Virus genome (UHGV): UHGV-0057186
Source of the DNA: a virus
Reading direction: 5' to 3' (one strand)
Length of the DNA: 64,000 bases
Shown: one piece after another, positions 1-64,000 of the stretch
Layout: every line of letters begins with the position of its first letter
How positions within the stretch are numbered: the first letter of the stretch is position 1
Notes under the pieces: generated by a model
Told to the model about the DNA's origin: nothing
The model's input: the letters and a program-made list of their open reading frames with translations, nothing else
Database searches by the model: none
Position numbers and translations under genes: made by a program

Positions 1-98
1 TCCAAAATTTGAGGAGTTACAATATCGCCTTTTTCTAGCAAAGAAACTACTTTATCATATGCGTAAGAATTGATGGCGTTTTTAATTTGAATAGTCAT
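1..98 (-). CDS. hypothetical protein, N-terminal part only (gene runs off the window start)
   Basis: ATG at 96-98 on minus strand, GAGGA SD 5-6 nt upstream; open frame MTIQIKNAINSYAYDKVV... continues to window edge. Confidence 0.45.
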   Translation of the reverse strand, partial: MTIQIKNAINSYAYDKVVSLLEKGDIVTPQIL

Positions 99-133
99 AC
101 ATTATCCTCAATTGCGTTAAAATTTTATTATCC

Positions 134-152
134 AAAAAGGGCCGAAGCCCTT
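134..152 (-). terminator. intrinsic terminator-like hairpin
   Basis: minus-strand GGGC-TTCG-GCCC stem-loop followed by TTTTT, just after stop of 151..351. Confidence 0.45.
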
Positions 153-351
153 AGCTAAACTTTTTGGCACCCTTCCAGCCTTCGTACATCATTGCGACTG
201 ACAATGACAAAGCTCCTTCGCATGCTGTGTACTTATTATTCCAGAACCAATTTAGAAAAACTTCGTCCTCAATACCATTGTGTTTCATGTTCTGGAAAAA
301 TTTGGCGCGTTCTTCACGAAGCTTTTGCGATAACATAGATTCAGGATTCAT
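151..351 (-). CDS. hypothetical protein (66 aa)
   Basis: ORF in track; followed by terminator hairpin; no recognisable motif. Confidence 0.55.
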   Translation of the reverse strand: MNPESMLSQKLREERAKFFQNMKHNGIEDEVFLNWFWNNKYTACEGALSLSVAMMYEGWKGAKKFS

Positions 352-483
352 TTAAATTTCCCAATTACCATTTTCATCAATGAATTTAATCCAGTCATTT
401 ACTGACCACTTAGTTGTATCGCCTTTTGGAGTAACATTTAAAGTGTATAACCCCTGCTTAAAAAGCATTCGTTTGATATTCAT
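352..483 (-). CDS. hypothetical small protein (43 aa)
   Basis: internal ATG (MNIKRM...) chosen because the longer track ORF overlaps the upstream gene; weak. Confidence 0.35.
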   Translation of the reverse strand: MNIKRMLFKQGLYTLNVTPKGDTTKWSVNDWIKFIDENGNWEI

Positions 484-490
484 ATTTTCC

Positions 491-784
491 TCAGCTGTAA
501 CGATAACACTCGTTTGATTTGCGCTTAGCAACTCGTTGAGATGTATTATAATCAAAATCATCGTCAATGTAAACTGATTTTTTCAACTTTCTTACTTCAC
601 CACGCAGTTGACGATTCAATTCATTCTTAACCTCTGAATCAACACCTCGCATACGTCGCCATTTATCTGAACGAAAAATGTTTTCAACCATATCTTTATG
701 ACTTACCCCATCAGGAGCTTTACGCTTTCCGAAATAGTCATAATCACGAACTTTCAAGTCTTTACGACGATACGTTTTACCCAT
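491..784 (-). CDS. hypothetical basic protein (97 aa)
   Basis: start MGKTYRRKDLK with AAGGA SD upstream; Lys/Arg-rich. Confidence 0.5.
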   Translation of the reverse strand: MGKTYRRKDLKVRDYDYFGKRKAPDGVSHKDMVENIFRSDKWRRMRGVDSEVKNELNRQLRGEVRKLKKSVYIDDDFDYNTSQRVAKRKSNECYRYS

Positions 785-959
785 GGAGTTTAATTTCCTT
801 AGCAACTGAACTAAATACAGCACGATCACAAATAATGTGTTTATGTAACTTAAGTATAAGATAATAAACATCATAACCATTTACGTAAGTAACACGAACA
901 ACATTACCATTAATAAAATAATATTGTCCCTTTTTAATTTCTTTATCAACCACAACCAT
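777..959 (-). CDS. hypothetical protein (60 aa)
   Basis: ATG at 957-959 with GAGGA SD; early-type promoter immediately upstream. Confidence 0.55.
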   Translation of the reverse strand: MVVVDKEIKKGQYYFINGNVVRVTYVNGYDVYYLILKLHKHIICDRAVFSSVAKEIKLHG

Positions 960-989
960 ATCAATTCCTCAAAGGTAATTCATATGTTA

Positions 990-1019
990 ATAATACCACG
1001 GTTTGAACTTGTTGTAAAC
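990..1019 (-). promoter_or_regulatory. early sigma70-type promoter (GTTTAC -35, TATTAT -10)
   Basis: minus-strand GTTTAC (1014-1019) and TATTAT (990-995) with 18-nt spacer, followed by SD and ATG of 777..959. Confidence 0.5.
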
Positions 1020-1090
1020 AACTTTGTGAAAAATATTTTAGGGAATGACAAGAAGGGAACGATAGCTTAGAATGGTAATATACAGAATGT

Positions 1091-1114
1091 AAGAAAGAAA
1101 GGCCCAGAGGGCCC
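1091..1114 (-). terminator. terminator-like hairpin
   Basis: GGCCC-AGAG-GGGCC stem-loop followed by T-rich run on minus strand, after stop of nrdH-like gene. Confidence 0.4.
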
Positions 1115-1117
1115 GTC

Positions 1118-1489
1118 TTAGTCTTCTATGATATCTCTATCATATCCAAGTGAAATGAGAGTTTCTTTGAAGTGTTTAATGTTCTTTTGTCTAGAATCAT
1201 TGATGAAAATGACTGGATAACAAATGTTAAGAGATGTGAATCCAGCGCGTTTAGCAAGAGATACAATCAGTGGACGATCATACTCAATCTTACCATTATT
1301 TGTAAGAACTTTATAGAAAGTAAAAGGAGCATTAAGCTCCTTTAGAAGTTTTGTAACTGATTGACATCCAGGACAACGACCTACTTCATCTGGAATTCCA
1401 TAGACTTCAATCTTATTCTTTAAGTTCGAGTTTTGTTCCACGAGAAATAATTCCTTGATAAGCCCAGTATGGCGGGTTAACAGAATCAT
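1118..1489 (-). CDS. nrdH: glutaredoxin-like protein (NrdH-like redoxin)
   Basis: KIEVYG...CPGC...YPVIFIND thioredoxin-fold pattern; sits next to nrdG/nrdD as in T4; start uncertain (ATG 1489 or GTG 1441). Confidence 0.65.
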   Translation of the reverse strand: MILLTRHTGLIKELFLVEQNSNLKNKIEVYGIPDEVGRCPGCQSVTKLLKELNAPFTFYKVLTNNGKIEYDRPLIVSLAKRAGFTSLNICYPVIFINDSRQKNIKHFKETLISLGYDRDIIED

Positions 1490-1724
1490 CGCCAGAATTT
1501 TCTTCAGGAAAATAAACCTGGATAACAAATCCAGATGCATCAAAGGTAAAATAAACCGTAGGTAATTCACCTAACAATTCAGCGCGGTTATTAATTTCTT
1601 CAAGTTCTCGTTCTCGTCCAGCCCAAAAACTAGGATTTAGACTACATTCATAGAAATAATAGTCATTACCGAACATATCAAAACCCTTCCAACTCTCTAC
1701 CACATATCGCTCAAAACTAATCAT
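1413..1724 (-). CDS. hypothetical protein (103 aa)
   Basis: ORF in track; stop/start overlap with upstream gene (TAATTATG). Confidence 0.5.
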   Translation of the reverse strand: MISFERYVVESWKGFDMFGNDYYFYECSLNPSFWAGRERELEEINNRAELLGELPTVYFTFDASGFVIQVYFPEENSGDDSVNPPYWAYQGIISRGTKLELKE

Positions 1725-1726
1725 AA

Positions 1727-1942
1727 TTAGGCCTTTTTATCAAGAACAGCATTCAGTTTGTTAGTAATTTTATCCAGACGCTCATTGAACTCGCTAGAAG
1801 ATAAGCCTTTTTCTGGAGAAATTAAGCTAATCACGAAAAATATAGCAATAAAAGGAATAAGAAAAATAGCACCAACTGCCATAAACAAAAAGAACGTTAC
1901 AGTTGTAAGAAAATCAGCTAAACCTTTACGAAATTTATACAT
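1727..1942 (-). CDS. small membrane protein (71 aa)
   Basis: hydrophobic core TTVTFFLFMAVGAIFLIPFIAIFFVISLI; AAGGG SD. Confidence 0.55.
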   Translation of the reverse strand: MYKFRKGLADFLTTVTFFLFMAVGAIFLIPFIAIFFVISLISPEKGLSSSEFNERLDKITNKLNAVLDKKA

Positions 1943-1951
1943 ATTTTACCC

Positions 1952-2065
1952 TTAATTGATTAACCAAGCATTGATAAGCACTAAACTATATTGCGAATAA
2001 AATTCTGGACCAAAATGAAAAATCATATCATTTATAGTATCCATAATGTAATTCAATTTAATCAT
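1952..2065 (-). CDS. hypothetical small protein (37 aa)
   Basis: ATG overlaps nrdG stop (translational coupling); short, weak. Confidence 0.3.
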   Translation of the reverse strand: MIKLNYIMDTINDMIFHFGPEFYSQYSLVLINAWLIN

Positions 2066-2528
2066 GTGTCCACACCCCATCGGTATTTGACCAAAGTCGC
2101 TGATTATCTGATCCTCGCCACAGCTTTTTGGTCGGAAGATTTTTCTCATACTTCCCATCAATAATAACATCAACATATTTAAGCATTTCTAGTTGTTTAA
2201 TATCTTCAAACTTATATCCTGTCCACAACCAAATGCTTTTATTGGGATAAAGATTTTTAATAGTTTGAACCACAGAGTGAATCACGTCTCTGTTATCAGG
2301 ATAGAGAGGGTCACCTCCGGTTATAGTCAATCCTTCTATATAATCATTATTCAAACATTCAATTAATTGTTCTAGTGTTTCACCAGTGAATGGAACACCA
2401 TTTCTAGCATTCCATGTTGATTTATTATAACACCCTTCACATTTATGCAAACAACCTGTAACGAAAAGAACGGTCCTGCAGCCAGGACCATTAACAAAAT
2501 CGCAAGGATAAAATCTATCATAATTCAT
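2058..2528 (-). CDS. nrdG: anaerobic ribonucleotide reductase activating protein (radical SAM)
   Basis: CxxxCxxC cluster (GCLHKCEGC) and second Cys cluster near N-terminus; 156 aa; directly downstream of nrdD. Confidence 0.92.
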   Translation of the reverse strand: MNYDRFYPCDFVNGPGCRTVLFVTGCLHKCEGCYNKSTWNARNGVPFTGETLEQLIECLNNDYIEGLTITGGDPLYPDNRDVIHSVVQTIKNLYPNKSIWLWTGYKFEDIKQLEMLKYVDVIIDGKYEKNLPTKKLWRGSDNQRLWSNTDGVWTHD

Positions 2529-4342
2529 TGGTGCTTAACCCTATGCATGATTTCTTTATTTTTGCCGAGATTAAATCCGCGTTCGTTCGGATTTCCCAAA
2601 TAACCACATGTTCTTCTTATTGTGTTCATCTTTTTAGGATCAGTTTCTCCACAAATAGAACAAACAAATCCGTTTTCAGTAGGAGTCATTTCATGGGTAC
2701 TTCCACATGTAAAACATTTATCTACTGGCATATTAACACCAAAATAATCTAAATGTTGTGCAGCATAATCCCAGACAGCCTCAAGACCTTTTAGGTTATT
2801 TTTCATATCAGGAAGTTCAACATAAGAAATGTGACCACCTGTCGCAATGAAATGATATGGGGCTTCGCGAGAAATCTTTTCAAACGGAGTAATATTTTCT
2901 TCTACTGAAACATGGAAACTGTTAGTGTACCATCCTTTATCGGTAACATCTTTTACACTTCCATATTTTTCGGTATCAAGTTTACAGAAGCGATAACAAA
3001 GGTTTTCAGCAGGAGTCGAATACAAACTAAAAGCAAACCCAGTTCTTTCAGTCCACTGTTTAAGACGAGCATTCATTTTAGTCAAAATTTCTTGTCCAAT
3101 ATCACGACCGACAAGAATATTCAATTCATGAATACCAATGTATCCTAGGGACACTGAACTTCTACCGTTTTTAAATAACTCAATTATGTCGTCATCAGGT
3201 TTAAGACGAACCCCGAATGCACCTTCTTGGTAAAGAATAGGAGCAACAGTCGCTTTAACTCCTTTTAAGGAATTGATTCTACACATCAAAGCTTCAAAAC
3301 ACAGATCCATTCGTTCATTGAATAATTCAACAAATTTCTGTTCATTGAATTGTGTTCCAATATAAGAATCTAACGCGATGCGAGGAAGATTCAGTGTTAC
3401 AACACCAAGATTATTACGTCCATCAAGAATTTCATTACCAGTCGAATCTTTCCATACGCTCAAGAAACTACGGCAACCCATTGGAGAAACAGGAATAGAT
3501 GAACCAGTGATAGCTTTATTGTTCTTAGCTGAAATAATATCAGGATACATTCTTTTGCTTGCACACTCTAGAGCAAGCTGCTTAATATCATAGTTCGGAT
3601 CGTCTTTATAAAGATTAACACCTTCTTCAACGAACATAACAAGCTTAGGGAAAATAGGAGTTATTCCATCACGACCAAGACCTTTAATGCGGTTTTTAAG
3701 AATTGCCTTCTGAATCATTCGTTCAGTCCAGTCAGTTCCCGTACCAAATGTAATTGTCACAAAAGGCGTTTGTCCGTTTGAACTAAAGAGAGTATTTACT
3801 TCATATTCATAAGCTTGGAATGCGTCATAGACATCTTTTTCTGTCTTAGATTGAGCATAATTCAACGCATCAGCGATTTGCCATTTTTCTGCATCTTCAA
3901 CATGTTTTGCATAGGTGCGTTTAACATAAGGAGAAAGAACTTTATCGACATTCGCAAATGTAGTTCCGCCATACTGATGTGAAGCAACCTGTGCAGTAAT
4001 TTGTGCCATAATTGCAGTAGCAACGCCAATTGATTTAGGAGTTTCAATCTGCGCATTACCAAGCTTAAATCCGTTCTCAAGCATTCCTTTTAAATCTACT
4101 AAACAGCAATTAGTAAAAGGCAATGATATACTGTAATCTAAATCATGAAAATGAATTAATCCAACATTATGGGCATTTACAATATGACTTGGAAGAATAC
4201 GACAAGCGATATGTTTAGAAACAATACCGGCCATTAAATCTCTTTTTGTTGGAAAGACGCGAGAATCTTTGTTGGCGTTTTCTGTATTTAATTCTTTATC
4301 TTTATTTGAAATAAAATTTAAAACATCTTTTTCTAAAGACAT
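2525..4342 (-). CDS. nrdD: anaerobic ribonucleoside-triphosphate reductase (class III), intron-less
   Basis: 605 aa; C-terminal glycyl-radical motif RTCGYLG; zinc ribbon CFTCGS...CSICGE; continuous ORF with no intron. Confidence 0.95.
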   Translation of the reverse strand: MSLEKDVLNFISNKDKELNTENANKDSRVFPTKRDLMAGIVSKHIACRILPSHIVNAHNVGLIHFHDLDYSISLPFTNCCLVDLKGMLENGFKLGNAQIETPKSIGVATAIMAQITAQVASHQYGGTTFANVDKVLSPYVKRTYAKHVEDAEKWQIADALNYAQSKTEKDVYDAFQAYEYEVNTLFSSNGQTPFVTITFGTGTDWTERMIQKAILKNRIKGLGRDGITPIFPKLVMFVEEGVNLYKDDPNYDIKQLALECASKRMYPDIISAKNNKAITGSSIPVSPMGCRSFLSVWKDSTGNEILDGRNNLGVVTLNLPRIALDSYIGTQFNEQKFVELFNERMDLCFEALMCRINSLKGVKATVAPILYQEGAFGVRLKPDDDIIELFKNGRSSVSLGYIGIHELNILVGRDIGQEILTKMNARLKQWTERTGFAFSLYSTPAENLCYRFCKLDTEKYGSVKDVTDKGWYTNSFHVSVEENITPFEKISREAPYHFIATGGHISYVELPDMKNNLKGLEAVWDYAAQHLDYFGVNMPVDKCFTCGSTHEMTPTENGFVCSICGETDPKKMNTIRRTCGYLGNPNERGFNLGKNKEIMHRVKHQ

Positions 4343-5154
4343 AATTCTAATTTATCCTTTTGAAATTCTTCGTCTAAATATGGGTTCCAACCCATTTTAA
4401 ACCTTTTGATGAAATTATCAATTCTAAATTTTGGTAAGTTTAAATCCGCAAAAATAGATGATTTACTTTTAAAATCTGGACTTAAATAATCATATAAAAT
4501 TTCTGCGTATTTTAACCATAATATACAAGTACCAGATTTAATTGCTCTCGGAGTTTTCCAAGGTTTTACACCATACATCGGATTTCCACTTCCTTTATGC
4601 CTGATAGAAGATGAAATTCCAATTTTAATTTTAGCTTCCTTTGTATGCGAAAATCCACGATGCGGATTTTCTTTCCAGTATTTTTTAGAAGCTTCTGATA
4701 TTTTCTTTCTGGCTAAATTAGTATGATGCTTTCCATAAAATCCATGATTTTTGCCTTTATTACGATTTCTTTTAATCATGGTTATTGATTGCTTTTCTCT
4801 AGTTTCTTTAGAAGGAGAAACACCGTACGTTGTAAATTGACCATCAGCATATGCTAAATTAAAATACTCTTTATTCCATACATCTTTTTCTATATTCTTT
4901 TGAAATTCAGCTTCAATGCTAGTTATTTGTTCATCTCCGACTAATTGAAAATATAATATTTCAACTTTCGGCGTTTCTTTCAACAGGGCTTTTTGAAATT
5001 CGGAAGATGACGAAGACGAATAATAAAATTTACCATTTTTATCAATAATATTCGTTCCGTCAAAAGTGCAATTAGTTTTACTTCCAATGTAATAATATGG
5101 CGGGGTTTTAGCATTAATTCTATTAATAAATGATAGTTTATATACTACATTCAT
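4333..5154 (-). CDS. free-standing GIY-YIG homing endonuclease-like protein
   Basis: N-terminal VVYKLSF...YYYIGSK (GIY...YIG pattern); two NUMOD3-like repeats (GKNHGFYGKHHT, KGSGNPMYGVKPW); overlaps nrdD start by 10 nt. Confidence 0.75.
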   Translation of the reverse strand: MNVVYKLSFINRINAKTPPYYYIGSKTNCTFDGTNIIDKNGKFYYSSSSSSEFQKALLKETPKVEILYFQLVGDEQITSIEAEFQKNIEKDVWNKEYFNLAYADGQFTTYGVSPSKETREKQSITMIKRNRNKGKNHGFYGKHHTNLARKKISEASKKYWKENPHRGFSHTKEAKIKIGISSSIRHKGSGNPMYGVKPWKTPRAIKSGTCILWLKYAEILYDYLSPDFKSKSSIFADLNLPKFRIDNFIKRFKMGWNPYLDEEFQKDKLELCL

Positions 5155-5624
5155 TTTAAACTCTTTCTAAGCTGCTTCTTGAATGAAGCTATTAATTGTG
5201 TTTTGGTGTCAGATTCATTATATTCAAATCCTCTTTGAAGCATCTCAGCCATCATTTCCTCTTTTCCTAAACGAGAAAATTCCTTTGATTTATCTCCAAC
5301 AAAGTTAGGGTGAATATTATTTTGGGTGTAATCGGATTTTAAATAAGTAAGTAAATTTTCTAACCATTCAAGATAATCAACACCTTGTCCCTTTAAGCCA
5401 GAACGATTAAATTTATGCTTCATTTGACCTTCTGCGGCATTACAGAGATTACAAAGCAATCCACGTACCTTTCCTGCTTTTGGTCCATTTAATTCATGGT
5501 CATGGTCGAGGTGATTAGCTTGAACATCAGGATTTAGTTCTCGTTGGCAAATTAAGCATTTACCGTTTTGTGCATCATAAAATTTCTGTTTTTCTTCTTT
5601 ATATAATTTGCCAGTCAATAACAT
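5151..5624 (-). CDS. 49: endonuclease VII (Holliday junction resolvase)
   Basis: 157 aa, matches T4 gp49 as I recall it (CLICQRELNPDVQANHLDHDHE...CNLCN zinc/HNH-like motif). Confidence 0.93.
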   Translation of the reverse strand: MLLTGKLYKEEKQKFYDAQNGKCLICQRELNPDVQANHLDHDHELNGPKAGKVRGLLCNLCNAAEGQMKHKFNRSGLKGQGVDYLEWLENLLTYLKSDYTQNNIHPNFVGDKSKEFSRLGKEEMMAEMLQRGFEYNESDTKTQLIASFKKQLRKSLK

Positions 5625-5665
5625 AATAAACCCTTACCTTAAATAGATAAGGGTATTTATTATTT

Positions 5666-6169
5666 TCAAGTATTGTAAAACATTTGATTCAATCGCTTAT
5701 ATTGCCGAATCTTTTGGTCAGAAAAAGAAATTTGAGTTTCAAGCCATTCAATGTACTCTGCGGCAGCTTGCATTAAATTTCCTTCATAGCCATCGTTATT
5801 TTCTTGTGCAGCTAATTTAGCTAATGCGTATGAAATACGTTCACCTTGAAAATCGGCTTTAGGCTTCTGAACAACTTGATTAGTTCGCTCTACAACTTCT
5901 TCAATTTCGCCATTTTCGACTGATTCAGTATTCCACAAGCACCAATACGTAATTGGCTTATCGTAGATGTTAATAATCTTTCCGCCGGAAAGTTCAATTT
6001 CAATAATTCCAGTATCAGGTTCTATATCATCTTCGCATTCTTTTGCAAGTTCACGAACTTTAAAGACAGTACCTGCACTAAGTTCCGGCCAGTAATTACA
6101 CAGCCCTGTATCAGCACGATTAATTCTAAACCACTTATCTACTGTAATCATGTCCCATCTCCATATCAA
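5666..6169 (-). CDS. hypothetical protein (position of pin in T4)
   Basis: ORF in track; synteny only; start may be the internal ATG (MITVDKW). Confidence 0.55.
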   Translation of the reverse strand: MIWRWDMITVDKWFRINRADTGLCNYWPELSAGTVFKVRELAKECEDDIEPDTGIIEIELSGGKIINIYDKPITYWCLWNTESVENGEIEEVVERTNQVVQKPKADFQGERISYALAKLAAQENNDGYEGNLMQAAAEYIEWLETQISFSDQKIRQYKRLNQMFYNT

Positions 6170-6273
6170 TTAAGTCATTTATCGTTGGTTCATTATATAC
6201 TGTTTCTTCATCAGTGTAAACCGGTTCTTCCGGCTCTGGCTCTACAGTTTCCCATCTAGCCGCCCACCAAGGT

Positions 6274-6444
6274 TTAACCCCGAAGCTTATTAAGTTCTTC
6301 ATAACCAATCCAGGATTCTAATCCTGATGGCAGGTCACATTCAATTTCCCAAAGAAGTTCTTCAATTTTCTGAAGACGATCTAGTTCTTCAGCTGGAATA
6401 GTAACCATTGATGGAGTTCTTGATACACTAATATCGTAAATCAT
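6274..6444 (-). CDS. hypothetical protein (56 aa)
   Basis: start MIYDIS coupled to upstream stop (TAAATATG). Confidence 0.45.
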   Translation of the reverse strand: MIYDISVSRTPSMVTIPAEELDRLQKIEELLWEIECDLPSGLESWIGYEELNKLRG

Positions 6445-6446
6445 AT

Positions 6447-6662
6447 TTACCCCAGTTTGACCATGCAATCACCGTATTTCCACTTAGAAATAGACTTTTC
6501 ACCATTAGAATAATAAACTTCGAGTTTAGCACGATTATTTTTAATTTGAATAACCTTGGCTGTCATCAAAGTTCCATACCCATAGTAAACTGCAACTTCA
6601 TCACCTACATATACCGCGCTTCCGCGGTAATCATGGATATAATCAGTTCCTTCGAGCATCAT
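6447..6662 (-). CDS. hypothetical protein (71 aa)
   Basis: ORF in track; ATGATG start overlaps nrdC stop. Confidence 0.5.
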   Translation of the reverse strand: MMLEGTDYIHDYRGSAVYVGDEVAVYYGYGTLMTAKVIQIKNNRAKLEVYYSNGEKSISKWKYGDCMVKLG

Positions 6663-6922
6663 TTAAAGTATTCCCGCAATTGGTCAAATCCACCAATATG
6701 ACTTCCATCAGGAGCAAATACCTGAGGCATCGTCAAGCCGATTTGAGTATCACGACCTAGTTTAGTCAGAAGCTCAGCGATTTTCTCATCATCAAAAACA
6801 CCTTTTTCCGGCATAATGTTGATAAATTCAAACGGTTGTTTCTTCACAGTCAAGAGACGTTTTGCATTATCGCAATACACACATTTATGGATGTTGCTAT
6901 CATAACCATATACTTTAAACAT
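6659..6922 (-). CDS. nrdC: thioredoxin/glutaredoxin for phage RNR
   Basis: 87 aa, CVYC active site, matches T4 NrdC as I recall it. Confidence 0.92.
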   Translation of the reverse strand: MFKVYGYDSNIHKCVYCDNAKRLLTVKKQPFEFINIMPEKGVFDDEKIAELLTKLGRDTQIGLTMPQVFAPDGSHIGGFDQLREYFK

Positions 6923-6923
6923 A

Positions 6924-7166
6924 TTATTCCTTAATTCCTAGTACTTGTTTAAAAGTCTCGTCGTAATCAAGACTTTGACCCGTTTGTTCTTTATGTTTGT
7001 ATATAATATCACTTACTTCTGATAGCATATTTTTGTATGAACGAGTTAAAGCAGATTTAAGCACGCTGTATCTATCAGGAAATTTACCATGTTCATTATA
7101 ATAAGCTATTGCTAATTCACGGACTGCCTTTTCGGCAGTCTCCATATATTCTTTACGCTTGGTCAT
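6924..7166 (-). CDS. hypothetical protein (80 aa)
   Basis: ORF in track; synteny with T4 nrdC.1 position. Confidence 0.55.
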
Positions 7167-7168
7167 TT

Positions 7169-7537
7169 TTAATCCAAAATATTATTAGGCATTGGTTGAA
7201 CACTCGCAAGTTCTTTAAAGAACTCAGTAGAGTCAGGTAATTTAACCATTTCCGGAGCATGCTTACTAAATTTATGTTTACAATGACGACATTTATATTC
7301 AAGCTCTGGTTTACGCCAGTTAATCAATTGGACCTGTTCAGTACCGCACTCAGGACAATTAGGAACGTTTTTAGAAGCCCTTTCGCGACGTTCAACCATA
7401 ACCATAATAGCGTCCCATGCTGGAGGTTTAAAATCTAAATCGTCAGTAACTAGCAGTCCTTTATCAAACCCAGCGCATGGAGTCCATTCAGGAAAATCTG
7501 AAGCTTCGGCAATATCTTCTAATAAGCGCTTTTTCAT
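7169..7537 (-). CDS. zinc-ribbon protein (122 aa)
   Basis: CPECGTEQ...CRHCKHKF four-Cys motif. Confidence 0.55.
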
Positions 7538-8460
7538 TTCAGTACCTCAATAGCATCACGTAAACCATTTGCTTTGGCGGTTAAAGCCTTAATAACTTTA
7601 GTATGCTCTTCAATCTGTTTTTCAACTTCAATCAAACGGGCACTGAGATATTCGCGTTCTTCTTTCATAGTATCATTCCCATGATTGGGCTTTGGCGTAG
7701 GTTTAAATTTATTAGGGTCCTTTAACTTAATAACAACTTTAGTTTCAAACAGTGAAAGACCATAATTCGTATTATCATCAAAGGATTCAACTACGTCCAT
7801 TTTAGACAATAACGTACGAAGATTATAAGTCAAAGAACGAATCGTTTTATTATGTTTATTAGCTTCACATGGTTTCATATATGGAAGATTTTTATATATT
7901 TCATGCGGAGCACAAACAATAATTGACAATTCAAATGGTCCATTCTGTGATGATGGAATGAATTTAGCCGTAACCCAATCTTTTACATTTACATTAATAG
8001 TACGATCATCGCCATGACAAAACAGTCTACGAGAATGCTTAAAAAGCATATTCACATTATTATTAAATTCGTGTGAAAACTCACTGGCAAATTTTTCTTT
8101 ACTATTTTTAGAAAACCATTCTTCTAAATAAGTTCTTTTCACGTCGTTAATAATATTAAATGTAACAACATTAGCATTTGATACATTAGTCTCAATGTAG
8201 CTTGGATACATAAATTTTTTAACATTATTAACAGCTATCACAGAAGATAGTAATCGGGAACGTTTGAACCACTCGAGCAAAGAACCAAGAGAATGTGAAT
8301 ACGCATTTTGTGTATCTTTACAAATATGGTTTTCCCATCCAATATAGTCTAAAAAATCACGAAGAATATTATTGATTACTGCTCTGTGTCCGATCTGATA
8401 ATTACGATGTTTAGTAATAAGACCATCAAAATAATCAATATAATGTTTACGAGTTTTCAT
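7534..8460 (-). CDS. hypothetical protein with C-terminal coiled coil (308 aa)
   Basis: ORF in track; heptad-like C-terminus EEREYLSARLIEVEKQIEEH... Confidence 0.65.
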   Translation of the reverse strand: MKTRKHYIDYFDGLITKHRNYQIGHRAVINNILRDFLDYIGWENHICKDTQNAYSHSLGSLLEWFKRSRLLSSVIAVNNVKKFMYPSYIETNVSNANVVTFNIINDVKRTYLEEWFSKNSKEKFASEFSHEFNNNVNMLFKHSRRLFCHGDDRTINVNVKDWVTAKFIPSSQNGPFELSIIVCAPHEIYKNLPYMKPCEANKHNKTIRSLTYNLRTLLSKMDVVESFDDNTNYGLSLFETKVVIKLKDPNKFKPTPKPNHGNDTMKEEREYLSARLIEVEKQIEEHTKVIKALTAKANGLRDAIEVLK

Positions 8461-8512
8461 GTTCTTCTCACTTGGTTAATGGTTTATACTCCGAGCCATC
8501 CTTGGCTTTAAA

Positions 8513-9514
8513 TTACTTAATTAACTGTAAAGCTTGTTCAAGACGATCCAGGCGATTAACAGATTCTTCCCAAATCCTTTTAGCTTGCTCATATTCTTTC
8601 TGTGCTTTATTAGAAATTTCTAGAACTTCTTTATAAGCTTTTTCTAGTGCAATAACTTCTGGACGAATTTCTACTGGTTCAGGCGAATCGTCAAGACATT
8701 CCATTAGTTCCTCAAGGGTAGTTTCTTCTTTAGGAGTATTCACAATTTCATCACATTTTTGTTGGTAAATTTCTTTATCAGTCGGTGAGTACGCACACTT
8801 TACTTCACGGAGACTAACTACAATTTTATATCCTTCCCAACCGCATATATTCTTAAAAGGATAAGTATGAATATTTTCTACTGTTTCCATACAAAGTAAT
8901 GCGGTCTCTAACTGACGAGTTATATCGCTAGCAATTGAGAAAAATTTATTAATGTTCTTTTGATTAGCTTCTGGTGTAAAAAATTCATAATTCACAAAAA
9001 TAGCTGCTTTATTTTTATCAAGCTCATATTCTTTTATGATAATCATATCAGAAGCCCAAGGATGGATTTGACGATAATCACCATAGCATAATTTAGAAGC
9101 TGATTTTAGAATTTGCTTCTTGAAAAGTCTAAAATTACTAATCCAACGACGAGTAAAAATATTCTCAGGGTCTTCTTTATTATTAAGATGATAAGAATTA
9201 ACATCACCGAACCAACTGTATCCTACTACATCTTTAGTTCGTTTAATTTCTTTCCCAAATTTACCAAGAATATCTTGATTAACTAAATATGAAAGAAGAC
9301 GAGAACCTTTAAAAGTTTCCTTAATATCATCTTTATATTCGCGACTAGAAATTTTATGAACTTCATGAATAAATTTGCTTGAAGAAACAATACTTGCATC
9401 AATATTATTGAGCCATTGATTGATAATGGAAATAACACTATTCTGACTAAACACAGGTTTAACTTTATCATCAATAACGCTATTGAATGATTTGATATAT
9501 TCGTTACGAGTCAT
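8513..9514 (-). CDS. hypothetical protein with C-terminal coiled coil (333 aa)
   Basis: start MTRNEYIKS with GAGGAG SD and promoter upstream; C-terminal coiled coil. Confidence 0.65.
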   Translation of the reverse strand: MTRNEYIKSFNSVIDDKVKPVFSQNSVISIINQWLNNIDASIVSSSKFIHEVHKISSREYKDDIKETFKGSRLLSYLVNQDILGKFGKEIKRTKDVVGYSWFGDVNSYHLNNKEDPENIFTRRWISNFRLFKKQILKSASKLCYGDYRQIHPWASDMIIIKEYELDKNKAAIFVNYEFFTPEANQKNINKFFSIASDITRQLETALLCMETVENIHTYPFKNICGWEGYKIVVSLREVKCAYSPTDKEIYQQKCDEIVNTPKEETTLEELMECLDDSPEPVEIRPEVIALEKAYKEVLEISNKAQKEYEQAKRIWEESVNRLDRLEQALQLIK

Positions 9515-9542
9515 ATTAATCTCCTCAGTAGAAAGTAAGAAC

Positions 9543-9572
9543 ATTATACCACATCCTTGTGGCAAAGTAAAC
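9543..9572 (-). promoter_or_regulatory. early sigma70-type promoter (GTTTAC / TGgTATAAT)
   Basis: minus-strand GTTTAC, 18-nt spacer, extended -10 TGGTATAAT, then GAGGAG SD and ATG of 8513..9514. Confidence 0.55.
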
Positions 9573-10591
9573 TAGTTTAGTGCATTTAGTGCATTGTTCA
9601 GTTTAGAACGTTGCTTCGTAAGATTTTTGACTTTTTCTTGAGCTTTTTCTAGCATCTTTTCAGCTTCTAACACTTCATTAGTTGCTTTAACGAGTTCATC
9701 ATCTACTGCCTTGATAGACTTCTCAATCGCATCCGCGTGCCATTTTTCAACAGGTTTAAAACTCGGATTTTCAACAGGAAGAAAATTCACTTTATTGAAT
9801 TTCCATGTATCTTTATTACCTGAACTATACATCCAAAATTTAGGATCGTTTGATGAGTAATTGGATAAATTTAAGATATCTTGCACTTCCTGCTTTTTCT
9901 CTTGCGGGACTTCGTCCTTTCTCAAAAAATCGTATTTAAATGAAACGATCATATCAAGTTCATACGTTGTTGTATGTTCCCAATTTCGCTCAAAATGAGG
10001 TAAAATCTTAGACTGAACCGCGGCAACTACATCCATATACTTAAATGCTTCTGTCAACTGTGATTTAAGGCATTCACAAATTGAAAGAGAATTTTTTGTA
10101 TTAGGTTTAAAGCTAATTCGTGCAGTTCTGTTATTTTCTTTTAATGGTCTTACTTCCATCTGAAGAGTATAACCATCAAATTTCAGATTCTTTAAGTTAA
10201 TATCAGAACCTTTTAATCGACTAGCCGTCGACAAAATTTGCTTTAATTGTTTACGGAATAGAGCAATAAATCTCCACTCAATACGATAATGATTTGGATT
10301 GAAAAATCCAGATGATAAATCGACCTTACTCTGACCAACACCTTGAACAAATAGAGGATTTTTATAATCAATAGTTTTACAGAAATCAGTGAGCTGCTCA
10401 CGAGCAGTCATTTGTGTAATATACCCCGCTTTACTAAAATGACGTAATAATTCACTGCTATTTAGATATTTAAAGTGAATAGCACGATTAACTTTATCAG
10501 GGTCTAAATTATTTTCACACAAAAATGTCATAACATTACGAGTATCGCTGCCAGTACGAACCATATCTTCAATTTGAGAACGAGTTTTCAT
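9572..10591 (-). CDS. hypothetical protein with C-terminal coiled coil (339 aa)
   Basis: AAGGAA SD; coiled-coil C-terminus LEAEKMLEKAQEKVKNLTKQRSKL. Confidence 0.65.
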   Translation of the reverse strand: MKTRSQIEDMVRTGSDTRNVMTFLCENNLDPDKVNRAIHFKYLNSSELLRHFSKAGYITQMTAREQLTDFCKTIDYKNPLFVQGVGQSKVDLSSGFFNPNHYRIEWRFIALFRKQLKQILSTASRLKGSDINLKNLKFDGYTLQMEVRPLKENNRTARISFKPNTKNSLSICECLKSQLTEAFKYMDVVAAVQSKILPHFERNWEHTTTYELDMIVSFKYDFLRKDEVPQEKKQEVQDILNLSNYSSNDPKFWMYSSGNKDTWKFNKVNFLPVENPSFKPVEKWHADAIEKSIKAVDDELVKATNEVLEAEKMLEKAQEKVKNLTKQRSKLNNALNALN

Positions 10592-10599
10592 GGTGTTCC

Positions 10600-11502
10600 T
10601 TAAGATTTAAGTAAATCAACAATTTTAATTAACTTTTCACGCTCAGATTTAGCTTTACTACTCAGTCCAGATAGTCTGAAAATTTCATCATCATATTGTT
10701 GAATAGAAATATTCAGCTCTTCAATCTGTTTATTAAAATAATCAATTTGTTCAGAATGTTTTTCGTTACTACGAACTGGTACAGGTTTTGTAGGCAATTT
10801 AGTTGAACTGGATTCATCCGGGCGATAAATTAAAACACAACTTGAACCAATAGGGCATTTTGCACCAGATGAATATTCTAATGTTCCAGCTTCTTTTAAA
10901 ACTTCAAAAGCTAAACAGAGATGATGCCCCATATTAACATAATCTGTAGAGTGAGCTCTGATATAATAATCATCGCCACGAATACTAAATTTAAAGCATT
11001 TAAGGTCTTCTGTATTATTGGTCTTAAAAATCATTTGTTTATCTAGACCTTTAGCTAATCGAGCGCCTAATGCTAATAATCGTCGTTGATTTTCCCACAA
11101 ATCTGCGATCATTTGGTCAAATGATAATTTCGGCATTAGTCGACCATAAAGGTCATATCCTTTATTATAATTGCGAAGGATTTCACTCGCATTAATACGA
11201 GACAACGCTCCAATTTTATTAAGGGCTTTCATGATGCGATTAGATAAACCCATTCCAGATCCGTTTGTTCGTTGCAAATGTTTATCTAATCCAAACCCAA
11301 TATCAACTTTAAATTTATCTAAAATTTCAGCATGAACATCTCTGTCAATAACATTCAAATCCAAAGTTGGGTTAAATCTATGAAAAAATTTATCTGGCTC
11401 TCCACGACGAAGTACAGTCCATTCATTTAATTTTTTATTAACTAAAGATTTAATTACTGCATTGACATTATTAATTACTACTGACATATTTTTCTCACTC
11501 AA
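10600..11502 (-). CDS. hypothetical protein with C-terminal coiled coil (300 aa)
   Basis: ORF in track; C-terminal coiled coil. Confidence 0.65.
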   Translation of the reverse strand: MSEKNMSVVINNVNAVIKSLVNKKLNEWTVLRRGEPDKFFHRFNPTLDLNVIDRDVHAEILDKFKVDIGFGLDKHLQRTNGSGMGLSNRIMKALNKIGALSRINASEILRNYNKGYDLYGRLMPKLSFDQMIADLWENQRRLLALGARLAKGLDKQMIFKTNNTEDLKCFKFSIRGDDYYIRAHSTDYVNMGHHLCLAFEVLKEAGTLEYSSGAKCPIGSSCVLIYRPDESSSTKLPTKPVPVRSNEKHSEQIDYFNKQIEELNISIQQYDDEIFRLSGLSSKAKSEREKLIKIVDLLKS

Positions 11503-11903
11503 TTTTCAATTTTACTAAATACACAGAATATGATGGAAAAGACTATATAAGCACCGAATACAGATTGAACTAATACCATTCCAAAGAACCAAACAATATT
11601 ATCAAACAATGTCTGTTTTACGTCGAAAGGACGTAAACTTACAGTAATATTATCACCTTTTTCTATTGAAGAATACATCTCTGGGGAAATATATTCACTA
11701 AATCTATAACCGTCTTTGAGTTCATATACAGCAATAAACGATAAACTAGACCCCTTTCCTTGAGTTCCTGTAAAGGTATTAACTACAGTAACATCATAAT
11801 CTTTATAATGCATATAATCATTAATAGCATAATAACCATATGCAACTACTACACATAAACAACATATCAATAAATTCAATCTTTTAATTATCAACTGTTT
11901 CAT
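11499..11903 (-). CDS. membrane protein (134 aa)
   Basis: N- and C-terminal hydrophobic helices. Confidence 0.6.
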   Translation of the reverse strand: MKQLIIKRLNLLICCLCVVVAYGYYAINDYMHYKDYDVTVVNTFTGTQGKGSSLSFIAVYELKDGYRFSEYISPEMYSSIEKGDNITVSLRPFDVKQTLFDNIVWFFGMVLVQSVFGAYIVFSIIFCVFSKIEN

Positions 11904-11958
11904 AATAATCTCAATTAAAAGGGCTTAGAACCATTATACCATCCTTGGTATAAAGCGG

Positions 11959-12486
11959 TTATGCGAGTACCGTCTTTAACCGTTCTTCAAACTTCCGAAG
12001 AGTATTTTGGCGTTCAGCTCTTTGCTTTTTGTAAGTTTCAATACGCTCTGAAATGAGAGTGTATCGTTCATTTACTGATTCTTTCATAAAATCAGGAATT
12101 TCATGAGAAGCTTTAATCTCGTCAAATTTATCAATAACTGCTTGCTCTTCAGCAATTAAGTTATCATACATCAAAATATCTTTCTTGATGAACTCAATAT
12201 CTTCTTGAGTTACACGAGATAATTTAGATGCTTTATCCTTTTTGTACTGTTCGTTAGTATCACGAGACCAGTGTAATGTACGATTTTTATTCGTATTCTT
12301 GTAAATTTCTACAATACCAATCTCATCGATAATAACGATCCAATTCCAACGAGATTTGTAAATTTGTCCTCCGTCAACCGTGATTTCACCTCCGATTGAG
12401 ATGTCATTAAAGAACTTGCTTTGTGCTTCAGATTTAAATTTACCATCGTTGTAATTTACCAGGTTGAAAATATCTTTAGCGTTCAT
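11959..12486 (-). CDS. hypothetical protein (175 aa)
   Basis: GGAGG SD; promoter cassette upstream. Confidence 0.65.
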   Translation of the reverse strand: MNAKDIFNLVNYNDGKFKSEAQSKFFNDISIGGEITVDGGQIYKSRWNWIVIIDEIGIVEIYKNTNKNRTLHWSRDTNEQYKKDKASKLSRVTQEDIEFIKKDILMYDNLIAEEQAVIDKFDEIKASHEIPDFMKESVNERYTLISERIETYKKQRAERQNTLRKFEERLKTVLA

Positions 12487-12513
12487 TTTGTGTTCCTCCG
12501 TAGTTGATAGTTG

Positions 12514-12544
12514 TATAGTACCACAGAGGAACAGTCTTGTAAAC
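12514..12544 (-). promoter_or_regulatory. early promoter cassette (GTTTAC / TACTATA)
   Basis: minus-strand GTTTAC-N18-TACTATA-CAACTATCAAC; near-identical copy at 30174-30204. Confidence 0.55.
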
Positions 12545-12546
12545 CA

Positions 12547-12861
12547 CTAAAAGAAACTTCTTTCACAATTTTTTCCACTGAACCACGCGCTCACTGCTTT
12601 CTTAGTCTCAGGAGCAGTGTTATCCATAAACCATTCAAAGGCAGCCTTTTTATGATTCTGGAGGGCTTCTCGGGCTTTAATCTGCTCACGGTCTATTAAC
12701 ACTAACATATGAGCCTTTCTTGTCACCATGGGCTTCTTATGATTTTTTGAATATTCCCAATCATTTGTCCATCGCATCGTTGTTGCGAATTGAAGTACAG
12801 CTTCTTTAATTTTAGTTTCGTAAATTTCACGAGCCTTTGAGTATAACATCATTACCTCCAT
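12547..12861 (-). CDS. hypothetical protein (104 aa)
   Basis: ORF in track. Confidence 0.55.
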   Translation of the reverse strand: MEVMMLYSKAREIYETKIKEAVLQFATTMRWTNDWEYSKNHKKPMVTRKAHMLVLIDREQIKAREALQNHKKAAFEWFMDNTAPETKKAVSAWFSGKNCERSFF

Positions 12862-12950
12862 TCACCAGTTTAATTCTAGTCATCTTTTTGATGGCAGTCC
12901 ATATAATCTATTTCTGAACTGCCTTTTTGTCATAGAAGTCCTCTTATGAA

Positions 12951-13919
12951 TTATTTCAGAAGAGTAACCTCAGCGATTTCTTCCCAACCGTTTTTGTCGG
13001 TCATAATAAAGTCAGCAAGATAAAGAGCAGTACGCAGTGAAACATTGCGTAAACGATTAACATTGACTTTCATCCATGATAATGCTTTATAAGTTTCTTC
13101 ATCAGAAAGACCGCGTTTTTGCATCATGTCAGTTGAAAGAATAACATCTTCAACCCTGACCATAATTTCTTCATTAGTGTGAACACCCAAATCTAAATAA
13201 ACTGAGCGGGACACTAATGCTTGTAAATGTGGAGCAAGTTTAGTACCACGGTCTAATTCGCGGTCAATGTCAACGTTTGTGATAAAAACAATCGTTCCTT
13301 TAAATTCAAACTCACGCTCAATGCCTTTTTCTTCTAAGTAAGAAGACGCAGTACTCCAGCAGACTTTACGGGTCTCTCCAGTGTCCAGAGCGGCTTTTAG
13401 AAGATTAAGAATGTCCATATCAGAGAAAACATCCACATCATCAATCAAAAGGACAGAATTCTCTTCACGATTATTCCAAAGCTGCTCATAAAGACCAATA
13501 CCAGAGATTTTACCATTAATGCTTTTATATTCAATGTATCCAATATCATTTGCTTTATTTAAAGCTTTATCTAAAGAATACGTTTTACCAATACCTGCTG
13601 CGCCAGAGATAATTAATGAACGAATATTTCCATTAATAATACCATTCGTCATCATTCCCATAACATTAAATCTTTTATTAATGCGGGTTTTCATATCTTC
13701 ATACGATTCTTTAACTTCTTCAACTTTTACACCATCATATGAAATGTCTGATTTGTAAACCCAAACACCGCGACGTTTACCGTCAATTTCAACAAAAACT
13801 TTACCATCTCCTTGTGCATCTACCGGAGCATTATCTGGGAACCATTCGCCTAAAAGCTCAAAAGTTCCAGAGATTTCTTTACCGAAGTAGATACCCTTAT
13901 TGATAGTTACAGTTTTCAT
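12951..13919 (-). CDS. P-loop NTPase (AAA-like ATPase)
   Basis: Walker A GAAGIGKT and Walker B LLIDDVD; 322 aa; GGAG SD. Confidence 0.7.
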   Translation of the reverse strand: MKTVTINKGIYFGKEISGTFELLGEWFPDNAPVDAQGDGKVFVEIDGKRRGVWVYKSDISYDGVKVEEVKESYEDMKTRINKRFNVMGMMTNGIINGNIRSLIISGAAGIGKTYSLDKALNKANDIGYIEYKSINGKISGIGLYEQLWNNREENSVLLIDDVDVFSDMDILNLLKAALDTGETRKVCWSTASSYLEEKGIEREFEFKGTIVFITNVDIDRELDRGTKLAPHLQALVSRSVYLDLGVHTNEEIMVRVEDVILSTDMMQKRGLSDEETYKALSWMKVNVNRLRNVSLRTALYLADFIMTDKNGWEEIAEVTLLK

Positions 13920-13937
13920 TTTATTCTCCTTTGATTT

Positions 13938-13974
13938 GATAGGACTACTATAACATAGTCCTATCAGTTTGTAT
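13938..13974 (-). promoter_or_regulatory. promoter with 10-bp perfect inverted repeat around the -10 region
   Basis: GATAGGACTA-N8-TAGTCCTATC palindrome (13938-13965) with GTATAC -35-like hexamer at 13969-13974. Confidence 0.45.
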
Positions 13975-13976
13975 AC

Positions 13977-14177
13977 TTATTTTGACATTTCTTCGATGTC
14001 ACGACGATACCCGTCACGAACTTCACGAAGAGCTTCAAGGCCACACATAGGCTCGATACCAGTAATGTGAACTTGATTAATCTGATACTCTACATCTTCT
14101 AACTGAGCGAAAACATAACGACGTTCAGCTGCACAACCAGATTTAGCTTTACCGAAACGTTTATTCAAAGTAGTCAT
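13977..14177 (-). CDS. hypothetical protein (66 aa)
   Basis: GGAG SD; promoter upstream. Confidence 0.5.
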   Translation of the reverse strand: MTTLNKRFGKAKSGCAAERRYVFAQLEDVEYQINQVHITGIEPMCGLEALREVRDGYRRDIEEMSK

Positions 14178-14214
14178 TTTGTATCTCCAATTTACTCATT
14201 TGTTTTGATAGGTC

Positions 14215-14245
14215 TATAGTATCAACAACTACAGACCATGTAAAC
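14215..14245 (-). promoter_or_regulatory. early promoter cassette (GTTTAC / TACTAT)
   Basis: GTTTAC-N18-TACTAT with GGTCT/AGACC inverted repeat flanking the -10. Confidence 0.5.
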
Positions 14246-14248
14246 AAT

Positions 14249-14512
14249 TTATTTTAATTTTCGCCAAATTTTTACTGCTTCTCGCCTCGATACTTCTACG
14301 GCGCCAAGTTCTATAGCTTTTTGACGACGACTTGCACGTAAGTCATAATGTTTAATGCGTTTATCTTGAAACCAAGAACGTTTCATTCCTATTGCTTCTG
14401 CCATTTCGTGAAGCTCTTCAATATCTCCATCAGTGAACATATGACAATTTTTAGTTGGATGACCGCGAAGTTTCCATCCATGATTCATTAAAACATCTAC
14501 GTAAACTGTCAT
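14249..14512 (-). CDS. DUF4031-like protein (87 aa)
   Basis: MTVYVD...HGW...HMFTDGD..ELH..A...G....WFQ....HYDL pattern resembles the DUF4031 family; from memory, not searched. Confidence 0.5.
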   Translation of the reverse strand: MTVYVDVLMNHGWKLRGHPTKNCHMFTDGDIEELHEMAEAIGMKRSWFQDKRIKHYDLRASRRQKAIELGAVEVSRREAVKIWRKLK

Positions 14513-14658
14513 TGATTCTTCTCCAAATAAGTTTCGATAATTTTCTGGGCGAGATAAACCGCGTTATCTTCAGTTGCGTCTTCTAAGAAACTTTCAAAAC
14601 ACTCTGAAATTTCTTCTGTATCAATCAACTTTTTTACTTCAATTGGTGTAATTTTCAT
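14509..14658 (-). CDS. hypothetical small acidic protein (49 aa), not in ORF track
   Basis: ATG 14656-14658, clean 49-codon frame MKITPIEVKKLIDTEE..., stop overlaps next ATG (ATGA); promoter cassette upstream. Confidence 0.35.
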   Translation of the reverse strand: MKITPIEVKKLIDTEEISECFESFLEDATEDNAVYLAQKIIETYLEKNQ

Positions 14659-14693
14659 TTTGTTTTCCGTTTAAGTGTTTGTTTTGATAGTTG

Positions 14694-14724
14694 TATAGTA
14701 CCATAAAGCTTTATGCTTGTAAAC
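14694..14724 (-). promoter_or_regulatory. early promoter cassette (GTTTAC / TACTATA)
   Basis: GTTTAC-N18-TACTATA-CAACTATCAAAAC. Confidence 0.5.
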
Positions 14725-14748
14725 AGTTTTGTGAAAAATTTTTGAAAT

Positions 14749-14772
14749 AAAAAAGGGAGCCCGAAGGCTCCC
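14749..14772 (-). terminator. intrinsic terminator
   Basis: GGGAGCC-TTCG-GGCTCCC hairpin followed by TTTTTTATTTC on minus strand, 3 nt after stop of 14775..15788. Confidence 0.55.
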
Positions 14773-14774
14773 TA

Positions 14775-15788
14775 TCATTTATAATAGCTTCGGTGGTTTT
14801 CAAGATAAACCTTCTCAAGGAAGTCATCCCAGAAACCCATGTCTACTTTTTGCTGCATACCGTTCTTAGAAGCTTCAGTAGATGCTGCTTCTACTTGATC
14901 GACCACATCTTCCAAAAACTCTTGAACTGTTTTAAATGGATGTTTACCCAACTTCACGTCGAGAATAAATGGAGCATCTTGGAGTGGATAAACCAAGTCA
15001 CCAGTTTTGTAAATTTCCAATAGTTGGAGTCCACCACGGCAGGCATGGCTCAGAGCTTTCCAGTCAATGCCTTCATTGGCTTCGGCCTTACGAGCGCGTT
15101 CACCGTATTCAGCATCTAATTTGTTCAGTGACTGCTTAAGCTCAATAAGAGAAAGCGTTGTCTGATATTTACGACCCAACACAGTGTAGAACGTTTGTGG
15201 GCCTGTTTTCTCATGATTATGGAACACCCATTCACAGAATTCGTTTTCTGGAAGACGATGCTTAATATCTTCAACTTTAGTACGACGCTGCTTAATAGAA
15301 CCATCTTCTTGGTAATCAATCCATTGCTCAGGGATTTGATTAACTACTTTCAATACATCACGTAATGCAGCCAAACGAGAACCCTTGACGCCATATTTAG
15401 AAGCTTGCTTACGGACATATCCTAAATAGGATTTCATGTTAGTCGTATAAAAACGAGAACGGTTGTCTTGAATAAACTTCCACACATCAGGCAAATCAGA
15501 TTTAACCACTAGTTCAGGTGGAGTGTGAAGCATATCCAATGCTACGGTTTCACCATCTGCTGCTAATTTAAAGAAATATTTAAGACTGTATAGTTCATGG
15601 TCAATATCATCTTTAGTGTTTTTAGATGATGTGTTGTTAGTGTTTTTACTCATATGCTCTTTGACATTTCCGATAAGAATATCGCGAGCAGGAGGAACAA
15701 AGATTTCTTTAAAATCTACATCAGATTCTGGGGTAGAAGTTCCATAAAGATGACTACCAAAATAGCTTTTCATTACTGTTTTCATCAT
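14775..15788 (-). CDS. Pol-beta-superfamily nucleotidyltransferase-like protein (337 aa)
   Basis: N-terminal GSHLYGTSTPESDVD matches the G[GS]-x9-13-D-x-[DE] NTase signature; rest has no recognised motif. Confidence 0.65.
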   Translation of the reverse strand: MMKTVMKSYFGSHLYGTSTPESDVDFKEIFVPPARDILIGNVKEHMSKNTNNTSSKNTKDDIDHELYSLKYFFKLAADGETVALDMLHTPPELVVKSDLPDVWKFIQDNRSRFYTTNMKSYLGYVRKQASKYGVKGSRLAALRDVLKVVNQIPEQWIDYQEDGSIKQRRTKVEDIKHRLPENEFCEWVFHNHEKTGPQTFYTVLGRKYQTTLSLIELKQSLNKLDAEYGERARKAEANEGIDWKALSHACRGGLQLLEIYKTGDLVYPLQDAPFILDVKLGKHPFKTVQEFLEDVVDQVEAASTEASKNGMQQKVDMGFWDDFLEKVYLENHRSYYK

Positions 15789-16258
15789 TCAGCCTTATAT
15801 TCAATAACAGGACATACTTTAGCTTTACGCGCTTTTAAAAATTCGACGATAATAGATTTCTTGGGTTGAATAGGAGGTAAACCTTTATACGCCCTATCAA
15901 TATTTTCTACATGTAAAGCATAATCCTTTTTCCATTTATAATCTTTATATTTTTCACGCAGTTGTGCAGGAATAACAAATGAACCGATAATAAGTAAAAC
16001 AAGCAAAATGGCAAGTATAAATGCTGATGGAATAAGAGTCCATAAACTACCAAAAATAAGCCATTTCTGCATGATTTCTGCGCAGATAATAGTTAGACCT
16101 ACGAGTATAGTACATCCGAAAAAAGAAACGAAAAATGTAGGAATAACAATAGACCAAAAATACGCGCACAGTGTCTTAGGTCGTTGCCATTCATCGTTAA
16201 ACAATTTGAATAATTTATAGTGCCAAGAGTTTTCATTAATAATCATAATTATAATCAT
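15785..16258 (-). CDS. membrane protein (157 aa)
   Basis: multiple hydrophobic helices; start overlaps upstream stop. Confidence 0.6.
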   Translation of the reverse strand: MIIIMIINENSWHYKLFKLFNDEWQRPKTLCAYFWSIVIPTFFVSFFGCTILVGLTIICAEIMQKWLIFGSLWTLIPSAFILAILLVLLIIGSFVIPAQLREKYKDYKWKKDYALHVENIDRAYKGLPPIQPKKSIIVEFLKARKAKVCPVIEYKAE

Positions 16259-16776
16259 CCTTTCATTGAAGGCGTAACGGTTGTTAAATACTTAATCATA
16301 GCTTCAGCTTCTGATTTTGATAATGAAATTTCTCCATTGTTTTGACGAATAGAAATAAAATCCGGATGACGGTCACCACCGGCTTTTAAAACACACATAT
16401 AAGTATCAGTTTCATCTTCAATATTTGAAATGATTGAAGCAGTTCCACACGAATGTGGTTTTTGATAAATCAATACAGCTTTTCTTCCACCATTTGACTG
16501 TTCATAAACTTTTAATACATCAAACAAATCACTTCTTTTATCAATAGCTAAAATGTTGTTTTCATCTTCAATGTTAAATCCTTCGGATACTTCATAAAGT
16601 GTCACCCATAAATCACCTATATCGATAGTAGCATTTTCCTTTCCATGACTTTCAAGAGCATGACAAATTTTCTTGATTTCGTCATAACTCATTTTAATAA
16701 TATCATCTCCTTGACTAAGAAAGATGTCATTTTTAAATTCAACACGAATTAAACCGCTTCCACTTGAAATAAACAT
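16255..16776 (-). CDS. hypothetical protein (173 aa)
   Basis: ORF in track; C-terminal tail resembles that of 16783..17325. Confidence 0.6.
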   Translation of the reverse strand: MFISSGSGLIRVEFKNDIFLSQGDDIIKMSYDEIKKICHALESHGKENATIDIGDLWVTLYEVSEGFNIEDENNILAIDKRSDLFDVLKVYEQSNGGRKAVLIYQKPHSCGTASIISNIEDETDTYMCVLKAGGDRHPDFISIRQNNGEISLSKSEAEAMIKYLTTVTPSMKG

Positions 16777-16782
16777 ATTTCC

Positions 16783-17325
16783 TCACTTTGAAATCATAGT
16801 TGGAATGACAGAATCAAGATAAGTCTTTAACGCAATAGCTTCGTCTTTGGTAAATGTGACAATATGCGCTCGAAAATCATCAATTTGACGAATAGTTAAG
16901 ACATCTCCATCTTCATAACATTTTGATACATTTAAAACAGTTTCATCATTCTGATCGCACTGATCGCAAGCGTTAGTAATAATAGCATTGCAATTTTTAA
17001 GCCATTTTAAACTATGTTTTCTTTCATTAGAATAATAAAAATATTTAATGTAAGTTATAAAATTATCCCAATTATTAATTGATAAGCATATTGACTCGCT
17101 TTCAATGTTAAATCCTGGGCATAAAGAATAGAAATGAATTTTATGCTCATCATTAATGCTTACAATTTTATCAGTGTAAGGTTTTTCAATTTGGGTTAAA
17201 TGAATAATTTCGCTAGGCGTAAAATATAGCATATCGTCTTCTTGCGTCAAACGATACATATTATTTACTTTTTCTATAGCCAATTCACCAAAAAATGAAC
17301 TAACTTCTAATACTAATCGTTTCAT
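16783..17325 (-). CDS. hypothetical protein (180 aa)
   Basis: ORF in track; possible paralogue of 16255..16776. Confidence 0.6.
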   Translation of the reverse strand: MKRLVLEVSSFFGELAIEKVNNMYRLTQEDDMLYFTPSEIIHLTQIEKPYTDKIVSINDEHKIHFYSLCPGFNIESESICLSINNWDNFITYIKYFYYSNERKHSLKWLKNCNAIITNACDQCDQNDETVLNVSKCYEDGDVLTIRQIDDFRAHIVTFTKDEAIALKTYLDSVIPTMISK

Positions 17326-17326
17326 A

Positions 17327-17605
17327 TTAATCCTTTTTATTTGCGCTGATTTGTTCTAAAATTTTAGAGTATTCCTTTGTATCAGATTTACGTACAATTG
17401 ATACACTATAAGGCATACTATCGGTGTCTTTTATAAAGCGTTCCAAATGACACTCTAACAAAATTTCTGGATTATAAATCGTGTACATCAAATTACCTGT
17501 TGCTCCACGATATTGGCAGATTTCTACTGATTGAACACCATTCCATAATTTTGTTAAAACTAAGTCACCTACTTCTAATTTAGGAAAACTCATATTATTC
17601 ACCAA
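17327..17605 (-). CDS. hypothetical protein (92 aa)
   Basis: ORF in track. Confidence 0.55.
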   Translation of the reverse strand: MVNNMSFPKLEVGDLVLTKLWNGVQSVEICQYRGATGNLMYTIYNPEILLECHLERFIKDTDSMPYSVSIVRKSDTKEYSKILEQISANKKD

Positions 17606-17780
17606 TTAAAGTTTCAATATAAGAATCAAGATTTACTTTAGCTTCTTCCATAAGAGTTTTGTATTTAATCTTGTTAGCATGTCCGGAGAAAGCTGATTCA
17701 TCAATAATTGTTGATGTATGAACAGCTTTACTATACGTCTCAATTAATTCTCTTAATTTAAAAGCCTGCTCACTTGTCAT
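17595..17780 (-). CDS. hypothetical protein (61 aa)
   Basis: ORF in track. Confidence 0.5.
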   Translation of the reverse strand: MTSEQAFKLRELIETYSKAVHTSTIIDESAFSGHANKIKYKTLMEEAKVNLDSYIETLIGE

Positions 17781-17884
17781 TACATACTCCTTTGAATAAT
17801 ATCAATAATGTTGTTCACCAGATTATAAGTAAACATTGGGTAATTATATTGAATCATCACATACACAACAAACAAAACTTTCAT
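17780..17884 (-). CDS. small hydrophobic peptide (34 aa), not in ORF track
   Basis: AAGGAG SD 7 nt before ATG 17882-17884; MKVLFVVYVMIQ...; stop overlaps next ATG. Confidence 0.3.
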   Translation of the reverse strand: MKVLFVVYVMIQYNYPMFTYNLVNNIIDIIQRSM

Positions 17885-17912
17885 TCTCTTCTCCTTGGCA
17901 GTTGACAAGATT

Positions 17913-17942
17913 ACTATACCATAACCTTGCCAACTTGTAAAC
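17913..17942 (-). promoter_or_regulatory. early promoter cassette (GTTTAC / TATAGT)
   Basis: GTTTAC-N18-TATAGT. Confidence 0.45.
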
Positions 17943-17944
17943 CA

Positions 17945-18091
17945 TTAAATGACGTTTTCAATAAAATTCTGAAGCTTTGTGTGAGCATCAACCATGATTT
18001 TCATTTCTTCTTTTGCGAAAGCTGTACCTCTTTCCCGAGCAGAATACTCATAGTCAGAAACTGCATTAGCATATTCTTCAATTAGTTTCAT
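17945..18091 (-). CDS. hypothetical small protein (48 aa), not in ORF track
   Basis: clean frame MKLIEEYANAVSDYEYSARERG...; codon by codon checked; weak SD. Confidence 0.35.
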   Translation of the reverse strand: MKLIEEYANAVSDYEYSARERGTAFAKEEMKIMVDAHTKLQNFIENVI

Positions 18092-18107
18092 TAAAAACAT
18101 CTGCTTT

Positions 18108-18302
18108 TCAGTTTTCATTATTCCACCTAATCATTTCAAGATATTGAACTAACTTAGCTTTAGATTTATCCAAATCCTTTTTAGCTGCTTCTATACCGTC
18201 GTATGAATATCCTTCACAATGCTCAACTGCTAATTGATATGAATCTATTTCAATATCACGTGCTAATTTAATGATTTTTTCAAACTGTTCGCGTGTTAGC
18301 AT
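18108..18302 (-). CDS. hypothetical protein (64 aa)
   Basis: ORF in track. Confidence 0.5.
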   Translation of the reverse strand: MLTREQFEKIIKLARDIEIDSYQLAVEHCEGYSYDGIEAAKKDLDKSKAKLVQYLEMIRWNNEN

Positions 18303-18304
18303 AC

Positions 18305-18508
18305 TTAAACTCTCGTATTATGATCGATAATTTCATCAAGAAACATATCTAACGCTTCTAAAGCATTATCCACTTTAGTTTCAAAGTCTTTAATGCCTTT
18401 ATTCGAAATACCCGATGAATACCAAGCAAAGTTAATGCGCTCCTCGTCTGCTTTACGAATTAAAGCTACCAATTCCTTAATTTTATCAGCTTGTTCGATA
18501 CTAATCAT
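18305..18508 (-). CDS. hypothetical protein (67 aa)
   Basis: start MISIEQ coupled to upstream stop (ATGA). Confidence 0.5.
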   Translation of the reverse strand: MISIEQADKIKELVALIRKADEERINFAWYSSGISNKGIKDFETKVDNALEALDMFLDEIIDHNTRV

Positions 18509-18696
18509 TATTCCACCACATATGAAAGAGAGAATATTGCACACGCCATATGAGTTGCAACTTCATCACACATATTATAACGTTTCTTGAGAAATTCTAC
18601 AAGTTCTTCACTAGTAACTTCATCCATGTCGACGAAAAAATCACCATTAATGATGACGTAGATATTTCCTTCTTGATTGAGTGCTTCAATTTTCAT
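18508..18696 (-). CDS. hypothetical protein (62 aa)
   Basis: start MKIEALNQ with GAGGAG SD; promoter cassette upstream. Confidence 0.5.
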
Positions 18697-18723
18697 GATG
18701 TTCTCCTCTTTATCCGATGGTTG

Positions 18724-18754
18724 TATAGTACCACAGCTCAAACGGAAAGTAAAC
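18724..18754 (-). promoter_or_regulatory. early promoter cassette (GTTTAC / TACTATA)
   Basis: GTTTAC-N18-TACTATA. Confidence 0.5.
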
Positions 18755-18764
18755 CGGTAAAATG

Positions 18765-18786
18765 AAAAAAGTCTCCCGAAGGAGAC
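18765..18786 (-). terminator. intrinsic terminator
   Basis: GTCTCC-TTCG-GGAGAC hairpin followed by TTTTTT on minus strand after stop of 18792..19178. Confidence 0.55.
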
Positions 18787-18791
18787 TAATG

Positions 18792-19178
18792 TTATTCGAG
18801 GGAAAGAAGATACTTACTTTGGTAAAACATTCCAGTAATATCATCTATCGTGCTTTGGATGGCTGGAGGCATTTCTTTATAAATGCTGTTAGATTGGTCT
18901 AGTATGCGATCAATCATTTTAATTGTGTCGGTAGGAAGTTTACTAGCATCTGGAATTGAAGGTGTGTATTTTCTACCAGAATACCCCAAATATTGCTCAC
19001 CAAATTTATCAATCAAATCTGGCAACTCGGAGAAAATAAAATCGTATGCTTTGTGTCTAGCATAACTTTTAGTTTCAAAATGTGCAGAATGAAAATAAGC
19101 TTGTGCAGCCATTAATAAACCTAAGTATTCATCTGCCTTTGAAGGTTTTCCACTTTGTGAAAAGTCGCTGAATTTCAT
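18792..19178 (-). CDS. hypothetical protein (128 aa)
   Basis: ORF in track; immediately downstream of rI. Confidence 0.6.
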
Positions 19179-19468
19179 TCAGTCTCCAATTTAATGTTCA
19201 TAATTCTAGCGTATGATTGTGCCATCTCCGCGCCTCGTTCTATACATTCAAAATCAGAAGAGCACGGGTCATTTTTATAGGTCGTTCTCATAAAACTATA
19301 GAATTGTTCAGACGATTCTACGCTTTTATTTTCAAAAAGCATATAAACGTGCCTAATACCAGATTCCATAAATTTATCAAAATGAGGATCGACATTCACT
19401 TCAATCGGTGGAGATAAAGCAAACGCTAATCCTAGCATGGCAAATAGTGCCGTTGCTTTTAAGGCCAT
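19175..19468 (-). CDS. rI: lysis inhibition regulator rI (antiholin)
   Basis: 97 aa with N-terminal signal anchor MALKATALFAMLGLAFALS; matches T4 RI as I recall it; upstream of tk. Confidence 0.85.
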   Translation of the reverse strand: MALKATALFAMLGLAFALSPPIEVNVDPHFDKFMESGIRHVYMLFENKSVESSEQFYSFMRTTYKNDPCSSDFECIERGAEMAQSYARIMNIKLETE

Positions 19469-19480
19469 AAAGGCCTCCTA

Positions 19481-19693
19481 TCATTTTTGTCCTGTATTTA
19501 CTTTATGCCGATGCACGGCCTTAACTTTATCAAGGTATTTTTCAAAATTTCGCAATCTAGTATAGTCTGCCGGAGATTGGTTGAGTGATACTTCTCGACG
19601 CAAAGCTGAAATGATATTTCCAACTTCCCTACGAATTTCATCTAATTGAAGAACGGTAAGATTGCGAAGTTGCTTTTCAGTTAATTGTAGCAT
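19481..19693 (-). CDS. hypothetical protein (70 aa)
   Basis: ORF in track. Confidence 0.55.
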
Positions 19694-19735
19694 ATATACC
19701 CCTTTAGTTAGATAAACCTATTTATAACTTTTGCA

Positions 19736-20317
19736 CTAACCGAGCTTTTTAGTTAATTCATTCCAATGTTTTCTACACAAAGAAACATAAATTTCATCAC
19801 CAATACAGATTTGATTACCTTCTTTAACTGGTGTTCCATCTTCCATTAATCGAGCTGTCATAATAGCTTTTTTACCACAATGACAAACTGCCTTTAGTTC
19901 AATAAGTTTATCTGCAATCGCCAAAAGTTCTTTAGAACCTTCAAATAATTTTCCAGCGAAATCAGTCCTTAGTCCATAAGCCATAACAGGAACATTATAT
20001 GTATCAACAATTCGGCTTAATTGATGCACTTGTTCAGTTTTTAAAAACTGAGCTTCATCTACAAATACACAATGAATATCTTTTTGTGCTTCAGCCCATT
20101 TATAGAACTCAAAAATATCCATATCATCCGTAATAATATTCGCTTCCTGTTTAATTCCAATGCGAGAAACGACTTCACAGACAGAATCGCGAGTATCAAT
20201 AGCAGGCTTAAGAACTAATACACTCATTCCACGTTCTTTATAATTATGCGCAGCAGTCAAAAGAGAAGCAGATTTTCCAGCATTCATTGCTGCATAAGTA
20301 AAAATTAAACTCGCCAT
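19736..20317 (-). CDS. tk: thymidine kinase
   Basis: 193 aa; P-loop NAGKSASL; C-terminal Cys zinc motif; matches T4 Tk. Confidence 0.93.
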   Translation of the reverse strand: MASLIFTYAAMNAGKSASLLTAAHNYKERGMSVLVLKPAIDTRDSVCEVVSRIGIKQEANIITDDMDIFEFYKWAEAQKDIHCVFVDEAQFLKTEQVHQLSRIVDTYNVPVMAYGLRTDFAGKLFEGSKELLAIADKLIELKAVCHCGKKAIMTARLMEDGTPVKEGNQICIGDEIYVSLCRKHWNELTKKLG

Positions 20318-20326
20318 ATCACCTTC

Positions 20327-20512
20327 TTAAAGCGTATTCACATAAGCTATTAATTCATTTTCTTTCTTATCAAACCGATCAGCAAATTCTTCCTGCTGTT
20401 CAGGAGATAGCGGGCCGTATTCATCATAAAAGGTGTTTGCTTCTGTATGCTCATCTAGAAGTTCATGGATAAGCTCAAACAATTTATCTTTTTGTTCTTT
20501 GCTTAGGCTCAC
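20327..20512 (-). CDS. hypothetical acidic protein (61 aa)
   Basis: GTG start overlapping upstream stop. Confidence 0.5.
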   Translation of the reverse strand: MSLSKEQKDKLFELIHELLDEHTEANTFYDEYGPLSPEQQEEFADRFDKKENELIAYVNTL

Positions 20513-20685
20513 AGTATGTCAATCCCCAAAAGTTTTAAAATGACTCGTTTCTGATTCATAACCGCTACGATTGAATGACCGTTGGGGTCTTTTTGACCTG
20601 ATCCAATTATAAATCCTTTTTGCGCAGAAAGTTTAATCAAAACATCAAGTTCACGTAATAATTGATATTTTAAATCATCATTCAT
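20509..20685 (-). CDS. hypothetical small protein (58 aa), not in ORF track
   Basis: ATGA overlap with upstream stop; codon-by-codon clean frame MNDDLKYQLLRELDVLIKLS... Confidence 0.4.
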   Translation of the reverse strand: MNDDLKYQLLRELDVLIKLSAQKGFIIGSGQKDPNGHSIVAVMNQKRVILKLLGIDIL

Positions 20686-20888
20686 TTTGGTTTACCTTCT
20701 TTAACGAAATCAGGATAAGGATAAAATCCTGAATAAAATCCTTCACCTTTATGATTGATGCATCCTTTATTAGAACAATAGCACCAATAATCGAAATCAC
20801 AAGTCATTTCATCGTTGCATAAAGCAAAAACAACCGGCCACTTACACTTTTCGCAGTGGGCATTTTTAAGAATACTAGTTTGGCTCAT
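20682..20888 (-). CDS. Cys-rich small protein (68 aa)
   Basis: 8 Cys including CEKCK and CYCSNKGC; ATGA coupling. Confidence 0.5.
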   Translation of the reverse strand: MSQTSILKNAHCEKCKWPVVFALCNDEMTCDFDYWCYCSNKGCINHKGEGFYSGFYPYPDFVKEGKPK

Positions 20889-21097
20889 AACCATGTAACC
20901 TTTAAGCAATATTCTTCTACATGTTGTTTACGACCTTTCTTATCAATAAAGGTATATTCAACGAATGTTCCAATGTAGTCTTTATCTACATCATGTGGAC
21001 TATTAATTGGACATTTAGTACGGCAAATGCGTTCCCATTGACGAATAATTACTGCCTTATTCTTTGGGTCATACGGATGTGGATAATGTATATTCAT
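20885..21097 (-). CDS. hypothetical protein (70 aa)
   Basis: ATGA coupling with macro-domain gene stop. Confidence 0.5.
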   Translation of the reverse strand: MNIHYPHPYDPKNKAVIIRQWERICRTKCPINSPHDVDKDYIGTFVEYTFIDKKGRKQHVEEYCLKVTWL

Positions 21098-21561
21098 AAT
21101 AACGGTTCCCAATCAACAATCACAATTTCTAATTTAGAGGAATATGTATCTAAAATCCCCTCAATAATATCCCAGTTCCCTTTACCTATGCCTGCACCAA
21201 TCCTAGGCATATAGATTGTAGGTTTAATCAGTTTATTTTCACCAAACTCATTTAATTCTAACATACAATTCATTAAAGCGGAATACTCAAAATTTGGCCC
21301 CGGTTGAAATTGAGTATAAAGATTGAAGCAGTAAGCTTTATGAGTCCTAAAGTATTTTTCATAGACTGAGTAAGAACCGAGTTTAGTTACATCGCCCCAT
21401 TCTGTCTGTAATTTATCAGCTTCCAAAATTTTAGGGAAAGCTTTAGTTAATTGACCTGCGACTCCAGCTTTCATCGTGTGAAAACAATTACATCCATGCG
21501 CAATATTTTTACCTTCAGCGAAAAGGGCGACAATATCGCCCTTGATATATTTTACAATCAT
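21094..21561 (-). CDS. macro-domain protein (ADP-ribose binding/processing)
   Basis: 155 aa; GDIV...HGCNCFHTMKAGVAGQL and MPRIGAGIGKGNW resemble macro-domain motifs. Confidence 0.65.
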   Translation of the reverse strand: MIVKYIKGDIVALFAEGKNIAHGCNCFHTMKAGVAGQLTKAFPKILEADKLQTEWGDVTKLGSYSVYEKYFRTHKAYCFNLYTQFQPGPNFEYSALMNCMLELNEFGENKLIKPTIYMPRIGAGIGKGNWDIIEGILDTYSSKLEIVIVDWEPLL

Positions 21562-21905
21562 CTAGTACTCAATCCTCGATTATAAGAATCTACCAAACGG
21601 TCAACCATTGAATGACAAGCGGCTTTATCTTTTTCCTCCGCAACTGAACATTCTAAGGTATTCCACTTTTTAGCATATCGTTTTAACAATGTATCATTTT
21701 TGTATCTGCTTGATTTATCTCTTTCTCCGTCTTTATATGCATATATTAATTTCTGCGCAAATTCAGCTTGGCATGCTTTATTTTTCCCGCAATAATCCGC
21801 TGCAGTACGGTTTACATACTCTCTAATTTCAGTATATGATGTATCTGCTAACGCAGAAGCAGAAAATGAAATTAATCCTATACATAAAACCAAAATTTTA
21901 GTCAT
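21558..21905 (-). CDS. secreted/periplasmic small protein (115 aa)
   Basis: signal peptide MTKILVLCIGLISFSASALA; 4 Cys; vs position in T4 synteny. Confidence 0.55.
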   Translation of the reverse strand: MTKILVLCIGLISFSASALADTSYTEIREYVNRTAADYCGKNKACQAEFAQKLIYAYKDGERDKSSRYKNDTLLKRYAKKWNTLECSVAEEKDKAACHSMVDRLVDSYNRGLSTR

Positions 21906-22443
21906 TTACTATTTCCAAAAGTTTATTATTTTTAAGGTAATTAGCCTTTTCTAGGACTTCAGAAGCATATTTAGAACCAGCTTTAACATTCCATCCCGAA
22001 TTATAAGAGGATATTGCTTTTCTTATATCGCCCTTATGTATATTTAACCAATAAGAAAGTTCAATGTACGCCCAGGAAGCTGAATTGGATCGTTTATTCA
22101 ACATTCTTTTTATTTCAGCATCGGTCATATTATAACCAAGTTCCTTAACTCTCGCTCGCATAGTAGGCAAATAATTTTGGAACATTCCGTAGGCGTGATG
22201 CTTTGGTTTAGATTTTAAATTAACTCCGCCAGAGCTTTCTTGCCATAAAATGGCTGCCATTATATGACCTAATCCGCTCTTGTGGATATTTTTGTGTGTT
22301 TTATATTTTCCATCCTTAGAAAATTGTTCCCCGAATTGATACGCGTAACGCATGTTATCGAGTTGGACATTACTGAAAGTATGCTCGGAGCTATGCGCCA
22401 TCATTGAAATGGCCAATAGACCAGCGAGTAGTGCTTTTCTCAT
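21898..22443 (-). CDS. lytic transglycosylase-like protein with signal peptide
   Basis: signal peptide; ILWQESSGG and YGMFQ motifs typical of SLT-domain enzymes. Confidence 0.6.
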   Translation of the reverse strand: MRKALLAGLLAISMMAHSSEHTFSNVQLDNMRYAYQFGEQFSKDGKYKTHKNIHKSGLGHIMAAILWQESSGGVNLKSKPKHHAYGMFQNYLPTMRARVKELGYNMTDAEIKRMLNKRSNSASWAYIELSYWLNIHKGDIRKAISSYNSGWNVKAGSKYASEVLEKANYLKNNKLLEIVND

Positions 22444-22450
22444 GCTTACC

Positions 22451-22912
22451 TCATTGAGTTTTAATTACTGCTTTAGAAGCCTTTCCTGGTAAACGACGAC
22501 TGTTAATAATTGCCATCCTACATTGAAGTGACGGGTCTTTGAACTTCGCGTTAGGTTTACAAACTGTAAATCCAAGCCAAAGATTTCCATCTGTGATTTC
22601 TAAACGTCCAGGACGATATTCAACCCCATCAATAAAATCCTCGTCAATGTCAGGGCGCGGAGGCATACTCAGGAATTCATTAACTTCTAAAACATGGTCT
22701 TTTATTTTATGGAATAATTCAAAAACATATGTCTCGTCAATCTCCCGTTGAATTGCACGATCAAGAAGATGCTGAGAATATTTTAGATGAAACGATGAGA
22801 CCCCTGCTGCTTTTGATGCCTCACGAATCTCATTGTTAATTTGACGAAACTCCGACTCAAAGTGACGACGAAGCTTATTTCGACGGATAAAAACTTCTGT
22901 ATTGATAGTCAT
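22451..22912 (-). CDS. regB: endoribonuclease RegB
   Basis: 153 aa, matches T4 RegB as I recall it; GAGGAG SD; promoter cassette upstream. Confidence 0.9.
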   Translation of the reverse strand: MTINTEVFIRRNKLRRHFESEFRQINNEIREASKAAGVSSFHLKYSQHLLDRAIQREIDETYVFELFHKIKDHVLEVNEFLSMPPRPDIDEDFIDGVEYRPGRLEITDGNLWLGFTVCKPNAKFKDPSLQCRMAIINSRRLPGKASKAVIKTQ

Positions 22913-22939
22913 GTTATTCTCCTCTTAACTGATAGAAAA

Positions 22940-22968
22940 ATTATACCACAGTCAAGAGGAAAAGTAAA
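22940..22968 (-). promoter_or_regulatory. early promoter (GTTTAC / TATAAT) for regB
   Basis: GTTTAC-N17-TATAAT followed by GAGGAG SD. Confidence 0.55.
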
Positions 22969-22971
22969 CAG

Positions 22972-23250
22972 TTATTCTTTAAATCTAATCAATTTATTCA
23001 TAGACTTTGAAACTTCTGCACGAACCTCATGTAGATTTTTGAGCTGTTCAAGACGCTGCTCATAGTAAGCAATTTCATCTTCTTCGAGACAGTCCTGTGA
23101 ATCTTCTTTAAGATAACGTGCATAGTCCTGGAAAGCGTTACGAACTACTTCCTGGAAGTCATCAAGACTTTGAATTTTCTTAGGAGCAACAGATACACGA
23201 CGAGGGGCAGTATAATACTCATAACCAAACCCTGCGCTTAATTGAGCCAT
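22972..23250 (-). CDS. hypothetical protein (92 aa)
   Basis: start [13 protein letters not shown] coupled to upstream stop. Confidence 0.5.
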
Positions 23251-23516
23251 TAATATTTTTCCTCTGGTTGGAACACAGCACGACAAGCCCACATACTGGC
23301 TTCTTTGAGTTTCGTTTTAGCAATAGTTAACTGATCGAGGCTTTCGGCGTAATTCTTCGCGAGTTCATCATCTTCACAGCTATCAAATGCTTCCCAAAAT
23401 TCATCGTATAAAGCATCAAAGATAAGTCCTAAACGAACTTCAGCGTCTTTAATAGCATTTACTTTACCGATTTTTTCGTCGGTATGTGGCTTATAACCTT
23501 TAATATCTTCAATCAT
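23250..23516 (-). CDS. hypothetical protein (88 aa), vs.4 position
   Basis: ORF with coupled start; position corresponds to T4 vs.4 (reported anti-CBASS sponge Acb2); sequence not verified. Confidence 0.45.
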
Positions 23517-23730
23517 ATTTGACTTCCTCACCAGTACATAAATCGTATTCAACTAAACGAATAGGTTCATGAATGCCATATCCTTGAACAGAAATTTCTG
23601 TAGTAGGATAAATTCCATTAATATCACCCATGTTCCATGCTTCGTTAAATTGCTGTTCGCCTGAATTACTAAACCATTCGGCGAAAGCATTTAGCACATC
23701 TTTAGAACCTTCAATAATTATCTTTGCCAT
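23509..23730 (-). CDS. hypothetical protein (73 aa)
   Basis: ORF in track. Confidence 0.5.
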   Translation of the reverse strand: MAKIIIEGSKDVLNAFAEWFSNSGEQQFNEAWNMGDINGIYPTTEISVQGYGIHEPIRLVEYDLCTGEEVKYD

Positions 23731-24092
23731 TACAAACTCTCAGTAAAGGTACGAGCGATAACGTCGCGCTGCTGTTCCGGAGTCAGAGAGTTAAAGCGAA
23801 CTGCATAACCGGATACACGGATGGTCAGCTGCGGATATTTTTCCGGATGCTTAACTGCATCTTCCAGAGTTTCACGACGCAGAACGTTAACGTTCAGGTG
23901 TTGACCACCTTCAATTTTAACTGTAGGCTGTTGCTCAATTTCAATTTCACGGGCATGCAAACCGTAGAAAATTTCTGGGTCTACAAAAGAGTCCTCTTTA
24001 AAGGTTTTAGAGACAATAATTCGTGCTTGAATACCATCTTCAAAATAAATAGTACCTTTATGTGTGCCTTCAAGAATTTGATATGCTTTCAT
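23730..24092 (-). CDS. autonomous glycyl radical cofactor (GrcA/YfiD family)
   Basis: C-terminal 60 aa essentially identical to E. coli GrcA incl. [29 protein letters not shown]; T4 Y06I homologue. Confidence 0.9.
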
Positions 24093-24099
24093 ATAAACC

Positions 24100-24429
24100 T
24101 CAATTAGAAAATAAATTTATCCAAGATTGTTCTTTAATTAAAAATGGCTCAGAATCATATGCCATTAAACTCTGTGTGATTAGTCCTTTAAAAGGCCCAT
24201 CAATAAATTCCATGGTAAAATATGGAATTTTATTCATTAGCCGTGCATTAGGAGCAGTACACAAAACTCTGCATCCTTTGAATACGCCTTTTTGTAATTT
24301 GTATTGCTTAGGATAAAATTCGCTCAAGACGTTGTTATTTGCCAAAATTTCAAAATGATTCACCAATTTATTTTTAATAGTTTTTGGCGAAAAATAAAGA
24401 TATTCGAAAAGCTGAGTGTCTGTCATCAT
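24100..24429 (-). CDS. hypothetical protein (109 aa)
   Basis: start MMTDTQ coupled (ATGA) to upstream stop. Confidence 0.45.
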
Positions 24430-25013
24430 TGCATTCCGATTACGAAAAACTGTGGACGAGTAATACCACCAATGCAACATTTAATATTACAGCAGCAGTG
24501 TACAGTGTCAATATGGACACTATAAATCTTATCCATATCAGGAGATTTGACAGGCTCATCAATTATATACAAAATTCGCGAAAGCGATAAACCTCTGAAC
24601 TTGCTTCCTTTATTACCGATAAAACTGCGCACAGAATCAGTAAATAAACGAAAACGTATATCATCGCTAGAATAACGAGAAAATTCCTTTTTAATGTTAT
24701 TTGCAGAAATTTTAGCGTAAGCTGAAGTATTAGAAAGAACAATAACTGTTCCGCCATCATACAACCAATTAGCAGCAAAGTTAGTCACAGCAATTGATTT
24801 ACCAGATTGACGTCCACCATCTAGTCGAAGTGTGCAGTACTGTTTAAGTAATTCTTCAAATGGCGGGATATAATCGTTTTTACAAATTTCTTCTACTCTA
24901 GCATCAGAATGGTGTGTAAAAGCATTCATCAGGGATAGATAAGGACCAGTTAAAAATGTTCTCATTTTATTCTCTCTAAATTTGGGCCATTCCATGGCGC
25001 ATGAATTGTCCAT
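24426..25013 (-). CDS. hypothetical protein with P-loop-like motif
   Basis: GGRQSGKS Walker-A-like; start codon uncertain (no good SD). Confidence 0.5.
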   Translation of the reverse strand: MDNSCAMEWPKFRENKMRTFLTGPYLSLMNAFTHHSDARVEEICKNDYIPPFEELLKQYCTLRLDGGRQSGKSIAVTNFAANWLYDGGTVIVLSNTSAYAKISANNIKKEFSRYSSDDIRFRLFTDSVRSFIGNKGSKFRGLSLSRILYIIDEPVKSPDMDKIYSVHIDTVHCCCNIKCCIGGITRPQFFVIGMQ

Positions 25014-25118
25014 TTCTGTATTTACCCATTACCGCACTTGGGCTCGACCTTATTACAGGTTGGCGGGAATCCCTCATAGAATCATGAGGTCCAGCTTGTT
25101 CCCATATTTCTTATTTGC

Positions 25119-25592
25119 TTATTTGAATGATTTGACGTACTGAATAGAACCTTTACTATTCACGAAAGCGATTTTACCATTTTTATTATACATGGTAGCA
25201 GTACGCTGATAGCCATAAGTTTGTTTACCAGATTGATAACCAACTAATGCGAAATTATCTTCACCCATTTTATTCTGTTTAGCGCGAATACGTTCATGAC
25301 CGTGTGCCATAAGAACCTTAGCATCACCAGTTGAAATTGATCTACGAGTTTTTTCATCTTCAACTGTATTAACAAAGTCGTCAAATGAATCAAATTTAGC
25401 ATGGGATTTATTATACAGTTTTCCATCTACTGCATAATTATATCCCTGTACATCCATCTCAACTTCTGTACCATCATCCAATACAGCAGTAATTTTTTGA
25501 CCTTTTTTAAATTTCAAAAGATCAGTAAAAGATTCAGCAATAATTTGAGAATTAATAGCTGCTTCAGTGATAAATTCTTGATATGTTTTCAT
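25119..25592 (-). CDS. internal-protein-like (capsid-targeting N-terminus)
   Basis: N-terminus MKTYQEFITEAA matches T4 internal protein capsid targeting sequence; 157 aa. Confidence 0.55.
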   Translation of the reverse strand: MKTYQEFITEAAINSQIIAESFTDLLKFKKGQKITAVLDDGTEVEMDVQGYNYAVDGKLYNKSHAKFDSFDDFVNTVEDEKTRRSISTGDAKVLMAHGHERIRAKQNKMGEDNFALVGYQSGKQTYGYQRTATMYNKNGKIAFVNSKGSIQYVKSFK

Positions 25593-25648
25593 ATGTTTCC
25601 TTTAAATGTAAATATTTTTGCCGTAATACTTGTACCAGTGTGGCTTCA

Positions 25649-26017
25649 TTAAAATTTTTCATCGAGTCGTTGTTGACTCAATTTAATAGCTGATTTGCAT
25701 GGATTATAATCATTTTTCCATTCTGCTGGAATATCGCTGATGTCAGGAACTTCAGTATCTTTTATACTAAACCCACGTTTTAAGCATTCCGTTATAATGT
25801 CTGATTGACGCTTTCGCAAAAATTCTAACTTATCGTAAAAGAACGTAACATGACCAGAGCCTAAAATAAACTCGGAAGATATTTTAAAATCTTTAACCCG
25901 CTTACCATTTGCCACATGTTTACGAACTATACCAAAAACACGCGGCAATTCACGATACTCAGCCATAAGATGTTGGTCGGTCAGTTCAGAAACAAGTGTT
26001 AAATTGATACGAGTCAT
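25649..26017 (-). CDS. denV: endonuclease V, pyrimidine dimer DNA glycosylase
   Basis: [12 protein letters not shown]...[16 protein letters not shown] matches T4 DenV; GGAGG SD. Confidence 0.9.
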
Positions 26018-26043
26018 AATTTCCTCCAAGTAGTTGATGAATG

Positions 26044-26074
26044 TATAGTATCAAAGTCCTTGGAGGAAGTAAAC
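26044..26074 (-). promoter_or_regulatory. early promoter cassette for denV
   Basis: GTTTAC-N18-TACTATA; spacer arm TTCCTCCAAG complementary to SD region. Confidence 0.55.
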
Positions 26075-26075
26075 A

Positions 26076-27316
<1,241 letters not shown>

Positions 27317-27320
<4 letters not shown>

Positions 27321-27805
27321 TTTAATTTCCTGCATTCAGTGATAAAGCTATTTAAATTTTGAGCATATTTCTTTTCATCATAAATCTTTTGCTGTCTGCG
27401 TAAACGCCATGGCATTTCAATGAACACGCACCATATTCCTGATAGTACTGCTGCTGTAAAAATATTAACAAGTATAATTAAAAGAATCCAATCTTCCGTT
27501 CTGCCTACTGGACTTTCTCCAAAGAAGCAAAATACAAATGATGTCACAGGAAAACTAATAATATACCACAGAATAACCTTCTTATCTGTGAACCAATCAG
27601 CGTTCGTTAACTTAGCACGACCATTTTGAATACACACGAATTTATCATCTGTTACAGTAGATGGCTTAACTGCTTGATATCCCATTCTAAACTCCCTAAT
27701 TAATCGTTTCTTTGTATCTTCAGAACAGCCGCTCCAGTCAACTCTATCGACTGAAATGCCATCGTCCCCATCATCTAAATCATACCAGCGAGTTTTTAAA
27801 ATCAT
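27317..27805 (-). CDS. membrane protein, e.x junction family
   Basis: two TM helices; C-terminal FITECRKLK tail; ATGA coupling to nudE. Confidence 0.55.
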
Positions 27806-28176
27806 TTGATTTTCCTGCAATCACTCACAAACTCTTTCATTGATTCATTTTCAATATAAGATATGTAGTTATTATATTCTTTTAATTGTATTTTGTAATC
27901 CTTTTTTCTTTGCCAATTTATTTTAAAATTATCATAATGAAAATATAAAATAATACCAAAGAATGAAAATAATGAAATTGCTATAGTATAATGAAGTTCA
28001 CTCCAAACTTCTATTATATCTACTATACCGCTGACGTTACTGCGGATGTTTAAAATAAAACAGTCAATTAACAATCCAATAAGACTACCCGCAAGAGCTG
28101 CAGCCAATGCCACAGCAAAAATTAAAAATGACTCAGAAAAAGAATATTTGACTTTATTTAGTTTTGGCTTTTGCAT
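27802..28176 (-). CDS. membrane protein, e.x junction family
   Basis: TM helices; C-terminal FVSDCRKIK; AAGGAA SD. Confidence 0.55.
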   Translation of the reverse strand: MQKPKLNKVKYSFSESFLIFAVALAAALAGSLIGLLIDCFILNIRSNVSGIVDIIEVWSELHYTIAISLFSFFGIILYFHYDNFKINWQRKKDYKIQLKEYNNYISYIENESMKEFVSDCRKIK

Positions 28177-28550
28177 CGTGATTCCTTAACAAATTTCATA
28201 ATTTCATTAAATTCATACATATCTAGTTTAAGCTGATGTTCCTTTTTAATCTTTTTACACTGAGCTTTCCATTCACGTACGCGTTTACGATAATGTCTTC
28301 CTTGATACCAGTATCCTACCCAATTTATAGGTACTAATAAAAATGGAACTACAAATGGAAGAATTAATACTAACAGAAATATTACGTCAGATTCAATATC
28401 AGTCATAAAGTCTATAACCATTCCAACAATCAATAGAATTACAAATGATATAGCTGTCACAGGACCTATTAATATATCAGTAGGAATTAGCTGGCGCTTT
28501 AATTCATACTTCACAGGTTTACTTGGAAGATACATTGATGGCTTTGACAT
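28158..28550 (-). CDS. membrane protein, e.x junction family
   Basis: TM helices; C-terminal FVKESRCKSQN; start MSKPSMY. Confidence 0.5.
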   Translation of the reverse strand: MSKPSMYLPSKPVKYELKRQLIPTDILIGPVTAISFVILLIVGMVIDFMTDIESDVIFLLVLILPFVVPFLLVPINWVGYWYQGRHYRKRVREWKAQCKKIKKEHQLKLDMYEFNEIMKFVKESRCKSQN

Positions 28551-29127
28551 ATTCTCTACATTCCTTAACAAATTTTTCTAGTAATAAATCGCTTTCAAAA
28601 CTAGGATTTTCCACGAATTTATCAAAAAGATCATCAACAATAGTTAAGATATTCTTTTTACTAAGAATACGCTTATTTTCATATTTTGTTTCAGAGTCAA
28701 CTATAAGAGTAAAGAAATATTTCTTTCCCTGAAATTTTACCGTAGTATCAATATAAAATAAATTTGACTTTTGTAAATTACGTTTAAACCATGCGTCACT
28801 TAAACTATAAACGCCAAGATAATCAAAATCGTCGTTTAAATAACATACTGTCCATTCAGGAGAAATGAAATCAGTAAATTCAACATCAAAATCACACGTC
28901 AATGAATGAATTGATTCAATACTGTTAATGAGTATTCCAGGACGTATTAAAGACTTTTTACCTCTAGAAAATCTTCCGGAAAGGCTTTCATCAGTTTCAT
29001 ATGAAGACCCCCAATAGTAATTACGTCCTTCTGCCATGCGTTTAAGAGCATTTAGTAATTGGTCTGGAACATCAACCTGTCTTTGGAACTCTTCAAACAT
29101 TGAATTGAAATCACTTTGCATTTTCAT
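28519..29127 (-). CDS. hypothetical protein (202 aa)
   Basis: soluble N-terminal part; C-terminal FVKECREYVK junction motif. Confidence 0.55.
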   Translation of the reverse strand: MKMQSDFNSMFEEFQRQVDVPDQLLNALKRMAEGRNYYWGSSYETDESLSGRFSRGKKSLIRPGILINSIESIHSLTCDFDVEFTDFISPEWTVCYLNDDFDYLGVYSLSDAWFKRNLQKSNLFYIDTTVKFQGKKYFFTLIVDSETKYENKRILSKKNILTIVDDLFDKFVENPSFESDLLLEKFVKECREYVKAINVSSK

Positions 29128-29145
29128 TCCTATTTACTCCAAGTA

Positions 29146-29165
29146 TAAGGGGCCGAAGCCCCTTA
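29146..29165 (-). terminator. stable GC hairpin (possible terminator or RNA end-protection)
   Basis: TAAGGGGC-CGAA-GCCCCTTA, no clear U-run. Confidence 0.3.
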
Positions 29166-29168
29166 TCA

Positions 29169-29762
29169 TTATTTCAGAGAATTAATGTATTCCTGAACAT
29201 CGGCAGAGGTAGTTTCAACCCCAGAAATATTACCGTTAAAGGTTTCAACTCGAGCAAGGGTATCTTCAATATCAACCTTAGTCAGTGCTGCAATTTCAAC
29301 TACATCATCAGCAGTACTAATTCCAAGGGCATTTGCTGCACGAGTTTCACGGATATATTCCAATTTAACCGCAAGTTCTTGACGAGCATCATCTAACTCA
29401 ACTACTTTCTTGGCGATTTCAATTCGCATTTCAGCATAACCGTCAGCCTTAGTAGTCAACTGCTCAGCTGTTCGACGATATAGTAAACCGAGTTTAGCAT
29501 GCATTGTTACATCTTGGCCTTCGGAAAGAAGTTTACGAATTTCACGCTCTTTTGATTCGGCCTGTCGATTCTTTTCGATAACAAGTTCACGAATACGTTT
29601 TTCTTCGTTAATAGATTTAACAGAAGCAGTTTTTAGATCTTTAATTTTATCAAGTAGTTTTGCTGCTGCAGCAGTATACTGTTCTTCGACAGATAGATTT
29701 TTAGCCATAGCAGAACCAAGTTTAGTGCGAATAAACTCAACAATTTTCTTCAGTGTGTTCAT
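29169..29762 (-). CDS. coiled-coil protein (197 aa)
   Basis: long predicted helices; composition reminiscent of PspA-like proteins but unverified. Confidence 0.55.
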
Positions 29763-29866
29763 AGTATTTCCTTAGGTTGATTAAGATTTAAAATCCGTAA
29801 AAGTAGTATTATACTCTATCATCAAGTTACAGGCTCATAATATCTCAATCATGAGCCTATGTAAAC

Positions 29867-30130
29867 TTATTTCATATTATTAAAATATTCTTCTGCGATT
29901 TCGTCGTTATCGTGGTAAACTTTAGAAGACAGTTTAACATAACCTTCAGCAGTGAACATATTAATCACAACCTTTACAGTATACCACTGTCCGTCTTCAT
30001 TACCCATTACTGCGTAAGTTTCAAACATCGGATGGTCAGGACCGATAACTTTAATATCATTCACTGTACGACCAAAATCTTCTGAAACGCATTTCATAAA
30101 GAAGTTGAACAGTTCGCCGTAATTATCCAT
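29867..30130 (-). CDS. hypothetical protein (87 aa)
   Basis: start MDNYGELFNFF with GGAG SD; promoter cassette upstream. Confidence 0.5.
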   Translation of the reverse strand: MDNYGELFNFFMKCVSEDFGRTVNDIKVIGPDHPMFETYAVMGNEDGQWYTVKVVINMFTAEGYVKLSSKVYHDNDEIAEEYFNNMK

Positions 30131-30173
30131 TTCATTCTCCAAGTTGTTTTTCTGTATCAGTAGTTGATAGTTG

Positions 30174-30204
30174 TATAGTACCATGGAAGAACAGTCTTGT
30201 AAAC
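30174..30204 (-). promoter_or_regulatory. early promoter cassette (GTTTAC / TACTATA)
   Basis: near-identical to cassette at 12514-12544. Confidence 0.55.
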
Positions 30205-30338
30205 CATTTTGTGAAAAAAAAATTTTTAAAAGTTTTAGGGAATTCTAGGGAGGGATGGGCAATTAAAGGATAGGATAATATATTATAAAGGGTATAAACT
30301 AAATGATGCCTAGAGAGGTCCAGAAAGGCCTAGATACC

Positions 30339-30363
30339 AAAAAGCCCTATCATTTAGATAGGG
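30339..30363 (-). terminator. intrinsic terminator
   Basis: CCCTATC-TAAAT-GATAGGG hairpin followed by CTTTTT on minus strand after stop at 30372. Confidence 0.5.
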
Positions 30364-30371
30364 ATTTAAAA

Positions 30372-30656
30372 TTATTTGCTTAGTTTAGTTATTATAGCTT
30401 CTGCGGCAGCTTTTAGCTTAGATGCGGTGTTAATACGATTTTTAATTTCAGTATACGCATCGCCAAGAACATCAAGGCTATCGGAATAAACACTTACACT
30501 ATTGCGTTCGCTATTTGAAATAGAACCTTTAGTTTTGCGATCAAAATCGGTGTACACGTCTTGAAGATCACGGGCTGCCTTCTTTGCATCATCCAATGCC
30601 ATTGCTTCCATGGCCCAGTGTGTTTCAGGGTCTATGTTTTCAATCTCACGGGTCAA
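30372..30656 (-). CDS. hypothetical protein (94 aa, TTG start) or 3' part of a gene interrupted by an in-frame TAA
   Basis: frame continues upstream through TAA (30687-30689) to ATG 30741-30743 with GAGGA SD; GGGAG precedes the TTG. Confidence 0.4.
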   Translation of the reverse strand: MTREIENIDPETHWAMEAMALDDAKKAARDLQDVYTDFDRKTKGSISNSERNSVSVYSDSLDVLGDAYTEIKNRINTASKLKAAAEAIITKLSK

Positions 30657-30777
30657 TGCAACTCCCAGGTCTTTTGCAAATTTTTGTTATTCAGGAGTTA
30701 ATGAATCATATAACTTTTTCATTTCTTTATCTTCAATATTCATAATATTTTCCTCAAGGGGCTTTCGCCCCAATCAT

Positions 30778-31083
30778 TTAGATTTTATTTTCCTGCACAC
30801 CATAATACAGTTCATCAGACACGATATTCAGGATGCGGCGAACATATTCATCATGGTAACGACATTCAAAATCAAATTCAACTGTAGTTTCTGCTTCACG
30901 AGTAAATTTAACAACCACATTCAGGTGGTTAACAACTTTAGTAAAGCTGTCAGTAAAGAACTCTTTTGCTACTGCTTGTTGTACTTGTACTTTATACTTT
31001 GTATTGCGAATCATGTTTTCAGCTGATGCGAAATTACCAGTTTTATCAAAGTCAACAAGCGCCAGGTTGATGATGAATTTCAT
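30778..31083 (-). CDS. hypothetical protein (101 aa)
   Basis: start MKFIINLALVDF preferred; upstream extension in track lacks SD. Confidence 0.5.
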   Translation of the reverse strand: MKFIINLALVDFDKTGNFASAENMIRNTKYKVQVQQAVAKEFFTDSFTKVVNHLNVVVKFTREAETTVEFDFECRYHDEYVRRILNIVSDELYYGVQENKI

Positions 31084-31192
31084 TTTATTATCCCGTTTGT
31101 TTATTTGGTAACTCAGTATGGGATAATTATACACCCGGTCAATTCGGATGTACACTACTTTTTGAAGAAAATTTCAAATTTATTCGGGGTAT

Positions 31193-31220
31193 AAAAAAGC
31201 CCCAACCTTTTGGTCGGGGC
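31193..31220 (-). terminator. intrinsic terminator
   Basis: GCCCCGACC-AAAA-GGTTGGGGC hairpin followed by TTTTTT on minus strand. Confidence 0.55.
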
Positions 31221-31365
31221 TAAGAATGTTATTTGATTTGTTTAGCAGACCAAATGCGGTCTTTGATGATTTTTTGGAGGTCTTCAACATACTCTAGGTC
31301 ATGAGCATGTGGATTATCTTTAAAACTATAAGCTCGCGCAAGTTTCTGGCCTTCGGTCTTAATTA

Positions 31366-31689
31366 TCAAAAGTTCTTTAAGAATTGCTTCATACCTAGAG
31401 ATAATTCCTTTAGCAATATTTTTTCTTGTGCTGCTTTAGGGTCAGCCTTAGGAGCAGGTTTACCAGAAGGTTTTTCGAAAGCCGCGCCAGTAGCAACCAG
31501 GCTTTTCCAGGCGGTGGTAACATAGTTACCCACAAAGCCTTCAGCTCTCATATCGTCGTAGAACTTGTACCGAGATTCGTCAGAAGCATCTTTATAAGAA
31601 TATTTACCAGCTTTAATAGCAGCAGTTGCTACAGCGCGAACATCTGAAGCGGATGCTTCGGTCATTAAAAATTGAGCATAAGTTTTCAT
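31366..31689 (-). CDS. internal-protein-like (capsid-targeting N-terminus)
   Basis: MKTYAQFLMTEASA start; AGGAAA SD; late promoter upstream. Confidence 0.55.
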   Translation of the reverse strand: MKTYAQFLMTEASASDVRAVATAAIKAGKYSYKDASDESRYKFYDDMRAEGFVGNYVTTAWKSLVATGAAFEKPSGKPAPKADPKAAQEKILLKELSLGMKQFLKNF

Positions 31690-31717
31690 TGTTATTTCCT
31701 GTGTTAATTAACTCATC

Positions 31718-31725
31718 TATTTATA
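31718..31725 (-). promoter_or_regulatory. late promoter (TATAAATA)
   Basis: minus-strand TATAAATA about 30 nt upstream of ATG of 31366..31689. Confidence 0.5.
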
Positions 31726-31727
31726 CC

Positions 31728-31754
31728 AAAAAGCCCCAACCTTTCGGCTGGGGC
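31728..31754 (-). terminator. intrinsic terminator closing the tRNA/stable-RNA transcription unit
   Basis: GCCCCAGCC-GAAA-GGTTGGGGC hairpin followed by TTTTT on minus strand. Confidence 0.55.
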
Positions 31755-31804
31755 TAAGCCTTGCGGCAACCTTGTCGGGGTTCCACCTGCTAAGGCAAGT
31801 GTTT

Positions 31805-31964
31805 GTACGAAACGCCGGGATTCGAACCCGGTTATTAAGTAGTTGACGCTACTCAATATTTTTAAAAGGCCATATCTCGACCATATCCGAACGTTCCGTC
31901 AAAAACGCTACTCGGCTTATGGCAAAGATATTTCCTCGAATCGATAATTCGGTGCGCCGTTTCT
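31805..31964 (-). ncRNA. candidate stable structured RNA (T4 species-1/2-like)
   Basis: ~160-nt non-coding stretch with tRNA-like T-arm CCGGG-TTCGAAT-CCCGG and terminal pairing GAAACG/CGTTTC; bounded by terminator; boundaries approximate. Confidence 0.3.
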
Positions 31965-32042
31965 GCTGTGATGTAAGAGGGCATCAATAAACGTAAAGAT
32001 TATTAACGCAATTCCTTACTCAGGGAACATCAGTCCGACGAC

Positions 32043-32597
32043 TTACCGGTAGCGACCCGGTTTCTCATTTGGTATTTCAAATTGTGTAGATTTAGTATCT
32101 AATTTTTTAACTATGGAACTTATGTCATGAAAGAAAAACCATTCGCCATTTATATGGTCCTGATTATAAATGCTGTGCATATATTTTTCAAGTTCTACTG
32201 CATCCTGGGAATATCTAAATGATACTATTTTAAAACTTTTAAACGGTGAAAATGTATTTGCTGTTATAACTCTAACATCAGGTTCTATACTTCTTCCTAT
32301 TTTATAATAATTAGGATTTGTAGTATCTACCATTATGTATACGAAAGCCTGTCGATAGCTTTTTTCTATATCAAATTCATCTTTAAATTTCAAAAGATTT
32401 AGGGCGGCAGTCCTACAAAATACTTTCCATTTTGACAAGCGTTTGGCTTCAGTCATAGAAAAGAATTTTTTCTTATCTGTTATTTTAAGAAAAGCAACAT
32501 TTTCAATTAGTTCTTGTGTTATTTCAAAATTACCACGGTATATTAATCCAGCTTTTATAGCCAAATTAATTTGGTCCCAGTCTACATCACTTCTCAT
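32043..32597 (-). CDS. T5orf172-type (GIY-YIG superfamily) domain protein
   Basis: C-terminal half FVYIMVDTTNPNYYKIGRS...R...E...H...EWFF fits the T5orf172 pattern; sits inside the tRNA/stable-RNA locus. Confidence 0.6.
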   Translation of the reverse strand: MRSDVDWDQINLAIKAGLIYRGNFEITQELIENVAFLKITDKKKFFSMTEAKRLSKWKVFCRTAALNLLKFKDEFDIEKSYRQAFVYIMVDTTNPNYYKIGRSIEPDVRVITANTFSPFKSFKIVSFRYSQDAVELEKYMHSIYNQDHINGEWFFFHDISSIVKKLDTKSTQFEIPNEKPGRYR

Positions 32598-32618
32598 AAT
32601 ATTATTCTCTCAATAATT

Positions 32619-32695
32619 TGGCCAGGGTGAAAGGATTCTAACCTTTAACCTGCGGTTTAGAGGACCGCTACTCTATACAATTGAGTTACACCCCG
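32619..32695 (-). tRNA. tRNA-Arg (anticodon UCU)
   Basis: manual cloverleaf: acceptor CGGGGUG/CACCCUG, anticodon stem GCGGU/ACCGC, loop CCUCUAA, T-arm AAAGG-UUAGAAU-CCUUU, CCA encoded. Confidence 0.7.
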
Positions 32696-32820
32696 TAATT
32701 AGTTCACAGCAATACCTACTCCAACAATCAAGATGTCTTCACACGAAATTAAGAGAAGAGTGATCAGTTTAACCCCTATAATCGCGTCAAGTGATATTAA
32801 TGTGACAACTGTCACAAGTT

Positions 32821-32895
32821 TGGCGGACGTGATAGGATTCGAACCTATAACAAATCGCTTAACAGGCGATCGCTCTGCCATTGAGCTACACATCC
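32821..32895 (-). tRNA. tRNA-Asn (anticodon GUU)
   Basis: manual cloverleaf: acceptor GGAUGUG/CACGUCC, anticodon loop CUGUUAA, T-arm AUAGG-UUCGAAU-CCUAU, CCA encoded. Confidence 0.7.
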
Positions 32896-32899
32896 AAAT

Positions 32900-32986
32900 T
32901 GGTGGGGAGTGATGGAGTCGAACCACCCGAGTCGCAATGACAATGGATTTACAGTCCACACCGCTACCTCTACGGGATAACTCCCC
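32900..32986 (-). tRNA. tRNA-Tyr (anticodon GUA), type II with long variable arm
   Basis: acceptor GGGGAGU/ACUCCCC, anticodon stem GUGGA/UCCAU loop CUGUAAA, T-arm GGUGG-UUCGACU-CCAUC, CCA encoded. Confidence 0.7.
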
Positions 32987-32995
32987 AAATTAATT

Positions 32996-33070
32996 TGGTG
33001 GCCCTGGGTGGAATTGAACCACCATCTGGCGATTATGAGTCGCTTGCTTGAACCTTCCAGCTACAGGGCC
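32996..33070 (-). tRNA. tRNA-Ile (anticodon CAU, presumably modified) or tRNA-Met
   Basis: acceptor GGCCCUG/CAGGGCC, anticodon loop CUCAUAA; corresponds to T4 tRNA-Ile position next to tRNA-Thr. Confidence 0.75.
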
Positions 33071-33071
33071 T

Positions 33072-33147
33072 TGGTGCTGATTGACGGAATCGAACCGCCG
33101 ACCTTCTCATTACAAGTGAGTTGCTCTACCTACTGAGCTAAATCAGC
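33072..33147 (-). tRNA. tRNA-Thr (anticodon UGU)
   Basis: reverse complement reads GCUGAUUUAGCUCAGUAGGUAGAGCAACUCACUUGUAAUGAG..., as T4 tRNA-Thr. Confidence 0.9.
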
Positions 33148-33152
33148 AAAAC

Positions 33153-33242
33153 TGGCGGAGGCGATAGGATTTGAACCTATGAGTCGCCGGAGCGACTGCC
33201 GGTTTTCAAGACCGGTGCATTAAACCACTCTGCCACGCCTCC
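33153..33242 (-). tRNA. tRNA-Ser (anticodon UGA), type II
   Basis: reads GGAGGCGUGGCAGAGUGGUUUAAUGCACCGGUCUUGAAAACCGG...; long variable arm. Confidence 0.9.
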
Positions 33243-33244
33243 AG

Positions 33245-33318
33245 TCTCCATACAAGGATTTGAACCTTGGACCTCCTGATCCCAAATCAGGCGCTCTACC
33301 AAACTGAGCTACACGGAG
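33245..33318 (-). tRNA. tRNA-Pro (anticodon UGG)
   Basis: anticodon loop UUUGGGA; T-arm GGUUCAAAUCC; CCA not encoded. Confidence 0.85.
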
Positions 33319-33328
33319 TAAATTAAAT

Positions 33329-33402
<74 letters not shown>

Positions 33403-33407
33403 AAATT

Positions 33408-33494
33408 TGGTGCGAGAAGTGGGACTCGAACCCACAAGGAAATCATTCCGCAGCATTTTAAGTGCTGTGCCTTTACCAATTTGACCATTCTCGC
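33408..33494 (-). tRNA. tRNA-Leu (anticodon UAA), type II
   Basis: reads GCGAGAAUGGUCAAAUUGGUAAAGGCACAGCACUUAAAAUGCUG...; long variable arm; CCA encoded. Confidence 0.9.
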
Positions 33495-33495
33495 G

Positions 33496-33568
33496 CTGGG
33501 AATAAAGGACTCGAACCTTTGCATCCTGGAATCAAAATCCAGTGCCTTACCAACTTGGCTAATTCCCA
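33496..33568 (-). tRNA. tRNA-Gln (anticodon UUG)
   Basis: acceptor UGGGAAU/AUUCCCA, anticodon loop UUUUGAU, T-arm AAAGG-UUCGAGU-CCUUU; CCA not encoded; abuts tRNA-Leu. Confidence 0.85.
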
Positions 33569-33654
33569 ATTATTAACAAAGGCTCTTAAGCAAGAACCCT
33601 TGATGATAGAGGGTATTAATCAGTGCGATATGAGTTAATAATAACAAATAATTC

Positions 33655-34170
33655 TTAAAGCAAATTAAACATTTTAACGGTCGGCAAAACAATTTCTTCT
33701 TCTATATAAGAGTATTTAACACTCTCAACTACACGCAAAAAATCATAATCATAATACTCAGAAGCATTACCTAAAATATTAATAAGTCCTTCAAGCACTT
33801 TATTACCATTCACAAAGAATAAGTCAAATACACGTTCTTCATCTTCTTCAGATTTATTACCAAGATCAACTTCTATGCGAAAGACCTTTTTAATGAATTC
33901 TGGATAAAGCTGGTCTGAGAACAGTCCTTCAACTAAGTATTCATAAATAAAAAGAGATTGCTCGCTGAACAAACCATTACCACAATAGCGCTCAATTTTA
34001 GTACTAGAATATCTGCTTTTAAACTTCTTTAAAAGATACTGAAATTGTAAGATTTCATGCTCTTCTACGCCAAACAGTGTTTTGGTTTTATAGTTGTCAC
34101 CATCATTTTCCCAGGTAGTGACATCAATTACGTAGCCCTGCGGAATTGTAGTACCTAAACAAATATTCAT
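33655..34170 (-). CDS. hypothetical protein (171 aa)
   Basis: ORF in track. Confidence 0.6.
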   Translation of the reverse strand: MNICLGTTIPQGYVIDVTTWENDGDNYKTKTLFGVEEHEILQFQYLLKKFKSRYSSTKIERYCGNGLFSEQSLFIYEYLVEGLFSDQLYPEFIKKVFRIEVDLGNKSEEDEERVFDLFFVNGNKVLEGLINILGNASEYYDYDFLRVVESVKYSYIEEEIVLPTVKMFNLL

Positions 34171-34173
34171 TTT

Positions 34174-34470
34174 TCACCACGCTGCGTTAATGTAAGTATA
34201 TTTAATACATTCAAGACCCAAAGGATTCTTGAAAATATCATATTCAAGAGGACCTTTTTCTGTTTCAATAAAGAAATCAAAATTTACTGTATTAAATTTA
34301 CGGTCTTCCTTCACTAATTTAACTTGTGAAGATGAACGGTCAATGTAAACCTTTTCAACTTCAAAACATGTTAAAATGCCATAATCATCAATCAAGGCTT
34401 TAGCTGCTTCTTGATCATATTTATATCCATTTTCAATGGATGATACTTTAGCATAAAGAATCATTATCAA
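34174..34470 (-). CDS. hypothetical protein (98 aa)
   Basis: ORF in track. Confidence 0.55.
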   Translation of the reverse strand: MIMILYAKVSSIENGYKYDQEAAKALIDDYGILTCFEVEKVYIDRSSSQVKLVKEDRKFNTVNFDFFIETEKGPLEYDIFKNPLGLECIKYTYINAAW

Positions 34471-34868
34471 CCTTCATCAACAACAGTATGCGTATTGGCA
34501 TTTACGATTTGCCACCAATCAAAGCGATTAGAACCATACATCGGTTTGTTTTCATTTTCTTTGATAATGTCACGGAGTTCATCTTCAGAGAATGCTTTAG
34601 CGATTAAATCGGTATACCCACCACGTGGATAATAATTATCACCTGCAAACAAAAGGAAATTTACCTTCCCGGAAGGAACATACGCTTCCTTAGGATACTT
34701 GTTTCCTGCGTGGTCAACCACTTCAATATAACGGTAAGGAATATCGGTTCTTTCAACCCATTGCCATGCCGCTGCAGGGGAATCGAAAGCATCTACACCT
34801 AAACGATTATCTTCATCTTTAGACGGATTATTTTCGTAATCCGCATATACATAATATTCAACGTTCAT
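34467..34868 (-). CDS. hypothetical protein (133 aa)
   Basis: ORF in track; coupled to neighbours. Confidence 0.55.
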   Translation of the reverse strand: MNVEYYVYADYENNPSKDEDNRLGVDAFDSPAAAWQWVERTDIPYRYIEVVDHAGNKYPKEAYVPSGKVNFLLFAGDNYYPRGGYTDLIAKAFSEDELRDIIKENENKPMYGSNRFDWWQIVNANTHTVVDEG

Positions 34869-35053
34869 TATTCACCTTTAGAAATTTTATCCATAACGAT
34901 AGCAATTAAACCAATTAAAAATGCTACTACAAGTGAAAAAACATTTTCTGCCGTAGTCAATAATCCGCATATAAATCCAACAAACATTGAAAAACTGAAA
35001 GCGGAAGCAGAAATTGCAATAGCAACATTTCGAATTAATTCACAGCGTTTCAT
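34868..35053 (-). CDS. small membrane protein (61 aa)
   Basis: start MKRCELIRNVAIAISASAF with GAGGAG SD; two hydrophobic helices. Confidence 0.45.
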   Translation of the reverse strand: MKRCELIRNVAIAISASAFSFSMFVGFICGLLTTAENVFSLVVAFLIGLIAIVMDKISKGE

Positions 35054-35080
35054 TTTATTCTCCTCAGTAGTTGATAGGGT

Positions 35081-35110
35081 AATAGTATCACTACCCCATC
35101 TAAAAGTAAA
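35081..35110 (-). promoter_or_regulatory. early promoter cassette variant (ATTTAC / TACTAT)
   Basis: -35-like TTTACT, TACTAT -10 flanked by GGGTA/TACCC inverted repeat. Confidence 0.4.
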
Positions 35111-35111
35111 T

Positions 35112-35345
35112 TTATTTTTTACGAAAAATTGATTTATTTTCTGCTGCCCATTTTTCAATAACTGCAGCAGGACCAGTAACAACAATTTTATCACCGTAAT
35201 CTTCTGCGGCGAGTTGACCGAAATTATCTAATGCATCACGAAGAACTCCATGAGGCATTTCACCCATTTTATCTTTCTTGCCGGTGTAAATAAACTCAAC
35301 TTTTGCATCAGAAGATTCAGCGATAAATTCTTTGAAAGTTTTCAT
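35112..35345 (-). CDS. internal-protein-like (capsid-targeting N-terminus)
   Basis: MKTFKEFIAESSDAK start; 77 aa; weak SD. Confidence 0.5.
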   Translation of the reverse strand: MKTFKEFIAESSDAKVEFIYTGKKDKMGEMPHGVLRDALDNFGQLAAEDYGDKIVVTGPAAVIEKWAAENKSIFRKK

Positions 35346-35382
35346 TTTAGTTTCCATTCGATTGTTTTGTTTTGATAGGGTA

Positions 35383-35412
35383 ATAGTATCACAACTAAAA
35401 CCCTATGTAAAC
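35383..35412 (-). promoter_or_regulatory. early promoter cassette (GTTTAC / TACTAT)
   Basis: GTTTAC-N18-TACTAT with ATAGGG/CCCTAT inverted repeat. Confidence 0.5.
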
Positions 35413-35424
35413 AACTTTGTGAAA

Positions 35425-35682
35425 TTATTTTAAATCTTCTAATCGTTTCTTCATCTTAGAACCATTTTTAGCAATTTCTCCTGCATCGGAGCATAATGCT
35501 AAAAGTGCTTTAACTTTAGTTTGGTCTCCTTTAAAAGATGAAGGATCGACTGCAGCAGCAAGTTCTTTAATACGAGAGAAAAGACGCTCAGCTTCAGCTA
35601 AAGCCATTCCAAGCTTTACTTCCATACCGTGAGAAGATTCAGTGATAGTAGTTTTTGTAGCAAACTCTTTGAAAGTTTTCAT
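35425..35682 (-). CDS. internal-protein-like (capsid-targeting N-terminus), ipI position
   Basis: MKTFKEFATK start; paralogue of 26076..26357; adjacent to 57B as ipI is in T4. Confidence 0.55.
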   Translation of the reverse strand: MKTFKEFATKTTITESSHGMEVKLGMALAEAERLFSRIKELAAAVDPSSFKGDQTKVKALLALCSDAGEIAKNGSKMKKRLEDLK

Positions 35683-35712
35683 TTTATTTTCCTAATTAAT
35701 TTTGATGAGATA

Positions 35713-35742
35713 ATAGTATCACTATCTCATCAGCATGTAAAC
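35713..35742 (-). promoter_or_regulatory. early promoter cassette (GTTTAC / TACTAT)
   Basis: GTTTAC-N18-TACTAT with GATGAGATA/TATCTCATC inverted repeat. Confidence 0.5.
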
Positions 35743-35754
35743 AACTTTGTGAAA

Positions 35755-36451
<697 letters not shown>

Positions 36452-36452
<1 letters not shown>

Positions 36453-37177
36453 TATAGTACCTTTAGTGTATTTTTAATTTTAGAAAAAAGTTCTTCAAGA
36501 GAACCATCGTTTGTAATTACTAAATCGCCATCACGAATTGGCAATCCAGCTTCTGTAATATGTGTATCATTGGATTTTTGACCAGGACGAACTACATGAA
36601 TTACTGTAGCACCCATCGCCCTAGCCGCATCCATTTCATGATCTTGACGGGTATCAGGAACGATATAATAATCATAACCTGAGTTAAATTTATCAAGATA
36701 ATCTAAAGCAAATAATTTTACCCAGTACATGCGGTCGAAGTTATTAACAATCAAATCCGTACCTAGGGCTTGCATCAGACGACGGACTGACCATTGATCT
36801 TCAATATTATTTATAACGTCAGTAATTTTGTTAAATGCTACGAAATTAACTGATTCTTTTCCTTCGTCGTCAAAAACAAACACGCCTTTAATCGGGCTTT
36901 TACTATTAAGATAGCAAAATGCTTGTTCCATAATCATAATTACTTCTAATTTAGTCAAATTCAAATTAGTCTCACGATCATAGTCAATTCCTTCAAACTC
37001 TTTACGAGTTAAGCAAGGATAATCATTGTTTGCAGCAAATACACCCCATGCATAAGCCAATGCATCCTTAATAGGACCAGCAAGTTGATATTTAACTGCA
37101 GAATAATTATTCATGATAAAATCTGCAGTAGTATCTTTTCCACTACGCTTTACACCACTTAAAAAGATTAGTTTCAT
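36452..37177 (-). CDS. 1: deoxynucleoside monophosphate kinase
   Basis: 241 aa; P-loop GVKRSGKDT; T4 gene 1 synteny. Confidence 0.9.
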
Positions 37178-37226
37178 GTGTTTCTCCTCAAATTTAGTTA
37201 AGATTATAACACATGAAACTGAAGCA

Positions 37227-37757
37227 TTAAACTTCTGCTATAATTTTGCCATCTTTTTCTACTTGAAAATACGTATAAGGAATCGTTGCTGTGCATACTA
37301 AAGCCGGGTCTGAATCTTCCGTGTAGCTAAATTCTACTTCAGACAGGTCAGAAACCCAGGGCTTATAAAAATTTATTGACATCACGATTTCAGTTTTACT
37401 ATTATCTAAAATGTAAAGCGTAATGTATTCAGGACCTGTTTTTTGGGCAGTATTTTCGCCTGTAAGATAGTTACTAGTTCCTAACATCCATTCATACATT
37501 CCTATCCACGACTTAAGTTCTTCATCAACTATAAATCTCACAATGAGTGGATCATACTCAAATGTAACACCTGGACGTTGTGCTCGACCCAGGCCAAATG
37601 GCCCAGTCACGGTATCAGTAACAGGTATCCTAATTCCTGGAATAGGAACTGACTGAGCATTTAAAGTAAAAGCAGATGTAGTATTACTATGCGGTATTGA
37701 TACTACAAAGTTAGTTGTATTTGCTTGGTTAAAAATTTGTTGCAGTGCTTGCGACAT
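37227..37757 (-). CDS. 3: tail completion and sheath stabiliser protein gp3
   Basis: 176 aa from MSQALQQIF with GAGGA SD; track ORF extended upstream. Confidence 0.8.
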   Translation of the reverse strand: MSQALQQIFNQANTTNFVVSIPHSNTTSAFTLNAQSVPIPGIRIPVTDTVTGPFGLGRAQRPGVTFEYDPLIVRFIVDEELKSWIGMYEWMLGTSNYLTGENTAQKTGPEYITLYILDNSKTEIVMSINFYKPWVSDLSEVEFSYTEDSDPALVCTATIPYTYFQVEKDGKIIAEV

Positions 37758-37863
37758 ATATTCCTCATAATGCTTTATAAATGTTGGTGGTATAATGGGT
37801 CTAAGTCCCTTCCATTCAATTCCAATTAGAACAAACAATAGAAAAGAATGGAAGATAATAGAA

Positions 37864-38688
37864 TTAGATATTTGACCAGACTTTGTTTGCAGAGAAACGT
37901 TTTCCTTTTGAAACGAACTGCTGAAGTGGCATTAACACAACGTTCGCCCAGTCTTTCGGGGCGATTTCAACAAGGCTACCCATAATATTACCGGGGATAT
38001 ATGCCTTAATCATTTGGTCTGCACCCCTAAATCCTTTCACTTGACTCCAATCAATTTTTAATTTCGTTTTATTAGTAATAGTAGGTGTATTTGAATATTG
38101 CTTTAAAAGCTCTTCTAGGAATTGCTGGCGAGCTTTAGGTGGAATATAGTGCAAGTTCAATCCGTACATTAAATTATGCTTACCTAAACCAAGGTAAATT
38201 ATTAAAGGAAATTTATCCCAGTAAGGAAGAGTTTCCTTGTGTTTAGCATCATAAGCAAAAGCATATATTCGTCCCGGCTGCGGGCGAACAACTTTATGTC
38301 CTTTTACTTGCTTAATAGTTTCAGCAAACCACTTTCTGGTTTTATTATTAATTGCTGCACCTTCATTACGAATTTTATCACGCAATGTTTGTCTGAATGA
38401 ATTTATCATAAGCAGTTGTCTTTCTTGCTTATTGAGTTTATTCATTGGTTTTGATTCAAGCTTTTGAATCTTTTCAGCCGTTTTAATTCCTGAAGCATAT
38501 TTTGACATTGCTGAAGTAAACGTAGAGTATTTGATTCCTCTTTCTTCAGCAAATTGCTTTCCTGTCATTCCTTTTGCTTTGGCCTTTTTATATTCAAGAC
38601 CTATCTGAATCCATTTCTTTTCGTTTAATGATTGCTTAACCTTTGGAACTTGGGGAGTGCTTTCATTAATTATTTGAAAAATAGCCAT
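37864..38688 (-). CDS. 2: DNA end protector protein gp2
   Basis: 274 aa; synteny 4-2-3. Confidence 0.85.
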
Positions 38689-39140
38689 TATGCCCCCTTA
38701 AAGCCAAGAGCTCGTAATCCATCTTCTGTTAAAATTCTAAATTTTATTCCACGCTTTTCAGCTAAAGATTGTGCTGCTTTCCATTTGTCGGTGTTAACAG
38801 ACCAGGTATAAATTTCATTCATAAATCTTTTCTTCGCTGCGGTTGTTAGATGCGCCGGTTTAACTGGTGGTTGTGTTTCTTTTTTAGGTTTTATTTCAAT
38901 AAAAAATTCTTGTCCAGAAGAATCTTTCATCCAAATATCCATGAAGTATCTACGTTTTTTCCCTTCTGCATTACAAAAATAAGGAATTACTGCTGTTTCA
39001 CTACCCCATGCAATAATTTCTGGATTTTTATCTAACCATTCAAAAAAGAATTTTTCCCAATTTGATCTATACGTAATTTTTTTAGGGTCACCTCTATACT
39101 TTGATATATTTTTAGGAACCCATTTTCCAGAATATGCCAT
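38688..39140 (-). CDS. 4: head completion protein gp4
   Basis: 150 aa; divergent from gene 53 across late promoters. Confidence 0.85.
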
Positions 39141-39151
39141 TGGATTCTCCT

Positions 39152-39174
39152 TATAAATAGATAATATATTTATA
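39152..39174. promoter_or_regulatory. divergent late promoters (TATAAATA on both strands)
   Basis: plus-strand TATAAATA 39152-39159 (gene 53) and minus-strand TATAAATA 39167-39174 (gene 4). Confidence 0.55.
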
Positions 39175-39187
39175 AACAGGAGGGCCC

Positions 39188-39778
39188 ATGCTCTTTACAT
39201 TTTTTGATCCGATTGAATATGCGGCCAAAACGGTGAATAAAAACGCGCCGACTATTCCTATGACAGATATTTTTAGAAACTATAAAGACTATTTTAAACG
39301 CGCTCTTGCGGGATACCGCTTACGTACTTATTATATCAAAGGTTCACCACGCCCGGAAGAATTAGCAAATACTATATATGGAAATCCACAGTTGTATTGG
39401 GTTTTATTGATGTGTAATGATAATTATGACCCGTATTATGGATGGATTACTTCACAAGAAGCAGCTTATCAAGCATCTATACAAAAATACAAAAATGTAG
39501 GTGGAGACCAAATAGTATATCATGTGAATGAGAACGGTGAAAAATTTTATAATTTAATATCATACGATGATAATCCATATGTTTGGTATGATAAAGGTGA
39601 TAAAGCTAGAAAATATCCTCAATATGAAGGAGCACTTGCTGCTGTTAATACGTATGAAGATGCTGTTCTTGAAAATGAAAAACTTCGTCAAATAAAAATA
39701 ATAGCAAAATCAGACATTAATTCATTTATGAACGACCTTATACGTATAATGGAGAAATCTTATGGAAATGATAAGTAA
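39188..39778 (+). CDS. 53: baseplate wedge protein gp53
   Basis: 196 aa; AGGAGG SD; synteny. Confidence 0.85.
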   Translation: MLFTFFDPIEYAAKTVNKNAPTIPMTDIFRNYKDYFKRALAGYRLRTYYIKGSPRPEELANTIYGNPQLYWVLLMCNDNYDPYYGWITSQEAAYQASIQKYKNVGGDQIVYHVNENGEKFYNLISYDDNPYVWYDKGDKARKYPQYEGALAAVNTYEDAVLENEKLRQIKIIAKSDINSFMNDLIRIMEKSYGNDK

Positions 39779-41489
39779 TAACCTTAATTGGTTTGTTGGT
39801 GTTGTTGAAGATAGAATGGACCCATTAAAATTAGGTCGTGTTCGTGTTCGTGTGGTTGGTCTGCATCCACCTCAAAGAGCACAAGGCGATGTAATGGGTA
39901 TTCCAACTGAAAAATTACCATGGATGTCAGTTATTCAACCTATAACTTCTGCAGCAATGTCTGGAATTGGAGGTTCTGTTACTGGACCGGTAGAAGGAAC
40001 TAGAGTTTATGGTCATTTTTTAGACAAATGGAAAACTAACGGAATTGTCCTTGGCACGTATGGTGGAATAGTTCGCGAAAAACCGAATAGACTTGAAGGA
40101 TTTTCTGACCCAACTGGGCAATATCCTAGACGTTTAGGAAATGATACTAATGTATTAAACCAAGGCGGAGAAGTAGGATATGATTCGTCTTCTAACATTA
40201 TCCAAGATAGTAACTTAGACACTGCAATAAATCCCGATGATAGACCACTATCAGAGATTCCAACCGATGATAATCCAAATATGTCAATGGCTGAAATGCT
40301 TCGCCGTGATGAAGGATTAAGATTAAAAGTTTATTGGGATACCGAAGGATATCCGACAGTTGGTATTGGTCATCTTATCATGAAGCAGCCAGTTCGTGAT
40401 ATGGCTCAAATTAATAAAGTTTTATCAAAACAAGTTGGTCGTGAAATTACTGGAAACCCAGGTTCTATTACGATGGAAGAGGCGACGACTTTATTTGAAC
40501 GTGATTTGGCTGATATGCAACGGGACATTAAATCACATTCTAAAGTAGGACCAGTCTGGCAAGCTGTCAACCGTTCTCGTCAAATGGCGTTAGAAAATAT
40601 GGCATTTCAGATGGGTGTTGGTGGTGTAGCTAAATTTAACACAATGTTAACTGCTATGTTAGCAGGAGATTGGGAAAAAGCGTATAAAGCCGGTCGTGAT
40701 TCATTATGGTATCAACAAACAAAAGGCCGTGCATCCCGTGTTACCATGATTATTCTTACGGGAAATTTAGAATCATATGGCGTTGAAGTGAAAACCCCAG
40801 CTAGGTCTCTATCAGCAATGGCTGCTACTGTAGCTAAATCTTCTGACCCTGCTGACCCTCCTATTCCAAATGACTCGAGAATTTTATTCAAAGAACCAGT
40901 TTCTTCATATAAAGGTGAATATCCTTATGTGCATACAATGGAAACTGAAAGTGGACATATTCAGGAATTTGATGATACCCCTGGGCAAGAACGATACAGA
41001 TTAGTTCATCCAACTGGAACTTATGAAGAAGTATCACCGTCAGGAAGAAGAACAAGAAAAACTGTTGATAATTTGTATGATATAACCAACGCTGATGGTA
41101 ATTTTTTGGTAGCCGGTGATAAAAAGACTAACGTCGGTGGATCAGAAATTTATTACAACATGGATAATCGTCTTCACCAGATAGATGGAAGCAATACAAT
41201 ATTTGTACGTGGCGACGAAACGAAAACTGTTGAAGGCAATGGAACTATCCTAGTTAAAGGTAATGTTACTATTGTAGTTGAAGGTAATGCTGACATTACA
41301 GTTAAAGGAGATGCTACCACTTTAGTTGAAGGAAATCAAACTAACACAGTAAATGGAAATCTTTCTTGGAAAGTTGCTGGGACAGTTGATTGGGACGTTG
41401 GTGGTGATTGGACAGAAAAAATGGCATCTATGAGTTCTATTTCATCTGGTCAATACACAATTGATGGATCGAGGATTGACATTGGCTAA
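39762..41489 (+). CDS. 5: baseplate hub/cell-puncturing protein with lysozyme domain gp5
   Basis: 575 aa; internal T4-lysozyme-like domain EMLRRDEGLRLKVYWDTEGYPTVGIGHLI; C-terminal beta-helix VxGxxxx repeats. Confidence 0.95.
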   Translation: MEMISNNLNWFVGVVEDRMDPLKLGRVRVRVVGLHPPQRAQGDVMGIPTEKLPWMSVIQPITSAAMSGIGGSVTGPVEGTRVYGHFLDKWKTNGIVLGTYGGIVREKPNRLEGFSDPTGQYPRRLGNDTNVLNQGGEVGYDSSSNIIQDSNLDTAINPDDRPLSEIPTDDNPNMSMAEMLRRDEGLRLKVYWDTEGYPTVGIGHLIMKQPVRDMAQINKVLSKQVGREITGNPGSITMEEATTLFERDLADMQRDIKSHSKVGPVWQAVNRSRQMALENMAFQMGVGGVAKFNTMLTAMLAGDWEKAYKAGRDSLWYQQTKGRASRVTMIILTGNLESYGVEVKTPARSLSAMAATVAKSSDPADPPIPNDSRILFKEPVSSYKGEYPYVHTMETESGHIQEFDDTPGQERYRLVHPTGTYEEVSPSGRRTRKTVDNLYDITNADGNFLVAGDKKTNVGGSEIYYNMDNRLHQIDGSNTIFVRGDETKTVEGNGTILVKGNVTIVVEGNADITVKGDATTLVEGNQTNTVNGNLSWKVAGTVDWDVGGDWTEKMASMSSISSGQYTIDGSRIDIG

Positions 41490-41523
41490 TATACTTCCAA
41501 TGAGCGCTGATTTAGGAGAATCC

Positions 41524-42018
41524 ATGGAAGGTTCTTCTATCGACGTCACCTTTACCGCTCAATTAGAAACAGGTGAAACGTTAGTATCTATAAATATAAC
41601 TAGTTACGAAGAAACTCCTGGGGTTTTAGTAGAAGAAAATCGCTTATATGGAACATATGAATCTGTGTTTGGATTTGGAAATGACGCGTTGAAATATCGT
41701 TTAGGCGATGAATTTAAAACTGCTGCTTCATGGGAAGAACTTCCTACTGATTCTGATACTCAGTTGTATTTGTGGAAAGCTCCTCAGAACCTCCAGAAGA
41801 CATTCACTTACGAAGTAACATTAATATATGACTACCAAGAACAAAGTGAATCTGGAGGTTCTGGCAGTAATTCTAGGTCATCTTCTGATACTACTGAACC
41901 GACAGATCCTCCTGCTCCAGTAAGAAAAACTCTCGTTAAAAATTATACTAAAACTATAGTTGGAAATTGGAGTCGTTGGGCTAATAAATTAAGAAGCTAT
42001 GTGTATGAGAGGTCATAG
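41524..42018 (+). CDS. hypothetical protein gp5.1-like
   Basis: start MEGSSIDV with AGGAG SD preferred over TTG at 41461. Confidence 0.55.
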
Positions 42019-42312
42019 ATGTCAGGATTAAGTTATGATAAGTGTGTTACTGCCGGCCATGAAGCATGGCCTCCAACAGTTGTGAATGCTACACAAAGTA
42101 AAGTATTCACTGGAGGAATTGCTGTTCTCGTAGCAGGTGATCCAATTACAGAACATACAGAAATTAAAAAGCCATATGAAACACATGGCGGAGTGACACA
42201 ACCCAGAACTTCTAAGGTATATGTCACTGGAAAGAAAGCTGTTCAAATGGCTGATCCAATATCATGCGGTGATACTGTGGCTCAGGCATCATCTAAAGTA
42301 TTCATTAAATAG
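42019..42312 (+). CDS. 5.4: PAAR-repeat spike tip protein gp5.4
   Basis: 97 aa; T4 gp5.4 synteny. Confidence 0.75.
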
Positions 42313-42320
42313 GATTTAAA

Positions 42321-44303
42321 ATGGCAAATACCCCTGTAAATTATCAATTAACAAGAACAGCAAATGCTATTCCCGAGATATTCGTCGGGGGTACGTTTGC
42401 TGAAATAAAACAAAACCTCATTGAATGGCTTAATGGCCAAAATGAATTTTTGGATTATGATTTTGAAGGCTCAAGATTAAACGTTCTGTGCGACCTTTTG
42501 GCTTATAATACGCTGTACATTCAACAGTTTGGTAATGCTGCTGTGTATGAAAGCTTTATGCGTACTGCTAACTTACGAAGTTCAGTTGTTCAAGCTGCAC
42601 AAGATAACGGATATTTACCTACTTCAAAATCCGCTGCGCAGACCGAAATTATGTTAACATGCACCGACGCATTGAATAGGAATTACATTACTATTCCTCG
42701 CGGAACTCGCTTTTTAGCATATGCAAAAGATACTTCTGTTAATCCATATAACTTCGTTTCTACCGAAGACGTTATTGCTATTCGTGATAAAAATAACCAA
42801 TATTTTCCGCGTTTAAAATTGGCCCAGGGACGTATAGTAAGAACTGAAATCATTTATGATAAATTAACACCTATTATCATTTATGATAAAAATATTGATA
42901 GAAACCAGGTTAAATTATACGTTGATGGAGCAGAATGGATTAACTGGACAAGAAAGTCAATGGTTCATGCTGGTTCTACATCAACAATTTACTACATGCG
43001 TGAAACTATTGATGGAAACACTGAATTCTATTTTGGTGAAGGTGAAATTTCTGTTAATGCTTCTGAAGGAGCTTTGACCGCTAATTATATCGGAGGTCTC
43101 AAACCTACTCAGAACTCTACGATTGTTATTGAGTACATTAGTACTAATGGTGCTGACGCGAACGGAGCAGTCGGATTTTCATACGCAGATACATTAACAA
43201 ATATAACTATCATCAATATTAATGAAAATCCAAACGGTGACCCAGATTTTGTTGGGGCAGATGGAGGCGGTGATCCAGAAGATATTGAGCGTATTCGCGA
43301 ATTGGGTACTATTAAACGCGAAACCCAGCAACGATGCGTAACTGCGACTGACTACGATACATTCGTTTCAGAGAGATTTGGTTCTATTATTCAGGCAGTT
43401 CAGACTTTCACTGATTCTACTAAACCTGGGTATGCATTTATTGCTGCTAAACCTAAATCAGGTCTGTATTTAACTACTGTACAGCGTGAAGATATTAAAA
43501 ATTATCTCAAAGACTATAATTTAGCTCCTATTACGCCATCAATTATTTCTCCTAATTATCTTTTTATTAAGACTAATTTAAAAGTCACATATGCTTTAAA
43601 TAAACTACAAGAATCCGAGCAGTGGCTTGAAGGTCAAATAATTGATAAAATTGATCGCTATTATACCGAAGATGTAGAAATTTTTAACTCGTCTTTCGCT
43701 AAATCTAAGATGTTAACTTATGTAGATGATGCAGATCATTCTGTCATTGGTTCATCAGCGACTATTCAAATGGTTCGTGAAGTACAAAACTTCTATAAAA
43801 CACCTGAAGCAGGTATTAAATACAATAATCAAATAAAAGATCGTTCTATGGAATCTAATACGTTTTCATTTAATTCTGGACGAAAGGTTGTAAATCCTGA
43901 TACTGGTTTAGAAGAAGATGTATTATATGATGTTCGTATAGTATCAACAGACCGAGATTCTAAAGGAATTGGTAAAGTTATTATTGGTCCATTTGCTTCT
44001 GGCGATGTTACAGAAAATGAAAACATTCAGCCATATACAGGCAATGATTTTAATAAATTAGCAAATTCTGATGGACGCGACAAATACTATGTTATCGGTG
44101 AAATAAATTATCCGGCTGACATGATTTATTGGAATATCGCTAAAATTAATTTAACATCTGAAAAATTTGAGGTTCAGACTATTGAATTATATTCTGACCC
44201 AACCGATGATGTTATCTTTACCCGTGATGGTTCACTGATTGTATTTGAAAATGATTTACGTCCGCAATACTTAACTATCGATTTGGAGCCTATATCACAA
44301 TGA
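42321..44303 (+). CDS. 6: baseplate wedge protein gp6
   Basis: 660 aa; synteny and length as T4. Confidence 0.9.
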   Translation: MANTPVNYQLTRTANAIPEIFVGGTFAEIKQNLIEWLNGQNEFLDYDFEGSRLNVLCDLLAYNTLYIQQFGNAAVYESFMRTANLRSSVVQAAQDNGYLPTSKSAAQTEIMLTCTDALNRNYITIPRGTRFLAYAKDTSVNPYNFVSTEDVIAIRDKNNQYFPRLKLAQGRIVRTEIIYDKLTPIIIYDKNIDRNQVKLYVDGAEWINWTRKSMVHAGSTSTIYYMRETIDGNTEFYFGEGEISVNASEGALTANYIGGLKPTQNSTIVIEYISTNGADANGAVGFSYADTLTNITIININENPNGDPDFVGADGGGDPEDIERIRELGTIKRETQQRCVTATDYDTFVSERFGSIIQAVQTFTDSTKPGYAFIAAKPKSGLYLTTVQREDIKNYLKDYNLAPITPSIISPNYLFIKTNLKVTYALNKLQESEQWLEGQIIDKIDRYYTEDVEIFNSSFAKSKMLTYVDDADHSVIGSSATIQMVREVQNFYKTPEAGIKYNNQIKDRSMESNTFSFNSGRKVVNPDTGLEEDVLYDVRIVSTDRDSKGIGKVIIGPFASGDVTENENIQPYTGNDFNKLANSDGRDKYYVIGEINYPADMIYWNIAKINLTSEKFEVQTIELYSDPTDDVIFTRDGSLIVFENDLRPQYLTIDLEPISQ

Positions 44304-47300
44304 CAGTAAAAGCACCTTCAGTCACTAGTCTCAGAATTTCCAAGTTATCCGCAAATCAGGTGCAAGTACGCTGGGATGACGTTGGTGCTAATTTCTACTA
44401 TTTTGTAGAAATCGCTGAGACAAAAACAGACTCGGGGGAAAATCTCCCGAGTGATCAATATCGTTGGATTAATTTAGGATATACAGCAAACAATAGTTTC
44501 TTTTTTGATGATGCTGATCCACTAACATCATACATCATTAGAGTAGCTACAGCTGCACAAGATTTTGAGCAATCTGATTGGGTTTATACGGAAGAGTTTG
44601 AAACTTTTGCTACGAATGCTTACACATTTCAAAACATGATTGAAATGCAATTAGCCAATAAATTCATTCAGGAAAAATTTACTCTTAACAATTCTAATTA
44701 TGTCAATTTTAATAATGACACTATAATGGCTGCATTGATGAATGAATCGTTCCAATTCAGCCCATCATATGTTGATGTTTCATCAATCAGTAATTTTATT
44801 ATTGGTGAAAATGAGTATCATGAAATACAAGGTTCCATTCAGCAAGTATGTAAGGATATTAACCGAGTTTATTTGATGGAATCAGAAGGGATTCTATATC
44901 TTTTTGAGCGTTATCAACCCGTGGTTAAAGTATCTAATGATAAAGGACAAACCTGGAAAGCTGTGAAGCTCTTCAATGACCGTGTAGGATATCCTTTATC
45001 TAAGACAGTATATTACCAATCTGCGAACACAACATACGTTCTAGGATACGACAAGATTTTCTATAGCCGTAAATCGACTGACGTTAGATGGTCAGCAGAT
45101 GATGTCAGATTCAGTTCGCAGGATATAACATTTGCTAAACTTGGCGACCAGTTACATTTAGGATTTGATGTAGAAATCTTTGGTACTTATGCGACTTTAC
45201 CAGCGAATGTATATCGTATAGCTGAAGCCATTACTTGTACGGATGATTATATCTATGTTGTTGCCAGAGATAAAGTTAGATATATAAAAACGAGTAATGC
45301 ACCTATAGATTCTGACCCGTTATCACCAACATACTCGGAAAGACTTTTTGAACCTGATACAATGACTATAACTGGAAATCCTAAAGCAGTATGCTATAAA
45401 ATGGATTCTATCGGTGATAAAGTTTTTGCTCTTATTATTGGTGAAGTTGAAACATTAAATGCCAATCCGAGAACTTCAAAAATAATTGATTCTGCTGATA
45501 AAGGAATATATGTTTTAAATCATGACGAAAAAACATGGAAAAGAGTTTTCGGTAATACCGAAGAAGAAAGAAGACGTATTCAACCTGGATACGCAAACAT
45601 GTCAACTGACGGTAAATTAGTTTCTCTGTCTTCGAGTAATTTTAAATTTTTAAGTGATAATGTTGTTAATGACCCTGAAACTATGGTGAAATATCAGTTA
45701 ATCGGTGCTGTTAAATATGAATTTCCCCGTGAATGGTTAGCTGATAAGCATTATCATATGATGGCATTTATAGCGGATGAAAAATCTGATTGGGAGACTT
45801 TTACTCCTCAACCAATGAAATACTACGCAGAACCGTTCTTTAATTGGTCTAAAAAATCTAACACACGCTGTTGGATAAACAACTCTAATAGAGCTGTAGT
45901 AGTTTATGCTGATTTAAAATACACTAAAGTTATAGAAAATATTCCGGAAACATCACCAGATAGATTAGTTCATGAATACTGGGATGATGGTGATTGTACG
46001 ATAGTAATGCCAAATGTTAAATTCACGGGATTTAAAAAATATGCGTCTGGGATGCTTTTTTATAAATCTTCTGGTGAAATAATTTCTTACTATGATTTTA
46101 ACTATCGTGTGAGAGATACAGTAGAAATTATTTGGAAGCCGACTGGAGTATTTTTAAAAGCATTTTTACAAAACCAAGAGCATGAGACTCCTTGGTCACC
46201 AGAAGAAGAGCATGGATTAGCTGATCCTGATTTAAGACCATTAATTGGCACAATGATGCCTGATTCTTATTTGTTGCAGGATTCGAATTTTGAGGCATTT
46301 TGCGAAGCATATATTCAGTATCTTTCTGATGGATATGGAACTCAGTATAACAATTTACGAAATTTAATTCGTAACCAATATCCACGAGAAGAGCATGCGT
46401 GGGAATATTTGTGGTCAGAGATATATAAAAGAAACATTTATTTAAATGCTGATAAACGTGATGCTGTTGCGAGATTCTTTGAATCACGTAGCTATGATTT
46501 TTATTCTACTAAAGGAATTGAAGCATCATACAAGTTTCTTTTTAAAGTTCTTTATAATGAAGAAGTTGAAATTGAAATTGAATCTGGGGCCGGTACTGAA
46601 TATGACATAATCGTTCAATCTGATTCTTTGACTGAAGATTTAGTAGGACAAACGATTTATACGGCAACAGGAAGATGTAATGTTACTTATATAGAAAGAA
46701 GTTATTCTAATGGTAAATTGCAATGGACCGTAACTATTCATAATCTTTTGGGAAGATTAATTGCTGGTCAAGAAGTTAAAGCAGAAAGACTCCCTAATTT
46801 TGAAGGCGAAATTATTCGTGGAGTTAAAGGAAAGGATTTGCTTCAAAACAATATAGACTATATTAATAGAAGTAGATCATACTATGTAATGAAAATTAAA
46901 TCCAATTTACCTTCTTCCCGCTGGAAATCTGACGTTATTCGTTTTGTTCATCCAGTAGGATTTGGATTTATAGCAATTACCCTTTTAACGATGTTTATTA
47001 ATGTTGGTTTAACTCTTAAACACACAGAGACAATAATTAATAAATATAAAAACTATAAATGGGATTCTGGATTGCCTACTGAATATGCTGATAGAGTAGC
47101 TAAATTAACTCCAACCGGTGAAATTGAGCATGATTCAGTAACAGGCGAAGCAATTTATGAGCCTGGCCCAATGGCTGGTGTAGAATATCCTCTTCCTGAT
47201 GACTATAATGCTGAAAATAATAATTCAATATTTCAAGGTCAATTGCCGTCTGAACGACGTAAATTAATGAGTCCTTTATTTGATGCATCTGGAACAACAT

Positions 47301-47398
47301 TTGCGCAATTTAGAGATTTAGTTAATAAACGTCTAAAAGATAATATAGGAAATCCAAGAGACCCTGAAAATCCAACACAGGTTAAAATAGATGAATGA
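44300..47398 (+). CDS. 7: baseplate wedge protein gp7
   Basis: 1032 aa; synteny and length as T4. Confidence 0.9.
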   Translation: MTVKAPSVTSLRISKLSANQVQVRWDDVGANFYYFVEIAETKTDSGENLPSDQYRWINLGYTANNSFFFDDADPLTSYIIRVATAAQDFEQSDWVYTEEFETFATNAYTFQNMIEMQLANKFIQEKFTLNNSNYVNFNNDTIMAALMNESFQFSPSYVDVSSISNFIIGENEYHEIQGSIQQVCKDINRVYLMESEGILYLFERYQPVVKVSNDKGQTWKAVKLFNDRVGYPLSKTVYYQSANTTYVLGYDKIFYSRKSTDVRWSADDVRFSSQDITFAKLGDQLHLGFDVEIFGTYATLPANVYRIAEAITCTDDYIYVVARDKVRYIKTSNAPIDSDPLSPTYSERLFEPDTMTITGNPKAVCYKMDSIGDKVFALIIGEVETLNANPRTSKIIDSADKGIYVLNHDEKTWKRVFGNTEEERRRIQPGYANMSTDGKLVSLSSSNFKFLSDNVVNDPETMVKYQLIGAVKYEFPREWLADKHYHMMAFIADEKSDWETFTPQPMKYYAEPFFNWSKKSNTRCWINNSNRAVVVYADLKYTKVIENIPETSPDRLVHEYWDDGDCTIVMPNVKFTGFKKYASGMLFYKSSGEIISYYDFNYRVRDTVEIIWKPTGVFLKAFLQNQEHETPWSPEEEHGLADPDLRPLIGTMMPDSYLLQDSNFEAFCEAYIQYLSDGYGTQYNNLRNLIRNQYPREEHAWEYLWSEIYKRNIYLNADKRDAVARFFESRSYDFYSTKGIEASYKFLFKVLYNEEVEIEIESGAGTEYDIIVQSDSLTEDLVGQTIYTATGRCNVTYIERSYSNGKLQWTVTIHNLLGRLIAGQEVKAERLPNFEGEIIRGVKGKDLLQNNIDYINRSRSYYVMKIKSNLPSSRWKSDVIRFVHPVGFGFIAITLLTMFINVGLTLKHTETIINKYKNYKWDSGLPTEYADRVAKLTPTGEIEHDSVTGEAIYEPGPMAGVEYPLPDDYNAENNNSIFQGQLPSERRKLMSPLFDASGTTFAQFRDLVNKRLKDNIGNPRDPENPTQVKIDE

Positions 47399-48395
47399 TT
47401 CAAGTGTTATCTATCGTGCGATAGTTACTTCAAAATTTAGAACAGAAAAAATGTTGAATTTTTATAATTCAATTGGAAGTGGTCCGGATAAAAACACTAT
47501 CTTTATCACATTTGGAAGATCAGAACCGTGGTCATCAAATGAAAATGAGGTGGGCTTTGCCCCACCTTATCCAACCGATTCTGTATTAGGCGTAACTGAC
47601 ATGTGGACGCATATGATGGGAACAGTAAAGGTTCTTCCATCAATGCTTGACGCAGTTATTCCTCGTCGAGATTGGGGAGATACTAGATATCCGGATCCAT
47701 ACACATTTAGAATTAACGATATTGTAGTGTGTAACTCAGCTCCTTACAACGCTACTGAATCAGGCGCAGGCTGGTTAGTATATCGTTGTTTAGATGTTCC
47801 TGATACTGGAATGTGTTCAATTGCATCTTTAACTGATAAGGATGAATGCCTTAAATTAGGCGGAAAATGGACACCTTCTGTTAGGTCAATGACTCCTCCT
47901 GAAGGTCGAGGAGATGCTGAAGGAACAATTGAACCTGGGGACGGGTATGTATGGGAATATCTTTTTGAGATTCCGCCTGATGTATCTATAAATAGATGCA
48001 CGAATGAATATATCGTGGTTCCTTGGCCTGAGGAATTAAAAGAAGACCCGACTAGATGGGGGTATGAAGATAATCTCACTTGGCAGCAAGATGATTTTGG
48101 ATTAATTTACCGTGTTAAGGCAAATACTATCCGTTTTAAAGCATATTTAGATTCAGTTTATTTTCCTGAAGCTGCATTGCCAGGAAATAAAGGATTTAGA
48201 CAAATATCAATAATCACGAATCCTCTTGAAGCTAAAGCTCATCCAAATGACCCAAACGTTAAAGCTGAAAAGGATTATTATGACCCAGAAGATTTAATGA
48301 GGCATTCGGGCGAAATGATTTATATGGAAAATAGGCCACCTATTATTATGGCAATGGATCAAACAGAAGAAATCAATATTCTGTTTACATTTTAA
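47391..48395 (+). CDS. 8: baseplate wedge protein gp8
   Basis: 334 aa; synteny and length as T4. Confidence 0.9.
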   Translation: MNDSSVIYRAIVTSKFRTEKMLNFYNSIGSGPDKNTIFITFGRSEPWSSNENEVGFAPPYPTDSVLGVTDMWTHMMGTVKVLPSMLDAVIPRRDWGDTRYPDPYTFRINDIVVCNSAPYNATESGAGWLVYRCLDVPDTGMCSIASLTDKDECLKLGGKWTPSVRSMTPPEGRGDAEGTIEPGDGYVWEYLFEIPPDVSINRCTNEYIVVPWPEELKEDPTRWGYEDNLTWQQDDFGLIYRVKANTIRFKAYLDSVYFPEAALPGNKGFRQISIITNPLEAKAHPNDPNVKAEKDYYDPEDLMRHSGEMIYMENRPPIIMAMDQTEEINILFTF

Positions 48396-48400
48396 ATTAA

Positions 48401-48427
48401 GGGAGCCCATGGGCTCCCTTTTTCTTT
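48401..48427 (+). terminator. intrinsic terminator after gene 8
   Basis: GGGAGCCC-ATG-GGCTCCC hairpin followed by TTTTTCTTT. Confidence 0.6.
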
Positions 48428-48433
48428 ATAAAT
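48426..48433 (+). promoter_or_regulatory. late promoter (TATAAATA) for gene 9
   Basis: TATAAATA 26 nt upstream of gene 9 ATG. Confidence 0.6.
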
Positions 48434-48458
48434 ACTATAAACTCATAAGGAAACCGCT

Positions 48459-49325
48459 ATGTTCATTCAAGAACCAAAGAAATTGATTGATACCGGCGAA
48501 ATTGGTAACGCTTCTACTGGTGATATCTTATTCGACGGTGGTAATAAAATTAATAGTGATTTTAACGCAATTTATAATGCGTTTGGCGATCAGCGTAAAA
48601 TGGCAGTAGCAAATGGCACTGGAGCAGATGGTCAAATTATCCATGCTACTGGGTATTATCAAAAACACTCTATTACAGAGTACGCAACTCCAGTGAAAGT
48701 TGGCACTAGACATGATATTGATACCTCTACTGTAGGTGTTAAAGTTATTATTGAAAGAGGCGAACTCGGCGATTGTGTTGAATTCATTAACTCTAATGGA
48801 TCAATATCAGTTACTAATCCTTTAACAATTCAAGCTATTGATTCAATTAAAGGTGTTTCAGGTAATTTAGTAGTAACTAGCCCATATAGTAAAGTAACTT
48901 TACGCTGTATTTCATCTGATAATTCTACATCGGTTTGGAATTATTCTATTGAAAGTATGTTTGGACAAAAGGAATCACCGGCTGAAGGTACATGGAATAT
49001 TTCTACATCCGGATCAGTTGATATTCCACTATTTCATCGCACTGAATACAATATGGCTAAATTGTTAGTTACGTGCCAATCGGTAGATGGAAGAAAAATT
49101 AAAACGGCAGAAATAAATATTCTTGTAGATGCTGTTAATTCAGAAGTCATTTCTTCTGAATATGCTGTCATGCGGGTTGGAAATGAAACAGAAGAAGACG
49201 AAATCGCTAATATTGCATTTAGTATTAAAGAAAATTATGTAACGGCAACTATAAGTTCTTCAACTGTCGGTATGAGAGCAGCAGTTAAAGTTATCGCTAC
49301 GCAGAAAATCGGGGTGGCTCAATAA
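48459..49325 (+). CDS. 9: baseplate protein gp9 (long tail fibre socket)
   Basis: 288 aa; synteny and length as T4. Confidence 0.9.
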   Translation: MFIQEPKKLIDTGEIGNASTGDILFDGGNKINSDFNAIYNAFGDQRKMAVANGTGADGQIIHATGYYQKHSITEYATPVKVGTRHDIDTSTVGVKVIIERGELGDCVEFINSNGSISVTNPLTIQAIDSIKGVSGNLVVTSPYSKVTLRCISSDNSTSVWNYSIESMFGQKESPAEGTWNISTSGSVDIPLFHRTEYNMAKLLVTCQSVDGRKIKTAEINILVDAVNSEVISSEYAVMRVGNETEEDEIANIAFSIKENYVTATISSSTVGMRAAVKVIATQKIGVAQ

Positions 49326-51130
49326 TGAAACAAAATATTAATATCGGTAATGTTGTAGATGATGGTACCGGTGACTACCTGCGTAAAGGTGGTATAAAAA
49401 TAAATGAAAACTTTGATGAGCTTTATTACGAGCTTGGTGATGGAGATGTTCCATATTCAGCCGGTGCCTGGAAAACTTATAATGCTTCATCAGGACAAAC
49501 ATTAACAGCAGAATGGGGAAAATCATATGCTATTAACACTTCATCTGGAAGAGTAACTCTACAACTTCCTAAAGGAACCGTTAATGATTATAATAAAGTA
49601 ATTAAAGCTAGGGATGTATTTGCAACATGGAATGTTAATCCAGTTACTCTAGTAGCCGCTTCTGGTGATACTATTAAAGGATCATCGTCATCAGTTGAAA
49701 TTAATGTTCAATTTAGCGATTTAGAGTTAGTTTATTGTGCTCCAGGACGTTGGGAATATGTCAAAAACAAACAAATTGACAAAATTATTAGTTCAGATAT
49801 TAGTAATGTAGCACGTAAAGAATTTTTAGTCGAAGTTCAAGGACAAACAGACTTTTTAGATGTTTTCCATGGAACTAGTTATAATGTCAATAACATCAGA
49901 GTAAAACACCGCGGTAACGAATTATATTACGGCGATGTATTTAGTGAAAACAGTGACTTTGGCTCTCCGGGGGAAAATGAAGGAGAATTAATTCCTCTTG
50001 ATGGATTTAATATTAGGTTAAGACAGCCTTGTAATATTGGCGACACTGTTCAAATTGAAACGTTTATGGATGGTGTATCACAATGGAGAAGTTCATATAC
50101 AAGACGCCAAATAAAAGTACTGGATTCAAAACTAACATCAAAGACTTCTTTAGAAGGAAGTATTTACGTTACTGATTTATCAACAATGAAATCAATTCCA
50201 TTTTCAGCTTTTGGATTAATTCCTGGCGAACCCATTAATCCTAATTCTCTTGAGGTTCGTTTTAATGGAATTTTACAGCAACAGGCTGGAACAGCTGGGT
50301 ATCCTCTGTTTTTGTGCGAAGGCGCTAATTCAGATACGCAAGAAGGATGTATATCTCTTGGTGGCGAATGGAAAGAATCAAACACAGATTATTCTATAGA
50401 ATATGAAGATGGAAAACCTGTCAGTCTTTTATTTGATAGAAAATTTGAATCAGGTGATATAATCGTTATAACATGGTTTAATAATGATTTAGGAACTCTT
50501 TTAGAAAAAGATGACATTATTGAATTAACTGATGACCGTTATGTTAGTAAAGGATCATCTACTGAAGTTACTGGGGATGTAGCCTTAACAGATTTTGATA
50601 AAATCGGTTGGCCAAATGTTGAAAAAGTTGATTCTTATACTAGAACGTATAATTCAATATCATCTATTTTCGATAGCATTTATCCTGTAGGTTCAATTTA
50701 TGAAAATGCTATAAATCCAAATAATCCGGTGACTTATATGGGATTTGGTTCATGGAAATTATTTGGTAAAGGACAAGTTTTAGTAGGATGGAATGATGAT
50801 GTTACGGATCCAAACTTTGCTTTAAACAATAATGATTTAGATTCTAGCGGAAATCCTTCACATACTGCCGGTGGAACAGTTGGAACAACATCGGTGACAC
50901 TTGAGAACGCAAATCTTCCTGCGACTAAAACTGATGAAAAAGTTTTAATTGAAGATGAAAACGGATCAGTTATTATTGGAGGTTGTCAATATGACCCAGA
51001 CGAAACTGGTCCTATATATACAAAATATCGTGAAGACTACGCAACAACAAACTCTTCACATACTCCTCCTGCTAATATTAGTAATATTCAACCGTCTATT
51101 ACTGTATACCGTTGGATAAGGATTGCATAA
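49325..51130 (+). CDS. 10: baseplate wedge protein gp10
   Basis: 601 aa; synteny. Confidence 0.9.
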
Positions 51131-51789
51131 TGAGTTTACTTAATAATAAAGCGGGAGTTATTTCCCGCTTAGCAGATTTTCTTGGTTTTAGAACTAAGAA
51201 AAATGATATTTCGGTTATGAATAATCAGCCAGTAGGCGCTGTAACAATTTCACAAATAGCAAAAGGTTTTTATGACCCGAATGTAGAATCTGCTATCAAT
51301 GATGTTAGAAATATGGCAGAGCAACAGGTTGGAGCTGTATTAGTTAATATAAGCGGCGTATCTCCTACTGGCGTGCAACAAACAGACTATTGGTCATTTG
51401 AAGGAACCGTTACTGATACTTCAGCCAAACCAGGTGATCCAGTTATTGTTAACATGTTTGGTATTCCAGTTAAAGCTACTAATGGAATGACTTCAATCGA
51501 ATTCACTAGTGCCGTTAGAATAGCTCTACAGGAAATGGTTGTAAAATTTATTGCAATTGATTCGTTTGAAGACCATCCTACCATAGGAAATAAAATACAA
51601 GTTAAGTATTTAGATAACCAAGAACATATCTTAGAACAATACTCTGATAAAGGAATTACTTTCAAACAGGAAATAATTTCTCCTTCTAAACCTGGGTACG
51701 GAACTTGGCAATTATTAGGTGCGCAAACTGTCACGCTAGATAGTCACACACAACCTACAGTATTTTATTATTTTGAGAGAATAGCATGA
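51130..51789 (+). CDS. 11: baseplate wedge protein gp11 (short tail fibre attachment)
   Basis: 219 aa from ATG overlapping gene 10 stop; track start 51112 is an upstream extension. Confidence 0.85.
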
Positions 51790-53336
51790 GTAACAATACA
51801 TATCAGCACGTATCAAATGAATCAAAATATGTTAAATTCGATCCAGTAGGATCGAATTTTCCTGACACTGTTACGACAGTGCAGTCTGCATTATCAAAAA
51901 TAAGCAATATCGGCGTAAATGGTATTCCTGATGCAACTATGGAAGTTAAAGGAATAGCAATGATTGCGTCAGAACAAGAGGTTTTAGATGGAACTAATAA
52001 TTCTAAAATCGTTACCCCAGCTACATTAGCAACAAGATTATTGTATCCAAATGCTACTGAAACTAAGTATGGTTTAACGCGCTATTCAACAAATGAAGAA
52101 ACATTAGAAGGATCAGATAATAATTCATCAATAACGCCACAAAAACTGAAATACCATACTGACGATGTGTTCCAAAATAGATATTCGTCTGAGTCATCAA
52201 ACGGGGTTATTAAAATATCATCTACACCTGCAGCTTTGGCCGGCGTAGATGATACTACGGCAATGACTCCATTAAAAACCCAAAAACTTGCAATAAAATT
52301 AATTTCACAAATAGCTCCTTCAGAAGACACTGCAACAGAATCGGTGAGAGGAGTAGTTCAATTATCTACTGTTGCGCAAACTCGTCAAGGAACTCTCCGC
52401 GAAGGATATGCAATTTCCCCGTATACCTTTATGAATTCTGTTGCAACACAAGAATATAAGGGTGTTATACGTTTAGGAACACAATCGGAAATTAACAGTA
52501 ATTTGGGAGATGTTGCAGTAACAGGTGAAACACTAAATGGTCGAGGAGCTACTGGTTCTATGCGCGGAGTAGTTAAATTAACGACGCAAGCCGGTATTGC
52601 CCCTGAAGGTGATAGTTCTGGAGCATTAGCATGGAACGCAGATGTAATTAATACTCGTGGTGGACAAACTATTAATGGTTCTTTAAATTTAGACCATCTT
52701 ACAGCAAACGGAATTTGGTCGCGCGGCGGAATGTGGAAAAATGGCGATCAACCTGTTGCCACTGAAAGATATGCGTCCGAAAGAATTCCAGTTGGGACTA
52801 TTATGATGTTTGCAGGTGATTCAGCACCTCCAGGTTGGATTATGTGTCATGGTGGAACCGTGTCAGGTGACCAATTTCCTGATTATAGAAACGTAGTTGG
52901 ATCAAGATTTGGTGGTGATAGGAACAATCCTGGTATTCCTGATATGCGAGGTCTTTTCGTCAGAGGAGCCGGTACTGGCGGTCATATTTTAAATCAACGA
53001 GGACAAGATGGTTATGGAAAGGATAGACTTGGTGTAGGATGTGACGGAATGCATGTTGGTGGTGTCCAGGCACAACAAATGTCATACCATAAACACGCCG
53101 GTGGTTGGGGGGAATATATCAGAAGTGAAGGCCCATTTGGCGCGTCTGTTCATCAAGGATATCTTGGAACTGGAAAACATGCCGACTGGGATAATGCTTC
53201 ATACTTCACTAATGATGGATTTGAATTAGGCGGACCGAGAGATGCCCTTGGTACACTTAATCGTGAAGGATTAATTGGTTATGAAACTAGACCATGGAAT
53301 ATATCATTAAACTATATTATTAAAGTTCATTACTAA
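51786..53336 (+). CDS. 12: short tail fibre protein gp12
   Basis: 516 aa; synteny between 11 and wac. Confidence 0.9.
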
Positions 53337-54806
<1,470 letters not shown>

Positions 54807-54837
54807 CATGGGGCCGCAAGGCCCCAAAGGATTTTAA

Positions 54838-56539
<1,702 letters not shown>

Positions 56540-56580
56540 TAAATATTATAAACTAATTAAAGCCCAGATTAGGAGAAATC

Positions 56581-59718
<3,138 letters not shown>

Positions 59719-59749
59719 ATATATTAAAGCATATTAAAGAGGATTAAAA

Positions 59750-61729
59750 ATGACTTTATTATCTCCGGGCATTGAGCTCAAAGAAACTACGGTTCAAAGC
59801 ACCGTGGTTAATAACTCTACTGGTACAGCAGCTTTGGCCGGTAAATTCCAGTGGGGTCCTGCTTTTCAGATTAAACAGGTTACAAATGAAGTAGATTTAG
59901 TTAATACTTTTGGTCAACCAACCGCTGAAACTGCTGACTATTTTATGTCTGCGATGAATTTCTTGCAGTACGGAAATGACTTACGAGTAGTTCGTGCTGT
60001 TGATAGAGATACCGCTAAAAACTCATCTCCGATTGCCGGTAATATTGAATACACTATTTCTACCCCAGGTAGTAACTACGCGGTTGGAAATAAAATCACG
60101 GTTAAGTATGTTTCAGATGATATTGAAACTGAAGGTAAAATTACCGAAGTAGACGCAGATGGAAAAATTAAGAAAATTAATATTCCTACTGCAAAAATTA
60201 TCGCTAAAGCGAAAGAAGTCGGTGAATATCCAGCACTAGGTTCTAACTGGACTGCCGAAATTTCTTCGTCTTCCTCTGGTTTAGCTGCAGTAATAACTCT
60301 TGGAAAAATTATTACTGATTCTGGTATTTTATTAGCTGAAATTGAAAATGCTGAAGCTGCTATGACAGCGGTTGACTTTCAAGCAAATCTCGAAAAATAC
60401 GGAATTCCAGGAGTAGTAGCGCTTTATCCAGGCGAGTTGGGCGATAAAATTGAAATTGAAATCGTATCTAAAGCTGACTATGCAAAAGGAGCTTCTGCAT
60501 TACTCCCAATTTATCCAGGTGGTGGTACTCGTGCATCTACTGCCAAAGCAGTGTTTGAATATGGACCACAAACTGATTCACAATACGCTATTATAGTTCG
60601 TCGCAATGATGCTATTGTTCAAAGCGTTGTTCTTTCGACAAAGCGAGGTGAAAAAGATATTTACGATAGTAACATCTATATTGATGACTTTTTCGCAAAA
60701 GGTGGTTCAGAATATATTTTCGCAACTGCGCAAAACTGGCCAGAAGGCTTCTCTGGAATTTTAACTCTGTCTGGTGGATTATCATCAAATGCTGAAGTAA
60801 CAGCAGGAGATTTGATGGAAGCTTGGGACTTCTTTGCTGACCGCGAATCTGTTGACGTTCAGTTGTTTATTGCGGGTTCTTGTGCCGGTGAATCTTTAGA
60901 AACAGCATCTACTGTCCAAAAACACGTCGTTTCAATTGGAGATGCTCGCCAAGATTGCTTAGTATTGTGCTCACCACCGCGTGAAACTGTTGTTGGAATT
61001 CCTGTAACTCGTGCAGTAGATAATTTAGTTAACTGGAGAACTGCGGCAGGTTCATACACTGATAATAACTTTAATATCAGTTCAACCTATGCAGCAATTG
61101 ATGGTAACTACAAGTATCAGTATGACAAATATAATGATGTAAATCGTTGGGTTCCATTAGCAGCTGACATTGCTGGTTTATGCGCGAGAACTGATAACGT
61201 TTCTCAGACTTGGATGTCTCCAGCTGGTTATAATCGTGGTCAGATTCTTAACGTTATTAAACTTGCTATTGAAACTCGCCAAGCTCAGCGCGACCGTTTA
61301 TATCAAGAAGCTATCAACCCAGTAACTGGTACAGGTGGTGATGGTTACGTATTGTATGGTGATAAAACAGCTACTTCTGTTCCTTCTCCATTTGATCGTA
61401 TTAACGTTCGTCGTCTGTTTAATATGTTGAAAACGAATATCGGACGTAGTTCAAAATATCGTTTGTTCGAATTAAACAACGCGTTTACTCGTTCATCATT
61501 CCGCACAGAAACTGCCCAATACTTACAGGGAATTAAAGCTCTCGGTGGAATTTATGAATATCGTGTAGTTTGCGATACAACAAATAACACTCCGTCAGTA
61601 ATTGATAGAAATGAGTTTGTTGCAACATTCTACATTCAACCGGCTAGAAGCATTAACTACATTACCTTGAACTTCGTAGCAACTGCTACTGGTGCAGATT
61701 TCGATGAGTTAACTGGTCTTGCAGGTTAA
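59750..61729 (+). CDS. 18: tail sheath protein gp18
   Basis: 659 aa; synteny and length as T4. Confidence 0.95.
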   Translation: MTLLSPGIELKETTVQSTVVNNSTGTAALAGKFQWGPAFQIKQVTNEVDLVNTFGQPTAETADYFMSAMNFLQYGNDLRVVRAVDRDTAKNSSPIAGNIEYTISTPGSNYAVGNKITVKYVSDDIETEGKITEVDADGKIKKINIPTAKIIAKAKEVGEYPALGSNWTAEISSSSSGLAAVITLGKIITDSGILLAEIENAEAAMTAVDFQANLEKYGIPGVVALYPGELGDKIEIEIVSKADYAKGASALLPIYPGGGTRASTAKAVFEYGPQTDSQYAIIVRRNDAIVQSVVLSTKRGEKDIYDSNIYIDDFFAKGGSEYIFATAQNWPEGFSGILTLSGGLSSNAEVTAGDLMEAWDFFADRESVDVQLFIAGSCAGESLETASTVQKHVVSIGDARQDCLVLCSPPRETVVGIPVTRAVDNLVNWRTAAGSYTDNNFNISSTYAAIDGNYKYQYDKYNDVNRWVPLAADIAGLCARTDNVSQTWMSPAGYNRGQILNVIKLAIETRQAQRDRLYQEAINPVTGTGGDGYVLYGDKTATSVPSPFDRINVRRLFNMLKTNIGRSSKYRLFELNNAFTRSSFRTETAQYLQGIKALGGIYEYRVVCDTTNNTPSVIDRNEFVATFYIQPARSINYITLNFVATATGADFDELTGLAG

Positions 61730-61763
61730 TACGGTGCATTCTAAAGGCCTGTTTCGGCAGGCC

Positions 61764-61831
61764 ATATAAATACACTATATCCTTAATTCTTTAATTCTAT
61801 ATGCCCTAGGTTAAACATAGGGATATAAATA
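61764..61831 (+). promoter_or_regulatory. two late promoters (TATAAATA) upstream of gene 19
   Basis: TATAAATA at 61764-61771 and 61824-61831. Confidence 0.55.
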
Positions 61832-61845
61832 CTACAGAGGCTAAT

Positions 61846-62337
61846 ATGTTTGTAGATGATGTAACACGAGCGTTTGAATCTGGTGATTTTGCTCGACCTA
61901 ACTTATTCCAAGTAGAAATTTCTTATCTTGGACAAAATTTTACGTTTCAATGTAAAGCCACTGCTTTACCAGCTGGTATTGTAGAAAAAATTCCAGTCGG
62001 TTTTATGAACCGTAAAATTAACGTAGCAGGCGATCGTACATTCGATGACTGGACTGTTACAGTAATGAACGATGAGGCACATGATGCTCGTCAGAAGTTT
62101 GTTGATTGGCAAAGCATTGCTGCTGGGCAAGGGAACGAAATTACTGGTGGAAAACCAGCAGAGTATAAAAAGAGCGCTGTTGTTCGCCAATATGCTCGTG
62201 ACGCTAAAACTGTAACAAAAGAAGTTGAAATTAAAGGCCTGTGGCCTACTAACGTGGGTGAACTTCAATTAGATTGGGATTCAAACAATGAAATCCAAAC
62301 CTTTGAAGTAACTCTCGCTCTCGATTATTGGGAATAA
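61846..62337 (+). CDS. 19: tail tube protein gp19
   Basis: 163 aa; synteny and length as T4. Confidence 0.95.
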   Translation: MFVDDVTRAFESGDFARPNLFQVEISYLGQNFTFQCKATALPAGIVEKIPVGFMNRKINVAGDRTFDDWTVTVMNDEAHDARQKFVDWQSIAAGQGNEITGGKPAEYKKSAVVRQYARDAKTVTKEVEIKGLWPTNVGELQLDWDSNNEIQTFEVTLALDYWE

Positions 62338-62369
62338 AATGAATGGGGAGAAATCCCCATCCTGCTTAA

Positions 62370-63995
<1,626 letters not shown>

Positions 63996-64000
63996 TGGAT

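Follow-up and report, generated by a model that had tools for sequence, protein, structure and literature searches.

A probable SegG-like free-standing homing endonuclease gene between gene 49 and nrdD of T4-like phages, linked to a diverged 5′ end of nrdD

Introduction

It is a classic theme that free-standing endonucleases of the seg type are located next to genes of nucleotide metabolism. Phages of the genera Tequatrovirus and Mosigvirus feature widely in collections for phage therapy. I-TevII, MobC and SegH are already known from the anaerobic ribonucleotide reductase operon of the T-even phages. In T4 the nrdD gene is split by a 1033-nt intron carrying I-TevII, a member of the GIY-YIG superfamily that is encoded within the intron, at approximately nt 538 of nrdD, and cuts near its insertion site. 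SegH (T6, U5 and RB10-type phages) and MobC (T4) are free-standing and occur sporadically in the same operon (PMC2988022). Both occupy the nrdD/nrdG junction: mobC is annotated there in T4 and segH in RB10, and the gene order in T6 (AY262137) is nrdD–segH–nrdG. T4 SegG (gene 32.1), a free-standing GIY-YIG enzyme, is encoded between genes 59 and 32; its target is gene 32, directly next to it, and its action leads to co-conversion (PMC2988022). The cut made by a free-standing phage endonuclease typically falls hundreds of bp away from the endonuclease gene, and the DNA in between is co-converted (PMC2988022).

The gene analysed here, inserted at a new site between gene 49 and nrdD, is an uncharacterised fourth occupant of the operon. 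It was found in the virus genome UHGV-0057186, of which a stretch of 64,000 nt (hereafter the window) was examined. The site is at the opposite end of nrdD from that used by SegH and MobC. MobC is an HNH enzyme, unlike the GIY-YIG protein described below, and the RB10 SegH-type protein gives I-TevI-like DNA-binding and SegE-type GIY-YIG signals, not those of the SegG type. With I-TevII the gene shares superfamily and, as far as can be inferred, nrdD as target; unlike I-TevII it is free-standing, lies outside coding sequence and is linked to nt 1–237 of nrdD. The closest parallel is T4 SegG, likewise a promoter-less insert directly upstream of its presumed target gene, although the locus is 49/nrdD instead of 59/32 and the target therefore differs from that of SegG. 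A literature search found no paper on the 49/nrdD gene, which is annotated as ‘homing endonuclease’ in PQ352352.2.

Organization of the locus

The genes concerned are as follows, in order of transcription.

5151–5624, minus strand: gene 49 (recombination endonuclease VII), the upstream neighbour; Pfam Endonuclease_7 (E 5e-22) and Endonuc-dimeris (E 1.5e-33).
4333–5154, minus strand: endonuclease gene, a free-standing homing endonuclease ORF of 273 aa, SegG family, taken from the ORF list.
2525–4342, minus strand: nrdD, large subunit of the anaerobic ribonucleotide reductase, 605 aa; Pfam NRDD (E 3e-171) and Gly_radical.
2058–2528, minus strand: nrdG, the activating subunit; Pfam Fer4_12 and Radical_SAM.

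The endonuclease ATG overlaps the TGA stop of gene 49 by 4 nt, as ATGA at 5151–5154, and the final 10 nt of the ORF (4333–4342) are shared with the start of nrdD. An ORF of 273 codons that has significant homologues could not plausibly arise by chance in a genome so rich in AT. The preliminary description had placed this ORF directly upstream of nrdD with a 10-nt overlap and had regarded nrdD as intron-less, unlike the T4 gene with its endonuclease-bearing intron. The coordinates agree, and nrdD is one continuous 605-codon ORF that is uninterrupted at the counterpart of the T4 intron site (approximately position 3805 of the window). The T4 side of the comparison is also correct, the interruption there being the I-TevII intron. 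The nrdD/nrdG junction is empty in the window, and no insert was present at that junction in any carrier of the 49/nrdD gene.

In several hundred relatives the site between gene 49 and nrdD is empty, and the stop of the one and the start of the other overlap as a precise ATGA. The endonuclease gene starts at the ATG(A) used by nrdD in these phages, and nrdD instead has a new ribosome-binding site and ATG in the 3′ end of the endonuclease gene, both located inside the region coding for the C-terminal domain. The endonuclease gene looks like a promoter-less insert in the gene 49–nrdD–nrdG operon, because scans for sigma-70 promoters and terminators scored no better than with shuffled sequence, and the T4 late-promoter motif TATAAATA is absent in or near the gene. 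Separately, an RNA hairpin is predicted over the endonuclease start codon (z −2.75), which may hint at translational damping.

A SegG-like GIY-YIG protein

The 273-aa protein, which begins MNVVYKLSFINRINAKTPPYYYIGSK, can be divided into three parts.

4825–5154, minus strand: N-terminal catalytic domain with a divergent GIY-YIG fold, approximately aa 1–110; VVY (aa 3–5), YIG (aa 22–24), E81 and N99.
4585–4803, minus strand: linker with two NUMOD3 DNA-binding repeats (Pfam PF07460), approximately aa 118–190.
4336–4584, minus strand: C-terminal domain, approximately aa 191–273, presumed to be responsible for sequence-specific DNA binding.

The protein matches PHROG 7504 ‘homing endonuclease’ (E 1.4e-34) and is 40 % identical to T4 SegG over 128 aa of the catalytic domain (BLASTP, E 3e-27); the annotated segG genes of T4, RB7, RB55 and PST are matched by tblastn. 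Residues Y5, Y22 and G24 are invariant across 19 SegG-like sequences, and strands at aa 2–8 and 21–26 of the AlphaFold model cover the VVY and YIG motifs. The spacing from the GIY-like motif to YIG is 16 residues, compared with the usual 10–11, and T4 SegG has the same spacing and the same family-invariant residues. E81 and N99, also invariant in the family, align with E75 and N90 of I-TevI (hmmsearch against 1LN0; hhalign). Identity to I-TevI (1LN0, 1MK0, 1I3J) is only about 20 %, and the present protein has 6 additional residues, including a short helix, between the motif strands and no aligned equivalent of R27. No conserved arginine occurs in the SegG-like family at the position aligned to R27, for which the family-invariant R12 or K26 might substitute. 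T4 SegG, with the same residue set, has been reported to be active (PMC2988022).

More general searches gave fainter signals. The Pfam GIY-YIG model PF01541 does not match the protein, but this was not counted against the assignment because T4 SegG has no Pfam match either. The sole related signal in NCBIfam was TIGR01453 ‘group I intron endonuclease’, below threshold (E 1e-4, 22 bits versus a cut-off of 56), and a Foldseek search of the predicted structure against PDB returned nothing significant. A profile from an alignment that included canonical GIY-YIG proteins (A2) found the I-TevI catalytic domain in PDB (E 1.6e-7), whereas one built from SegG-like sequences only (A3) found just the I-TevI DNA-binding domain 1I3J (E 1.4e-4). 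Given the canonical members in the former and the DNA-binding match of the latter, a separate profile–profile test was run with hhalign, and the probability of the GIY-YIG match was only 56 %. The N-terminal domain has the alpha/beta GIY-YIG fold, and by its sequence the protein is a member of the SegG branch of the GIY-YIG superfamily.

The linker repeats are recognized by PF07460 in two stretches (E 5.5e-8, 33 bits versus a cut-off of 20.4; best at aa 130–153). Both features of the protein that had been proposed from the sequence, a GIY-YIG-like N-terminus and two NUMOD3-like repeats, were thus recovered, the former through SegG homology, the VVY and YIG motifs, E81 and N99, with the Pfam GIY-YIG model itself silent. 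The protein is 63 aa longer than T4 SegG, in which Pfam finds no NUMOD3 repeats, and BLASTP detects no similarity between the two C-terminal regions; a likeness there had been suspected by eye from the PWKT..RA and GW.P..D.E motifs. Among HNH-type homing endonucleases, those of Vi1-like phages, F-LimV for example, resemble aa 149–264 (tblastn, approximately 29 % identity). The C-terminal domain is conserved in P0002 and P0004 and is modelled by AlphaFold with low confidence. With Pfam, the 273-aa protein showed neither a zinc finger nor a helix-turn-helix of the I-TevI type.

Distribution and the linked nrdD tract

Among approximately 694 records of T4-like phages with flanks at least 90 % identical, approximately 50 (about 7 %) carry the gene, every one of them between gene 49 and nrdD, and 48 of the 50 copies are intact. 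The 49–nrdD interval of the T-even phages thus shows sporadic presence and mostly empty sites; the gene is not universal in relatives. Scans of IMG/VR and metagenome contigs for more distant relatives yielded only three near-identical loci. Up to the junction, gene 49 of the window is 98–99 % identical to that of phages without the gene. On the other side of the insert the 5′ end of nrdD is strongly diverged, and two intervals are of interest.

4106–4342, minus strand: diverged 5′ tract of nrdD (nt 1–237), which travels with the endonuclease gene; presumed to be a co-converted, cleavage-immune allele.
4106–4207, minus strand: counterpart of the predicted target (nrdD nt 136–237), inferred from its being the most diverged block within nt 61–237, its sharp end and the end of a truncated nrdD copy inside it (see below).

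Identity of the tract to phages without the gene is 55 % over nt 1–60, 77 % over nt 61–135 and 60 % over nt 136–237, versus 94–97 % for the remainder of nrdD. In phages without the gene, nt 136–237 are 95–96 % conserved across two genera. The diverged version, at an identity of at least 95 %, is found only in 49 gene-carrying records and in OLB35, the single record with the tract but without the gene; the remaining 928 records are at 60–80 %. No phage record of intermediate identity was found that could represent a donor of the tract, the nearest other alleles being at about 75 % identity or less. The putative mobile unit comprises not just the ORF but also nt 1 to ~237 of nrdD, and such tight linkage is as would be expected for co-conversion and target immunity. 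However, Sandegren et al. 2005 reportedly found that SegH and Hef cleave genomes whether or not these carry the respective gene, so a diverged tract need not mean immunity. The linked tract also accounts for a local mosaic in nrdD that could otherwise confuse phylogenies.

The unit of gene plus tract, ~1.05 kb, is 95–98 % identical between Tequatrovirus and Mosigvirus. Compared with Mosigvirus AV111, the window is 98 % identical in the endonuclease gene and ~95 % in the linked tract, versus 76–81 % in the adjacent part of gene 49 and 46–83 % in the DNA further upstream. In AV111, SNPs typical of Mosigvirus persist to 24 nt or less from the endonuclease ATG and resume at approximately nt 258 of nrdD, and the tract of another Mosigvirus, ST0, is 100 % identical to that of the window. 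The flanks of the window are nearer to those of ES26, which is without the gene, than to those of the carrier Pu-Krd-SF3. These comparisons show a recent transfer of the gene from one phage genus to another, accompanied by foreign sequence for the first 237 bases of nrdD. The natural record, with the same cassette in two genera and sharp boundaries, is consistent with preferential inheritance and co-conversion.

Decay, deletion and a distant homologue are also on record. In Pu-Krd-SF3 and SF4 a 1-nt insertion truncates the endonuclease protein. In OLB35 an exact 812-nt deletion fuses codons 1–7 of the endonuclease gene to codon 8 of nrdD, with the diverged tract being kept, and its NrdD therefore starts MNVVYKL. 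One short metagenomic contig (L011), from SRR27536177, has a homologue whose gene is frameshifted there and whose protein is 58 % identical; the order is gene 49, a 55-codon nrdD remnant, the endonuclease homologue and then a full nrdD. The remnant stops at nt ~165, within the block of nt 136–237, and the first 40 aa encoded by the full nrdD resemble the linked allele of the window (66 %) more than gene-free alleles (50 %).

Origin and presumed activity of the element

The best explanation, to which a probability of roughly 80 % is given, is an intron-less homing cassette: the gene would code for a free-standing homing enzyme of the SegG branch, and phages without the gene would be cut in the 5′ part of their nrdD. 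In a mixed infection the enzyme would cut nrdD of a gene-free T-even phage in this 5′ part, most likely at nt ~136–237; the break would be repaired by the phage recombination machinery with the carrier genome as template, and repair would copy the endonuclease gene along with the first ~237 nt of the donor nrdD. The donor allele would presumably escape cutting because it is ~40 % different in the target stretch. A free-standing endonuclease in an intron-less homing arrangement is what the preliminary description had suggested, and the sporadic distribution at one site, the inter-genus transfer, the linked tract and the decayed copies support this.

An active homing endonuclease could also cut elsewhere, in gene 49, deeper in nrdD or at a distant locus, with the tract being passenger donor DNA. 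For a free-standing endonuclease, a distance of hundreds to thousands of bp between gene and cut is possible, and the cut position in nrdD is a predicted one. This is nevertheless improbable, as the 3′ end of gene 49 is the same with or without the endonuclease gene, the tract is kept in every carrier of two genera and even in OLB35 after the deletion, and the breakpoint of the remnant in L011 is inside the tract. Somewhat less probable again is an old vertical resident that has been lost many times and is now inactive or domesticated, the diverged 5′ end of nrdD being the ancestral allele of its lineage. The identical insertion site in all carriers and the existence of decayed and deleted copies would fit such a history, but the similarity of gene and tract across genera far exceeds that just outside them, the tract boundaries in AV111 are sharp, the backbone of the window is nearer to gene-free ES26 than to other carriers, and nearly all copies are intact.

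Very little weight is given to the view that the protein mainly benefits the phage, as a marker-exclusion weapon or a DNA-binding regulator of nrdD, and is not purely selfish. The seg and mob enzymes of T4 do exclude T2 markers (PMC2988022), I-TevI also acts as an autorepressor, and the translation start of nrdD is here supplied by the endonuclease gene; however, loss and decay speak against a strong benefit, and in most relatives nrdD is expressed without the gene. Homing into nrdD is accordingly retained as the preferred reading of an element that is well documented but ordinary in kind, already labelled ‘homing endonuclease’ in GenBank and changing no concept.

Taken together, the public genomes record the natural history of the element almost completely: inter-genus invasion, a linked tract, frameshift decay and precise deletion. 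The locus is therefore well suited as a test case for homing without an intron and for the exclusion of markers between phages of Tequatrovirus and Mosigvirus. More tentatively, and at somewhat less than even odds, the element may be a self-contained ‘target-replacement cassette’ that brings its own cleavage-resistant 5′ end of nrdD, invades distant genera and leaves chimeric NrdD N-termini behind, a reading based on the 55-codon remnant in L011 and on the OLB35 NrdD with the first seven residues of the endonuclease. If this were true in general, the position of cleavage could be predicted from sequence alone by means of the L011 breakpoint, and cassettes of this kind would regularly remodel the N-termini of conserved phage enzymes.

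Gene context and distribution

The candidate endonuclease gene is located between gene 49 and nrdD. It and the relevant neighbouring genes are all on the minus strand of the window:

2058–2528, minus strand, nrdG
2525–4342, minus strand, nrdD (605 aa, continuous; Pfam NRDD, E 3e-171)
4333–5154, minus strand, endonuclease ORF (273 aa)
5151–5624, minus strand, gene 49, endonuclease VII

The preliminary description of nrdD as one uninterrupted 605-codon ORF, with a 273-aa ORF upstream that shares 10 nt of its 3′ end with the nrdD start, is thus confirmed. Likewise, T4 nrdD is indeed split by a 1033-nt intron carrying the I-TevII endonuclease (insertion at about nt 538), whereas window nrdD has no intron. 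The counterpart of the I-TevII intron site (window about 3770–3840, nrdD nt ~500–575) shows several silent differences from the T4 exon context.

The ATG of the endonuclease ORF overlaps the gene 49 stop codon as ATGA. In and around the endonuclease gene, promoter-like signals do not rise above background and the T4 late-promoter box is absent. The insert thus seems to lack a promoter of its own and to be translationally coupled, an arrangement described for several seg and mob genes of T4 (PMC2988022). A predicted RNA hairpin spans the start codon (window 5120–5215, minus strand; −15.8 kcal/mol, z −2.75 against shuffles) and could damp translation of the endonuclease, an effect reported for other T4 endonuclease genes.

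The gene is present in 50 phage records, several of them GenBank/RefSeq duplicates, at 95–100 % nucleotide identity and always between gene 49 and nrdD; the window copy is 100 % identical to that of the T4-like Escherichia phage vB_EcoM_PTE-Eco15 (PQ352352.2), whose genome the window essentially represents. About 694 records have the flanking genes at at least 90 % identity, and roughly 7 % of these have the endonuclease gene. Comparison of the nrdD–49 interval among T-even phages revealed a sporadic insert and, in REP1, T4, RB10, ES26 and FP43, a precise empty site where the stop codon of gene 49 and the start codon of nrdD overlap in the sequence ATGA. The endonuclease gene starts at the same ATG that begins nrdD in these phages, and nrdD of carriers uses a new ribosome-binding site and ATG within the 3′ end of the endonuclease gene.

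Existing GenBank labels read ‘homing endonuclease’, with ‘SegG’ in one record (JK42); a literature search found no paper on this particular gene. A separate endonuclease gene between nrdD and nrdG in RB10 (KM606999.1, 2877–4078), with NUMOD3 and I-TevI-type DNA-binding signals, is labelled ‘segD’ though in the segH/mobC position, and RB10 nrdG is annotated at only 393 nt versus 471 nt elsewhere.

Domain architecture

Pfam identifies two NUMOD3 repeats in the 273-aa protein (E 5.5e-8), as had been noted from sequence, and no GIY-YIG domain. Residues 1–125 fall within a PHROGs ‘homing endonuclease’ family (E 1.4e-34). Among characterised proteins, T4 SegG is the most similar (40 % identity across residues 1–128, E 3e-27). 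SegG is listed in a review of T4 mobile elements as an active free-standing GIY-YIG enzyme targeting the adjacent gene 32 (PMC2988022). Since T4 SegG has no Pfam match either, the silence of Pfam on the window protein reflects divergence of the SegG branch.

Twelve residues are invariant in a 19-sequence SegG-like alignment (Y5, R12, P19, Y22, G24, S25, K26, Y44, S47, E81, N99 and A103). A profile of the SegG-like N-domain only aligned by hhalign with a canonical GIY-YIG profile including I-TevI (E 1.1e-4, probability 56 %), pairing YIG with YVG, and E81 and N99 with E75 and N90 of I-TevI. The canonical arginine of I-TevI, R27, has no conserved counterpart at the aligned position, and the two motif strands are 16 residues apart versus about 11 usually. 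Overall, the GIY-YIG-like N-terminus proposed earlier is supported. An AlphaFold model (26 sequences) is confident over residues 1–100 (pLDDT 80–96) and poor in the C-terminal third; a Foldseek search with it returned no significant match. Similarity to the DNA-binding domain of I-TevI (1I3J, E 1.4e-4) is seen across the NUMOD3 region, and the last ~100 residues are like those of HNH-type endonucleases from Vi1-like phages, as would be typical of domain shuffling. The protein is thus putatively a GIY-YIG endonuclease of the SegG branch, in which a NUMOD3 linker is followed by a distinct DNA-binding module at the C-terminus.

A paralogue, also of 273 aa and 56 % identical in the N-terminal half, is encoded in another T4-like phage (ENA contig NODE_202, 5001–5822), flanked by the gene for the gp5 baseplate lysozyme and a Y07E-like gene. 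The catalytic module thus recurs at another locus.

A linked, diverged nrdD 5′ tract

Gene 49 is 98–99 % identical to that of empty-site phages up to the junction. Beyond the insert, divergence is concentrated at the nrdD 5′ end.

Identity of window nrdD to phages without the endonuclease gene
nt 1–60: 55 %
nt 61–135: 77 %
nt 136–237: 60 % (most diverged block)
rest of nrdD: 94–97 %

Codons 1–79 include 28 with an amino acid change and 25 silent differences; the remaining 526 include 3 and 50, respectively. Alleles of empty-site phages are 95–100 % alike over the tract, even across genera. At at least 95 % identity the tract occurs in exactly the 49 carrier records plus OLB35, with all 928 other nrdD matches at 60–80 %. 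No donor lineage was found in the phage collection searched. One Escherichia phage record, BEU50 (OM632671.1, 193 kb), exceeds its relatives in length by about 25 kb and matches the tract at two places, possibly through an assembly duplication.

The window, ES26 and REP1 belong to Tequatrovirus, and AV111 and ST0 to Mosigvirus. Between the window and AV111, identity is 98 % in the endonuclease gene and about 95 % in the linked tract, versus 76–81 % in gene 49 just upstream and 46–83 % further upstream. Mosigvirus-specific SNPs common to AV111 and FP43, which lacks the gene, persist up to a point 24 nt or less from the endonuclease ATG and resume at about nrdD nt 258. This delimits a transferred unit of about 1.05 kb, made up of the 812-nt insert and nrdD nt 1 to ~237. 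Within Tequatrovirus, the window flanks are nearer to ES26 (without the gene, 97–100 %) than to the carrier Pu-Krd-SF3.

A 4.7-kb metagenomic contig (Logan SRR27536177) carries the nearest non-identical homologue (58 % identity). Around contig positions 2188–3180 the order is gene 49, a 55-codon in-frame nrdD 5′ fragment ending at the TGA of the endonuclease ATGA, the endonuclease gene, and a complete nrdD beginning within the endonuclease 3′ end. The endonuclease gene is frameshifted near codon 50, which on a single contig could be an assembly error. Over its first 40 residues the complete NrdD is 66 % identical to the window allele versus 50 % to ES26, with the two comparisons equal elsewhere; thus, here too the endonuclease gene brings its own nrdD 5′ end. 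The resident 5′ end appears to have been left behind, broken at nt ~165, within the most diverged block of the window tract.

Decay and loss

In Pu-Krd-SF3 (PQ249397.1, 4471–5293) and its sister phage Pu-Krd-SF4, a 1-nt insertion near codon 245 removes the last ~28 endonuclease residues; the Pu-Krd-SF3 CDS is annotated as 738 nt. The Mosigvirus Escherichia phage OLB35 (MH992122.1, 4451–4700) lacks the gene and retains the diverged tract, at 98.6 % identity to that of AV111. The start of its nrdD consists of the ribosome-binding site of the endonuclease gene and that gene's first 22 nt (ATGAATGTAGTATATAAACTAT), fused in frame to nrdD from nt 23 on, giving a chimeric N-terminus, MNVVYKL, of endonuclease codons 1–7 fused to nrdD codon 8. 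MNVVY corresponds to the conserved GIY-like strand of SegG-family proteins, so OLB35 has lost the endonuclease gene through a precise 812-nt deletion. OLB35 nrdD should be a resistant allele without the endonuclease.

Probable homing and its alternatives

The element is considered a putative intron-less homing cassette (probability about 0.8). In a co-infecting phage lacking the gene, the enzyme would cut the 5′ part of nrdD, and recombinational repair would copy in the endonuclease gene together with the diverged nrdD 5′ end of the donor, which the enzyme presumably cannot cut. Free-standing phage endonucleases are known to cut at a distance from their own gene, with co-conversion of the interval (PMC2988022, section 7). 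The cross-genus cassette and linked tract favour the original proposal of a free-standing enzyme aimed at the neighbouring gene. The cross-genus identity contradicts a history of vertical inheritance and repeated loss; this identity and the flank pattern are what homing with co-conversion, rather than vertical descent, would be expected to produce.

From the one short contig and by analogy, the cut is marginally favoured to fall between nt ~136 and ~237 of nrdD alleles without the gene; a cleavage site elsewhere than the nrdD 5′ tract is a less likely alternative, and a role mainly beneficial to the phage, e.g. marker exclusion or regulation, is less likely still. As a homing cassette, the element would be textbook biology for T-even phages; its appeal is an unusually complete comparative record.

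Follow-up and report, generated by a model that had tools for sequence, protein, structure and literature searches.

PeSL-like modules with predicted T4-type early promoters in the early region of a Tequatrovirus genome

Introduction

In the T4-like phages RB49 and phi1, PeSLs have been defined as elements that combine an AT-rich stretch, a sigma-70-like early promoter, a stem-loop and an SD with ATG (Arbiol et al., 2010; PMC2839356). Their stem-loop lies between or over the -35/-10 boxes, or beside them, and the elements are associated with hyperplastic regions, indel junctions and mini-circles (PMC2839356). The same work regarded elements of the T-even IP locus as analogues of PeSLs, based on T4 early promoters and having weaker, AT-rich stem-loops (PMC2839356). 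For the T4/PST pair, the consensus TTTACW-N17-TAYWAT was reported, and several PeSLs were placed in the same nrdC region that is examined here (Comeau et al., 2014; PMC4122927). The polymorphic IP loci of T-even phages were described by Repoila et al. (1994), as cited in PMC2839356 and PMC4122927.

T4 early promoters themselves consist of UP, -35, TGn and -10 elements with extra conserved positions (PMC2988021). They carry GTTTAC at -36 to -31, and many such promoters precede novel ORFs in T4-like phages (PMC1524935). In T4, 5' ends at the promoters of denV and mobD.5 were detected by primer extension 3 min after infection (PMC1702504); no genome-wide T4 transcription start-site map was found in our literature search. 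In addition, hairpins at genes e, soc, 49 and I-TevI act together with late promoters (PMC3014915). Thus, the module family considered below and its occasional role in recombination are already known and published. In Rfam, no family covering the modules could be identified.

Here, we analyzed 64,000 nucleotides of the virus genome UHGV-0057186 (hereafter the window), for which an original prediction from the letters alone had listed 14 minus-strand promoter sites as candidate recombination breakpoints. On the basis of current results, these modules are very probably T4-type immediate-early promoters, each joined to a leader, an SD and a start codon, and occasionally used as recombination sites.

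Results and discussion

Genome and region

The genome in the window is that of a Tequatrovirus (T4-like) phage. When compared with the T4 reference annotation, its minus strand of 1-39 kb corresponded to the T4 early region 55.x-nrdC-tk-regB-denV-e-tRNA-ipI, in which the gene order was 55.x, nrdH, nrdG, nrdD, 49, pin, nrdC to nrdC.11 and mobD.x, followed by rI, tk, vs, regB, denV, e, the tRNA cluster, ipI, 57, 1, 3, 2 and 4. Late genes (53, 5 and onward) occupied the plus strand from 39.2 kb, and the sign of GC skew switched at ~40 kb, which agrees with the change between early and late strands. The segment 11500-13500 matched 741 phage records, mostly Tequatrovirus, and had an identity of 99.5% with Escherichia phage YUEEL01 and of 99.2% with Yersinia phage fPS-65. 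One IMG/VR contig was 100% identical over 1962-22486.

A dispersed family of promoter modules

All 14 sites of the original prediction could be found, with coordinates good to 1-9 nt, and all of them were located within the early region, at 1-36 kb (Table 1; modules are named below by their -35 position or their gene). They shared a core of GTTTAC-N18-TAnnnT with a TGn extended -10, an AT-rich stretch upstream and TATCAA at the predicted start. The distance from GTTTAC to TAnnnT was exactly 18 nt in all 14, each of which also had TG at -15/-14 and an SD plus ATG 27-44 nt past the -10; GTTTAC was exact in 12 sites, and the other two had ATTTAC and GTATAC. AT content of the 30 nt upstream was 76%, versus 65% for the region, and TTTCACAAA recurred in five modules. 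The column consensus was ttt.a.aaA.t.GTTTACat.....t..g..tgTGgTActATa..ccTATCAA. As a repeat, the module is ~45-80 nt long and present in 14-15 copies in the early-gene region.

Most details of the predicted family could be confirmed, and some needed revision. The near-identity proposed for two copies was borne out, as 44 of 47 nt were the same between 12500-12546 and 30160-30206; the second best pair shared 35 of 47 nt and the median was 26 of 47. The site given as 13938-13974 does exist but is better placed at 13947-13976, where the -35 is the degenerate GTATAC and TGn, -10 and TATCAA are nevertheless retained. The modules had been said to border small ORFan genes, and genes of unknown function indeed lay downstream of 10 of the 14, while the others preceded regB, denV and two internal-protein-type genes. 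The modules are not the only dispersed repeat family, as had been claimed, because a terminator hairpin family with three copies and SD/ATG repeats were also present in the window.

Table 1 Coordinates and features of the promoter modules and of the terminator hairpin family
Feature	Position	Strand	-35, -10 and start codon	Internal stem-loop	Other features
P(55.6-like) module	957..1044	minus	-35 1019-1014, -10 995-990, ATG 959	none (core + own leader folding)	T4 orthologue -35 at 41706; terminator-like hairpin upstream, 1114-1100
P(nrdC.4) module	9512..9597	minus	-35 9572, -10 9548-9543, ATG 9514	short spacer hairpin CCACA/TGTGG	T4 orthologue at 50973
P(nrdC.8) module	12484..12569	minus	-35 12544, -10 12520-12515, ATG 12486	spacer arm TGTTCCTCTGTGG with SD region CTACGGAGGAACA; -20.2 kcal/mol, equally stable chimeras 0/26
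P(nrdC.10) module	13917..14001	minus	-35 GTATAC 13976, -10 13952-13947, ATG 13919	12-bp hairpin GATAGGACTATG/TAGTCCTATC around -10	lower boundary of cassette indels 13929..14174 and 13929..14652
Module of 66-aa ORF (13977-14177)	14175..14270	minus	-35 14245	hairpin GGTCTGTAG/CTATAGACC around -10	ORF missing from T4
Module of 49-aa + 87-aa (DUF4031) ORFs	14656..14749	minus	-35 14724		intrinsic terminator 14773-14754 directly upstream
P(mobD.2) module	17882..17967	minus	-35 17942, -10 TATAGT	15-bp hairpin AGTTGGCAAGGTTAT/GTAATCTTGTCAACT around -10; one-sided changes in relatives keep pairs	T4 orthologue at 57990
P(mobD.5) module	18694..18779	minus	-35 18754		terminator 18787-18770 upstream
P(regB) module	22910..22994	minus	-35 22969, -10 TATAAT	spacer arm TCCTCTTGACTG with SD-containing CAGTTAAGAGGA; -22.4 kcal/mol
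P(denV) module	26015..26099	minus	-35 26074	spacer arm TTCCTCCAAG perfectly paired with SD-containing CTTGGAGGAA	upstream edge of -35 is an indel boundary
15th, weaker intergenic member, absent from the original prediction	29760..29891	minus	GTTTAC 29866, -10 TATTAT	hairpin AGGCTCAT/ATGAGCCT around -10	core 29837-29866, no TGn
P(e.8) module	30128..30229	minus	-35 30204		44/47 nt match to P(nrdC.8)
Terminator hairpin family, three copies (30339-30369, 31194-31224, 31728-31758)	30339..31758	minus
P(trna.4) module	35051..35136	minus	-35 ATTTAC 35111	hairpin GATGGGGTAGTG/TATTACCCTATC around -10	lower arm of 280-bp cassette indel
Module of internal-protein-like 81-aa ORF (35112-35357)	35343..35437	minus	-35 35412		upper arm of 280-bp cassette indel; 21 nt GTGATACTATTACCCTATCAA common to 35111 module
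P(ipI-type gene 35425-35682) module	35680..35767	minus	-35 35742	13-bp hairpin TGATGAGATAGTG/TATTATCTCATCA around -10

The pattern GTTTAC-N16-19-TAYWAT gave 14 matches in the window, all on the minus strand, compared with 0.34 +/- 0.52 expected from 100 dinucleotide shuffles. Chance matches in AT-rich DNA were excluded by this excess together with the restriction to one strand, the start codons downstream of all sites and the conservation in relatives. The one observation in favor of chance is that a generic sigma-70 pattern was not enriched in the window (98 matches versus 85 expected from shuffles), and we regard this explanation as practically negligible. Since the generic scan was unenriched, the repeated family corresponds to the T4-specific consensus. 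A second scan, which tolerated a single mismatch in GTTTAC but required a spacing of exactly 18 nt, TAnnnT, and TG at -15/-14, identified 16 minus-strand and no plus-strand sites, namely the 14 sites and two weaker ones (2424-2452 and 37203-37232) with GTTTGC or GTTTAA as -35. Two intragenic look-alikes at 545-574 and 6192-6221 lacked TGn. The 15th intergenic member is situated upstream of e.6, at the site of e.7 in T4, and breakpoints were found in its region at 29779, 29809, 29819 and 29828.

Promoter identity

A motif-bearing T4 orthologue was present at the same position for 11 of the 14 sites, that is, upstream of 55.6, nrdC.4, nrdC.8, nrdC.10, mobD.2, mobD.5, regB, e.8, trna.4, ipI and denV. 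The record of fPS-65 also has features annotated as 'predicted early promoter' along the homologous region. Promoter activity in this phage is thus predicted by homology. According to established T4 knowledge and this orthology, unmodified host sigma-70 RNA polymerase would bind the UP stretch, the -35 GTTTAC(A), TGn and the -10 TAnnnT, and transcription would start ~7 nt past the -10, where the seventh base is the A of the conserved ATCAA.

Module-specific stem-loops

For every module, the core (-35 to -10) was folded together with its own leader and, as chimeras, with the 13 leaders from the rest of the family. The mean folding energy was -15.0 kcal/mol for own pairs and -8.5 kcal/mol for chimeras, and none of 20000 permutations was as low (14 modules). 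The result held for 19 independent modules taken from other T4-like contigs (-13.4 versus -8.9 kcal/mol; 0/20000); the independent set was restricted to T4-like contigs from a motif scan of viral contigs that gave mostly unrelated ones. To tell a role of the hairpin in RNA from one in DNA, folding of the two strands was compared. Sense folded better than antisense in the window set (p=0.007), and this advantage was not reproduced with the independent modules (p=0.66).

Of the 14 modules, 11 had a module-specific stem-loop around the -10, with its 5' arm in the spacer. The 3' arm was located just past the -10 in 13976, 14245, 17942, 35111, 35412 and 35742, and deeper in the leader, reaching the SD, in 9572, 12544, 22969, 26074 and 30204. 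The remaining three (1019, 14724 and 18754) had no specific stem; a classic terminator was present directly upstream of 14724 and 18754, and ~80 nt upstream of 1019.

Comparison with relatives revealed compensatory arm changes at regB, denV, nrdC.8 and ipI. At regB, the arms are TCCTCTTGACTG/CAGTTAAGAGGA here and in T4, and CTCCTCTAGTTG/CAACTAGAGGAG in RB69-like phages. At denV, they are TTCCTCCAAG/CTTGGAGGAA here and TCTCCTGTAG/CTACAGGAGA in T4, and a further lineage has TCTCCTGTG/CACAGGAGA. More distant phages have a hairpin that starts right past the -10 and again ends on the SD, and across distant Tevenvirinae denV showed four to five different arm sequences and regB a minimum of three pair changes. 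The ipI-type module showed a series from A-U through G.U to G-C. It should be noted that RNAalifold detected no structure in a MAFFT alignment of denV modules, since indels put the arms out of register, and arm pairs were thus compared directly. Alignment of orthologues anchored at the ATG misaligned many variants with leader indels.

SD masking and translation

With a 5' arm that is located upstream of the predicted start, the hairpin could form only in read-through RNA or in single-stranded DNA, and never in the module's own transcript. The SD region was predicted to be unpaired with a probability of 0.47 in read-through RNA, compared with 0.78 in the own transcript. Masking was bimodal: the SD was masked (unpaired 0.00-0.23) in 9572, 12544, 18754, 22969, 26074 and 30204, and free in the others. 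Over 33 modules, cognate and non-cognate promoter halves did not differ in SD masking (0.47 versus 0.51; Wilcoxon p=0.24), which indicates no general effect, and masking is therefore claimed for a subset only. For these six modules, the folding model suggests that the SD of a read-through RNA would be concealed by the hairpin. We tentatively propose, as a possibility that is appreciable but short of likely, that the spacers of regB, denV, nrdC.8, e.8, mobD.5 and nrdC.4 encode an anti-SD arm, by which these genes would be translated only from transcripts of their own early promoters and stay silent on read-through RNA. Our literature search found no experiments on hairpin gating at these six genes, and no description of covarying spacer-SD pairing at early promoters, which older T4 papers may cover.

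Instead, as has been proposed for PeSLs, the stem-loop might be a terminator or attenuator that shields each cassette against transcription coming from upstream and has no part in translation control. One stem-loop of RB49 lowered lacZ expression to the same extent as rrnB T1 (PMC2839356), and terminators consisting of a hairpin plus U run precede modules 1019, 14724 and 18754. However, the internal hairpins of the 11 modules are followed by A-rich sequence and no U run, the 3' arm is the SD in six modules, and compensatory changes across distant phages keep the pairing. We consider such an insulating role rather unlikely for the internal hairpins. If SD masking is functional, spacer-SD pairing would make some early genes dependent on their own promoter for translation, which would affect models of early-gene expression and the design of synthetic T4 cassettes.

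Recombination at modules

To examine whether indel boundaries coincide with the modules, we aligned positions 1-40000 of the window to 18 loci of close relatives and obtained 48 distinct indel or replacement events. A module was touched in seven of them, at both ends in three and at one end in four. The three both-end events had hybrid modules at their junctions, and the alignment blocks on either side of each overlapped in the relative. The 13929..14174 indel (overlap of 14 nt) is missing from fPS-65, BMB16, D5505 and one IMG/VR genome; the 13929..14652 indel (17 nt) from T4, RB27, pSs-1, WL-3 and others; and the 35091..35372 indel (21-24 nt) from T4, slur03, BMB16, pSs-1 and RB27. In T4, the promoter that matches the 14724 module is situated directly upstream of nrdC.10, so that nrdC.10 is driven by the promoter that serves the 49-aa ORF in the window; the two are identical through CTATCAA, which places the crossover in the leader. 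Similarly, the T4 trna.4 promoter consists of the 5' half of the window 35412 module and the 3' half of the 35111 module, joined within GTGATACTATTACCCTATCAA. Two of the three module-to-module crossovers were within the SD/ATG part, outside the -35/-10 core.

Other changes were also associated with modules. A gene replacement between the 35412 and 35742 modules corresponds to the polymorphic ipI locus, and the indel edge at P(denV) falls exactly at the -35, where T4 has ipII and ipIII. The spacer of P(e.8) has the patch AAGACTG, as in P(nrdC.8), in the window and fPS-65 only, and ATCCCTG, ATCTCTG or a similar patch is found there in 14 other relatives. In one genome, P(nrdC.8) has a TATTATTACCCTATCAAC patch resembling that of P(trna.4). 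Clustered patches were thus copied between modules 17.6 kb apart. The cassettes are polymorphic, occurring in 122, 155 and 242 records compared with 741 that have the flank; phage records with the cassette of the 66-aa ORF (14245 module) numbered 122.

Of the direct repeats that are dispersed among co-oriented, non-essential genes, the modules are the longest, and we therefore propose that crossover occasionally occurs between them. Following the published PeSL model, homologous recombination of the phage would sometimes cross over between two modules, by which cassettes may be inserted, deleted or swapped.

The wide and patchy distribution of cassettes, of which the two-ORF cassette occurs also in phages of Enterobacter, Salmonella, Proteus and Aeromonas, might suggest that the modules are mobile elements in their own right, with a recombinase or transposase dedicated to moving them. 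However, the junctions lie inside shared sequence, neither target-site duplications nor terminal inverted repeats were found, no recombinase gene is associated with the modules, and the nearby homing-endonuclease-like genes are at different, module-free breakpoints. Such mobility is very improbable.

Events at modules are a minority of the indels in this region, most of which involve other short repeats (SD/ATG and terminators) and homing-endonuclease genes. Seven junctions had an overlap: three between modules, two at SD/ATG repeats (15798..18109 and 27346..27802), one at terminator repeats (30363..31723, a segment missing from T4, with a 30-nt overlap) and one intragenic. Homing-endonuclease-like indel genes were found at 4333-5154 (NUMOD3 motif) and 32043-32597 (T5orf172/MUG113 domains). 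Modules make up 3.5% of the sequence and contained 10 of 96 breakpoint ends (binomial p=0.002). When gene junctions were compared with each other, promoter-bearing ones were breakpoints no more often than others (7/13 versus 32/74; Fisher p=0.34), and the same was true for junctions with spacers of at least 25 nt (7/13 versus 14/25; p=0.68). The expected association of modules with indel boundaries was thus found in part: seven of 48 events touch modules, three with hybrids, but without any excess over other junctions.

These data bear on whether the modules are promoters only, alike because of selection for binding by RNA polymerase and without a special role in cassette exchange. Their presence at indel edges would then be incidental, because nearly all indels are at gene boundaries, where promoters also sit. 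This is consistent with the absence of breakpoint enrichment at the level of gene junctions, with the 64 of 80 distinct breakpoint ends that lie within 30 nt of some gene junction, with the 41 of 48 events that involve no module and with other short repeats that yield the same kind of overlap junctions. On the other hand, the three both-end events with hybrid modules and 14-24 nt of shared sequence (three of the seven overlap junctions), the clustered patch copying and the formation of PeSL mini-circles, which was experimentally shown in RB49/phi1 (PMC2839356), argue for a part in recombination, and we think it improbable, though well worth considering, that the modules are promoters only. The number of events that touch modules, the SD/ATG and terminator junctions and the lack of a junction excess imply that the modules are one class of short homology and are not uniquely privileged; they are probably the longest such class for cassette exchange. 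For phage biology, this calls for some caution, as early promoters are one among several kinds of short-repeat exchange sites, without statistical privilege.

Comparison with known systems

With these results, 15 promoter cassettes of the genome are cleanly annotated, and it is confirmed that the T4 early-promoter/PeSL family is recoverable from raw sequence alone. The modules have the -35/-10 spacing, the TGn and UP elements, and the orthology on the early-gene strand that characterize T4 early promoters of the 'uber' UP/-35/TGn/-10 class. They agree with this class in GTTTAC at -36 to -31, the 17-nt spacer (E. coli numbering), TGn, TAnnnT, the A-rich UP region and the genes served (regB, denV, ipI, nrdC.x, mobD.x, e.8 and trna.4), and nothing essential differs. 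Three window modules serve cassettes that T4 is without (14245, 14724 in its present context, and 35412), and one has a degenerate -35 (13976).

With regard to the hairpins that sequester ribosome-binding sites at T4 e, soc, 49 and I-TevI, the window modules are similar in that the 5' arm lies upstream of the start of the local promoter and that, as predicted here for six modules, the SD would be free only on local-promoter transcripts. The difference is that late promoters delay translation at e, soc, 49 and I-TevI, whereas the internal promoter of the window modules is early.

The window resembles the T-even IP loci in the tandem cassettes of promoter plus IP gene at 35.0-35.8 kb and beside denV/e, and in replacement and in cassette loss or gain between conserved promoter-leader sequences. 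In contrast with these loci, window modules also occur elsewhere, in the nrdC, mobD, regB and e.8 regions.

At the sequence level, the family qualifies as PeSL: a promoter-associated stem-loop is found in 11 of 14 modules, the SD and start codon of the downstream gene are at the 3' end of the element in all 14, and the location is hyperplastic, mostly before small genes of unknown function (10/14). The PeSL interpretation of the original prediction was thus supported by consensus, stem-loop, SD/ATG, location and hybrid junctions, whereas its link to breakpoints was no stronger than that of gene boundaries generally. The modules share with PeSLs the combination of AT-rich stretch, early promoter, stem-loop, SD and ATG, the hyperplastic regions and the hybrid elements at indel junctions, and their consensus is that of the T4/PST pair. 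Most window stem-loops surround the -10, as in the RB49/phi1 subclasses, whereas in PST they were drawn just upstream of the promoter; the stems in the window are AT-rich and not GGGG/CCCC. Finally, unlike what is described for PeSLs, breakpoints in the window are not enriched at the modules beyond the gene-junction background.

Repeats at indel junctions

Comparison of the window with close relatives showed that different kinds of repeated sequence lie at the boundaries of variable segments (coordinates of the features are shown in the table below). The segment 30363..31723 is missing in T4, with a 30-nt overlap shared by the flanking alignment blocks at the junction, and this difference is an indel between two copies of the terminator hairpin. 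Blocks 15798..18109 and 27346..27802, both of which comprise whole genes, are absent in some relatives; their junction overlaps (23-30 nt) fall within SD/ATG regions, such as TGCAGGAAAnnAAATGA, and therefore translation-start repeats also serve as indel junctions. The SD/ATG repeat families recovered by a repeat search of the window correspond to the leader sequence GGAGAATAAAATG of nrdC.10 and trna.4. These two leaders match exactly the published RegB/S1 cleavage consensus GGAGRAYARAA, from which the majority of the remaining leaders of the promoter module differ at one or more positions.

In addition, the orthologue of the module upstream of nrdC.8 in IMGVR_UViG_2974787500_000001 contains, in its -10 and start region, a patch (TATTATTACCCTATCAAC) that is typical of the modules of trna.4 and the internal-protein loci. 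Its presence there suggests that short tracts of sequence are transferred between modules lying far apart.

Repeat, gene and ORF features of the window
Feature	Position	Strand	Location
273-aa ORF with NUMOD3 motif	4333-5154	minus	between nrdD and gene 49
Leader GGAGAATAAAATG of nrdC.10	13919-13931	minus	
Leader GGAGAATAAAATG of trna.4	35053-35065	minus	
Small internal-protein-type ORFs (4)	25119-25592, 26076-26359, 35112-35357, 35425-35682	minus	two polymorphic internal-protein loci
denV ORF	25649-26017	minus	
Terminator hairpins, AGCCCC..GGGGCTTTTT type (3)	30339-30369, 31194-31224, 31728-31758	minus	upstream of tRNA region
184-aa ORF, T5orf172/MUG113 domains (GIY-YIG-like)	32043-32597	minus	adjoins tRNA cluster
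tRNA genes (Arg, Asn, Tyr, Met, Thr, Ser, Pro, Gly, Leu, Gln)	32619-33568	minus	

Variable genes and comparison with T4

NUMOD3 is a DNA-binding motif of the homing-endonuclease type. Seven of the compared relatives, including T4, have approximately 56 nt in place of the NUMOD3 ORF, and a different segment of about 780 nt replaces it in three others; no promoter module is present at this breakpoint. At the site of the GIY-YIG-like ORF, gene content was different in every relative examined. The adjoining tRNA set is also not constant across relatives (fPS-65, for instance, encodes a tRNA-His as well), and the window has 10 tRNA genes versus eight in T4. The 3' end of denV coincides with an indel boundary (25601-25728), and thus the C-terminus of its product is unlike that of T4, the lengths being 122 and 138 aa, respectively. 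Other records annotate one of the four small ORFs in the internal-protein loci as an internal virion protein; all four begin with MKTYQEF, MKTYSEF or MKTFKEF, the signature found at the N-terminus of internal head proteins in T4.

Follow-up and report, generated by a model that had tools for sequence, protein, structure and literature searches.

A T4 nrdC.11 orthologue encodes an RlaP-family nucleotidyltransferase with a possible role in tRNA-end repair

Results

The nrdC.11 locus

We analysed a 64-kb stretch of viral DNA, referred to here as the window, whose minus strand carries a gene for a Pol-beta-type nucleotidyltransferase together with the features listed in Table 1. Counted from the first ATG, the product has 337 residues, begins with MMKTVMKSYFGSHLYGTSTPESDVDFKE and carries the signature G11-S12...D23-x-D25, just as a preliminary description of this DNA had reported for its N-terminus. 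The protein is 98% identical over 336 residues to T4 NrdC.11 (NP_049709.1, RefSeq product "nucleotidyltransferase") and matches PHROG 388 ("nucleotidyltransferase") over its full length with an E value of 8e-137. The RefSeq start of the T4 and slur14 genes corresponds to the ATG at 15785, one codon later, which gives 336 residues, and the spacing from the AAGG Shine-Dalgarno sequence is better for this second ATG than for the first. In T4, nrdC.11 lies between nrdC.10 and mobD, and the gene has the same map position in the window. The preliminary description was aware of no nucleotidyltransferase at this position in T4, but nrdC.11 stands exactly there. We found nrdC.11 in 1518 phage records, and the 2.1-kb stretch around it has matches in 651. 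The gene in the window is T4 nrdC.11, a well-conserved gene that has already been catalogued, and its surroundings are not the block of ORFans that had been supposed: a PHROG family could be assigned to every neighbour, and these are conserved genes of T4-like phages.

Table 1. Features at the nrdC.11 locus, in window coordinates
Feature	Position	Strand	Basis
nrdC.11 orthologue, RlaP-family Pol-beta nucleotidyltransferase	14775..15788	-	ORF, T4 identity, PF10127, PHROG 388, AF2 model
Nucleotidyltransferase signature G11-S12...D23-x-D25, codons 11-25	15714..15758	-	alignment; two of three metal-binding carboxylates
Codon D61, candidate third catalytic carboxylate	15606..15608	-	conservation, profile-profile alignment, model strand
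Apparent subfamily-specific C-terminal module, codons ~132-337	14778..15395	-	conservation in relatives, AF2 model
Intrinsic terminator	14744..14773	-	scan, RNA fold
Early-promoter-like site, TTTACA-17-TACTAT, extended TG	14695..14723	-	consensus scan only
Membrane-protein gene, 157 aa, upstream of nrdC.11	15785..16258	-	PHROG 944 "membrane protein", E 6.5e-50
Acidic ORF, 49 aa, pI 4.2, PHROG 6888	14509..14658	-	ORF, PHROG, T4 comparison
DUF4031 gene, 87 aa (PF13223, PHROG 4887)	14249..14512	-	Pfam E 6.8e-22; within insertion relative to T4

The genes and signals flanking nrdC.11 are largely as they had been described. Directly after the gene, with its first base one past the stop codon, is an intrinsic terminator consisting of AGGGAGCC-UUCG-GGCUCCCU followed by UUUUUUAUUUC; the scan placed it at 14773..14754 on the minus strand, it has an 8-bp stem with six G-C pairs, a UUCG loop and a T6 tail, and its RNA folds with a free energy of -17.7 kcal/mol (z = -3.9). 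The terminator and the promoter-like site form a cassette ahead of the 49-aa ORF, and sites resembling the latter occur at 14216..14244 and 13947..13975, both on the minus strand. The expected DUF4031-like gene and acidic 49-aa ORF are both present downstream. On the upstream side, the stop codon of the membrane-protein gene overlaps the nrdC.11 start (ATGATG/TGA), and hydropathy analysis of its product reveals two long hydrophobic stretches. Comparison with the T4 locus shows that nrdC.11 comes after nrdC.10 in both genomes and that the two terminator regions have 95% DNA identity. In contrast to T4, the window has a 722-bp segment (13930..14651) with three small ORFs between nrdC.11 and nrdC.10; the 49-aa ORF lies within this segment except for its 5' end, which is just outside. 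The membrane-protein gene is likewise absent from this position in T4, where the homing endonuclease gene mobD stands upstream of nrdC.11; in the window the place of mobD is taken by the membrane-protein gene and a y05I paralogue. The tRNA-Pro and tRNA-Gln genes of the window were correctly noted to lack an encoded CCA, which the other eight tRNAs possess. No RNA-repair gene (ligase, PNK or RtcB) was found in the 64-kb window, and in T4-like phages nrdC.11 is not adjacent to pseT, rnlA or rnlB.

A nucleotidyltransferase domain has been associated with nrdC.11 since 2006 (PMC1524935), and a 2025 preprint lists T4 NrdC.11 in cluster 5 of an RlaP sequence network, labelling it an "RlaP of unknown function" (PMC12776372). 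In the literature we found nrdC.11 mentioned in comparisons of genomes and in a single deletion study, and came upon no work on its function. According to that study, laboratory growth of T4 survives the loss of nrdC.11-mobD.3, which is compatible with an accessory role in counter-defence while lending it no positive support.

Family membership and catalytic residues

The hallmarks of the Pol-beta superfamily are an hG[GS] turn, a subsequent [DE]x[DE] and, on a later beta-strand, one more acidic residue. We observed that G11, S12, D23 and D25 do not vary among 41 relatives with 29-54% identity, and that their counterpart in canonical RlaP is the SGS...DSDYD motif. As for the third position, D61 and its neighbour D63 are each at least 90% conserved in these relatives, and D61 aligns by profile-profile comparison with an invariant Asp of canonical RlaP and stands at the start of beta-strand 62-68 in the AF2 model. 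Judging from the alignment, D61 is the probable third catalytic carboxylate.

The window protein matches PF10127 (RlaP) with an E value of 2.5e-11 and 44.2 bits against a gathering cut-off of 23, which places it in the RlaP family, although the match spans only positions 23-142 of the 249 in the profile. PF10127 is also matched by 40 of the 41 diverse relatives, and hhalign aligns NrdC.11 with canonical RlaP at a probability of 93.5% over residues ~5-130 only. A Pfam scan of the window protein at E <= 0.01 returned PF10127 alone, with no CCA-adding/PolyA_pol head domain and none of the NTP_transf_2, AbiEii and KNTase families; no NCBIfam model covers NrdC.11 or the neighbouring products. Given the PF10127 and PHROG 388 scores, the invariant residues and the structural matches described below, the signature is not a chance match, and NrdC.11 belongs to the Pol-beta nucleotidyltransferase superfamily, within the RlaP family (PF10127). 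The family name is said to have been introduced by Burroughs and Aravind in 2016.

Predicted structure and the C-terminal module

The AF2 model (pLDDT 83) contains the alpha/beta core of the nucleotidyltransferase fold. The alignment supplied to AF2 was shallow, with members of 51-99% identity, because a second, profile-based search for homologues largely brought back the close T4-like proteins already found. The best solved structures matched by Foldseek are Pol-beta nucleotidyltransferases, at weak scores against the PDB (best E 7.5e-3, TM ~0.27, 7-15% identity). PDB sequence searches, one started from the protein and one from a 5-sequence profile, gave only spurious myosin light-chain matches at E >= 0.03 and did not bring up the PfRlaP crystal structure. 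The fold originally proposed from the motif is borne out by PF10127, PHROG 388, the AF2 and Foldseek results and the invariance of D23 and D25.

The remaining ~300 residues, in which no motif had been placed, in fact hold a conserved domain, and Y132, R231, H248, R251 and P268 are invariant beyond the nucleotidyltransferase core in the 41 relatives. This C-terminal module consists, in order, of a segment rich in K and R (131-142), a beta insert of five strands (155-209) and a helical bundle (214-336) that holds R231, H248, R251 and P268, and the domain is common to thousands of full-length relatives. On the strength of this conservation and the model, the C-terminal 200 residues, made up of the beta-rich insert and the helical bundle, appear to mark a separate full-length subfamily. 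A helical C-terminal domain is predicted, as in RlaP; profile-profile homology ends at residue 130, and canonical-type phage nucleotidyltransferases in BFVD align structurally over the full length with TM 0.4-0.55. The possibility that the C-terminal bundle acts as an HEPN RNase was rejected, as inspection by eye found no Rx4-6H motif around R231, R233 or R251.

NrdC.11 shares with canonical RlaPs (those of Pseudomonas fluorescens and P. aeruginosa and the jumbo-phage phiKZ type) an N-terminal Pol-beta core with G-S...D-x-D...D, a predicted two-domain plan of nucleotidyltransferase and helical C-terminal domain and, for its bacterial relatives, residence in RNA-repair operons. However, NrdC.11-type proteins are ~80 residues longer, with the beta-rich insert accounting for one difference and the invariant Y132, R231, H248 and R251 for another, and the measured activity belongs to the canonical type only. 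Since its C-terminal 200 residues, the presumed substrate-binding part, are unlike those of the characterised RlaPs, NrdC.11 could differ from them in substrate and product.

Bacterial and archaeal relatives

We examined the gene neighbourhoods of full-length NrdC.11-type genes at 80 loci from bacteria and archaea. At 20 of the 80 loci, a gene for Pnkp, Hen1, RtcB, RtcA, Ro or a PNK-phosphatase-Rnl1 fusion lies within 6 kb, and a canonical RlaP gene is directly downstream of the NrdC.11-type gene at 21 of 70. Among loci with full flanks, 23 of 42 have at least one RNA-repair gene or an adjacent canonical RlaP. Two loci (L056 and L076) show the order Hen1-Pnkp-NrdC.11like-RlaP, that of the Asticcacaulis Hen1-Pnkp operon, and another (L040) has Ro-RtcB-RtcA-NrdC.11like-RlaP-Hen1. 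The NrdC.11 subfamily in bacteria and archaea thus occurs in RNA-repair operons; at a majority of the bacterial loci no recognised repair gene is nearby. An apparent fusion of two nucleotidyltransferase genes at L075 was rejected because the long stop-free piece is off-frame from the NrdC.11-like match, and a second such case, at L083, was rejected as presumably the same artefact.

The two types of protein are not interchangeable copies, given that they stand side by side at 21 of the 70 loci. Canonical RlaP was seen in jumbo phages and in none of the T4-like phages, T4 included. The pairing with canonical RlaP in bacteria, missing in T4, hints that NrdC.11 performs a non-redundant and possibly different step.

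Discussion

Among canonical RlaPs, those of Pseudomonas add one or two NMPs to an RNA 3'-OH with little NTP specificity and prefer Mn2+; given a mimic of a cleaved tRNA they favour its 5' half, and they label neither DNA nor protein (PMC12776372). They also raise the aminoacylation of a repaired tRNA minus one nucleotide, and the 3'-OH of their product suits ligases that use a 5'-phosphate, such as those of T4 (PMC12776372). We propose, with a probability of roughly 60%, that, on tRNA damaged by a nuclease, the product of the nrdC.11 orthologue adds nucleotides at the 3'-OH before T4 RNA ligase seals the break. We infer that its substrate is RNA, that one or two nucleotides are added, that it co-operates with Pnkp and Rnl1 and that what it counters is a ribotoxin such as an anticodon nuclease of the host. 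Such a nuclease would cut the tRNA and trim at least one nucleotide, the RloC type removing the wobble base, after which T4 Pnkp would strip the 2',3'-cyclic or 3'-phosphate to leave a 3'-OH on the 5' half. D23, D25 and D61 of NrdC.11 would then hold an NTP and a pair of divalent metal ions, probably Mn2+, and the 3'-OH would be extended by one or two nucleotides without a template while the basic C-terminal helical module gripped the broken RNA. Closing the break would fall to T4 Rnl1 or Rnl2, ligases that require a 5'-phosphate as well as a 3'-OH, so that part of the repaired tRNA pool would regain full length and function. NrdC.11 occurs in the same phage lineage as the T4 Pnkp/PseT and Rnl1 pathway that acts against the PrrC anticodon nuclease, and its bacterial relatives stand beside Pnkp and a PNK-phosphatase-Rnl1 fusion; in T4 itself, however, nrdC.11 is unlinked to pseT and rnlA on the map, and the putative fill-in step lies outside the classical heal-and-seal scheme.

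Repair of RNA or tRNA ends is the best-supported function of NrdC.11, and this much of the earlier suggestion of tRNA end repair stands; the idea that it supplies the CCA of tRNA-Pro and tRNA-Gln is disfavoured. Maintenance of the tRNA 3' end, in which the enzyme would complete the phage tRNA-Pro and tRNA-Gln or repair toxin-trimmed tRNAs, has in its favour the two CCA-less tRNAs of the window, yet we regard it as unlikely, with PF10127 being the only Pfam family matched. T4 reportedly depends on the host cca enzyme for CCA addition to its tRNA-Pro and tRNA-Ser, as described by Seidman and McClain and by Deutscher, which speaks against this explanation. Class II CCA-adding enzymes and poly(A) polymerases do share with NrdC.11 the Pol-beta superfamily and, with the RlaP family, template-independent addition to RNA 3' ends, but NrdC.11 has no sequence match to them and a different C-terminal domain. 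The homologue in Rheinheimera phage Barba19A directly follows tRNA nucleotidyltransferase and hydrolase genes, a position that suggests tRNA 3'-end work, although a dedicated CCA enzyme next door argues that the homologue has a different job. In total RNA, Pseudomonas RlaPs also labelled species as large as full-length tRNA, but their addition of 1-2 nt, weak NTP specificity and preference for an internal break over an acceptor-side fragment disfavour CCA addition (PMC12776372).

Nucleotidylation of a host or defence target had also been put forward for this gene. NrdC.11 might attach AMP or another NMP to a metabolite or to a defence factor of the host, much as MNT antitoxins act on HEPN toxins and aminoglycoside or lincosamide nucleotidyltransferases on drugs, and its C-terminal module indeed shows no sequence relation to the corresponding part of RlaPs that modify RNA. 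We consider this quite improbable, since the characterised RlaPs label RNA and neither protein nor DNA (PMC12776372). Among proteins of solved structure, Hailong HalB, KNTase/LinB and the MNT minimal nucleotidyltransferases come closest to the catalytic core, but the likeness is at the level of the fold (7-15% identity, Foldseek E >= 7.5e-3), their substrates are dATP oligomers, antibiotics and an HEPN toxin, respectively, and their gene context is different. The window protein lacks the corresponding Pfam matches, no HEPN or AbiEi partner of the kind seen with MNT/AbiEii adjoins nrdC.11, whose neighbours are the membrane-protein gene, the 49-aa ORF and the DUF4031 gene, and the subfamily neighbours are RNA-repair enzymes, with no toxins or resistance genes. 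A further idea is that NrdC.11, like HalB or CD-NTases, makes or extends a short nucleotide signal or decoy that triggers or jams host defence. This we judge very improbable: the match is confined to a nucleotidyltransferase core of ~134-155 residues at 15% identity and TM ~0.27, the window ORFs and PHROG assignments reveal no partner effector gene nearby, and both the sequence family and the gene neighbourhoods indicate RNA repair.

A broader form of the tRNA-repair proposal can be entertained only tentatively. NrdC.11 may be the missing third T4 tRNA-repair enzyme, refilling gaps of the RloC type, and at the same time represent a distinct RlaP class with its own RNA-binding C-terminal module, which in bacteria would work in tandem with canonical RlaP, each perhaps handling a different nucleotide or end, T4 having retained one half of the pair.

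The gene itself adds little, as nrdC.11 is already named a nucleotidyltransferase in RefSeq and an RlaP in the preprint. Excision of the wobble base by RloC was proposed in 2008 to defeat Pnkp/Rnl1 repair by T4 (PMC2610378). If NrdC.11 refills the gap, this view of RloC beating T4 heal-and-seal would be overturned and the textbook pathway completed. NrdC.11-type genes occur in bacterial Pnkp/Hen1 and RtcB operons, often beside canonical RlaP, and the function of the phage protein has become testable.

Results

The product of the minus-strand ORF is 98% identical to T4 NrdC.11 and is its orthologue. T4 nrdC.11 lies between nrdC.10 and mobD, the same place as in the window, and its RefSeq label is "nucleotidyltransferase"; the preliminary description, which knew of no T4 nucleotidyltransferase here, is corrected by this gene. 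Its assignment of the product to the Pol-beta nucleotidyltransferases stands, with a Pfam PF10127 (RlaP) match above threshold (E 2.5e-11, 44 bits, cut-off 23), a full-length match to the phage protein family PHROG 388 "nucleotidyltransferase" (E 8e-137), conserved catalytic residues and the fold. The window is a segment of a Tequatrovirus (T4-like) genome, and phages FJ1, slur03 and slur14 are 99.5-99.7% identical to it over 2.1 kb around the locus. By tblastn, nrdC.11 occurs in 1518 phage records, from T4-like phages of Escherichia, Klebsiella, Aeromonas, Acinetobacter and Vibrio, and the RB69, VR7, Bp7 and Acj61 records use the name for their homologue. Searched exhaustively, the 50%-identity cluster representatives gave 3428 clusters passing E ≤ 1e-3 and 828 passing E ≤ 1e-30; almost all are full-length proteins of 310-350 aa.

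The feature is real, but the gene is already known and annotated, and so is the family. As early as 2006, nrdC.11 was tied to the nucleotidyltransferase domain COG3541 (PMC1524935), and a December 2025 preprint on Pseudomonas RlaPs places "T4NrdC.11" in family-network cluster 5 as an RlaP of unknown function (PMC12776372). Homologues are frequently misnamed "thioredoxin" in GenBank, and in UniRef too, and one entry reads "HNH homing endonuclease". The protein has no thioredoxin domain and that label is probably spill-over from the nrdC gene name; the misnaming as a whole, HNH label included, seems to reflect annotations carried over from that name or from neighbouring genes.

The descriptive parts of the preliminary description, namely the ORF, the start/stop overlap and the directly adjoining terminator, were all borne out. 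RefSeq T4 and slur14 start one codon downstream of the first ATG, giving 336 aa, and as read from the sequence the spacing of the AAGG ribosome-binding site favours this second ATG; either start overlaps the TGA of the 157-aa gene upstream. The intrinsic terminator begins one base past the stop codon; its 8-bp stem, in which 6 pairs are G-C, is capped by a UUCG loop and leads into a T6 tail (-17.7 kcal/mol, z = -3.9). Behind the terminator comes a TTTACA-17-TACTAT promoter-like site.

Features of the window and of related loci (coordinates beside L-numbers are internal to those homologue loci)
Feature	Position	Strand	Remarks
nrdC.10	12951-13919		322 aa; conserved P-loop protein, neighbour of the nucleotidyltransferase gene in T4
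66-aa ORF	13977..14177		Inside segment inserted relative to T4
DUF4031 gene	14249..14512		Inside segment inserted relative to T4
49-aa acidic ORF			Most of gene inside segment 13930..14651
nrdC.11 orthologue	14775..15788	(-)	337 aa; N-terminus MMKTVMKSYFGSHLYGTSTPESDVDFKE
Membrane-protein gene	15785..16258		157 aa; PHROG 944
Tandem y05I paralogues	16255..16776; 16783..17325		Each with PF24449 and PF24448 domains
tRNA cluster, 10 genes	32619-33568		Arg, Asn, Tyr, Met(CAT), Thr, Ser, Pro, Gly, Leu, Gln
NrdC.11-type/canonical RlaP tandems	L056 6001-7802; L076 6001-7796; L040 6004-7746		Same strand

The neighbourhood is not the ORFan block first described, as a PHROG or Pfam family could be assigned to each of the DUF4031 gene, the 49-aa and 66-aa ORFs, the membrane-protein gene, both y05I-like genes and nrdC.10. 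For nrdC.10, AAA/STAND NTPase matches (AAA_14, nSTAND3) are only sub-threshold and PHROG clamp-loader matches are weak. A 722-bp segment between nrdC.10 and nrdC.11 (13930..14651) is inserted relative to T4, and both of its edges align with the same 17 nt of T4. Each of its small genes has its own upstream TTTACA-17-TACTAT promoter-like site, and the segment looks like cassette-type gene shuffling. The arrangement resembles the promoter/stem-loop cassettes that, as Arbiol et al. reportedly proposed in 2010, shuffle genes in T4-type genomes. At 12482-12545, further downstream, the same regulatory cassette recurs as 64 nt that share 76% identity with the terminator-promoter region between nrdC.10 and nrdC.11 in T4. 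Whereas T4 has the homing-endonuclease gene mobD, the window carries at 15790..16757 the membrane-protein gene and a second y05I-like gene.

An alignment of 41 relatives (29-54% identity) shows G11, S12, G16, S22, D23, D25, N57, Y132, R231, H248, R251 and P268 to be invariant and a conservation of at least 90% at D61, D63, D85, K135, R138, D242, W243 and K244. Three parts make up an AlphaFold2 model (pLDDT 83, pTM 0.69; 23-sequence alignment): the alpha/beta core at the N-terminus ends near residue 150, residues 155-209 form a beta-rich insert of five strands, and residues 214-336 form a helical bundle. In profile-profile comparison with ten canonical RlaPs, the PF10127 type represented by the Pseudomonas proteins, only residues 5-130 align (probability 93.5%, E 2e-7), and homology of the last 200 residues was not detectable. 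Since D23/D25 align with the D-x-D of the canonical proteins and D61 with their invariant Asp, these three are the likely catalytic triad, D61 being assigned from the alignment rather than from model coordinates. Foldseek against BFVD aligns the whole model to canonical-type phage nucleotidyltransferases at TM 0.4-0.55. By eye, no HEPN Rx4-6H motif was seen in the C-terminal 200 residues.

Screening one genome for each prokaryotic species yielded 156 relatives, the best 80 loci of which encode full-length NrdC.11-type proteins (32-54% identity) in Desulfobacterales, Nitrospirota, Alphaproteobacteria, some archaea and others. Neighbouring ORFs were called and Pfam-scanned, and named seeds were then used to survey all 80 loci. 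Of the 70 loci whose sequence extends far enough downstream, 21 have a canonical RlaP (full-profile, 255 aa; PF10127, E 1e-77) as the next gene on the same strand. Pnkp, Hen1, RtcB, RtcA, Ro/TROVE or a kinase-phosphatase-Rnl1 fusion is encoded within 6 kb in 20 of 80, and where flanks are full, 23 of 42 loci carry at least one of the canonical RlaP or repair genes. Operons include Hen1-Pnkp-NrdC.11like-RlaP in Asticcacaulis (L056, L076) and Ro-RtcB-RtcA-NrdC.11like-RlaP-Hen1 on a Nitrosospira contig (L040); in L055, a PNK-phosphatase-Rnl1 fusion stops 4 nt ahead of the NrdC.11-like start. Because of these neighbourhoods, the RNA-repair association behind RlaP's name extends to the NrdC.11 branch itself. 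The tandem pair, surveyed in L007-L086, is often inside Hen1-Pnkp or Ro-RtcB-RtcA operons. Such frequent pairing suggests that each type has its own task and that labour is divided between them. Canonical RlaP was not found in the window or in T4-like phages; it occurs in 81 phage records, mostly of jumbo phages such as phiKZ.

Discussion

Pseudomonas RlaPs attach one or two NMPs to RNA 3'-OH ends, act preferentially on a cleaved-tRNA mimic's 5' half and with Mn2+, are inactive on DNA and protein, and boost aminoacylation of repaired tRNA short of one anticodon-loop nucleotide (PMC12776372). Their 3'-OH product, according to the same authors, suits 5'-phosphate ligases (PMC12776372), the kind to which T4 Rnl1 and Rnl2 belong, and RloC removes the wobble nucleotide, a lesion proposed to defy T4 Pnkp/Rnl1 repair (PMC2610378). 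Given this fit and this lesion, we propose, with a probability of roughly 0.6, that Pnkp would first heal the trimmed tRNA end, NrdC.11 would then refill its 3' end, and a ligase would seal the break last. For NrdC.11 we infer the RNA substrate, the number of nucleotides added, the Pnkp/Rnl1 partnership and the nuclease countered. Against this mechanism, the substrate-binding half differs from that of characterised RlaPs, nrdC.11 lies apart from pseT and rnlA in T4, no repair gene was found within the 64-kb window, and T4 tolerates an nrdC.11-mobD.3 deletion; the last is compatible with an accessory role, though not positive evidence for one.

Maintenance of tRNA CCA ends is an unlikely alternative. 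As the preliminary description stated, tRNA-Pro and tRNA-Gln have no encoded CCA (only these two of the window's 10), and a CCA-end role is suggested by Rheinheimera phage Barba19A (L006 2247-4900), where an NrdC.11-type gene directly follows genes for a CCA-adding tRNA nucleotidyltransferase and a small hydrolase, a trio that may act as a compact module repairing tRNA ends. However, the protein has no CCA-family match, RlaP-family additions are short and non-specific, and classically the host enzyme adds CCA to T4 tRNAs. Barba19A is an 84-kb phage and not T4-like. T4 has eight tRNA genes; the CAT-anticodon tRNA of the window may be Ile (lysidine) rather than Met. Nucleotidylation of a protein or small molecule, for which fold neighbours are the one argument, is improbable, and we consider HalB-like signal synthesis, whose one argument is a structural match limited to the core, very improbable.

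What makes the gene valuable is the putative role of NrdC.11 in phage tRNA repair, together with the observed pairing of its branch with canonical RlaP within repair operons of bacteria.

Follow-up and report, generated by a model that had tools for sequence, protein, structure and literature searches.

Introduction

In bacteriophage T4, expression of the lysozyme gene e is controlled by a proven leader hairpin, which keeps read-through RNA silent but leaves RNA that starts locally open to translation (McPheeters et al. 1986; PMC3014915). Other hairpins that mask the ribosome-binding site (RBS) in the T4 family have been reviewed for soc, 49, I-TevI, I-TevII/III, segB and Aeh1 mobE (PMC3014915). 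In RB49/phi1 and at the IP loci of T-even phages, stem-loops are found between the -35 and -10 elements or over the -10, and were terminator-like in a reporter; such PeSL stem-loops have been proposed as terminators or attenuators and as recombination sites, with the Shine-Dalgarno (SD) sequence excluded from them (PMC2839356, PMC4122927). Bacterial sigma-54 promoters encode CT-rich anti-SD insulators (Levy et al. 2017, bioRxiv 10.1101/086108).

Here we analysed a window of 64,000 nucleotides from a viral genome (UHGV-0057186), in which the early promoter and leader of the endonuclease V gene denV were compared with these systems. As in T4 gene e, which sits 800 nt upstream in the window, an upstream arm pairs with the denV SD, the promoter would start transcripts inside the structure so that the 5' arm is lost, and the predicted opening costs are comparable. 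Unlike denV, gene e has late internal promoters (TATAAATA, gp55) and is silenced early, whereas the internal promoter of denV is of the early sigma-70 type and silencing would hit middle and late read-through RNA. Also unlike gene e, the 5' arm of denV lies within the promoter spacer (in other genera, within the discriminator) and forms one compact promoter-arm unit; the function proven for gene e is one that we infer for denV. As in all the other reviewed T4-family hairpins, the denV SD/AUG is predicted to be hidden on distal transcripts and freed on proximal ones, whereas the proximal promoters of those cases are late or late/middle and that of denV is early. We therefore regard denV as an extension of the e/soc/49/I-TevI kind and not as the same case, because its internal promoter is of the early type and not the late TATAAATA of all reviewed T4 cases.

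Like the PeSL/IP-locus cassettes, denV has an early promoter with a stem-loop, set among the small accessory ORFs of a hyperplastic region and spread in the manner of a cassette. Unlike PeSL, the denV helix runs from the spacer to the SD across a long loop, has only its 5' arm inside the promoter, and is predicted to alter RBS accessibility. Like the sigma-54 insulators, which silence read-through transcripts only, the denV promoter DNA encodes a pyrimidine-rich anti-SD. The insulator motifs are 3-5 nt long and no more than 25 nt away from the SD, whereas the phage helices have 10-15 bp; the insulators are bacterial, whereas the phage cases are found in early promoters of the sigma-70 type and in MotA middle promoters, with no homology between them.

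Results

As listed in Table 1, the denV hairpin lies on the minus strand, and TTCCTCCAAG and CTTGGAGGAA show perfect complementarity over 10 bp with GGAGG included. A previous sequence-only reading of the window had reported these arms with the SD in the 3' arm, and had put the -10 and the expected start in the 28-nt loop; its coordinates and sequences were correct on both points. Early promoters were scanned as GTTTAC-N17/18-TAnnnT (TG), and the predicted denV promoter reads GTTTAC-N18(TG)-TACTAT; on this consensus, transcripts from the predicted +1 would be without the 5' arm. The start was placed from T4 early promoter geometry, in which the -10 covers -12 to -7 (PMC1524935), and when applied to gene 1 this rule recovers the P1 start as mapped in T4. 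In phage fPS-90 a predicted early promoter is annotated at the homologous position, and the same cassette is found in T4. The denV promoter escaped a generic sigma-70 scan, since the early promoters of T4 carry GTTTAC and not TTGACA.

The stop codon of the upstream IP-like ORF ends 1 nt ahead of the denV -35, and the ATG of this ORF overlaps the stop of gene e (ATGA, 26354-26357). In this phage the denV ORF has 122 aa, since A5 (25659-25655) stands where relatives (138 aa) have a run of A6. A terminator scan of the minus strand from e to denV found no terminator-like site, and Rfam covariance models gave no match in 25500-27500 at E-values up to 1. Two other readings of the hairpin were considered and rejected, namely a terminator (its loop is long at 28 nt, a U-tract is missing and the scan calls none) and a protein-binding palindrome (the arm sequences vary by lineage while complementarity is kept).

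Table 1 Features of denV, gene e and the other promoter hairpins in the window
Feature	Position	Strand	Remarks
denV 5' arm (anti-SD) TTCCTCCAAG	26068-26059	-	positions 1-10 of the 18-nt promoter spacer
denV 3' arm CTTGGAGGAA	26030-26021	-	includes denV SD GGAGG, 26027-26023
denV hairpin loop, 28 nt	26058-26031	-	holds TG, -10 and predicted +1
denV -35 hexamer GTTTAC, T4-type early promoter	26074-26069	-	motif scan
denV extended -10	26053-26045	-	TG 26053-26052, A, TACTAT 26050-26045; inside hairpin loop
denV predicted +1 (A, 7th nt past -10)	26038	-	inside loop; from T4 early promoter geometry
denV (endonuclease V) ORF, 122 aa	25649-26017	-	ATG 26017-26015
IP-like ORF upstream of denV, 93 aa, MKTYSEF...	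26076-26357	-	stop TAG 26078-26076
Gene e leader	26843-26876	-	late promoters TATAAATA 26876-26869 and 26863-26856; e ATG 26842
Gene e hairpin arms	5' AAUACCUUC 26872-26864; 3' GGAGGUAUU 26851-26843	-	
regB early promoter, masked RBS (predicted)	22912-22969	-	ATG at 22912; 5' arm TTTTCCTCTTGACTG (22963-22949, spacer) pairs CAGTTAAGAGGAGAA (22931-22917, SD); 15 bp, 2 G-U; folding
nrdC.8 early promoter, masked RBS (predicted)	12486-12544	-	ATG at 12486; 5' arm TGTTCCTCTGTGG (12533-12521) pairs CTACGGAGGAACA (12503-12491); 13 bp, 2 G-U; folding
Gene 1 (dNMP kinase) middle promoter, masked start codon (predicted)	37170-37232	-	TGCTT MotA box, TATAAT 37208-37203; AGTTTCATGTGTT (37220-37208) pairs AACACATGAAACT (37182-37170, ATG 37177-37175 within); 13 bp perfect
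nrdC.10 promoter hairpin around -10, GATAGGACTA/TAGTCCTATC	13938-13965	-	opening 0.8 vs 0.4
IP-like ORF promoter hairpin around -10, TGATGAGATA/TATCTCATCA	35703-35732	-	RBS uninvolved
Second IP-like ORF promoter hairpin around -10, ATAGGG/CCCTAT	35375-35406	-	RBS uninvolved
66-aa ORF promoter hairpin around -10, GGTCT/AGACC	14211-14237	-	RBS uninvolved

The two RNAs of denV were folded in silico, a check that the sequence-only reading had suggested. The read-through RNA of 75 nt folds at -18.5 kcal/mol (z = -3.05), while the promoter-initiated leader folds at -2.1 kcal/mol (z = +1.5). In the window, the predicted cost of opening the denV RBS was 9-12 kcal/mol on read-through RNA vs about 3 kcal/mol on local RNA. 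When the 5' part was shuffled, the observed opening cost was matched in 0-4% of trials, and the window's own shuffle test was significant but not extreme (4% as high in one run, 0/60 in another). The window contains 27 perfect inverted repeats of 9 bp or longer, vs 13.7 ± 3.7 in shuffles, and 4 of these 27 sit between early or middle promoters and start codons, in about 2% of the sequence. To tell a structure at the RNA level from one at the DNA level, stability and G-U counts were compared between the strands; sense came out ahead by 42:19, with random same-strand windows similarly biased; the sense-favouring stability was -2.7 kcal/mol in promoter regions vs -1.8 kcal/mol in the genomic background. 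The size of the structure, a helix of only 10 bp closing a loop of 28 nt, was counted against gating.

Across Tevenvirinae, 25 distinct versions of the denV upstream region were compared, and a recognisable promoter was found in 23 of them, which come from at least 8 Tevenvirinae genera plus T4. In 21-22 of the 23 promoter-bearing versions the SD is paired by an arm that lies ahead of the start site. Arm complementarity at homologous loci in relatives, the loss of which the sequence-only reading had named as a refutation, is thus preserved. In these 21-22 versions opening of the RBS costs 9-20 kcal/mol on read-through RNA and 1-3 kcal/mol on local RNA, against 3-7 kcal/mol in shuffles, which for this run across versions were mononucleotide shuffles. 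The T4 arms lie in the same place (TCTCCTGTAG/CTACAGGAGA); the T4 reference was wild-type AF158101, as OL964735 comes from an evolved clone in which a deletion has joined ipII and denV. Lineage-specific arms are found in CC31 (ATCTCCGTTTGT/ACAAACGGAGAT), STP4-a (TTCTCCTGTAGATG/CATCTACAGGAGAA) and Ursula (14 bp). In IME08, PEi26, P896, P545, myPSH1140, L011 and L012 the 5' arm is shifted to the end of the -10 and the discriminator, and still finishes at or before +1. The denV arms hence occur in many compensating sequence versions and at two alternative positions, with the 3' arm over the SD in both. The exceptions were phage 212 (3.1 kcal/mol) and L001 (8.5 kcal/mol, not significant), and in L001/IsaacDaniel an ipII-type hairpin flanks the -10 upstream of denV. 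In Pseudotevenvirus-type phages denV is preceded by an intrinsic terminator, and the promoter pattern is absent. Distant denV homologues from marine and other phages (L014-L080, about 40% identity), whose TTG starts overlap the upstream gene, were left out.

Base pairs were counted in an anchored pseudo-alignment, in which the arm segments are joined by an artificial GAAA linker; since this construction is biased towards structure, slid and shuffled controls are given with it. Paired cells amounted to 89% vs 70% in shuffles (0/500) and 42-57% in slid controls, double-change cells to 42 vs 17 in shuffles (0/500), and 7 of 11 base pairs changed on both sides. A MAFFT alignment of the whole promoter-leader regions misregistered the GGAG cores and was left out of the pair counts. 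The rows are related, and several of the compensating differences may represent one cassette swap and not independent paired mutations, because these phages exchange whole promoter cassettes by recombination. The covariation of arms that had been read from paralogous sites within the window does not amount to strict covariation; at the orthologous denV loci it is real. By these sequence comparisons, the denV promoter/leader hairpin is clearly under selection, and it has the architecture of gene e.

The gene e hairpin, which the sequence-only reading had also pointed out, served as a benchmark. It is present, in a leader identical to that of a T4 record, and opening of its RBS costs 15.7 kcal/mol on read-through RNA and 3.9 and 1.5 kcal/mol on RNAs from the late starts. 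Three further sites at which an RBS or start codon is predicted to be masked, all missed in that reading, were found at regB, nrdC.8 and gene 1. The opening cost was 20.0 vs 3.6 at regB (null 6.1 ± 1.7), 17.6 vs 3.6 at nrdC.8 (null 4.3 ± 2.0) and 16.6 vs 5.2 at gene 1. For regB, compensated arm versions are present in relatives, and for nrdC.8 relatives have a compensated version or, in one lineage, a -10-flanking hairpin instead. At gene 1, the mapped T4 P1 start at 75393, 19 nt upstream of the ATG at 75374, equals the predicted +1 and lies in the loop. The internal promoter is of the middle class at gene 1, and of the early class at denV, regB and nrdC.8. Weak SD matches of 5-6 bp at e.8, mobD.5 and 55.6 were within the shuffle range. 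None of denV, regB, nrdC.8 and gene 1 is among the inhibitory TIR structures named in the 2010 T4 review (PMC3014915).

The same layout had been claimed for four other early promoters of the window, as a gating reused at accessory genes. At these sites the repeats exist with the -10 in the loop, at about the coordinates claimed (35377-35408 was 2 nt off), but the SD is not sequestered, and the proposed reuse applies, as predicted RBS masking, to regB, nrdC.8 and gene 1 and not to the four sites listed. Their 3' arms lie between the -10 and +1 and leave the SD untouched, and RBS opening costs 0.8-2.3 kcal/mol, the same as in shuffles. In total, six promoters in the window have a -10-flanking hairpin. 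By sequence, the four sites match an IP-locus/PeSL-like early promoter with an overlapping inverted repeat, for which a terminator role is putative; a T-even IP-locus early promoter with an overlapping inverted repeat was reportedly described by Repoila in 1994. Gene shuffling is seen around these promoters, as a single promoter precedes nrdC.10 in T4, whereas at this place the window carries two additional small ORFs with cassettes of their own. The window's IP-like ORFs differ from those of T4, and the 'tatagacctatcaactac' module precedes denV, regB or nrdC.8 depending on the phage.

Discussion

These results suggest that the denV early promoter and leader probably act together as a self-insulating expression cassette. 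RNA entering from upstream, that is from the e/IP-like operon, would carry both denV arms, and could come from the e late promoters and from earlier upstream promoters with no intervening terminator. On such read-through RNA the spacer-encoded anti-SD would pair with the denV SD in a 10-bp helix, and denV is proposed to be untranslated there because 30S subunits would be blocked by the helix. Polymerase at denV's own early promoter would start in the loop, at about 26038, and the resulting RNA, without the 5' arm and with an unusually unstructured 21-nt leader, would be translated. DenV synthesis would then track the few minutes of early promoter firing, apart from the abundant late e/IP message. 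The start site, the read-through and the lowering of translation by the helix are the predicted parts of this scheme. Read-through into denV is plausible, because the stretch through e, the IP-like ORF and denV contains no terminator and the e stop overlaps the ATG of the IP-like ORF. Silencing may be leaky if a ribosome that ends translation at the stop of the upstream ORF, which lies 8 nt ahead of the 5' arm, opens the helix in part. In T4 omics data, denV has early RNA and early protein, and e, ipIII and ipII have early RNA and late protein (PMC9697503). Such data fit long RNAs on which each cistron has its own time of translation, and they are also explained by early promoter activity alone.

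The denV repeat may instead be a PeSL-like or IP-locus cassette, serving as an attenuator, a stabiliser of the upstream 3' end or a recombination module, with its overlap with the SD incidental. Cassettes of this kind are described for RB49/phi1 and T-even IP loci (PMC2839356, PMC4122927), and the surroundings would suit one: -10-flanking hairpins are common in the window (six promoters), denV lies within an IP locus, the 'tatagacctatcaactac' module is swapped among denV, regB and nrdC.8, and L001/IsaacDaniel have the ipII-type -10-flanking hairpin ahead of denV. We nevertheless consider this explanation unlikely. The 3' arm of denV covers the SD whether the 5' arm is in the spacer or in the discriminator, the 28-nt loop comes with no U-tract and no terminator in the scan, and -10-flanking hairpins do not change the RBS cost, whereas denV, regB, nrdC.8 and gene 1 are far outside the null. 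Chance pairing of a pyrimidine-rich spacer with a purine-rich SD hardly comes into question: although any SD will find a partner in short CT-rich runs, as the 5-6 bp at e.8, mobD.5 and 55.6 illustrate, the pairing is perfect over 10 bp here and spans 10-14 bp in other genera, covariation extends outside the SD core, and the observed value is reached by 0-4% of shuffles.

Translational coupling would give the helix another role, in which the ribosome finishing the upstream ORF melts it and so ties denV output to IP/e translation. In the window, T4 and CC31 the upstream stop precedes the 5' arm by 6-10 nt, a distance close to that at which the footprint of a terminating ribosome has its 3' edge, and this was counted in favour of coupling. 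Classical coupling hairpins, however, put the masking arm in the upstream coding region, whereas the 5' arm of denV is wholly beyond the upstream ORF with the -35 between arm and stop, and in D-type lineages it lies about 30 nt past the stop; moreover, the T4 data class DenV as an early protein and IPII, IPIII and e as late ones (PMC9697503), so that coupling appears quite improbable. We give still less credence to the possibility that the helix mainly shields the SD GGAG on long RNA from RegB or another RNase and thereby stabilises polycistronic RNA for downstream genes. RegB does cleave intergenic SDs at GGAG, secondary structure inhibits it, the SD of denV in T4 resists RegB in vivo (PMC1702504), and the SD of regB, a known RegB target (PMC3014915), has the strongest such hairpin. 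But Durand et al. credit the resistance of denV to the sequence 3' of GGAG, and the site became cleavable in vivo once it was given an A-rich tail (PMC1702504), and the gene 1 helix hides an AUG and not GGAG; protection and translational silencing can also coexist.

Compared with these explanations, gating of denV by its own promoter DNA remains our preferred reading, and by modelling we infer that denV, regB, nrdC.8 and gene 1 are new cases of a known translational gating. A wider proposal, which we make tentatively and would not yet call probable, is a portable Tevenvirinae design in which promoter DNA (spacer or discriminator) encodes an anti-RBS, so that denV, regB, nrdC.8, gene 1/P1 and CC31 tRNA.4 are translated only from own-promoter RNA, with e and denV reciprocally gated.

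With long overlapping T4 transcripts, RNA abundance alone cannot tell when each protein is made. Two look-alike classes of promoter hairpin, one masking the RBS and the other merely flanking the -10, can now be told apart, which matters for the annotation of T4-like genomes, for reading RNA-seq against proteomics and for the design of insulated expression cassettes. If promoter-encoded anti-RBS control is true, DenV, an early repair protein, and RegB, a dangerous nuclease, would be confined to the first minutes despite later transcripts, and regB, already known as tightly limited, would gain a third control layer. The lysozyme mechanism would then operate in the reverse temporal direction at denV, which mirrors its adjacent gene e: on one RNA, e would be silent in early read-through and denV in late, reciprocally. 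In that case, every cistron on the long overlapping transcripts of T4 would hold its own temporal licence.

A predicted hairpin at the denV promoter pairs its spacer with the Shine-Dalgarno sequence

The window segment belongs to Tequatrovirus (T4-like) and is nearest to Escherichia phage vB_Eco_EL (99.9% across the e-denV region). On the minus strand, the gene order is nudE, e, a single internal-protein (IP)-like ORF of 93 aa and denV. The e stop codon shares bases with the start codon of the IP-like ORF (ATGA, 26354-26357), so the IP-like gene is directly coupled to e in this phage, whereas in T4 ipIII and ipII occupy the e-denV interval and ipIII comes after an 87-nt gap behind e. The terminator scan showed no terminator-like site between e and denV on the minus strand.

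Upstream of denV, the minus strand reads TAG t GTTTAC TTCCTCCAAG gacttTGa TACTAT acattc Atcaacta CTTGGAGGAA att ATG. The two 10-mers are perfectly complementary, and the 28 nt between them contain the extended -10 and the expected start; the sequence-only reading had placed all of these elements correctly. When the 75-nt read-through RNA, which carries both arms, was folded, exactly this 10-bp helix was obtained (-18.5 kcal/mol, z = -3.05 against shuffles), and RNA from the predicted +1 gave -2.1 kcal/mol with structure below its shuffles (z = +1.5). The promoter was recovered by a GTTTAC-N18-TAnnnT scan with about 15 sibling promoters, all on the minus strand and closely upstream of ORFs. A generic sigma-70 scan did not report it, being blind to the GTTTAC -35 of T4 early promoters. 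In phage fPS-90, an early promoter is annotated, as a prediction, at the homologous place.

At the 3' end of denV (25655-25659, minus strand), the window has a run of five A (gatgaaaaatttta) instead of the six found in its close relatives, records L001 and L002 and IsaacDaniel. The gene is thereby frameshifted, with 122 aa and its C-terminal end lost, versus 138 aa elsewhere, and is a pseudogene unless the homopolymer was misread in sequencing.

The denV hairpin is kept across relatives with changing arms

Twenty-five distinct versions of the denV upstream region were gathered, using IMG/VR and 14 GenBank phages that belong to other genera, and 23 of them had a recognisable early promoter. The cost of opening the ribosome-binding site (RBS) was calculated as the free energy to open -15 to +3, with the part upstream of +1 shuffled as the null. 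The results showed that in 21-22 of the 23 promoter-bearing versions RBS opening cost 9-20 kcal/mol in read-through RNA, 1-3 kcal/mol in RNA from +1 and 3-7 kcal/mol after shuffling, so the gating structure proposed earlier for denV is conserved at homologous loci. The exceptions were phage 212 (3.1 kcal/mol) and L001 (8.5 kcal/mol, not significant).

The arm sequences vary by lineage and their complementarity is kept: TTCCTCCAAG/CTTGGAGGAA in the window and Mosigvirus SQ17, TCTCCTGTAG/CTACAGGAGA in T4 and the JS98 group, ATCTCCGTTTGT/ACAAACGGAGAT in CC31, TTCTCCTGTAGATG/CATCTACAGGAGAA in STP4-a, and TCTCCGTGTTGATG/CATCAACATGGAGA, with one G-U, in Ursula. Wild-type T4 has its own pair at the same position (GTTTAC a TCTCCTGTAG ... 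CTACAGGAGA ... ATG). In IME08, PEi26, P896, P545, myPSH1140 and two further records (L011, L012), the 5' arm is shifted onto the -10 end and the discriminator; these arms (e.g. TAGTGTTCTC/GAGAACACTA) end at or before +1 and retain pairing with the Shine-Dalgarno sequence (SD). The same outcome from two independent arm placements is hard to explain other than by selection for SD masking on upstream-started RNAs.

We also aligned the 19 spacer-type arm pairs, whose rows are related, on anchors of our own choice. Pairing was found in 89% of cells versus 70% in shuffles (0/500) and fell to 42-57% when the partner was slid by 1-3 columns. Both sides had changed in 7 of the 11 pairs and in 42 cells versus 17 in shuffles (0/500). 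Since the versions share ancestry and recombination swaps entire cassettes, the covariation events are fewer than these cells. In Pseudotevenvirus-type phages (Miller, Fraggle), denV is preceded by an intrinsic terminator and such a promoter is absent, as would be expected if the helix serves against read-through. There is good support both for the denV hairpin and for selection on it.

In an evolved T4 clone, T4_3t3 (record L081, OL964735.1, 1884-1900), a deletion fuses the end of ipII to denV, and the promoter/hairpin and the first ~16 codons are gone.

Promoter hairpins in the window are of two kinds

Across all window promoters of this type, pairing between a promoter's own 5' and downstream parts averaged -12.5 kcal/mol, compared with -8.1 kcal/mol with other promoters' downstream parts (permutation p < 5e-5), indicating that promoter-associated inverted repeats are a real feature. 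They split into two kinds. Kind 1 repeats have an arm on either side of the -10, with the 3' arm finishing before +1; in Kind 2, the RBS itself is the 3' arm.

Coordinates and RBS-opening costs (kcal/mol, read-through vs local RNA) of the features
Feature	Position	Strand	Opening cost	Helix
e (lysozyme)	26354-26842	minus		
IP-like ORF	26076-26357	minus		
denV ATG	26017	minus		
denV 5' arm	26068-26059	minus		TTCCTCCAAG
denV 3' arm	26030-26021	minus		CTTGGAGGAA
Kind 2, denV			12.0 vs 3.0	
Kind 2, regB	22912-22969	minus	20.0 vs 3.6	15 bp, TTTTCCTCTTGACTG/CAGTTAAGAGGAGAA, two G-U
Kind 2, nrdC.8	12486-12544	minus	17.6 vs 3.6	13 bp
Kind 2, gene 1	37170-37232	minus	16.6 vs 5.2	13 bp perfect, AUG masked
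Kind 1, nrdC.10 promoter	13938-13965	minus		
Kind 1, IP-like ORF promoters (two)	35703-35732, 35375-35406	minus		
Kind 1, 66-aa ORF promoter	14211-14237	minus		
Kind 1, trna.4 promoter				
Kind 1, mobD.2 promoter				

At Kind 1 sites, the RBS was equally open in read-through and local RNA (0.8-3.5 kcal/mol, p > 0.5 versus shuffles). The shuffle null was exceeded at 4 of 15 window promoters, those of denV, regB, nrdC.8 and gene 1 (~0.3 expected at p <= 0.02). The sequence-only reading had assigned the same gating to four other early promoters and described it as reused at several accessory genes. Those four all proved to be Kind 1, with RBS cost unchanged in read-through RNA; reuse of the predicted RBS masking was borne out, at regB, nrdC.8 and gene 1, which that reading had missed. 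In the same calculation, the gene e leader, identical in the window and the T4 match (H40), required 15.7 kcal/mol in read-through RNA and 3.9 and 1.5 kcal/mol from its two late promoters. The denV costs are on a scale equal to that of this experimentally established leader.

The spacer-to-SD helices of regB and nrdC.8 are both stronger than that of denV. The regB hairpin is identical in T4 and the window, and relatives have three arm versions, two of them perfect at 14 and 11 bp. At nrdC.8, one lineage has a compensated version and another a Kind 1 hairpin, so not every lineage would gate this gene. Of the 11 CC31 promoters, 2 qualified (denV and tRNA.4) and regB failed. The predicted RBS-masking device is gene-specific, with denV its most conserved user.

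Several side observations concerned the cassettes. Three successive promoter cassettes (14724, 14245, 13976) lie at 13900-14810 on the minus strand, along with two small ORFs of 49 and 66 aa which are missing from T4. There, a cassette of the 14724 type immediately precedes nrdC.10, one promoter where the window has several cassettes. Such extra cassettes and ORFs are typical of cassette-mediated gene gain or loss. At the trna.4 promoter (35111), the window and T4 (record L083) have the 3' arm TACCCTAT in common, and the 5' arm lies at different spacer positions (ATAGGG adjoining the -35 in T4, GGGGTA adjoining the TG in the window). The hairpin around the -10 was therefore rebuilt, not inherited base for base. 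An early-type promoter (29831-29866, minus strand; GTTTAC ... TATTAT) has AGGCTC/GAGCCT flanking its -10 and a second TATAAT-like box after it; no ORF start is close by, and its product may be tRNAs or small RNAs. Many early promoters are followed by one and the same initial transcribed sequence, ATCAACTAC (e.g. 26031-26038, 12500-12508, 30150 region). Because TGATA in the extended -10 and TATCA in the start region are reverse complements, the promoter consensus itself has a weak, generic inverted repeat centred near the -10.

A mapped start site lies inside the gene 1 loop

The gene 1 (dNMP kinase) promoter has a TGCTT MotA box in place of the -35. On the predicted read-through RNA from late genes 4-2-3, the helix AGTTTCATGTGTT/AACACATGAAACT covers the AUG, and the T4 5' arm differs from that of the window by two transitions, both yielding G-U pairs. 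The start of T4 middle promoter P1 has been mapped at 75393 (PMC2988021 Table 1), 19 nt upstream of the gene 1 ATG (75374), which is the predicted +1 inside the loop. Only at gene 1 is the geometry backed by a measured start. With e (late), denV, regB and nrdC.8 (early) and gene 1 (middle), the predicted design is present with all three T4 promoter classes.

Alternative explanations and known systems

The four Kind 1 sites proposed earlier match T-even IP-locus cassettes and PeSLs. The gene shuffling that accompanies such elements is seen in the window too, in its extra small ORFs with cassettes of their own. Work by Repoila in 1994, from Krisch and colleagues, reportedly described T-even IP loci as flanked by ~70 bp with a T4 early promoter and an overlapping inverted repeat. 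These promoter repeats have been cited as PeSL-like, and PeSL stem-loops, located mostly between -35 and -10 or over the -10, are attenuators in a reporter (PMC2839356). The denV hairpin could likewise be an attenuator or recombination cassette of the PeSL type that overlaps the SD only incidentally, or its complementarity could be due to chance. Both are argued against by the finding that, although the arms move, the 3' arm is always the RBS and the 5' arm always upstream of +1. Two other roles may coexist with silencing of read-through RNA. One is translational coupling, in which ribosomes that terminate 8 nt upstream would open the helix; the other is shielding of GGAG from RegB, consistent with the RegB resistance of the T4 denV SD in vivo, although Durand et al. 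ascribe that resistance to the 3' context (PMC1702504). When strands were compared for RNA-level selection, the sense strand was the more stable by 2.7 kcal/mol in promoter regions and, with a similar bias, by 1.8 kcal/mol in the genomic background.

Silencing by SD masking would make denV work like gene e, and denV shares the structural features of that class. The promoters inside the e hairpin are late, whereas those of the new cases are early or middle, and there the promoter also contains the masking arm. Outside phages, the closest analogue is a CT-rich anti-SD insulator within bacterial sigma-54 promoters (Levy et al. 2017, 10.1101/086108). The inhibitory TIR structures in the 2010 T4 review (PMC3014915) are those of e, soc, 49, I-TevI and some homing-endonuclease genes, and denV, regB, nrdC.8 and gene 1 are absent from them, although older print literature may name some. 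We rate these four as candidate additions to the gene e-type class.

Proposed mechanism

RNAs arriving from upstream would contain both arms and fold so that the SD is hidden, and RNAs begun at the gene's own promoter would lack the 5' arm and be translated. At denV, the upstream RNA would be the e/IP message, from late promoters and earlier read-through, and the helix would limit the making of DenV to early infection, the opposite of neighbouring e. The effect on translation is inferred. In T4 proteome and transcriptome tables, denV, regB and nrdC.8 have early RNA and early protein, and e, ipIII, ipII and gene 1 have early RNA and late protein (PMC9697503), which is compatible with the gating model but not diagnostic. 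The regB early promoter is off after 2-3 min, and RegB also holds down its own synthesis by cutting the SD of its message (PMC3014915); a read-through-silencing helix would add another layer of control.

Follow-up and report, generated by a model that had tools for sequence, protein, structure and literature searches.

Four consecutive small genes of a T4-like phage, e.5, e.4, e.3 and e.2, end in similar runs of bases that also carry a ribosome-binding site for the gene downstream, which raises the question of whether the common stretch is kept as DNA, as peptide or as start signal. A preliminary description read it as one junction module of about 25 nt, a linker at which unrelated genes could be inserted or replaced by recombination. 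Sequence comparison indicates that the shared element is mainly a conserved C-terminal peptide, not a DNA linker.

Repeated gene ends between e.5 and nudE

The window, meaning the whole 64-kb stretch of DNA analysed, comes from a Tequatrovirus (a T4-like phage). The genes and the structure that borders them are as follows:

29145..29166, minus strand, GGGGC-UUCG-GCCCC hairpin between e.6 and e.5
28519..29127, minus strand, e.5 coding sequence, 202 aa, soluble, without a transmembrane (TM) segment, PHROG 2607; the protein ends with tail LLLEKFVKECRE, then YVKAINVSSK
28158..28550, minus strand, e.4 coding sequence, 130 aa, PHROG 2604; ends FVKESRC-KSQN
27802..28176, minus strand, e.3 coding sequence, 124 aa, PHROG 2330; ends FVSDCRK-IK
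27317..27805, minus strand, e.2 coding sequence, 162 aa; ends FITECRK-LK
26880..27320, minus strand, nudE (e.1), Nudix hydrolase, Pfam NUDIX 1.1e-13

The hairpin, after which no T-run was found in the direction of the genes, marks the upstream edge of a tightly packed block running from e.5 to nudE, and nudE is the last of the genes served by this series of overlapping junctions. The window proteins are near-identical to members of Pfam PF26896 (e.2), PF26873 (e.4) and PF26876 (e.5) and of PHROGs 2203, 2330, 2604 and 2607. The Pfam labels are precomputed assignments on close relatives of e.2, e.4 and e.5 that are mostly at least 80% identical, some being fragments or Mosigvirus orthologues. 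These three Pfam families and four PHROGs are separate families of unknown function; our searches found no description of a tail common to the e.2–e.5 families, and literature searches on the e.x genes returned nothing relevant, only noise. The e.2 gene is frameshifted in the T4 reference.

The four gene-end strings first reported are all present on the minus strand, exactly at the 3′ ends of e.5, e.4, e.3 and e.2, and their peptides were read correctly. They contain the following tail motifs and repeats:

28572..28552, minus strand, e.5 tail motif FVKECRE, TTTGTTAAGGAATGTAGAGAA, with AAGGAA at 28566..28561
28193..28173, minus strand, e.4 tail motif FVKESRC, TTTGTTAAGGAATCACGATGC, with AAGGAA at 28187..28182
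27831..27811, minus strand, e.3 tail motif FVSDCRK, TTTGTGAGTGATTGCAGGAAA, with AGGAAA at 27816..27811
27346..27326, minus strand, e.2 tail motif FITECRK, TTTATCACTGAATGCAGGAAA, with AGGAAA at 27331..27326
27819..27811, minus strand, left copy of the crossover repeat TGCAGGAAA, in the e.3 tail motif
27334..27326, minus strand, right copy of the crossover repeat TGCAGGAAA, in the e.2 tail motif

The motif is followed by 10 further codons in e.5 and 4 in e.4. Chance, which the preliminary description had raised as an objection, does not account for the resemblance: the degenerate consensus TTTRTBAVKGAWTSHMGR has four matches versus 0.03 expected from shuffles, and the peptide pattern F[VI]x[DE][CS]R is found five times in the six-frame translation of the window versus 0.35 expected. 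Four of these five matches are the tails themselves, each 3–11 residues from a stop. The fifth, FINDSR, near window position 1207 and 23 residues before the end of a thioredoxin/glutaredoxin-like open reading frame, was dismissed as chance. No other gene end in the window bears the motif. As peptides, the tails score 27–31 against one another, above 99.9% of background tail pairs.

At the DNA level the likeness exceeds background only between neighbours. The e.5 and e.4 junctions have 18 of 21 bases in common, including 16 identical in AAATTTGTTAAGGAAT, and the e.3 and e.2 junctions 17 of 21, including the 9-nt TGCAGGAAA, similarities that none of 5044 background gene-tail pairs exceeds. Cross pairs have 14 of 21 bases in common, a level that 23% of background pairs reach. 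A shared module thus stands for the adjacent pairs e.5/e.4 and e.3/e.2; a four-fold DNA module does not.

A conserved tail peptide with embedded ribosome-binding sites

The tail consensus is hydrophobic-x-x-F-[VI]-x-[ED]-[CS]-R-x, with K, E or C at the last position. Orthologues from Mosigvirus, Gaprivervirus and Dhakavirus keep it at no more than 20–55% overall identity and with different codons, arginine being written as AGG, AGA, CGA, CGC or CGT and cysteine as TGT or TGC. In e.4 of phage Ac3, six of the seven tail codons are changed synonymously, AAG GAA becoming AAA GAG, and FVKESRC is unchanged. Retention of the peptide under such recoding implies that selection acts on the peptide. Ranked by conservation among 10-residue windows, the tail block falls in the top 0.7% in e.2, at about 5% in e.5 and at 12–14% in e.3 and e.4. 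At least one further protein, a 101-aa two-helix protein of Mosigvirus, has the same tail as e.2–e.5. A tail profile searched against 1.84 billion representatives found, besides e.2–e.5 themselves, just two variants (deletions or hybrids) and two repeat proteins that we consider spurious (a eukaryotic GTPase-like repeat and an apparent translated DNA repeat), and gave no evidence of a wider domain containing the tail.

The same bases would also serve translation. AAGGAA or AGGAAA precedes every downstream start, 10 nt from the e.4 ATG (28550) in the e.5 tail and 5 nt from the e.3 ATG (28176) in the e.4 tail, the e.2 ATG (27805) in the e.3 tail and the nudE ATG (27320) in the e.2 tail, so that the sites first described hold and their range of 6–10 nt is corrected. 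The 10 nt at e.5/e.4 make a long spacing for a Shine-Dalgarno. Ribosome-binding sites have been annotated at these positions by others in phages 107 and Ac3. The genes overlap by 32 nt (e.5/e.4), 19 nt (e.4/e.3), 4 nt (e.3/e.2) and 4 nt (e.2/nudE); ATGA stop-start overlaps, originally proposed for the whole series, are found at the last two only. Two adjacent tail codons would thereby double as the Shine-Dalgarno of the next gene, K-E as AAG GAA, E-E as GAG GAA and R-K as AGG AAA, because the genes are packed with overlapping stops and starts. Where K-E has been lost (Tequatrovirus e.2 and e.3), a rare AGG arginine codon would supply the Shine-Dalgarno instead. What looked like a 25-nt junction module would then reflect three overlapping constraints, on the peptide, on the ribosome-binding site and on the stop/start. 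As in translationally coupled overlapping genes, the Shine-Dalgarno lies in the last upstream codons and the overlaps measure 4, 19 or 32 nt, but here one peptide-coding motif supplies it four times in succession; we infer that translation is coupled through these tail-embedded sites.

Topology prediction agrees that three of the genes encode two-helix membrane proteins. In e.4 an N-in terminus is followed by TM1 (~28-46), an acidic loop, TM2 (~57-75) and a 55-aa basic cytoplasmic tail; in e.3, also N-in, TM1 (19-37), an acidic loop and TM2 (61-79) lead to a 45-aa cytoplasmic tail; and e.2 has a 76-aa N-terminal soluble part, two TM helices and a cytoplasmic tail. The three are thus predicted N-in/C-in proteins and are built alike: a pair of TM helices joined by an acidic loop is followed by a basic C-terminal segment, whose motif lies in the cytoplasm after TM2. 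The 101-aa Mosigvirus protein likewise combines two TM helices with a basic tail. As predicted for a short amphipathic helix, L/M/I, F, V/I and C of the motif fall on a single side, and the helical hydrophobic moment of the tail is 0.33–0.47. AF2 models, both of low confidence (pLDDT 61 for e.5 and 64 for e.4), place the e.5 tail in a helix at 181-197 and give e.4 a TM1 at 24-49 and a long helix at 55-129. A BFVD fold search with the e.5 model returned only uncharacterised T4-like proteins.

The gene bodies, which had been described as unrelated-looking, are probably diverged paralogues. The e.4 and e.3 proteins align by hhalign with 87% probability (E = 4e-6, 43 columns), a value that drops to 36% with larger, Tequatrovirus-heavy alignments; BLASTP of the Gaprivervirus RZ proteins matches e.4 to e.3 at E = 5e-6 over 84 collinear residues, and both families begin with M-x-K-P. 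From these alignments e.3 and e.4 are probable full-length paralogues. The hhalign match of e.3 with e.2 (83% over 19 columns) covers the tail only, 16–19 columns across alignments; e.5 gives 10–17 common columns at 14–26% probability; and e.4 has no hhalign match with e.2 or e.5. Identity between e.4 and e.2 is limited to a 10-nt and a 9-nt stretch at TM1, where a 10-mer with only two occurrences in the 64-kb window is found:

28455..28464, minus strand, left microhomology copy TCCTGTGACA, codons P-V-T, start of e.4 TM1, used in the hybrid of phage UFV11
27542..27551, minus strand, right microhomology copy TCCTGTGACA, codons P-V-T, start of e.2 TM1

Word-indexed homologue searches with e.3, the tail alignment and e.5 retrieved close relatives or fragments only and built no deep profiles. 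Homology outside the tail is weak.

Taken together, we think it probable that e.2–e.5 carry a homologous C-terminal tail that doubles as a Shine-Dalgarno, in a duplicated family whose repeats recombine in frame. The family would most likely have arisen by tandem duplication, and e.2 and e.5, which share the tail only, may have acquired it by in-frame fusion, like the natural hybrids still seen.

The tails may also have been kept alike within each genome by gene conversion or by co-evolution with one partner, a process that could act alongside such descent but that we regard as unlikely. The longest identical DNA is indeed found in adjacent pairs, and some Tequatrovirus alleles, but not others, have TCCTGTGACA...TCATTTGTA in both e.4 and e.2. 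Codons and residues also often agree within a genome: every one of the four Gaprivervirus tails uses ATT, the three that bear arginine all use CGT, and e.5, e.4 and e.3 of Tequatrovirus have F-V in place of the F-I of most other genera. This sample is small, as the three genera besides Tequatrovirus are represented by only one or two genomes each, and codon bias together with shared ancestry could give the same pattern.

Recombination and gene loss at the junctions

Tandem paralogue arrays are altered by unequal crossing-over, and T4 undergoes deletions between short direct repeats. The e.2–e.5 genes resemble such arrays in being adjacent, in the same orientation and of shared architecture, and in having hybrids and exact losses with breakpoints in identities of 9–16 nt. 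They differ in that most of each gene has diverged beyond recognition and only the tail (in e.3 and e.4 also the N-terminus) still supplies homology. In the duplicated family proposed here, the short direct repeats created by the tails are, as the comparison of genomes shows, substrates for in-frame unequal recombination, by which whole genes are lost or gained and hybrids formed.

The breakpoints are found at the repeats. Phages that lack precisely e.2 include T2, RB32, PP01 and UFV-AREG1, the crossover lying within the shared TGCAGGAAA, and the gene is absent in about 10% of Tequatrovirus records (tblastn matches of at least 60% identity number 503 for e.5, 504 for e.4, 499 for e.3 and 448 for e.2). 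The resulting junction reads GATTGCAGGAAA joined to TTAAAATG (as seen, for example, in L002), and at least 46 of the 60 listed records have it without interruption. Similarly, Gaprivervirus RZ has e.4 and Dhakavirus MX01 lacks it, the difference falling exactly between the two similar junctions AAAGGGGTTCAAAATG and AAGGAGGTTCGTAATG, and phage UFV11 has an e.4::e.2 hybrid with its crossover in TCCTGTGACA. The interval therefore varies among T4-like genomes, as had been anticipated, both in the presence of e.2 and e.4 and in its gene bodies, whose diversity in 17 Tequatrovirus sequences is 2–4 times that of three of the four junctions (0.033–0.035 for junctions versus 0.07–0.13 for membrane-gene bodies). 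An IMG/VR scan with e.3 gave only four loci. We excluded BYEP02, which contains two ~80-nt tandem duplications and is probably an assembly artefact.

Phages without e.2 are each other's nearest neighbours in e.3 and share one e.3 allele, so recurrent deletion of e.2 is not supported and the e.2-less allele looks, from these sequences, like one inherited event. Because the deletion is tied to one e.3 allele, the repeats need not be frequent recombination sites.

The proposal that recombination takes place at the junctions is thus borne out as to breakpoints, and we weighed whether the DNA itself is the object of conservation, a ~25-nt junction kept as a portable recombination site through which unrelated cassettes enter and leave. 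The model for this is the PeSL (promoter-early stem-loop) cassette of T4-type phages, an intergenic unit in which a sigma-70 promoter is combined with a terminator formed by a G/C stem-loop (Arbiol et al. 2010, PMC2839356; Comeau et al. 2014, PMC4122927). Like PeSLs, the e.2–e.5 repeats lie at gene boundaries of a plastic, non-essential T4-like region and end in a Shine-Dalgarno and a start, and recombination between them adds or removes whole genes. The in-frame loss of e.2 at TGCAGGAAA, the gain or loss of e.4 exactly between junction repeats and the lower diversity of junctions than of membrane-gene bodies would all be expected of such a linker. However, PeSLs are intergenic and the e.2–e.5 repeats encode a conserved peptide inside coding sequence, all four lying within the upstream open reading frame. 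No sigma-70-like site overlaps the motifs, the nearest being 30–40 nt upstream and only in e.2 and e.3, and promoter-like sites are not clearly enriched in the region (26 versus 17.8 ± 4.1). The four 81-nt junction RNAs contain no G/C stem-loop; three fold less well than shuffles (z +1.2 to +1.6) and that of e.3/e.2 somewhat better (z -1.95), again with no G/C stem.

The linker is further argued against by the recoding of the DNA while the peptide is kept (in Ac3 and with five different arginine codons), by non-adjacent junctions no more alike in DNA than random gene tails, by the shared architecture and detectable homology of the gene bodies and by the probable origin of the e.2 loss in one event. 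In other genera a 3-kb block separates e.3 from e.2 without a tail repeat at its right edge, and no unrelated gene was found to have taken the place of the one between two junctions. A linker between unrelated cassettes, even a promoterless one, is therefore quite improbable, and the element is better described as a conserved peptide under synonymous recoding. Convergence with neither common ancestry nor peptide function, from only a purine-rich Shine-Dalgarno in the upstream frame and AT-rich codon bias, is very hard to credit: AAGGAA or AGGAAA does lie 5–10 nt from each start and cross pairs are at DNA background, but a Shine-Dalgarno explains only two of at least seven conserved residues and not F, V/I, C, R or the hydrophobic position -3, the peptide stays when the Shine-Dalgarno shifts from K-E to R-K codons, and the high peptide scores, the restriction of the motif to these gene ends in the window and the return of just these families by the tail profile all speak against it.

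Possible role and meaning of the tail

The membrane proteins had been put forward as candidates for superinfection exclusion or lysis timing, a link for which we found no support, since Pfam and PHROG scans gave only e.x families of unknown function and no match to the Imm, Sp, T, RI or RIII families. We also considered the [VI]-x-E of the tail, which we take to resemble the T4 prohead-protease cleavage consensus, as a cleavage site, and dropped the idea since these are early membrane proteins. We speculate that these early proteins may use the tail to bind a single shared cytoplasmic partner or one another. Put more fully, and as a tentative suggestion, L-x-x-F-[VI]-x-E-C-R-K could be a docking peptide shared by four to five early T-even proteins (three to four small inner-membrane proteins and the soluble e.5) for a common host or phage partner or a mutual membrane bundle, with coupled translation through the tail-embedded ribosome-binding sites setting their stoichiometry.

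The underlying mechanisms, namely duplication, translational coupling and recombination at short repeats, are ordinary, and the shared tail with its embedded site, although real, is a fairly unremarkable property of a small family of duplicated genes. It offers a worked example of a peptide motif, a ribosome-binding site and stop/start overlaps sharing 20–25 bases, and the short repeats thus made explain natural differences in gene content among T2, T4, T6 and related genera. Many early genes of T4, e.2–e.5 included, have no known function, and the shared tail reduces four such orphans to a single question, that of a common partner or complex. If docking is correct, the best-studied phage would gain a new small-protein module defined by the tail, and tail-peptide pull-downs would provide a handle on genes that have been without a function for decades.

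The e.2–e.5 block and its shared tails

In this T4-like coliphage, a Tequatrovirus, the region of interest is the block e–nudE–e.2–e.3–e.4–e.5–e.6, which lies on the minus strand and is matched by 519 phage records at 80–99% identity.

Gene calls of the block and tail 21-mers
26354..26842, minus, e (lysozyme)
26880..27320, minus, nudE (Nudix hydrolase)
27317..27805, minus, e.2
27802..28176, minus, e.3
28158..28550, minus, e.4
28519..29127, minus, e.5
29169..29762, minus, e.6
27346..27326, minus, e.2 tail, encodes FITECRK
27831..27811, minus, e.3 tail, encodes FVSDCRK
28193..28173, minus, e.4 tail, encodes FVKESRC
28572..28552, minus, e.5 tail, encodes FVKECRE

The shared junction, comprising the tail codons and the next gene's Shine-Dalgarno and start, is real. 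As the preliminary description reported, the four tail strings sit at the gene ends and encode these peptides, and a consensus built from them matches these four places only, compared to 0.03 matches expected. Six-frame translation of the window contains five matches to the peptide F[VI]x[DE][CS]R, where shuffles give 0.35. Four of them are the e.2–e.5 tails; the fifth is not a tail, being internal to a thioredoxin/glutaredoxin-like ORF. Pairwise comparison of the tails of about 101 genes, called approximately across the window, gave 5044 background pairs; against these, tail DNA is exceptional for only two pairs (e.5/e.4, 18/21; e.3/e.2, 17/21), with the cross pairs at an ordinary 14/21. Tail peptide scores link e.2, e.3 and e.5 (27–31 versus a background 99.9th percentile of 26), and link e.4 to e.5 (29). 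The ATGA stop-start overlaps described earlier are present only at e.3/e.2 and e.2/nudE; the other two overlaps measure 32 and 19 nt.

For the e.x proteins, the only matches are to PHROG families of unknown function. Several public records name e.3, e.4, e.5 and e.6 'sulfurtransferase', 'DNA primase', 'site-specific RNA endonuclease', 'glutaredoxin' or 'host specificity protein'; these look like annotation-transfer errors, because they conflict between records and Pfam scans of the window proteins give them no support. Between e.6 and e.5, a GGGGC-UUCG-GCCCC tetraloop hairpin (29145..29166) has no T-run in the gene direction, and a role in RNA stability or processing is more likely for it than one as a terminator. 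The window lysozyme (162 aa) ends ...TGTWKAYI, as does that of Mosigvirus BEU50, whereas T4 has ...TGTWDAYKNL; a 98-aa ORF downstream (26076..26372, minus) is also near-identical in BEU50, which suggests a mosaic segment common to different genera.

Conservation of peptide and ribosome-binding site

Tails are kept in orthologues of three other genera despite overall identity of only 20–55%.

Orthologous tails
Gaprivervirus RZ: e.5 RFIAECRE; e.4 EFIKEVRN; e.3 TFIKECKS; e.2 SFIEECRK
Mosigvirus APCEc01: e.5 QFIMECRE; e.4 EFVKEIRC; e.3 NFIKECRK
Mosigvirus BEU50: e.2 RFITECRN
Dhakavirus WG01: e.2 NSFIKECRK
Dhakavirus MX01: e.2 NEFIEECRK

Tail Arg codons vary among AGG, AGA, CGA, CGC and CGT, and Cys is TGT or TGC. 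The e.4 tail of Tequatrovirus Ac3 (TTC GTA AAA GAG AGC CGC TGC) carries six synonymous changes with its peptide unchanged. The orthologues in three other genera decide between peptide and DNA in favour of the peptide, and the proposal that the junctions are DNA linkers is not upheld. Within e.2 no stretch is better conserved than the tail block, which also ranks among the best of e.5 and is above average in e.3 and e.4. Within Tequatrovirus, nucleotide diversity is 0.126, 0.073 and 0.077 in the bodies of e.4, e.3 and e.2, and 0.033–0.035 at three junctions, with the e.3/e.2 junction at 0.074. Among 17 Tequatrovirus sequences, variation across the block peaks in the e.4 TM region (28197..28518), with diversity up to 0.24 compared to approximately 0.04 for e.5, e.6 and nudE.

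AAGGAA or AGGAAA lies 10, 5, 5 and 5 nt ahead of the next ATG at e.5/e.4, e.4/e.3, e.3/e.2 and e.2/nudE, and ribosome-binding sites were annotated independently at junction positions in phages 107 and Ac3. Where present, K-E or E-E codons (AAGGAA, GAGGAA) supply the Shine-Dalgarno; in Tequatrovirus e.2 and e.3, T-E and S-D replace K-E, two extra codons follow, and Arg is AGG, yielding AGGAAA. The same bases are therefore constrained by both the peptide and the Shine-Dalgarno. Compared with shuffles, three of the four junction RNAs show less structure, and folding revealed no G/C stem-loop in any of the four.

Relatedness of the gene bodies

The gene bodies, earlier taken to be unrelated, are not entirely so. 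Hydropathy and charge give e.2, e.3 and e.4 a common plan: a basic N-terminus, then TM1, a short acidic loop and TM2, and finally a basic tail 29–55 residues long, with an N-in/C-in topology predicted by the positive-inside rule; the same analysis found no TM segment in e.5. A further 101-aa Mosigvirus protein (APCEc01 locus L006:5778-6083) shares the two-TM plan and ends NFIKECRGK. Profile comparison matched e.4 to e.3 over the whole 43-column tail (87% probability) and e.3 to e.2 over 19 columns (83%), with e.5 aligning over 10–17 residues only, and e.4 and e.3 of Gaprivervirus RZ are collinear over 84 residues (E = 5e-6). An N-terminal M-x-K/R-P is common to e.3 and e.4, and their repeat unit therefore extends from the tail through Shine-Dalgarno and ATG into the first codons. 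At the start of TM1, e.4 and e.2 share TCCTGTGACA, a 10-mer with no other copy in the 64-kb window, followed by TCATTTGTA.

When 1.84 billion representative proteins were searched with a tail profile, the hits were limited to the e.2–e.5 families, variants of these and two spurious repeat proteins; at that sensitivity the module seems restricted to this phage group. Low-confidence AF2 models place the tails as helices. The conserved L/M/I, F, V/I and C lie on one helical face.

Losses, gains and hybrids at the repeats

In UFV-AREG1, JE01, T2, RB32, RB33, PP01, PST and others, e.3 ends ...GATTGCAGGAAA|TTAAAATG and continues directly into nudE, an exact, in-frame loss of e.2 with its crossover within TGCAGGAAA. 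This junction is unbroken in at least 46 of the best 60 records. Counts by tblastn at ≥60% identity (e.5 503, e.4 504, e.3 499, e.2 448) therefore put approximately 10% of records without e.2. The e.2-less phages are mutual nearest neighbours in e.3, not in e.4 or nudE, and the simplest reading is a single old deletion that would have spread by flanking recombination. Relative to T6 and the window, e.2 of the T4 reference (NC_000866) has a -1 frameshift and a +1 about 85 nt later, giving a 102-aa product; the gene is intact in T6 and absent altogether from T2.

UFV11 carries a single 106-aa e.4::e.2 hybrid between e.5 and nudE, joining e.4 residues 1–32 to the TM/tail part of e.2 with a crossover in TCCTGTGACA, and this protein also represents a cluster in the large library. 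In Dhakavirus MX01 e.4 is missing and e.5 overlaps the e.3 start at AAAGAGGTTCAAAATG; in Gaprivervirus RZ e.4 is present, flanked by AAAGGGGTTCAAAATG and AAGGAGGTTCGTAATG. In BEU50 (L008:4980-5483), approximately 105 N-terminal e.5 residues are fused in frame to approximately 60 C-terminal residues of an unrelated 228-aa gene usually found just ahead of e.2, with e.4, e.3 and approximately 3 kb deleted. The fusion could be real or an assembly artefact (the record is flagged UNVERIFIED_ORG); if real, it shows that in-frame fusions arise here without tail repeats too. Among other variants, P0072 (69 aa) appears to be an e.4 that has lost both TM helices by in-frame deletion, P0049 (60 aa, phage OLB35) looks like a scrambled e.3/e.4 chimera, and BYEP02 (OR757454) has two approximately 80-nt tandem duplications relative to the window, in e.3 and nudE, that break the ORFs and are probably an assembly artefact.

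Directly after e.3 in these other genera come three or four small genes in a row, all ending G-x-W-V-x-S-S-x-x-C (L006:3357-4151 in Mosigvirus APCEc01, L007:6691-7712 in Gaprivervirus RZ, L023 in Dhakavirus MX01), most followed by TAAGGAA. Judged from their sequences, they are a second tandem array whose common C-terminal tail adjoins the ribosome-binding site.

Exact losses, gains and hybrids at the repeats make the recombination idea of the preliminary description partly right; its unrelated cassettes are not right. No e.x gene was found to be replaced by an unrelated gene between two junctions, and the approximately 3-kb block of seven to nine genes that separates e.3 from e.2 in Mosigvirus, Gaprivervirus and Dhakavirus starts exactly after the e.3 tail but ends without a tail repeat. 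The junctions also differ from promoter-early stem-loop cassettes, which are defined by intergenic position, a sigma-70 promoter and a G/C stem-loop (Arbiol et al., 2010, PMC2839356; Comeau et al., 2014, PMC4122927), and have none of these features. The best explanation, which we consider reasonably probable, is that e.2–e.5 form a small tandem family sharing a conserved C-terminal helix in the cytoplasm, the codons of which double as the next gene's ribosome-binding site; the short repeats that result have produced a few exact gene losses, gains and hybrids. A shared docking role for the tail is a speculative, rather unlikely extension. The common tail would be a previously undescribed family feature, of modest novelty because it is made from ordinary mechanisms.
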